Virus record (IMG/VR): IMGVR_UViG_3300037846_000120
DNA: 20,000 bases
Source of the DNA: an uncultured virus (IMG/VR IMGVR_UViG_3300037846_000120)
Taxonomy: Duplodnaviria; Heunggongvirae; Uroviricota; Caudoviricetes
Reading direction: 5' to 3' (one strand)
The notes beneath the pieces are model-generated. The model ran no database searches, was not told the DNA's origin, and saw nothing but the letters and a program-made list of their open reading frames with translations. Below are positions 1 through 20,000 of the stretch, one piece after another (the first letter of the stretch is position 1; each line of letters opens with the position of its first letter). A program made the position numbers and the translations under genes.

Positions 1-18
1 CGCTGATGCAATAGCGAC

Positions 19-2895
19 ATGGCTTCGCCCACTGCCAATCCGTTCGATCAATTCGACGGACCGGCTCCCACCAAACAAGACAATCCGTTCGATCAATTCG
101 ACTTTGGATCGTACCCCTCGGTGATCGCGCGCGGCGTTGCGCGCGGCGCAATCGATACGACCGCGACTGCGCTCAAGGGTTTGCCGGTCATCGAGCGCGC
201 GTCCGAGCCAGGCAACCTCAGTTACCTTGAAGGCTCGGGCGGCGGTACGATGTTCGCGCCACCGGAAAATCCGCAGCCGCAAACTCCGATCACCGAGACG
301 GCGCCGTACAAAGCCGGTCAAGCGGTGCGGCAATTTGGCGAACGCCGTGCTCCGATGACGGCGGCCGAGGAGCAAAGCTTCACCGGCAAAGCAAGTCGCA
401 TGGCGGGCGGTGCAGTTCCCTTCGTTGCTGGCGCGCTGCTCGCGCCTGAAGTTGCGCTGCCGGCAGGCGCCACTGTCTTTGCATCGTCATCGGCGGCTTC
501 ATCGTTCGACGATTTCAAAACGCGCGGCGCCAGCGATGAAGACGCGGCGAAGGGCGCCGGCCTTTCCGCGATCGTCGGCGGCGGTCTCGGTGTGCTGCCG
601 CTCGGCGCGATCCTGGCGCCGGTGCGCCGCACGGCGCCTGGCATGGTCGGCTGGGCGCTGACAAAACTTGAGCAGGCGCTGCAATCGGGCGCGACGTTTG
701 GCACGGTCGGCGAAGCGCAGAAGTTTCTTGATGAGGAAATCAAGCGACACTCTGCCAGCGATTATGTTGGCGCTCCGGTTGATGCCTTCGGGTCAACGAC
801 GCCGCAAGGCGTCGAGGCGGCAACGCCGGCCGGCTACACATTCGATCCTAAGAGCTACGCCGCAAGCATCGCTGCCGGCGGCGCGCTCGGTGTGGTGCAT
901 CCGCTCGCAGCTCCGCGCGTCAGCACGCCGGAAGAAATCGCAGCGTTCAACCGCGCCGCATCGGCTGCACCTGGTGCGGAGAAAACATTCAGCCAGACGC
1001 GCGCCGACATCGACGAGTTTTTGCGAACGCGCGCCGAGCGCGAAGCCGCAGCAGCGCGCGACGCCGGACAACTGCAGCTGCCGCCGCCGGCCGAGCCCGG
1101 CGAATCGGCGCCGCAAGCGGCAGCACCACAACCCGAAGCGCCATCAGGCGGTGAAACATTCCCGTCGTTCGAGGAGCCGGGACGCACGTCGCCGGCGGCG
1201 GCGCCAAATCCATTCGATCAGTTCGAGCAGCCGACTGTGGAGATCCCGAGCGCTGCGCCGGCCGAGCCGCAACCGCCGGCGCCCCGCACCGACGTCGGGC
1301 CGCACGTCCTCCAAGCTCTGCTCGATGACCCGCGGTCGGCGGCTGAAATCCGCGGCTCGATCGACGCGAGGAAGGCGGCCGGTGATCAGGGGTCAACCCC
1401 CATCCAAACGGAGGTCAACCCCCAACCGCTGGCCCAAGCCCTTGACCAGACTCCAGATATTAACCACGTTTCACGTGAAACCCCGGGTAGCAGGGACCTT
1501 CCAGTGGCGCTGGAAGGCCCGGAGCACGTCCTGGCGGGCGCCGAGCACACCGCCGAGCCCACGCCCGGCCAAGCCGACGCGGGCAACTACCGCAAGCGCC
1601 ATGTCACCTGGAATGGCCTCGATCTTACCGTCGAGACCGAGGCCGGCATGGAGCGCCGCGGCACCGGAGCGGACGGCCAGCCCTGGTCGGTTACGCTCAC
1701 TTCACCATACGGCTACATCAAAGGGACAAAAGGCCGCGATGGTGAACAAGTTGACGTTTATCTAGGCCCGCAACCGCAATCCCCCCACGTCTTCATCGTC
1801 GATCAGATCGACCCGGCCACCGGCCGGTTCGACGAGCACAAGGCGCTGGTCGGCTTTCCCGACGAAGCGAGCGCTCGAGCTGCGTACCAACAGGCCTTTT
1901 CCGACAACAGCGCCGGAAGCCGTCTAGGCGCCCTGCAGAGCCTCACCGTTGAGGGGTTCAAGGACTGGCTGCGGAAAGGTCAGCGCCGAGAGCCCCTCGC
2001 TTACAGCGACACTGTAGGGGCGGCGCAGCGCATTGCGCGCGAGATCGGGGTGAACGCGACCGCGGCCGAGGTCGAGGAAGCGGCGCGCATCCACAAGGGC
2101 AGCAATGCTGACCTAACCGATGTCCTGGTCGCAGTGATCGAGCGAAACGCCATTGCCGAAGAAGCGGAATCGGCGGACAGTGTCCAACGTCACGAGGCGA
2201 ACGATGGTCGGCAGGTTGAGCCCGCAGCAGAGAATACTTCTGGCGCACAGCTTGCGCCGGCAGGCGAACCAACCGGGCGTCCCGGTGCGCAGGAAGTTGG
2301 AGAAGCGCCGGCTGGCATCGAACCTGGTGAAGCTGAACGCGATCGACGCGCAGCGGGCGAACGCCTAGACCAGCGCAGCGGTTTTTCTCCCAGCCAATTG
2401 AAGACGCTGCTCGACGAGGAGGATGAAAGCCTCGTCGGCATGTGGCATCAGGCCCGCGAGCCGATGCCGCCCGACGCATCGGATCAGCACAGCGCCTATG
2501 TCAGCCGGATCACAAAGGACCTTGATCGGCTCGGCGTGTTGCACGCCGCAACCGAACAGGAAGTTCGCGATCTCTTGATGGACCGCCGGCTCCGCAAGGA
2601 GACGGTGCAGCCGCGTGGCAGTGAAATTCTCGATCTGCAAGCCGAGCCGGAGCGTCCTGCGCTCACAGCGCCCGTCACGCGTGATGCGGCGCCGGCCGAG
2701 CCTGAGATCACGCCGTTGGGCACAACGGCGGCGACGCTGACCAAGCTCATCCCGAAAATCGCAAAAATGTCGGACGCCGATCGCGCCGACGTGCGCCAGC
2801 GCGTCGCGACGATGATGGCCGACATGGAAGCGGAAGGCCGCAAGATCGCGGAGCACTGCGTAGAGACCGGCGGAAAATTCTCCGTCCGAAGATAG
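19..2895 (+). CDS. Probable ejected/internal virion protein (958 aa) with a phage inorganic pyrophosphatase-like (InPase) domain
   Basis: NPFDQF repeats and Ala/Gly-rich hydrophobic N-terminal helices. Segment ~1552-1980 reads PTPGQADAGNYRK..YGYIKGTKGRDGEQVDV..VDQ..FDEHK..GF..A..AY, the pattern of the InPase domain of phage polyvalent proteins. Confidence 0.8.
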   Translation: MASPTANPFDQFDGPAPTKQDNPFDQFDFGSYPSVIARGVARGAIDTTATALKGLPVIERASEPGNLSYLEGSGGGTMFAPPENPQPQTPITETAPYKAGQAVRQFGERRAPMTAAEEQSFTGKASRMAGGAVPFVAGALLAPEVALPAGATVFASSSAASSFDDFKTRGASDEDAAKGAGLSAIVGGGLGVLPLGAILAPVRRTAPGMVGWALTKLEQALQSGATFGTVGEAQKFLDEEIKRHSASDYVGAPVDAFGSTTPQGVEAATPAGYTFDPKSYAASIAAGGALGVVHPLAAPRVSTPEEIAAFNRAASAAPGAEKTFSQTRADIDEFLRTRAEREAAAARDAGQLQLPPPAEPGESAPQAAAPQPEAPSGGETFPSFEEPGRTSPAAAPNPFDQFEQPTVEIPSAAPAEPQPPAPRTDVGPHVLQALLDDPRSAAEIRGSIDARKAAGDQGSTPIQTEVNPQPLAQALDQTPDINHVSRETPGSRDLPVALEGPEHVLAGAEHTAEPTPGQADAGNYRKRHVTWNGLDLTVETEAGMERRGTGADGQPWSVTLTSPYGYIKGTKGRDGEQVDVYLGPQPQSPHVFIVDQIDPATGRFDEHKALVGFPDEASARAAYQQAFSDNSAGSRLGALQSLTVEGFKDWLRKGQRREPLAYSDTVGAAQRIAREIGVNATAAEVEEAARIHKGSNADLTDVLVAVIERNAIAEEAESADSVQRHEANDGRQVEPAAENTSGAQLAPAGEPTGRPGAQEVGEAPAGIEPGEAERDRRAAGERLDQRSGFSPSQLKTLLDEEDESLVGMWHQAREPMPPDASDQHSAYVSRITKDLDRLGVLHAATEQEVRDLLMDRRLRKETVQPRGSEILDLQAEPERPALTAPVTRDAAPAEPEITPLGTTAATLTKLIPKIAKMSDADRADVRQRVATMMADMEAEGRKIAEHCVETGGKFSVRR
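36..102 (+). repeat. 22-bp perfect direct repeat encoding NPFDQFD (36-57, 81-102); degenerate third copy at 1207-1227
   Basis: caatccgttcgatcaattcgac occurs twice; aatccattcgatcagttcgag (NPFDQFE) at 1207. Confidence 0.9.
1468..1481. promoter_or_regulatory. parS-like palindrome GTTTCACGTGAAAC
   Basis: Perfect 14-bp palindrome equal to the core of the chromosomal parS consensus TGTTTCACGTGAAACA; the two outer bases differ (c...c). Confidence 0.7.
2204..2368 (+). CDS. Nested (+1 frame) 54-aa basic protein inside the 958-aa gene
   Basis: GAGG at 2194-2197, 6 nt before ATG 2204. By hand count 49/54 codons end in G/C, against 24/55 in the host frame over the same stretch. Confidence 0.62.
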   Translation: MVGRLSPQQRILLAHSLRRQANQPGVPVRRKLEKRRLASNLVKLNAIDAQRANA

Positions 2896-2914
2896 TCCCC
2901 AAGCCATCAAAACA

Positions 2915-3385
2915 ATGGAGCTGGGAATGGTTCGACGATCACGATTGTCGAGGCTGGATAGCGTTGCCCGATGGACTGGCGATCGCCAACGAAGGCCGCA
3001 CCGCGACAAGCACGATTTCGGCTACGAGCTGGGCGAGCGCATGTTCGTCCGCGGCATGGTGCTGCACGGCAAGGCGGAAGCGGTGAACTGGCGAAGATTT
3101 CTCCTCGACGCCACCAAGGCGCTCGGCATGTCGCCAGTCGCGCGCACCGCATCCTGGAAGTTTCCCCTCCACGGCGCCGGCGGCAACGGCCGCACCATCA
3201 TCCAGCCAATCACAGAATCCTTCCTCGTCATCGATACGTGGCCCGATCACCGCGGCGCGTATCTCCTCATCTGTAGCTGCAAACCCTTCGAGCCGAAGTG
3301 CTTGGAGCCGGTGCTCACGCTCTATTCGCTCCGCCTGGGGCAATCGATCGGTGAGCCCGCCATGCTGGAGCTTGTCGAGCAATGA
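2915..3385 (+). CDS. S-adenosylmethionine decarboxylase (SpeD)-like pyruvoyl-dependent decarboxylase proenzyme, divergent
   Basis: G.T..QPITE|SFLVIDTWPD..GAYLLICSCK aligns by eye with class 1b AdoMetDC (G.T....E|SH..IHTWPE..YA..D..TC). Start may be ATG 2927 (GGAG 6 nt upstream). Stop overlaps the next start (ATGA). Confidence 0.75.
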   Translation: MELGMVRRSRLSRLDSVARWTGDRQRRPHRDKHDFGYELGERMFVRGMVLHGKAEAVNWRRFLLDATKALGMSPVARTASWKFPLHGAGGNGRTIIQPITESFLVIDTWPDHRGAYLLICSCKPFEPKCLEPVLTLYSLRLGQSIGEPAMLELVEQ

Positions 3386-4638
3386 CCGATTACAAGAGCA
3401 AGACCGTTTGCGTTTGGGACAACGGCCTGTTCATCGAGTGCGCAATCACGTTGGCGCGCGATTTCGGCAAGGTGCTCTATTACGTGCCGTGGCAGTCCGG
3501 CTATCCGTCATCGAACATCACGATCATCGGGCGCGGCGTGCCCAATCTCAAACAGATCGAAAATCCCTGGCCGTTCATCGACGAGATCGACCTGTGGGTG
3601 TTTCCCGACGTCTACGAGGGCGCGACCCAGGAATTCCTGGCGTCGCTTGGCAAACGGGTATGGGGCGGCCGGCGCGGTGAGGATTTGGAACTGGATCGCG
3701 CCGGCAGCAAAGAGTACCTCGCATCGCTCGGCATCGACATCGGCAAGTGGTACCTCGTCAACGGTGTCAAGGCGCTGCGCAAGCATCTTGAGCGCCACGA
3801 CGATCAGTGGGTGAAGATTTCCAAGACCCGCGGCGACGGCGAGACCTTCCACTCCGAAAACTACGACCTGGTGAAGCCGCGAATCGACGAGCTTGAATAC
3901 AAGCTCGGCGCCAAGGGCGACATCATGGAGTTCATCGTCGAGGACGCCATCAACGATGCGGTGGAGGTCGGCTACGACGGCTACACCATCGACGGCAAGT
4001 ACGCCAAAAACGCCATGTTCGGCATCGAGATCAAAGATAAGGGTCTGGTGATGAAGACCCTGAAATACGACGCCTTGCCGATCGAAGTAAGCAGCGTCAA
4101 CGACAAGCTCTCGCAGGCGTTCCGCGAATTCGGCTACCGCGGCATGTTCTCCTCCGAACTCCGCATCACGCGCGACCACACGCCCTACATGATCGACCCG
4201 TGCTGCCGCTGCGGCTCGCCGCCATCGGAGTTGATGTGGGAAATGGTCAGCAATTGGGCCGACATCATGTGGGAGGGAGCGCTCGGCACGGTGGTCGAGC
4301 CGGTGTTCACCGCGAAATGGGGCGCCGAGCTGCTCTTGATTTCGGATTGGGGCGACAGGAACTGGCAACCGCTCGAATTCCCGAAGTCGATCCGGCGCAA
4401 CGTCAAACTGCGCTACCTCACCATCATCGACGGCAAGTACTATCAGGTGCCGCAGGCTTCCGCGCATCCGGAGATCGGCGCCGTGGTCGCCACCGGCGAC
4501 ACCATGGAAGCGGCGATCAAGAACGTGACGGAGATCGCCGAGAAGGTGAAGGGCTTTTATGTCGATGTGCACCCGGAGGCGCTCAACGAGGCGACGGAGC
4601 AATTCGACAAGCTCAAAGAGTTTGGGATCAAGGTTTAG
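3382..4638 (+). CDS. PurD (phosphoribosylamine-glycine ligase)-like ATP-grasp amide ligase, 418 aa
   Basis: LELDR..SK..L..LGI, WVK, FIVED.I..VEVG.D, YRG.F..E.RI, IDPCCRCGSPP (cf. PurD EFNxRFGDPE), C-terminal GAVVATGDTMEAA. Strong codon bias. Confidence 0.8.
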   Translation: MTDYKSKTVCVWDNGLFIECAITLARDFGKVLYYVPWQSGYPSSNITIIGRGVPNLKQIENPWPFIDEIDLWVFPDVYEGATQEFLASLGKRVWGGRRGEDLELDRAGSKEYLASLGIDIGKWYLVNGVKALRKHLERHDDQWVKISKTRGDGETFHSENYDLVKPRIDELEYKLGAKGDIMEFIVEDAINDAVEVGYDGYTIDGKYAKNAMFGIEIKDKGLVMKTLKYDALPIEVSSVNDKLSQAFREFGYRGMFSSELRITRDHTPYMIDPCCRCGSPPSELMWEMVSNWADIMWEGALGTVVEPVFTAKWGAELLLISDWGDRNWQPLEFPKSIRRNVKLRYLTIIDGKYYQVPQASAHPEIGAVVATGDTMEAAIKNVTEIAEKVKGFYVDVHPEALNEATEQFDKLKEFGIKV

Positions 4639-4840
4639 CAAAAAATTCCTCTGCCTTTATGCCTGTGACGCGCATAATTTCCTGCTCCGCCTCCCGCCAA
4701 ATTATGTACGCGACCGTCATATCTTGAACGGCCAGATCACAACCAAAAAACACGACGCCTTCGTTCGTCGGCAGTGCCGATGCTGGCCCGGCGACAAGCG
4801 CCGCGCCCAGGCCCAACAGGAAATCCCTTCTATCAACCAT
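4628..4840 (-). CDS. 70-aa protein with a twin-arginine (Tat)-type signal peptide
   Basis: From ATG 4840: MVDRRDFLLGLGAALVAGPASA (RRxFL, hydrophobic core, AxA). It fills the otherwise empty 200-bp gap between two + strand genes. Confidence 0.55.
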   Translation of the reverse strand: MVDRRDFLLGLGAALVAGPASALPTNEGVVFFGCDLAVQDMTVAYIIWREAEQEIMRVTGIKAEEFFAKP

Positions 4841-7800
4841 GATCCGCTGCCCCAACTTCCGCTCCGATAAGGTCCGCGAGGACTTCAACGGCGTTTTGCA
4901 ACGCCTCGGCGGCGTAGCTATGTCCGCAGACGACATTGCGCCGCGGCAACCTTATCTCGCCAAGCTCAACGAAACGCAAATCGCAGCGTATCACACCGCC
5001 CATTACCTGTGGAACGCGCACAAGAAGGTGGGAGACATCCTCGACTTTCTGGATGCGCTCGACGCGGTGAACAATGCGCTGGAAGCGCCGGTCAATGCAC
5101 CGGAGCAGCCATCTGATGCAACAAAGCCGCCCGATCACGCAACAGAGCGGCCCAAAAATGCGCCGATAGCGCCTAAAGATGCACAGGCCCCGGAAACGGG
5201 GCCTTCTTCGTCTGAGGCGGCGCCGCTGTCCAATCTGCCGTCGATCGAGCTTGCGCGCTCGCTGCTTGAGCGGTTGCGCGCTGGCAAGCCGATCACCAGC
5301 AAAATCCTCCAGGAAGAAGCCGGCTTGTCCTATGGCGGCAAGCTCTCGGAAGGCCGCTTCGACCGCAAGGACATGGCGGATGCGCTCGAACTCGCGGTGA
5401 ACATGCACATCGCGCAGGATCCCGCGCTGCGCGTCACGGGCGACGACTGGCGAGGCCCGATCGCCAAGCTCGACGCGCTGTTGTCGAAGCTTCCCACTCA
5501 GCGCGTGCGCTCCGATGAACAGGTCAGCTTTCAGCAATTCTCGACGCCGCCCACCTACGCCGCCGCCGCGACCTATGCCGCCAATCTCCGCGAAGGAGAC
5601 ACATTAATTGAACCTTCGGCGGGAACCGGCTCGATCGTCGCGGCGGCGATGCGGCCGGGCGTCAAGATCATCGCCAATGAATTGTCCGAGCGCCGCACGG
5701 CGCTGTTGCGCGCGCTGATCGGCTCTGACGGCAAAGTGTTCCGCGAGAATGCCGAGCAGCTCAACAACGTGCTGCCCGACGACGTCAAGCCGAACGTCGC
5801 GGTGATGAATCCGCCATTCTCGCAAACCGCCGGCCGCATGGGCGACCGCAAGGTGCCGATGGTGGCGCCCATGCACATCGAGCAAGCGCTCAAGCGGCTC
5901 GAAGATGGCGGGCGCCTCGTCGCCATTGTCGGCCGCGGCATGACCATGGGCCAGCCGGGCTACCGGGCCTGGTGGTCGAAAATCTCCGCCGAATACACCG
6001 TGCGCGCCAATATCGGCGTCGACGGCAAGGTGTACGAGAAATACGGCACCACTTTCGGCACTCGTTTACTCGTCATAGATAAGATTGCGCCATCGGGTGA
6101 TTCGAAGCCCGTTTTGGCAGATGCGCAGACGGTCGAAGACCTGATGCGCTTGTTGGAGCCGATCAGAAATGGGCGCTCAGCGGACAATCAAGGAGAACAG
6201 CGCGTCGGTGAACCTGGCGGCGCGCAGGTGGATCATGCTCGCTCTGAAGCAGATGCCGGACCCGCACTACTTGCACCTCCTCCAACTGGCGGAGTGGGGA
6301 CTGACGAACAAGGCGCAGGGCGACTGGCCTCCGAACGATCAGTACGCGCTGGAAGATCAGATACGGCATCTGTTCGGGTGGAGCGCGGCCAACGTGATGA
6401 GTTGGCTTTTCAGCAATCCGAACGGCCCGGACAAGCCGGAGCAACAGGCGAGCCTGCTAAAGCTGCTGCGGGAGACGGACAAGCCGGAGCGCGCCGCGGC
6501 GCACGTGCTCAACGCGATCTACAGCCGTCAGGTGAGCCAAAATCCGGCCTTGCAGCCGGCGGCGAGCGAGTAGAGCTCGAACACGCCGCGCCCGGCACCC
6601 AGGGCGCTTCCGAGATATCCGACAGCCTCTACGACAATTACAAGCCGCAGCGCGTGCGCGTGGCCGGCGCCAAGCCGCATCCGTCGAAACTGGTGGAATC
6701 GGCCGCGATGGCTTCGGTGTCGCCGCCGACGCCGACTTACAAGCCCAACCTGCCGCGCGCGGTTATAGAGAAAGGTCTGCTGTCGGACGCGCAGCTCGAG
6801 GCGGTGGTCTATGCCGGCGAAGCCCACGGCAAGATGCTGCCGGCGGCCGAAGGCGAGACGGCGAAGCGCAAGGGCTATTTCATCGGCGACGGCACCGGCG
6901 TCGGCAAGGGCCGCGAGATCAGCGGTATTTTCCTCGACAACTGGAACCAAGGCCGCCGCCGCGGCGTGTGGGTGTCCGAGAAAAACACCCTGCTCGAAGA
7001 TGCCAAGCGTGATTGGTCCGGGCTGCAACAAAACCCGAACCTCATCTTTAATATCGGCAAGGTGAAGACCGGCGAGCCGATCCAGACCAAGCAAGGCATC
7101 GGCTTTGTCACCTACGACACTCTCAAGGGCGGCATGTCGGATCAGGCCGCGCTCTCGCGCGGCGAATTTGTGCGCAAGCAGCAAGTCAAGGTGAACGGCC
7201 AGAGCGGCAAGGTCGCAAAATTCGGCAAGACGTCCGGCGGTCAGCCAGGGCAGATCACCGTCAATCTCGACAACGGCTCTACCGTTACCGTGCCGAGCAA
7301 CGAGGTCCAGGCGCTCGAAAAGGCCAACATCAAGTCGCGCGTCGATCAGATTGTCGATTGGCTGGGTGAAGATTTCGACGGCGTTATTGCGCTCGACGAA
7401 TCCCACAACATGGCCAACGCGACCGGCGGCAAGGGCGACCGCGGCAAAAAAGACGCGGCGATGAAGGCGATCGCCGGCATGGAATTGCAGAAGCGCTTGC
7501 CCAATGCGCGCGTCGTCTACGATTCGGCGACCGGCGCCACCGAAGTCTCCAATCTCGCCTATGCCGATCGGCTCGGCTTGTGGGGTAGGGGTACTCCATT
7601 CGCTTCACGAGAAGCCTTCGTGACCCAGGTCGAGGAGGGCGGCATTGCGGCGATGGAGTTGATCGCCCGCGACATGAAGGCGCTCGGCCTCTATACCGCG
7701 CGCAACTTGTCCTACGACGGCGTTGAGTACGATCGGCTTGAGCACAAGCTCGACGAAAATCAGCGTGAGATTTACGACACCCTGGCCGAAGCGTGGCAGC

Positions 7801-10800
7801 ATGTGCTGCGCAACATCAACGCGGCGCTGAAAAGCACCAAAGCCGAGAAAGACGGCCGCGCCAAGGGCGCAGCCTATTCGGCATTTTGGGGCGCGCATCA
7901 GCGCTTCTTCAATCAGATCGTCACGGCGATGCAGATGCCGACCGTCATCAAGGCGGTCGAGAAAGACATCGAAGCCGGCCGGCAAGCGGTGCTGCAACTC
8001 ACCAACACCAACGAGGCATCACAGGAGCGCGCCGCCGCCAAGGCTCAGTCGGCTGAGGAAATCGAAGATTTGGACATCACGCCGCGCGACCAGATCATCC
8101 AGCTTGTCGAGCATTCGTTCCCGACCCAAGCCTATGAAGAATATATCGACGACAAAGGCAAAAAGCGCGCCCGACCGGTGCTAAATTCAAAGCGCGAGCC
8201 GGTACAAGATCGCGGCGCCGTTGCAGCGCGCGCGCGCCTGATCGAAGAACTTGCCTCGATCCGGGTGCCGCAAGGCCCGCTCGAAATGATCCTCGATCAC
8301 TTCGGCATCGATACCGTCGCCGAAGTGACCGGCCGCGGCCGGCGCTTTGTGCGCAAGCCCGACGAGAAGACCGGCGAAATGCGCCGCGTCGAGGAAAGCC
8401 GGCCGGGCTCGTCCAACATCGCCGAAACCGACAATTTCCAGGCCGGCAAGAAAAAGGTGCTGGTGTTCTCCGAAGCCGGCGGCACCGGGCGCTCGTATCA
8501 CGCCGACAATACTGCGCCGTCGAAAGACGCGCGGCGCGCACATTACGTGGTGCAGGGCGGCTGGCGGGCCGACAAGGCGGTGCAGGGCCTTGGCCGCACG
8601 CACCGCTCCAATCAGGCGAGCGCGCCACTGGTGCGGCTGCCGACCACGGACCTGCCGGGACAAAAGCGCTTCATTTCCTCGATCGCGCGGCGCCTGGGGC
8701 AACTCGGCGCGCTGACCAAAGGCGAGCGCAAGGCCGGCGACCAGGGCATCTTCAACGCCCGCGACAATCTGGAAAGCATCGAAGCAACGACTGCGCTCAC
8801 GCAGTTTTTCAAAGACGTGGTGAATGGCGCGGTGCCGGACATCACCGTCAATGACTTCGAAGAACAGACCGGCCTCAGTCTGCGACTGACGGACGACGAC
8901 GGCCGGGTCATGGGCATGGCGACCGACTTCCCGCCCATCACGCAATTCCTCAACCGGCTGCTGTCGCTTAAGATCGACATGCAGAACCGCGTCTTTGACG
9001 CATTCTCCGAGCGGCTCGACGCCGTGATCGAAGCGCGCCGCGAGGCCGGCTTGCTCGACGTCGGCATGGAAACCGTCCGCGCCGACAAGATCACCAAGGC
9101 AAGCGAGCAGACCGTGCACACGGTCGAAGGCTCCGGCGCCGAGACGAAATACGTCAAGCTCCAGGTCTCAAAAAAGTTTGTGCCCACCGAATTCGATAAG
9201 GTCGCCTCGAACGAATGGCGGCCGGTCGAAGCCTGGCTCGAAAGCCCAAACGGCAAGGTGTACGCCGCAGCGAAGGCGCCGAGCCTGACGGATAGCAGCG
9301 GCAAGATCATCGATAATTTCCGCCTCGTCAGTCCGGTGTCCGATTCGCGCACCGTGCCGAAACTCAACATCGAGAAGCCCGACAGCAAGTGGAAAAAGAT
9401 CGAGCGCAGCGAGGCGTCGGCGCTCTGGCGCAAGGAGATCGCTGCGGCGCCGGAGTTCATCACGCGTGACATGCACCTGATCACCGGCGCAATTCTGCCG
9501 ATTTGGGACCGGCTCAAAGGCAATCCGCGCGTGGTGCGGCTGCAAACCGACAATGGCGAGCGGCTGATCGGGCGTGTGGTGCCCAACGAAGCCATTGCCG
9601 CCACGCTCAAGGCGCTCGGCGCCGAAGCGCAATTCAGCCGCGTCACGCCGCCAGAACTATTCCATAAGATCGCCGCCGGCGGTCGCGCCACACTGGCGAA
9701 TGGCTGGACCTTGAGCCGGCGCCTCGTCGCCGGCGAGCAGCGCATCGAGCTCAATCCCCGCGGTGTCTCATTCAGCGAGGCCCGGGAGCTTAAGCGCGAC
9801 GGTGTTTTCAGCGAGATCATCGATTACAAGATGCGCTACTTCGTGCCGATGGAGGCGCGGCGCGGCGCCCTTGTCCTCGGCAAGCTGACCGAGTACCGGC
9901 CGATCGCCGACATCCAGGAAGCGGGAGCGGCGCCGGACGACATGGCCGCCGGCGACGAGCCGATGTTCTCGATCCGCGGGACCGCGGCCAAAGACGGCCG
10001 CGAGGGTGCCGTCAAAGCCGAAAGCGACCAACTGGCGGAAGCGGTCGCGCGTCGCATCTTCCCGGAGCTGCGCATCGAACTCGACAAGCTCGGGCTGGAA
10101 GACGTCGACCTCAATCTGCCGGGCAAGCTCACGGCGCGCACCGGCGGCAAGACCTATCTGCTCAACGGGCATTATCTGGATCGAACCATCACGGTCGCGC
10201 TCGATGCCGACAACATCCGGCAGACCATGCACCATGAGGTGTTGCACGCGCTCCGCGATCTCGGGCTGTTCAAGGACGGCGAGTGGGGCATTCTCTCGAC
10301 CAAGGCGCGGCAGGCCTGGCGCAAGCAGTATCCGATCGACCGGCTCTACAGTCACCTGGACGACGAAGGCAAAGACGAGGAAGGCGTCGCCCACGCCTAC
10401 GCCGATTGGGCCGCCGGAAAAGCAACGGTCGATGGCCGTATTGCGCGGCTGTTCAAGCGCATCAAGGCTTTCTTCGAGGCGCTGCGCAACGCGCTGCATG
10501 GCCTTGGCTTCAAGACCGCCGAGGATGTGTTCAAAGACATCCGCTCCGGCGAAGTCGGCCGGCGCGATCGTGCCGGCGTTGGCGGCGAGCCGATGTTCTC
10601 CGTGCGCGACGACGCGGCGCCGGCGGCGCTGAAGGACAACCCCAAGCTCAGCGCCCGCATCCGCGAGCGCATCGAAGCCGCGCTCGACAGCAAGTTCGCG
10701 CACAAATTCATCGAAGGCACGCAAGACCTGTCGCACCCGGTCAAGCTGTTGCAGCGCGACCTTGAGGAGCGCCGCTCCGGCGCTTTCGCGGATCCCGAGG

Positions 10801-13064
10801 ACTTCTATACCAGGAAGCGCCTTTATCCCGGTCGCGTCGGAGCCTGGACCGATACGTTCAACCGCAAACACCTTGATCCGATAGTCAACCTCCTCAAATC
10901 GAATGGCATCAGCCTGCAGGAAGCCAGCGACTACCTCTATGCGTTGCACGCGGCCGAGCGCAACGCTGCCATCGACAAGATCAATCCGGGGCTCGGTGGC
11001 GAAGGCTCGGGCATGTCGAACGATGAGGCCGAGAAAATCCTGGCCGAAGCCAAGCGCGCGGGGAATGCCGCGGCGTTCGACGAGCTGCGCCAGCGCGTCG
11101 ACGGCATCCGCAATCTGATCCTCGACGTGATGGAGAAAAGCGGCCTGGAAAAGCCCGAAGTCATCGCCGAGTGGAAAAAGCGCTACCAAGAATACGTGCC
11201 GCTGCGCGGCTGGGAGGTCGAGCCCGACGACGCGCCGGGCGAATTCCGCGGCGCCGGCGCCGGCTTCAACATCCGCGGCAAAGAGGTCAAGCAGGCGTTC
11301 GGCCGGCGCTCGAAAGCCGATAACCCGCTCGTCAACCTGTTCGACCAGGCGTACCGCACCTTCGACCGCGCCGAGCGCAACCGCTATCTGCAATCGCTGT
11401 TCCGCGCGATCGACGATCTCGGCGAGGACGCCGACGACATCGCCACGCTCGATAAGGGCAAGCCGCGGCGCGAGATCAATCCGCGCACCGGCCTGGTGCG
11501 CACCGTTGAAACCTCAAGCCAGTACGGCAACCCCAAGGCGGTCAATCTCAAATTCGACGGCAATCCGCACTTCATCGTGTTCCGCGATCAGCAGCTCGCC
11601 GAAGCGGTCAAGCGGATGGGCGCCGGATCGCTCGGCATCTTGCAGCCGGTGCTCATCCTACAAAACAAGATGAAGGCGATGTGGACGCACTACTCGCCGG
11701 ACTTCCTGTTTCGCCACTTCATGTTCCGCTACCCGATCGAGGGCGCGCTCAACTCCTTCGAGCAGAAGGAGGGCGGCGCCCACAAGGTCTCACAATACGT
11801 CCGCGAGGCGTTTCCGTTCATGGGCACGGCGAGCAAGGCGATCTTCGCGTCCAATCGCGGCGAGATCAGCAGCGACCCCGAAATCGCCCGGATGCAGAAG
11901 GAGTGGGACATGATGCGCCGCGGCGGTGGCGCCATGATGTTCCGCAACATGCGCGACACCGACCTGACGCGTGAGCACCTGGAAACTCGGCTCAAAGACC
12001 TGTCCGACAGCCCGTTGCAGAACGCGCGCGCCAAGTGGCGGCACGGCGTCGAGGCGATGGATGTTGTCACCAACGCGCTCGACAATGCGCTGCGGCTCGC
12101 CGCATTTTCTTCTGCTCTGAGGCAGGGAAAGACCGTACAGCAGGCGAACTTCATCGCCCGCGAGGCCACCATCGACTTCCAGCTCAAGGGCCTGTGGTCG
12201 AACCTCATGGGCATCCTGTTCCCGTTCGCCAATCCGGCGGTGCAGACCGCAGCGCGGATGACAAAAGCGGTGTCGCGCTCGAAGATCATGCGCCGTGTGT
12301 TCATGGGGACGATGCTGGCGGGTTTCCTGACATCGGCATACAACTATCTCATCGGCGGCGACGACAAGGACGGCACCCCGTTCTTCGACAAAATCCCGGA
12401 GTGGGATCGCCGCCTCAACTTCATCATCCTCAGTCCGATCAAGGATGCGAAGGGCCGGCCCGAGCCGATCAAAATTCCGATGCCGTACAATTGGGCGTTC
12501 CCGCTGATGCTGGGCTACGCCTTCGGCGGTTTCATGTTCGGCAAGGAAGGCCCGCGCAAGCTGATGAGTATGGTGCTGCACTCGGCGCTGGAAACCTTCA
12601 CCCCGCTCGGCTCCGAAGGCAATCTCGCCGCCGAGTTCACGCCGTCGACGCTGCGCCCCGTTACCTACATCTACACCAATCTCGATTGGGCCGGCCGGCC
12701 GGTGCACGCCGATCCGACATTCCAGAAACACCCGAACTCCTATTCAGGGCGCCGGACCACGGGAGAAGGCTGGAAGGACCTGGCCGCGGGCGTCAACACT
12801 GCAACCGGCGGCAGCCCGGCAAAGTCAGGTGTGATCGACATCTACCCGGAAGATTACCGGGAAATGATGGATCAGTTCGTCGGCACACAGCTCCGGCTCG
12901 GGCAGAACGTGTGGGATACGGTGTCGGCGCCGATCAAGGGCGAGTGGCCCGATCCGGGCAAAGTCCCGCTCGGCCGCGTCGTCTTTGGCACCGATTACGA
13001 TGCCGCCGATCGCGCCCGCGGCTATGAGCTGCGCGACAAGCTCAAGCATCCGTGGAAACGCTGA
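4839..13064 (+). CDS. Giant DarB-like polyvalent protein (2741 aa): N6-adenine MTase, Strawberry-notch-type SF2 helicase, zincin metallopeptidase-like domain, LPD38-like C-terminus
   Basis: QQFSTPP (~5532), EPSAGTG (5610), NPPF (5808); GDGTGVGKGRE (6885), DESH (7395), SATG (7524), GWRADKAVQGLGRTHRSNQ (~8560-8615); HEVLH (10233) with downstream EE; IPEWDR..NF...KIPMPY (~12390-12490). Confidence 0.88.
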   Translation: MIRCPNFRSDKVREDFNGVLQRLGGVAMSADDIAPRQPYLAKLNETQIAAYHTAHYLWNAHKKVGDILDFLDALDAVNNALEAPVNAPEQPSDATKPPDHATERPKNAPIAPKDAQAPETGPSSSEAAPLSNLPSIELARSLLERLRAGKPITSKILQEEAGLSYGGKLSEGRFDRKDMADALELAVNMHIAQDPALRVTGDDWRGPIAKLDALLSKLPTQRVRSDEQVSFQQFSTPPTYAAAATYAANLREGDTLIEPSAGTGSIVAAAMRPGVKIIANELSERRTALLRALIGSDGKVFRENAEQLNNVLPDDVKPNVAVMNPPFSQTAGRMGDRKVPMVAPMHIEQALKRLEDGGRLVAIVGRGMTMGQPGYRAWWSKISAEYTVRANIGVDGKVYEKYGTTFGTRLLVIDKIAPSGDSKPVLADAQTVEDLMRLLEPIRNGRSADNQGEQRVGEPGGAQVDHARSEADAGPALLAPPPTGGVGTDEQGAGRLASERSVRAGRSDTASVRVERGQRDELAFQQSERPGQAGATGEPAKAAAGDGQAGARRGARAQRDLQPSGEPKSGLAAGGERVELEHAAPGTQGASEISDSLYDNYKPQRVRVAGAKPHPSKLVESAAMASVSPPTPTYKPNLPRAVIEKGLLSDAQLEAVVYAGEAHGKMLPAAEGETAKRKGYFIGDGTGVGKGREISGIFLDNWNQGRRRGVWVSEKNTLLEDAKRDWSGLQQNPNLIFNIGKVKTGEPIQTKQGIGFVTYDTLKGGMSDQAALSRGEFVRKQQVKVNGQSGKVAKFGKTSGGQPGQITVNLDNGSTVTVPSNEVQALEKANIKSRVDQIVDWLGEDFDGVIALDESHNMANATGGKGDRGKKDAAMKAIAGMELQKRLPNARVVYDSATGATEVSNLAYADRLGLWGRGTPFASREAFVTQVEEGGIAAMELIARDMKALGLYTARNLSYDGVEYDRLEHKLDENQREIYDTLAEAWQHVLRNINAALKSTKAEKDGRAKGAAYSAFWGAHQRFFNQIVTAMQMPTVIKAVEKDIEAGRQAVLQLTNTNEASQERAAAKAQSAEEIEDLDITPRDQIIQLVEHSFPTQAYEEYIDDKGKKRARPVLNSKREPVQDRGAVAARARLIEELASIRVPQGPLEMILDHFGIDTVAEVTGRGRRFVRKPDEKTGEMRRVEESRPGSSNIAETDNFQAGKKKVLVFSEAGGTGRSYHADNTAPSKDARRAHYVVQGGWRADKAVQGLGRTHRSNQASAPLVRLPTTDLPGQKRFISSIARRLGQLGALTKGERKAGDQGIFNARDNLESIEATTALTQFFKDVVNGAVPDITVNDFEEQTGLSLRLTDDDGRVMGMATDFPPITQFLNRLLSLKIDMQNRVFDAFSERLDAVIEARREAGLLDVGMETVRADKITKASEQTVHTVEGSGAETKYVKLQVSKKFVPTEFDKVASNEWRPVEAWLESPNGKVYAAAKAPSLTDSSGKIIDNFRLVSPVSDSRTVPKLNIEKPDSKWKKIERSEASALWRKEIAAAPEFITRDMHLITGAILPIWDRLKGNPRVVRLQTDNGERLIGRVVPNEAIAATLKALGAEAQFSRVTPPELFHKIAAGGRATLANGWTLSRRLVAGEQRIELNPRGVSFSEARELKRDGVFSEIIDYKMRYFVPMEARRGALVLGKLTEYRPIADIQEAGAAPDDMAAGDEPMFSIRGTAAKDGREGAVKAESDQLAEAVARRIFPELRIELDKLGLEDVDLNLPGKLTARTGGKTYLLNGHYLDRTITVALDADNIRQTMHHEVLHALRDLGLFKDGEWGILSTKARQAWRKQYPIDRLYSHLDDEGKDEEGVAHAYADWAAGKATVDGRIARLFKRIKAFFEALRNALHGLGFKTAEDVFKDIRSGEVGRRDRAGVGGEPMFSVRDDAAPAALKDNPKLSARIRERIEAALDSKFAHKFIEGTQDLSHPVKLLQRDLEERRSGAFADPEDFYTRKRLYPGRVGAWTDTFNRKHLDPIVNLLKSNGISLQEASDYLYALHAAERNAAIDKINPGLGGEGSGMSNDEAEKILAEAKRAGNAAAFDELRQRVDGIRNLILDVMEKSGLEKPEVIAEWKKRYQEYVPLRGWEVEPDDAPGEFRGAGAGFNIRGKEVKQAFGRRSKADNPLVNLFDQAYRTFDRAERNRYLQSLFRAIDDLGEDADDIATLDKGKPRREINPRTGLVRTVETSSQYGNPKAVNLKFDGNPHFIVFRDQQLAEAVKRMGAGSLGILQPVLILQNKMKAMWTHYSPDFLFRHFMFRYPIEGALNSFEQKEGGAHKVSQYVREAFPFMGTASKAIFASNRGEISSDPEIARMQKEWDMMRRGGGAMMFRNMRDTDLTREHLETRLKDLSDSPLQNARAKWRHGVEAMDVVTNALDNALRLAAFSSALRQGKTVQQANFIAREATIDFQLKGLWSNLMGILFPFANPAVQTAARMTKAVSRSKIMRRVFMGTMLAGFLTSAYNYLIGGDDKDGTPFFDKIPEWDRRLNFIILSPIKDAKGRPEPIKIPMPYNWAFPLMLGYAFGGFMFGKEGPRKLMSMVLHSALETFTPLGSEGNLAAEFTPSTLRPVTYIYTNLDWAGRPVHADPTFQKHPNSYSGRRTTGEGWKDLAAGVNTATGGSPAKSGVIDIYPEDYREMMDQFVGTQLRLGQNVWDTVSAPIKGEWPDPGKVPLGRVVFGTDYDAADRARGYELRDKLKHPWKR
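6169..6573 (+). CDS. Nested (+1 frame) 134-aa hypothetical protein inside the giant gene's MTase-helicase linker
   Basis: GGAG at 6155-6158 before ATG 6169. About 115/134 codons end in G/C (hand count). Globular helical-type sequence with W/L/Y patterning, whereas the host frame here is G/A/R/E-rich with many A/T-ending codons. Confidence 0.78.
   Translation: MGAQRTIKENSASVNLAARRWIMLALKQMPDPHYLHLLQLAEWGLTNKAQGDWPPNDQYALEDQIRHLFGWSAANVMSWLFSNPNGPDKPEQQASLLKLLRETDKPERAAAHVLNAIYSRQVSQNPALQPAASE
9951..10600 (+). repeat. 19/20-bp direct repeat (9951-9970, 10581-10600) encoding EPMFS, bracketing the zincin module
   Basis: ggcgacgagccgatgttctc vs ggcggcgagccgatgttctc, 630 bp apart and in frame. 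Confidence 0.85.
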
Positions 13065-13069
13065 GCGGT

Positions 13070-13288
13070 TTAGCGCGCCAGGATGCGATAGATGCTGCGG
13101 GCACGCGCCGTCGATAACATCTTCCTCGCGCCACGGCGGATGCGAACGCCGTGCCTGCGCTGGCCGAGGCGGAAACCGACGCCAAGTGTCCGATCATAGT
13201 TCTGCCATTGCATCGACGCGCGAACGCCGGGAACGATCCGACGCACAAGAGCCACTAACCGACGCGCGATCAGTTCTTCGTGCCTCAA
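13070..13288 (-). CDS. Small Arg-rich hypothetical protein (~72 aa)
   Basis: AGGGG 7 nt upstream of TTG 13288; ORF converges on the giant gene stop with a 5-bp gap. Confidence 0.5.
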   Translation of the reverse strand: MRHEELIARRLVALVRRIVPGVRASMQWQNYDRTLGVGFRLGQRRHGVRIRRGARKMLSTARARSIYRILAR

Positions 13289-13327
13289 TATTTTTCCCCT
13301 GCTCCGCCACACGGAGCGCTGTCACCG

Positions 13328-13367
13328 CCGCCCTGGCCGCGAGGCCGGGGCGGGCTTTTTTGTTTTT
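13328..13367 (+). terminator. Rho-independent terminator of the + strand late block
   Basis: Stem ccgccctggcc / ggccggggcgg (one G-U pair), GCGA tetraloop, then ttttttgttttt. Confidence 0.85.
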
Positions 13368-13373
13368 CGGCGG

Positions 13374-13493
13374 TTAGTGGTGATATTTGCACCAGCGAGC
13401 GTGCCAGTAGGCGCATTTACAATGCCTGCACCACCGCACAAGGCCCAACAATCCAAGGATTGATACCTGCCACCATCTGATTTCCGATTTCAT
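13374..13493 (-). CDS. 39-aa Cys/His/Trp-rich peptide
   Basis: GGAGG RBS, ATGA overlap with upstream stop; MKSEIRWWQVSILGLLGLVRWCRHCKCAYWHARWCKYHH. Confidence 0.55.
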   Translation of the reverse strand: MKSEIRWWQVSILGLLGLVRWCRHCKCAYWHARWCKYHH

Positions 13494-13696
13494 GACACCT
13501 CCCGCCACCGACCAATGCGCACCCACTCCCCCGGCATACAGCCACCGCCATCTACGCGAAGCGCGCCGCCTTCGGTTCGCCAATAGCCTTCGCGGTGCTG
13601 ATCCCAGCTTACGCGAGCCCAGCCGCCCGGAAACTTTACCTCGATCAGGCGCCCATCCTTCGGTGCTGTACCGATCGCGTAGTCTTGATTGCTCAT
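13490..13696 (-). CDS. 68-aa phage protein with I.TAPKDG motif (DUF551-like)
   Basis: MSNQDYAIGTAPKDGRLIEV...W...W; ATGA overlaps at both ends. Confidence 0.7.
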   Translation of the reverse strand: MSNQDYAIGTAPKDGRLIEVKFPGGWARVSWDQHREGYWRTEGGALRVDGGGCMPGEWVRIGRWREVS

Positions 13697-13905
13697 GGTG
13701 CGGGCCTCACTGTCTCCATCATAAAATGGAGAATGCAAAACGGAAGGTGCAAGTCCAATCCTGTCCGATGGGCGATAAAGCCAACTTCGATAATCGGCAC
13801 AAAGCCGCCCGTCATCCAGACATGCAGCCTTCCGAATTTGCGCTTCCAGATGATGTCAAGCGGCGGAGAGGGCCGGAAGCCGAAGGTGATTAAAAAGTGC
13901 GTCAT
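13693..13905 (-). CDS. 70-aa hydrophobic hypothetical protein
   Basis: GAGGAG RBS; ATG 13905 overlaps the ATPase stop; its own stop overlaps the next ATG. Confidence 0.55.
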   Translation of the reverse strand: MTHFLITFGFRPSPPLDIIWKRKFGRLHVWMTGGFVPIIEVGFIAHRTGLDLHLPFCILHFMMETVRPAP

Positions 13906-15803
13906 GCCGCTCTCCTCTCCGGGAACAACCGGCCATCGGCGCGCACGCGCCCCTGGCCCGAATAGACCAAAAAGCCCATGTCCTTCAGCCGCACAATCGC
14001 GTGCTTCACCGAATTGGTGTGGATCGAATAACCGCACGTACTCGCCAACTCCTCGCGGGTGCAGTCGTCGGGGTAGATGGTGGTGAGCTGGGTCAGCAGC
14101 TTGTCGGTCGGCTCACCGAGAATGGCGGTGATCCGCTCACGCATTTCGGTGGCGTCGCTCGGCGCTGCCGCCGCATCGGCCTGCGCTCCGCCGGCAGGCG
14201 TCAATTTCAGCGTGCCGTTGCCATACTCGATCAAGCCCTCGTTCTTGAGCGCGACAATCGCCGCCTTCACTGAGTTGGTGTGCAGGCTATAGCGCGCCAT
14301 GAGGGCTACGAGTTCGCGCGCCGGCTCATAGACACCCAGGGCTTGCAGCTCGGCGAGCGCGTTGAGGAGCTTTTGGTTGATGCTGCCGTCGCCGACCGGC
14401 GCCGACTGACCGACAAGCCTTGGTTTCGCGGCCATAGGCGCTCCCGCTGGCAAAGACTTGACGCTGAACGGCTCGTTGGAGCGAACCTCCACTTTGACCT
14501 TCACATCCTCGTCGGCGTTCTCGATAAATTTCTTGAGCTTCGCCGCGAGGCGTTGCGCTTCGAGGCGGAGCGCATCGAATTCCTTCCCGCGCCGCCCAAG
14601 ATGTGCCGCGATGAGCCGCTCAACCTCTTTCGATCCGGCCAGGATCGCCTTTTCCACGTCCGCCTTGTTCACGGGTTCGCCGCTGACCTGGAACAAGCCC
14701 TTTGCGTTGATCTCGACAATGAACTTCATGGCCGCCTCCATCGCCGCGATGAGCGGCGCGATGCTTCTCTTCGCCTCGGTGATCGCGCGCTGCTCGATCT
14801 TTTTGAGCGCACCCTTGTCCGGCGGCTTCGTGGCGCCCGCGGCTGCGGTGACTTGCTTTTCGAGCTTCGCCTTTTCCGCCTGCAGCGTGGCGATCGCCGT
14901 GCGCAGCGCCTTCGGATCATCGGCCTTGTTTTTCTCGATGACGGCCGCGAGCTTGCTTTTGACTTCATCGAGATCGACCGAGGCCCAGCCCTTGAGTTTG
15001 CCCTTGCGTTGCGCCTGCGGCTTGAAGCTGTCGTAGGTCTTGAACATCGGAAAATCGATCAGCTTCGGTCCGAAGCCGATTTCCGGTGACCACACCCAGC
15101 CCTGCGTGCGCTGCATCTGCGCCAGGCTGTCGAGGACTTGCTTGCCGAGCGCCGGATCGCCGCAGCCGTCGATCCAGTCCTTGTCGGCGTCGCGATCGAG
15201 CTTATGAACGACCCGCAACGCGAACAGGGTTTCGTGCGAGGTGAGAAAGTCCTTGTGGACCTTCTGCGGCCGTTGCGACGCTGACAGCAACAACAGACCC
15301 ATGCCGGAGCCTTCGCTGGCGATCCGATTGGCCCAATGCAGCATTTCGCCGGCTTGCGGGTTCATGATCTTTCCCTGCGGCGCAAAGTTATGGCACTCGT
15401 CGATGACCAGCCAGCGGTGGCCCTTTGTCAGCTTGAACAGCGTCTCGGCGAAGCTGATGAAAAACTCGGTGCGCTCGCCGACGCGCCATCCTTTCAGATC
15501 GATGATGTAGGGGCGGTTGGCTGCGGCAACGAGTTCGGCCACTTCCTTGCCGGAGTGGCGGTCGATCGGCACGTCGGCGTGCTCGCCGCCGAAGATGACC
15601 ACCTTGTAGCCAGCGCTCTTGCCATCGGCCGACGATTTGATGCCCCACCAATCGCCCTTGGGGTCGATGATGCCGACTGGCTTGTTGTTGTCGAGCAGGT
15701 ACTCGACGATCAGGCGCAATTTGGAGGACTTGCCCGAGCGCGTTTTGCCGAGAAACACCGCGCTCTGATCCAGCACGGCAACCGGGAATGGGAGTTTGCT
15801 CAT
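13902..15803 (-). CDS. HerA/FtsK-superfamily (DUF87-like) ATPase with coiled coil and two C-terminal winged-helix-like repeats, 633 aa
   Basis: Walker A GKTRSGKS, IIDPKGDW, Walker B LVIDECH, SQRP; repeated RE..A....YS[LI]HTNSVK.AIV.LK..G...Y. Confidence 0.82.
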   Translation of the reverse strand: MSKLPFPVAVLDQSAVFLGKTRSGKSSKLRLIVEYLLDNNKPVGIIDPKGDWWGIKSSADGKSAGYKVVIFGGEHADVPIDRHSGKEVAELVAAANRPYIIDLKGWRVGERTEFFISFAETLFKLTKGHRWLVIDECHNFAPQGKIMNPQAGEMLHWANRIASEGSGMGLLLLSASQRPQKVHKDFLTSHETLFALRVVHKLDRDADKDWIDGCGDPALGKQVLDSLAQMQRTQGWVWSPEIGFGPKLIDFPMFKTYDSFKPQAQRKGKLKGWASVDLDEVKSKLAAVIEKNKADDPKALRTAIATLQAEKAKLEKQVTAAAGATKPPDKGALKKIEQRAITEAKRSIAPLIAAMEAAMKFIVEINAKGLFQVSGEPVNKADVEKAILAGSKEVERLIAAHLGRRGKEFDALRLEAQRLAAKLKKFIENADEDVKVKVEVRSNEPFSVKSLPAGAPMAAKPRLVGQSAPVGDGSINQKLLNALAELQALGVYEPARELVALMARYSLHTNSVKAAIVALKNEGLIEYGNGTLKLTPAGGAQADAAAAPSDATEMRERITAILGEPTDKLLTQLTTIYPDDCTREELASTCGYSIHTNSVKHAIVRLKDMGFLVYSGQGRVRADGRLFPERRAA

Positions 15804-15813
15804 TTTCGCCCCT

Positions 15814-17760
15814 TTAAGCCGCCGCTATACCGGGCGCTGGTACGCTTTTGGACTTCGTCACGCGTGACGTGAACAGCGGCAATCCCTTCGGGGGTTTGAG
15901 CTTGCCGCTCGATTTGATGTTGGCCCGCTTCTTTTCCTCGGGGCCCATGCGCTGCCGCGCAACTCTCGCCTCTGCCATGGCGGAGTATTTCGGATTGATC
16001 TCGATCAGGATGGAGTTGCGGCCGTTCTCTTCGGCGACAAGGGCGGTGGTGCCGGCGCCGCCAAACGGATCGAGCACAATGCCGCCCTTCGGACAGCCGG
16101 CGAGAATGCACGGCTCGATCAGCGCCGGCGGGAAGGTGGCGAAATGAGCTTCCTTGAACGGCTTGGTGGCGATCGACCACACGGTGCGCTTGTTGCGCAT
16201 CATGACGAGATCGGCCGAGCCAAGGTGCAGATCAAAGTTGGCGTTGTTCTTTGGCCGCGGGCCGTCCTGGATATAGTCGCCGCTGTGCTGCGCGGCTTTG
16301 CGCCAGCCGGCGCCGCGGCCCATCCGGGTTGCGGGCTTTAAGTGCTGCTCGAGGCGGCCGTTGTCCTTCTCGTGCGGCACCCGTTTGACGTGGAACCGCG
16401 AGTTCGGGCCTCCCGGCTTGAACTGCGCGGGCAAAACCCGCCGTTGGCCAACGGCGTCTTGCCGGCGGCCGTCGCGGTGCACCGAGCCGTGATGCCCTTC
16501 GCCTTCATCCCAACCCGCCGGCGTCGGGAGCCGGCCGGCGACCGGCGAGCCGATGGCGATGCCATGAGGCTTCCCGGATAGATCGGCGCCGTTGGAGTGC
16601 TTGTGCTCCTTCGCTCGGCCGCGCGCAGCTCGAGCGTGGCTGTCCGGCGATGACGGCTCCATGATCGCGGCATAGTCGTAGTAGTAATCGAAGCCGCTCC
16701 ACAGATTGAATTTGAACCAACGCTTCTTCCAGGTGTTGCCGGGCGGCTGTGTCGCCACCACCACCCGCGTTTTCCGATTCCGCCAGCGCCATTGCGGCTC
16801 CGGCTTCTCGAAGCGCCATTCGCCGGTCTCGTCATGGCGCCAGCACAGCGTGTTGGCCGACTTGGCGAACAGGAAAAGGAATTCGTGCGCCCTGGTCGGC
16901 CGGTCATAGACCGATTCCGGCATCGGGTTTTTCTTGTGCCACACGATGTCGCAACGCAGATACCAGCCGTCGTCTTGGAGCGCGAAGGCGACGCGCCACG
17001 GCATCCCGGCCAGGTCCTTGAATTTGAGCCCTGGCTGCGGTTGCCGGTTCGGTTGCCAACGCGGCCCGTAGCTCACGCCGTCGTTGCTGTCGCCCCGCTG
17101 TGCCCGATTGGAGCCCTTCTTGAGTTCGTGCTTCGAGCCCTTGCCGCGCTCGCCGTCGATCGCGCGGCCGCGGTAGCCCCAATCGACGGTGCGCTCTCCA
17201 TTGTTCGTCTTGCTGCTGCCGCCCGGCGACTTAAACGTGTCGAACGGCTTGTCCCGGAAGGTGTGATCCCACCCTTCCGTCTTGTAGCGATCGGCGGTCC
17301 ACCCGGCACGGTAGGTAGAGTAGCAGTCGCCCATGTTGAGCCAGAGCGTGCCGTCGTCGCGGAGCACCCGCCACACTTCCCGGAAAATCTCGACCATGTG
17401 CTCGACGTAGAGCTGATAGGTCGGCTCAAGCCCGAAGCACCCGCGCCAGGCGCCGCAGTGGATGCAGAAGCCGCGCTCGACGATCACGCCGCCGGCCGCG
17501 GCCATGCCTGCTTGCTTGTGGCCGCCGCCCTTCATCCGCTTGCCGAGCACCGCGAGGCCCGCGCCTTTGCGCAGGTCGAGCTTGGTGCGCTCGTCGGCGA
17601 ATTCGTGGACGCATTCGGGATCTCCACCCCAAATCGACGGCGGGATTTTGTAATCGCGCAAGCCCCAATACGGAGGCGAGCACACACAGCAATGGACGGA
17701 CTTCGGCGCCAGCTTGCGCAGCTCGAGCCGGCAATCTCCGGTCAGGATTTGCGTCGTCAT
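15814..17760 (-). CDS. Beta-class amino (N4-C/N6-A) DNA methyltransferase with large insertions, 648 aa
   Basis: GDCR..L, CSPPYWGLRDY, LRDDGTLWLNMGD, IVWHK.NPMPES..DRP, HFATFP..L, VLDPFGGAGTT, IEINP.Y. Start ATG 17760 with GAGG RBS, overlapping the upstream stop. Confidence 0.92.
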   Translation of the reverse strand: MTTQILTGDCRLELRKLAPKSVHCCVCSPPYWGLRDYKIPPSIWGGDPECVHEFADERTKLDLRKGAGLAVLGKRMKGGGHKQAGMAAAGGVIVERGFCIHCGAWRGCFGLEPTYQLYVEHMVEIFREVWRVLRDDGTLWLNMGDCYSTYRAGWTADRYKTEGWDHTFRDKPFDTFKSPGGSSKTNNGERTVDWGYRGRAIDGERGKGSKHELKKGSNRAQRGDSNDGVSYGPRWQPNRQPQPGLKFKDLAGMPWRVAFALQDDGWYLRCDIVWHKKNPMPESVYDRPTRAHEFLFLFAKSANTLCWRHDETGEWRFEKPEPQWRWRNRKTRVVVATQPPGNTWKKRWFKFNLWSGFDYYYDYAAIMEPSSPDSHARAARGRAKEHKHSNGADLSGKPHGIAIGSPVAGRLPTPAGWDEGEGHHGSVHRDGRRQDAVGQRRVLPAQFKPGGPNSRFHVKRVPHEKDNGRLEQHLKPATRMGRGAGWRKAAQHSGDYIQDGPRPKNNANFDLHLGSADLVMMRNKRTVWSIATKPFKEAHFATFPPALIEPCILAGCPKGGIVLDPFGGAGTTALVAEENGRNSILIEINPKYSAMAEARVARQRMGPEEKKRANIKSSGKLKPPKGLPLFTSRVTKSKSVPAPGIAAA

Positions 17761-18299
17761 GCCGCGGCCTCGACCGAATATCGGGGAGTGTCGCCGCGCA
17801 CGCGCGCCGCCATCGCCTCGGTATCGTGCGAGAAGCCCCAAATGACCTTGCGCCGGCCGCTGCGTCCGCCGCGCGGATCAGTCCCCGAGCTTGACACGCC
17901 GAGCTTGATCCAGCCGTCGAAGCGGTAGAGCCCGCCGGTGTGCTCCACAGCGTCCTGGTACGAAATGACCCAGGAATAACCGTGCGCGGCACAGATGGCC
18001 GGGAAGACAAATTCGCGCCACAGCCGGACGATGGCGCGACATAGCGCGGGGCGAGCTGCGCAGACGCGGCCAAGCTCGATGGCCTCGGATCGGTTGAAGC
18101 CGGCGACACGTTCGCGGATGAGCGCCGCGGAGGCGAGCACGCCCACCAGGTCGCCGTTGTGCCGCATCCCATGTAGCCACTCCGGAAAATTCTCGGCGCG
18201 CTCCCATGCGCCCATCTTGTGATCCCAAGCGATGAGACAGCGGTTGAGATCGGGGCGCTCGATCGCGTCGAAGCCGACCAGCGGCGGGAGGAAGCTCAA
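17757..18299 (-). CDS. Mom-like GNAT-fold putative DNA modification enzyme (~180 aa; start uncertain)
   Basis: H.MG, IELGRVC, VISYQD...HTG.LYRFDGW, K..W resemble the Mu Mom/XF1762-like pattern (EL.R, SY.D...G..Y.A..W). TTG 18299 preferred because the ORF-track start at 18398 lies inside the att core. Confidence 0.6.
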   Translation of the reverse strand: MSFLPPLVGFDAIERPDLNRCLIAWDHKMGAWERAENFPEWLHGMRHNGDLVGVLASAALIRERVAGFNRSEAIELGRVCAARPALCRAIVRLWREFVFPAICAAHGYSWVISYQDAVEHTGGLYRFDGWIKLGVSSSGTDPRGGRSGRRKVIWGFSHDTEAMAARVRGDTPRYSVEAAA

Positions 18300-18300
18300 T

Positions 18301-18385
18301 TCAGAATCGGACCCCGCCTTTGCCGGGGGTTTGGCCGGGGGACTGCCCTTGTTCTCAGAATCGGGGTGAGATAAATCAATGACTT
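18301..18385. repeat. Short repeats inside the att arm: tcagaatcgg x2 (18301-18310, 18355-18364), tttg(g)ccggggg tandem (18319-18341), AT-rich ataaatcaatgactt
   Basis: Repeats read directly from the sequence; position next to the att core fits integrase arm-type or accessory binding sites. Confidence 0.5.
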
Positions 18386-18388
18386 GGT

Positions 18389-18416
18389 GCAGGTTCAAAT
18401 CCTGCTGCCCCGACCA
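18389..18416 (+). repeat. att core: 3' fragment of tRNA-Pro (T-arm, acceptor strand, CCA)
   Basis: GCAGG-TTCAAAT-CCTGC-TGCCCCG-A-CCA: perfect T stem-loop; G72/A73 are bacterial tRNA-Pro identity elements; no D or anticodon arm upstream. Confidence 0.88.
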
Positions 18417-18445
18417 TTAGGACCTTCATTCATGGTTGCGACGAG

Positions 18446-18751
18446 ATGACCGCGCGCATCTACCAACCGGCCCGCACCGCGATGCAGTCGGGGACCGCCA
18501 AGACCAAAGAGTGGGTGCTCGACTATGAGCCGGAACAGCCGCGCATGGTCGAGCCGCTGATGGGCTGGACCTCATCGGGCGACATGAAGCAGCAAGTGCG
18601 GCTTGCATTCGAGACCAAGGAAGAGGCGATCGCCTATTGCGAGCGTCACGGCATCGCCTATCAGGTGTTTGAGACCACGCCGGGCAAGCGCGCGCGCATG
18701 TCGTATTCGGATAATTTCGCCTATGGCCGCCGCACGCCCTGGACGCATTGA
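18446..18751 (+). CDS. ETC complex I subunit (NDUFS4/18-kDa-like), host gene
   Basis: ARIYQPARTAMQSG..KTKEW, EPLMGWTSSGDM..QVRL.F.TKEEAIAY, SYSDNF. Confidence 0.95.
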   Translation: MTARIYQPARTAMQSGTAKTKEWVLDYEPEQPRMVEPLMGWTSSGDMKQQVRLAFETKEEAIAYCERHGIAYQVFETTPGKRARMSYSDNFAYGRRTPWTH

Positions 18752-18806
18752 TCCGCCGTAACCGCGGAGAAGCGTGCGCACGGCTGACTCGCGGTCTTCG
18801 TTGACG

Positions 18807-19385
18807 CTACGCTTGCTCGATGAGTCCTCGGATTAACGTGGCCAGCGGTTTCTCGCTGCCGCCAAAACTCTCGATAGTCGCGTCGAGCATGGCGTTGGGA
18901 TCAATCCGTTCCAGAGCAAAACGATGCCCGGCCTGCTCGGCAAGCGCCGTCATAAAGGCCAACTGGGTCCGGCCGTTGCCTTCGCGGAACGGATGGATGG
19001 CGTTCAGATCGGCAAGAAAGTGGGCCGCCTTTTCAGCGAAAGCCTTCGCGTCCAGGCCTGAGAGATTCTTTTGCCTGGCTAGGTCTGCGAAGAGCCGCTC
19101 CAACTCACGGTTTATATTGTCGGGGTGGCAGAAAGGGTTTCCACCCTTCGAGATCCACACGGTCCGCAGCGCCCCGGCCCAGGGGTACACGTCCTGGAAT
19201 AGGTGCCGGTGAATGGCGCGCAAGTGGCCAACATCGAATTTTCCAGCAGGTAAGGGCTCGGCGAACCGTTGCGCGGTGGCCTCCTCCTCGAAGAAATCCA
19301 GGTCCGACTGGGTGCGCAGGTTCGCACGATTTTTGAGGACGGTCGTTCCGGGATAGCAATAGGAGTCGGAGACCGCGTCGTACAT
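18807..19385 (-). CDS. fic: Fic-domain AMPylase toxin (FicT/VbhT-like)
   Basis: Canonical HPFREGNGRTQ; N-terminal YCYPGTTVLKN; IHRHLFQDVYPWAG. Confidence 0.93.
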   Translation of the reverse strand: MYDAVSDSYCYPGTTVLKNRANLRTQSDLDFFEEEATAQRFAEPLPAGKFDVGHLRAIHRHLFQDVYPWAGALRTVWISKGGNPFCHPDNINRELERLFADLARQKNLSGLDAKAFAEKAAHFLADLNAIHPFREGNGRTQLAFMTALAEQAGHRFALERIDPNAMLDATIESFGGSEKPLATLIRGLIEQA

Positions 19386-19391
19386 TATGCG

Positions 19392-19625
19392 TCACGCTTT
19401 CTTGGCGTGTTTCTCGAAAATCTCGCGGCGCCGCTCGGCCGGGCTCAATCCCCGGCGGTCAAAATCGGTGAACATTTTCTTGGTCGAAGGGCGGAGAGCT
19501 ATACCTTCGACCGCGCTGATCTTGGCGAAACCGACCAAGCCCAACGTCAGGGTCTTCGGCTTGGCGGCCTTCTTAGGTTTGGTCCTTTTCTTGGCCTTGG
19601 CGGTCTTCTTCATGGGCTTTGGCAT
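19392..19625 (-). CDS. FicA/VbhA-like antitoxin
   Basis: Small gene 6 bp upstream of fic with ISAVEG, a variant of the (S/T)xxxE(G/N) inhibitory motif. Confidence 0.78.
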   Translation of the reverse strand: MPKPMKKTAKAKKRTKPKKAAKPKTLTLGLVGFAKISAVEGIALRPSTKKMFTDFDRRGLSPAERRREIFEKHAKKA

Positions 19626-19748
19626 AGGCTCACTCTATCGGATTCCGAAAAAAATTCGAGGGTGCATGCAACTGCAGCCGGCATCGGATGGCGGATTACG
19701 CTGCGCTGATTGACCCTACGACGCGTCCCCAATAAAGCGACATTGCCC

Positions 19749-19777
19749 TTGACTTTCGTCTCCATTACGGTTACATC
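19749..19777 (+). promoter_or_regulatory. Candidate sigma70 promoter TTGACT-N17-TACATC
   Basis: Near-consensus -35 with 17-nt spacer, directly upstream of a structured non-coding segment. Confidence 0.45.
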
Positions 19778-19782
19778 CCCAA

Positions 19783-20000
19783 CATCCCGCTCGACGAAGG
19801 ACGCCTTCGCGAGGGTACTCCTTGAGGCGGAGCGGGAGCGGTTCTCGTTGGGCGCGGCCATACACCGCGCGCACGGGCGGCTTGGGCATCGTCCCGTCCG
19901 GCGCGTGCCGGACTGCGAGGTGCTCGCTGCACTGGTGCCGGAGAGGGTCCTCCCGTTTGCATCCGGTGGTTCCAGGAAGCGCGGCCTGAGCCGAGCCGAG
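19783..20000 (+). ncRNA. Candidate structured RNA or intergenic repeat element (runs to window edge)
   Basis: Stems tcccgctc/gagcggga, cgaagg/ccttcg, gcgcgg/ccgcgc, tccggc/gccgga, gcgag/ctcgc, ccgga/tccgg; no credible ORF. Confidence 0.45.

Follow-up and report, generated by a model that had tools for sequence, protein, structure and literature searches.

The window analyzed here, a 20,000-nucleotide stretch of DNA from an uncultured virus, holds at positions 2204-2368 what is very probably a genuine gene, predicted from sequence to encode a protein of 54 residues. It would be read in the +1 frame of a larger prophage gene, whose product carries an InPase domain and which has a giant polyvalent-protein gene as its neighbor. 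The first-pass annotation had proposed a real overlapped gene at this place. The proposal is supported by membership in a protein family, by conservation at four of four homologous host loci, by the pattern of selection, and by two stand-alone relatives. The features discussed below are as follows.

19..2895, plus strand, host gene, 958 aa, with an InPase domain at residues 517-651 and a conserved C-terminal segment
2149..2427, plus strand, stretch in which sliding windows show the G+C bias moved from host codon position 3 to position 1
2194..2197, plus strand, Shine-Dalgarno-like GAGG, 6 bases 5' of the nested ATG
2204..2368, plus strand, predicted nested gene, 54 aa (P0002), basic helical hairpin, in the +1 frame of the 958-aa host gene
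4839..13064, plus strand, second host gene, 2741-aa polyvalent protein with a methyltransferase-like region, an AAA_34/Strawberry-notch helicase and LPD38
6155..6158, plus strand, GGAG, 10 bases 5' of the second nested ATG, in a block conserved in the window, L055 and L053
6169..6573, plus strand, predicted second nested gene, 134 aa (P0074), all-alpha, in the +1 frame of the 2741-aa gene

The host locus

The InPase domain of the 958-aa host protein is recognized by Pfam model PF18823 with an E-value of 2.3e-48, and the PHROG matches of the protein are to large virion or DarB-like proteins. Domains of the polyvalent type are the InPase domain in this protein and AAA_34, Helicase_C_4 and LPD38 in the product of the next giant gene. 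At the syntenic locus in genome G001, a phage capsid protein and a lysozyme are encoded upstream. The two host genes form a phage-type polyvalent protein locus of a prophage. A blastn search with the host gene found no match in plasmids and, in phages, a single match of 136 bases that lies within the InPase region. Between 2149 and 2427, the host frame encodes an inter-domain linker of low complexity, rich in Glu, Ala, Gly and Pro.

Reading frame, start signal and base composition

Translation of the window from the ATG at 2204 to the TAG at 2366-2368 gives 54 residues, and both the peptide quoted in the first-pass annotation and its stop codon were recovered exactly. The T of this ATG falls on the third position of a host Asp codon. 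The frame is +1 relative to the host gene, which, as had been claimed, remains open throughout 19-2895, and the reported start signal, GAGG-N6-ATG, was confirmed with its motif at 2194-2197. A promoter and terminator scan of 1700-2500 returned zero sites. The sequencing runs that contain the stretch are soil metagenome DNA runs only, with no RNA run listed.

G+C content by codon position is 0.65/0.44/0.91 in the nested frame, where 49 of 54 third positions are G or C, and 0.91/0.64/0.44 in the host frame (for the 165-nt segment starting at 2203). The contrast at third positions, with the host frame still open, is the switch in codon bias described in the first-pass annotation. A frame-specific sliding-window comparison had been suggested as a check. 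Over 5423 windows of 165 nt in seven genes, host GC1 minus GC3 has a mean of -0.14 and a standard deviation of 0.15, and the forty highest values (0.44-0.53) all occur at 2203-2212 or at starts 6165-6429 in the 2741-aa gene. The frame switch at the nested ORF is therefore beyond chance and among the highest of all the windows. A minus-strand ORF at 1958-2479 (173 aa) was considered as the source of the signal and rejected; its G+C content by position is 0.78/0.65/0.51, and it has no Pfam match.

If the nested frame is coding, its high GC3 would make the first positions of host codons G or C, which would in turn keep stop codons out of the host frame and leave the host with a tolerable disordered linker. 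The dependence could also run the other way. Codons for Glu, Ala, Gly and Pro raise GC1 in the host and suppress stops in the neighboring frames, so that the 54 codons might be a chance ORF or compositional artefact, and the apparent family a conserved host segment read in a shifted frame. Host residues 729-783 are indeed 89% E/A/G/P/Q/R/D/S/T/K, with 9% F/W/Y/I/L/M/V/C, and the window, at 63% G+C, contains 134 ORFs of at least 50 aa, so an open frame alone is not beyond chance.

Nested copies in relatives of the host gene

Homologues P0003-P0008 of the host protein were aligned with it (alignment A1). An ORF in the host +1 frame, 3' of the InPase region, was found in the window, L013, L001 and L053, that is, in all four distinct homologous host loci, window included, with DNA across the linker. 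Host identity to the window is 78% for L013 and 48% for L001, and the L053 host is a giant fused protein with both InPase and helicase. The first-pass annotation had named +1-frame stops, or the lack of a conserved ATG and ribosome-binding site, as what would count against the gene at such loci; all four have instead an open frame, an aligned ATG and a TAG, and three of them a purine-rich Shine-Dalgarno-like motif. The start motif is AGAGG-N6 in L013 and GGAAGGA-N7 in L001, while L053 has only an AGG abutting the ATG, an unclear or weak signal. Nested-frame amino acid identity exceeds host-frame identity in six of six pairs. The alignments show that the ATG, stop and sequence of the predicted nested gene persist even where the host gene has diverged.

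Between the window and L013, substitutions at host codon positions 1, 2 and 3 number 19/13/58 in the InPase region and 7/5/22 in the C-terminal region, against 11/5/3 in the nested region (compared with 26/18/80 for the flanks, Fisher p = 1.3e-4). Host third positions accordingly account for 3 of 19 changes inside the ORF and 80 of 124 in the flanks. For this pair, the Nei-Gojobori method gives a dN/dS ratio of 0.27 for the nested frame, against 1.94 for the host frame. The frame-specific dN/dS check proposed earlier thus favors the gene in the close pair, but it does not do so at high divergence, where the nested-frame ratio is near or above 1 (0.94-1.63 in four of six pairs). For that reason, the argument for selection is carried only by amino acid identity and the close pair. 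On those two lines, the comparison shows the predicted nested frame to be under purifying selection, with the host frame relaxed over the same stretch.

A different route of expression would be a programmed +1 frameshift upstream of 2204. The small domain would then have no separate existence and would form the alternative C-terminal end of a truncated InPase protein. Phages are known to employ frameshifts in structural genes, the +1 frame is already open from 2138, 5' of the nested ATG, the frame upstream of the ATG is likewise open for 28 codons in L013 and 144 codons in L053, and L053 is the copy whose Shine-Dalgarno sequence is not clear. However, the alignment of the ATG in every nested copy, the start motifs in all but one, and the finding that free members of the family begin within a few residues of the same aligned place argue for initiation at the ATG. 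The upstream +1-frame sequence, moreover, is unconserved and reads as arginine-rich noise. We regard a frameshift as very unlikely. Under the preferred reading, a separate nested gene, ribosomes would start internally on the host mRNA at GAGG-N6-ATG, and a free 54-aa protein would be made simultaneously with the host protein.

The nested frame might also be a decaying relic, left when a free gene was swallowed through loss of an upstream stop and read-through into the downstream gene, now silent and not yet decayed. Free relatives do exist, a route of this kind to embedded genes has been proposed for spanins in PMC6139136, and dN/dS near 1 at high divergence fits such a history. Set against it are the start, the stop and 40-52% amino acid identity, all retained where host identity is only about 48%, the low dN/dS in the recent pair, and the persistence of the nested state through fission and fusion of the host genes (window versus G494). 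A silent relic is hardly to be expected on this evidence, and a maintained nested gene remains the reading we adopt.

A family of small basic proteins

Searched alone by phmmer among 1.84 billion representatives, P0002 finds 19 proteins at E<=1e-3, the best at 6e-11, most of them 52-93 aa in length and sharing the motif LTPQERIRLAQ..RR.A.NL..LN..EA. A profile search for the family collected 56 proteins. A profile of 18 divergent members, built without any nested sequence, matches the +1 frame of the window over the whole profile (E 2.1e-20, 71 bits, among 6149 six-frame pieces) and the nested copy in L053 at 3e-22. Because no nested sequence entered the profile, this support for the family is not circular. 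P0002 is a member of a conserved family, whose proteins are small, strongly basic and built of two helices. The search for homologues suggested by the first-pass annotation was fruitful in part: tblastn of P0002 against plasmids and phages found nothing, while the phmmer and profile searches yielded relatives both nested and stand-alone.

Two stand-alone members were verified in DNA. One, L010:8231-8680 (genome G201), has no longer frame overlapping it, and the other, L054:7400-7642 on the minus strand (genome G658), lies between two genes of the opposite strand. Some family members may perhaps be nested copies in unsampled relatives of the host, which would favor the reading of the ORF as a product of chance. 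That reading is already contradicted by the substitution pattern, the comparison of frames, the stand-alone loci and the independent profile. The host frame is the less conserved of the two in every pair, its third positions vary least inside the ORF, the ORF boundaries are conserved, no host frame is open at L010 or L054, and the product is modeled with high confidence (see below). We hold a chance ORF to be the least probable explanation of all.

Among metagenome loci with InPase similarity, the ORF occurs in 1 of 38, L013 only. A scan of viral contigs with the host protein found the same contig as L001 and two partial relatives without the ORF, and a scan of viral contigs with a smaller family alignment, A4, found no member. 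A conserved 16-mer was present in 102 stretches, and the domain occurred only in a contig already known (109 loci searched). In the genome surveys, the first look was limited to 15 scored candidates per genome. The family turned up in 3 of 401 genomes at the level of order, 3 of 401 at family and 1 of 401 at class, with G001 counted each time. In a tree of 54 family rows, based on too few columns for a firm branching order, the nested copies do not group, an outcome compatible with one origin or with several.

Structure and possible role of the product

The peptide had been read as two amphipathic basic helices. In agreement, an AlphaFold2 model of P0002 (mean pLDDT 91.8) is a hairpin of helices at residues 7-21 and 28-53, and the protein has a pI of 12.0 and a net charge of +9.6. 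P0002 has no signal sequence and no cysteine, and cysteine is absent from all four nested copies. Searches with the family of Pfam, NCBIfam, PHROG, the ESM Atlas (which gave no usable match) and PDB returned no curated family or solved fold pointing to function. For both nested products, Foldseek comparison of the models with PDB found nothing at E<=0.001; for both families, PDB sequence profiles gave best E-values of 0.11 and 0.47, and PADLOC found nothing. One source names P0067 a terminase small subunit; no such Pfam, NCBIfam or PHROG match was found among 21 members scanned, P0067 being outside those 21. P0002 could perhaps be a binding module, a basic helical hairpin, for nucleic acid or an acidic partner, and it might conceivably act with the product of 6169-6573 in the production or delivery of polyvalent proteins.

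A probable second nested gene

The predicted gene at 6169-6573 was revealed by the same composition signal as 2204-2368, with G+C content by position of 0.64/0.43/0.86. Its product, P0074, has 21 homologues (best E 9e-42) and a structure model with pLDDT 80. Nested +1 copies also occur in L055 and L053, in two other prophages (genomes G001 and G494). In P0014, the P0074 domain is fused in frame to a small P0002-type domain (BLASTP E 1e-13). The P0074 family is missing from three of five genomes with the P0002 family, so pairing between the two is not obligatory. The VIA wide search with P0074 reached a best Z of 4.6, PHROGs gave nothing for P0074 or P0028, and hhalign found no relation between the P0074 family and the C-terminal domain of P0072.

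Implications

As the second hidden gene shows, standard annotation overlooks genes lodged in flexible linkers of such large phage proteins. Here, two conserved families, unrepresented by any Pfam, NCBIfam or PHROG model, lie out of frame inside genes that every annotation pipeline would take for single long ORFs. If the situation is general, phage annotation would have a systematic blind spot in the linkers of polyvalent proteins, where genes would be captured or born. Such genes can be detected by a simple rule: within a long ORF, the G+C bias moves locally from the third codon position to the first. This signal found both genes here and in two other prophages. To our knowledge, the lysis cassette aside, few same-strand nested genes are well supported and have free homologues. 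The existence of both free and nested members makes this family a usable case for how genes become embedded, whether by read-through capture or by overprinting.

Phages are considered to use polyvalent proteins as counter-defence weapons, and the packing, processing or control of these proteins could be affected by hidden partners produced alongside them. It is conceivable, if on balance doubtful, that in this soil-prophage lineage the disordered linkers of InPase and polyvalent proteins serve as coding space for hidden +1 genes, two at this locus and perhaps one more in a relative, that are expressed along with their hosts. In that case the basic 54-aa hairpin would work as a pair with the 134-aa helical protein. 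The two could help the giant proteins to be packed or released, as an adaptor or chaperone, or could form a co-delivered nucleic-acid-binding module.

Comparison with known systems

Members of PF09720 (Unstab_antitox) and TIGR02574 (putative addiction-module component) are, like P0002, short helical proteins, and their first helix begins with a motif resembling L-[ST]-P-x-E-R..LA. Among 21 family members, weak matches were seen to PF09720 in five (best E 1.3e-3) and to TIGR02574 in four (best E 1.6e-3). Membership was rejected, given scores that do not exceed the curated cut-offs of the models, no match of P0002 itself at E<=1, and no adjoining toxin partner.

In overprinted genes generally, as described in PMC8227390 and PMC6195259, both frames are coding and one product is rich in disorder-promoting residues. 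Here, in contrast, the nested product is the better conserved and structured one, and the host product is disordered. Since homologues of the nested protein occur free, it is equally likely to have been captured as an existing gene or born de novo.

The host genes, with InPase, AAA_34/Strawberry-notch helicase and LPD38, resemble the polyvalent proteins described for phages and conjugative elements by Iyer et al. 2017 (PMC5512222), where InPase and LPD38 are assigned to phage-type polyvalent proteins, probably packaged into virions. Unlike the present case, that account has no linker-hidden genes, the words "overlapping" and "frameshift" occurring zero times in its main text.

Spanins, as in lambda Rz1 inside Rz, provide the example of a small gene that is wholly enclosed by a longer one, shares its strand but not its frame, and has a Shine-Dalgarno sequence and start of its own. 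Rz1 lies in the +1 frame of Rz, and embedded spanin genes, like the gene described here, are regularly overlooked by gene callers. Of 528 spanin systems reported in PMC6139136, 182 are embedded, 228 overlapped and 118 separated; the P0002 family likewise has nested and free members. The likeness does not extend to the product. An Rz1-like o-spanin lipoprotein was rejected, since P0002 and the nested copies contain no cysteine and P0002 therefore has no lipobox; it is a predicted soluble basic hairpin. An Rz-like PHROG was touched by 1 of 21 family members scanned, at E 0.055, with no sign of a role in lysis. The hosts differ as well, Rz being an inner-membrane lysis protein and the P0002 host an InPase-domain protein of a polyvalent-protein prophage. 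By its position, its own predicted start with a ribosome-binding site, and the purifying selection on its frame, 2204-2368 is a candidate embedded same-strand gene of the Rz1-in-Rz type of architecture.

Prophage setting and host genes

The window (63% G+C) is the right-hand part of a prophage and carries the features below.

19-2895, + strand: host gene, 958 aa, InPase domain (PF18823, E 2.3e-48, residues 517-651)
2204-2368, + strand: nested ORF, product P0002 (54 aa)
downstream of 19-2895: small AdoMet-decarboxylase-like gene
between that gene and the next: 418-aa gene of no assigned function
4839-13064, + strand: polyvalent protein, 2741 aa, with AAA_34, Helicase_C_4, LPD38 and a methyltransferase-like region (residues 221-416)
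6169-6573, + strand: second nested gene, +1 relative to the 2741-aa frame, marked by a GC-bias swap; product P0074 (134 aa)
13902-15803, strand opposite to the host genes: HerA-like ATPase
strand opposite to the host genes: DNA methylase
17757-18398, - strand: Mom-like DNA-modification protein (PHROG, E 8e-8)
18446-18751, after the Mom-like gene: NDUS4-family gene, cellular-looking
18807-19385, - strand: Fic/DOC gene

The InPase domain of the 958-aa host is of the type typical of phage polyvalent proteins, and the right end of the prophage likely falls at 17757-19385. Iyer et al. 2017 (PMC5512222) count InPase and LPD38 among the domains of phage-type polyvalent proteins, which are probably carried in virions. 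A syntenic locus in genome G001, whose contig is also an IMG/VR entry, has phage capsid protein and lysozyme genes upstream. The 698-aa host homologue P0003, 80% identical over its matched part, stops shortly past the nested region; its tail is arginine-rich and unrelated to the host in the host-homologue protein alignment (A1), and may stem from a changed frame or from the gene calling of its contig.

A shift of codon bias within the host gene

The first-pass annotation had proposed that 2204-2368 is a real gene overlapped by the host. Translation of this stretch, which ends in a TAG stop, matches exactly the 54 residues quoted there, and GAGG does lie six bases 5' of the nested ATG. The open length of the frame is uninformative, because the window contains 134 ORFs of at least 50 aa. 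The reported switch of codon bias between frames was borne out, G+C by codon position being 0.65/0.44/0.91 in the nested frame versus 0.91/0.64/0.44 in the host frame over the same stretch, and 0.72/0.54/0.70 over the entire host gene. Such a swap is rare: of 5423 segments of 165 nt from seven genes, the top 40 by this measure come from two places, this one and starts 6165-6429.

Homology and free-standing relatives

Searched alone against 1.84 billion representative proteins, P0002 has 19 matches at E<=1e-3 (best 6e-11), mostly 52-93 aa long, with boundaries as in P0002 and the common motif LTPQERIRLAQ..RR.A.NL..LN..EA. A profile search of a 5.8-billion-cluster collection yielded 56 family proteins; among those with a name, just two are labelled anything other than "hypothetical protein". 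When 18 divergent members, nested copies left out, were made into a profile, it matched the +1 frame of the window at E 2.1e-20 over the full profile length.

Two relatives stand free on the DNA. In genome G201 (L010:8231-8680) the small domain begins a 149-aa ORF that is not overlapped by any lengthier frame, and in genome G658 (locus L054) a free small gene lies between two opposite-strand genes. The architecture of further members (P0012, P0018, P0027) varies, with differing extensions at the C-terminus, a tandem duplication, or a hydrophobic stretch that precedes an additional domain. These relatives exclude the idea that the family merely reflects a conserved piece of the host read in a shifted frame. 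A tree of 54 rows and 63 columns is mostly unresolved and does not separate read-through capture of a free gene from escape of free copies.

The G201 ORF sits in an island that also carries a phage-type integrase. In the 149-151-aa free form (this ORF and P0072), the small domain is followed by a different conserved helical domain at the C-terminus, which was considered as a relative of P0074 and rejected, hhalign finding no relation. The G658 gene (L054:5422-7642 region) and a HerA/DUF87 ATPase gene (E 1.8e-38) lie tail to tail; the window prophage also has a HerA-like ATPase (13902-15803), and this parallel may be coincidence.

Conservation in place and selection

With the L001 sequence, which recurs as several loci, counted once, four distinct host-homologous loci have DNA across the linker: the window, metagenome contig L013 (host 78% identical), L001 of G001 (host 48% identical), and L053 of genome G494, where InPase and helicase are fused in a single ORF of >3391 aa. 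Neither stops nor a lost ATG, the signs against a gene named in the first-pass annotation, appeared: all four are open in the host +1 frame downstream of InPase, with an aligned ATG and a TAG stop, and three have a clear SD-like motif at that ATG. The nested ORF is absent from the remaining InPase loci, 37 metagenome and 2 viral, in the DNA retrieved. A programmed frameshift appending the small domain to InPase is disfavoured, since ATG and SD are conserved at the nested start and the +1 sequence upstream of it is unconserved.

When the window is compared with L013, substitutions at host codon positions 1/2/3 number 19/13/58 over the InPase region, 7/5/22 over the C-terminal region, and 11/5/3 in the nested region (Fisher p 1.3e-4), where changes cluster at the nested third position and shun the host third position. 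For the same pair, the frame-specific dN/dS suggested earlier as a check gives 0.27 for the nested frame, against 1.94 for that of the host. Amino-acid identity is higher in the nested frame in 6/6 pairs; dN/dS is saturated at high divergence in four of the six (0.94-1.63) and is uninformative there. The sole invariant host linker residues (A-P-A, G742, E773; alignment A1) all fall inside the nested ORF, and on a direct reading the same DNA in the window and L001 would give host A-P-A-G-E and nested L-R-R-x-A-N.

A chance ORF or composition artefact is contradicted by the substitution pattern, by dN/dS and frame identities, by the free relatives, and by the match to a profile free of nested copies. 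A decaying relic is contradicted by starts and stops intact across hosts only ~48% identical and by the nested dN/dS of 0.27. The data establish the architecture, conservation and selection of the nested ORF; homology, conservation in place, selection and free relatives support, at the sequence level, the proposal of a real overlapped gene.

A second nested gene and a third candidate

The second gene, 6169-6573, is placed past the methyltransferase-like region and ahead of the part that matches the AAA_34 helicase, best over residues 789-981. For P0074, 21 homologues were found, 96-171 aa in length, the strongest at E 9e-42. Its ORF also occupies the +1 frame of the giant genes of G001 and G494, and the GGAG-N10-ATG context is kept in 3/3 loci. 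Identity is 0.48-0.52 in its frame versus 0.36 in the host frame, the nested frame being higher in 3/3 pairs; the host reading of this stretch is G/A/E/R-rich and of low complexity. TAG ends all nested ORFs, small (4/4) and second (3/3) alike (window 2366-2368 and 6571-6573; L013, L001, L053, L055).

In each scanned host gene the GC swap marks nested genes only, save one extra stretch in L001:

L001:3236-3487, + strand: third candidate nested ORF, in the +1 frame of host gene L001:2446-4857; host GC1-GC3 up to 0.58

This candidate encodes 83 aa counted from a GTG; past an internal ATG, its sequence is lysine-rich and protein-like. It has no Pfam or PHROG match, and the window's host gene gives no matching signal.

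The two families are linked by the database protein P0014, in which the small domain runs on, in frame, into a P0074 domain, of which the N-terminal half is present (E 1e-13). Their pairing is not obligatory: the P0074 family is missing from three genomes that have the small one.

Predicted products and expression

P0002 is modeled as a confident two-helix hairpin (pLDDT 91.8; pI 12, charge about +10) and P0074 as a six-helix bundle-like fold (pLDDT 80), near neutral in the window copy and acidic in relatives. Neither matched the curated families, defence models or solved folds searched. Ribosomes would start internally on the host mRNA, at the SD-ATG, and synthesis of the host protein would always be accompanied by that of a free 54-aa product. 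Because nested third positions are 91% G/C, the host frame would rarely meet a T-initial (stop) codon and would encode Glu, Ala, Gly and Pro, a linker that may tolerate the coding constraint of a nested gene. As a tentative best guess, P0002 might be a module that binds nucleic acid or an acidic partner and acts together with the polyvalent proteins.

Comparison with known systems

The closest known arrangement to the nested ORF 2204-2368 is the embedded spanin pair Rz/Rz1. Spanin gene families, according to PMC6139136, are embedded, overlapped or separated and are overlooked by gene callers; the P0002 family likewise has nested and free members. P0002 has no cysteine and no lipobox, and a spanin identity was therefore rejected. 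Nested genes go unmentioned in the main text of Iyer et al. 2017 on polyvalent proteins (PMC5512222; "overlapping" and "frameshift" each occur 0 times), and the full-text literature searched for "polyvalent protein" with "overlapping gene" yielded one paper, which concerns an unrelated phage; as far as these sources reach, we therefore call the nested genes undescribed. The architecture is familiar; the type of host, the use of inter-domain linkers, the occurrence of two hidden genes together and the protein families themselves, neither of which has a name, are new.
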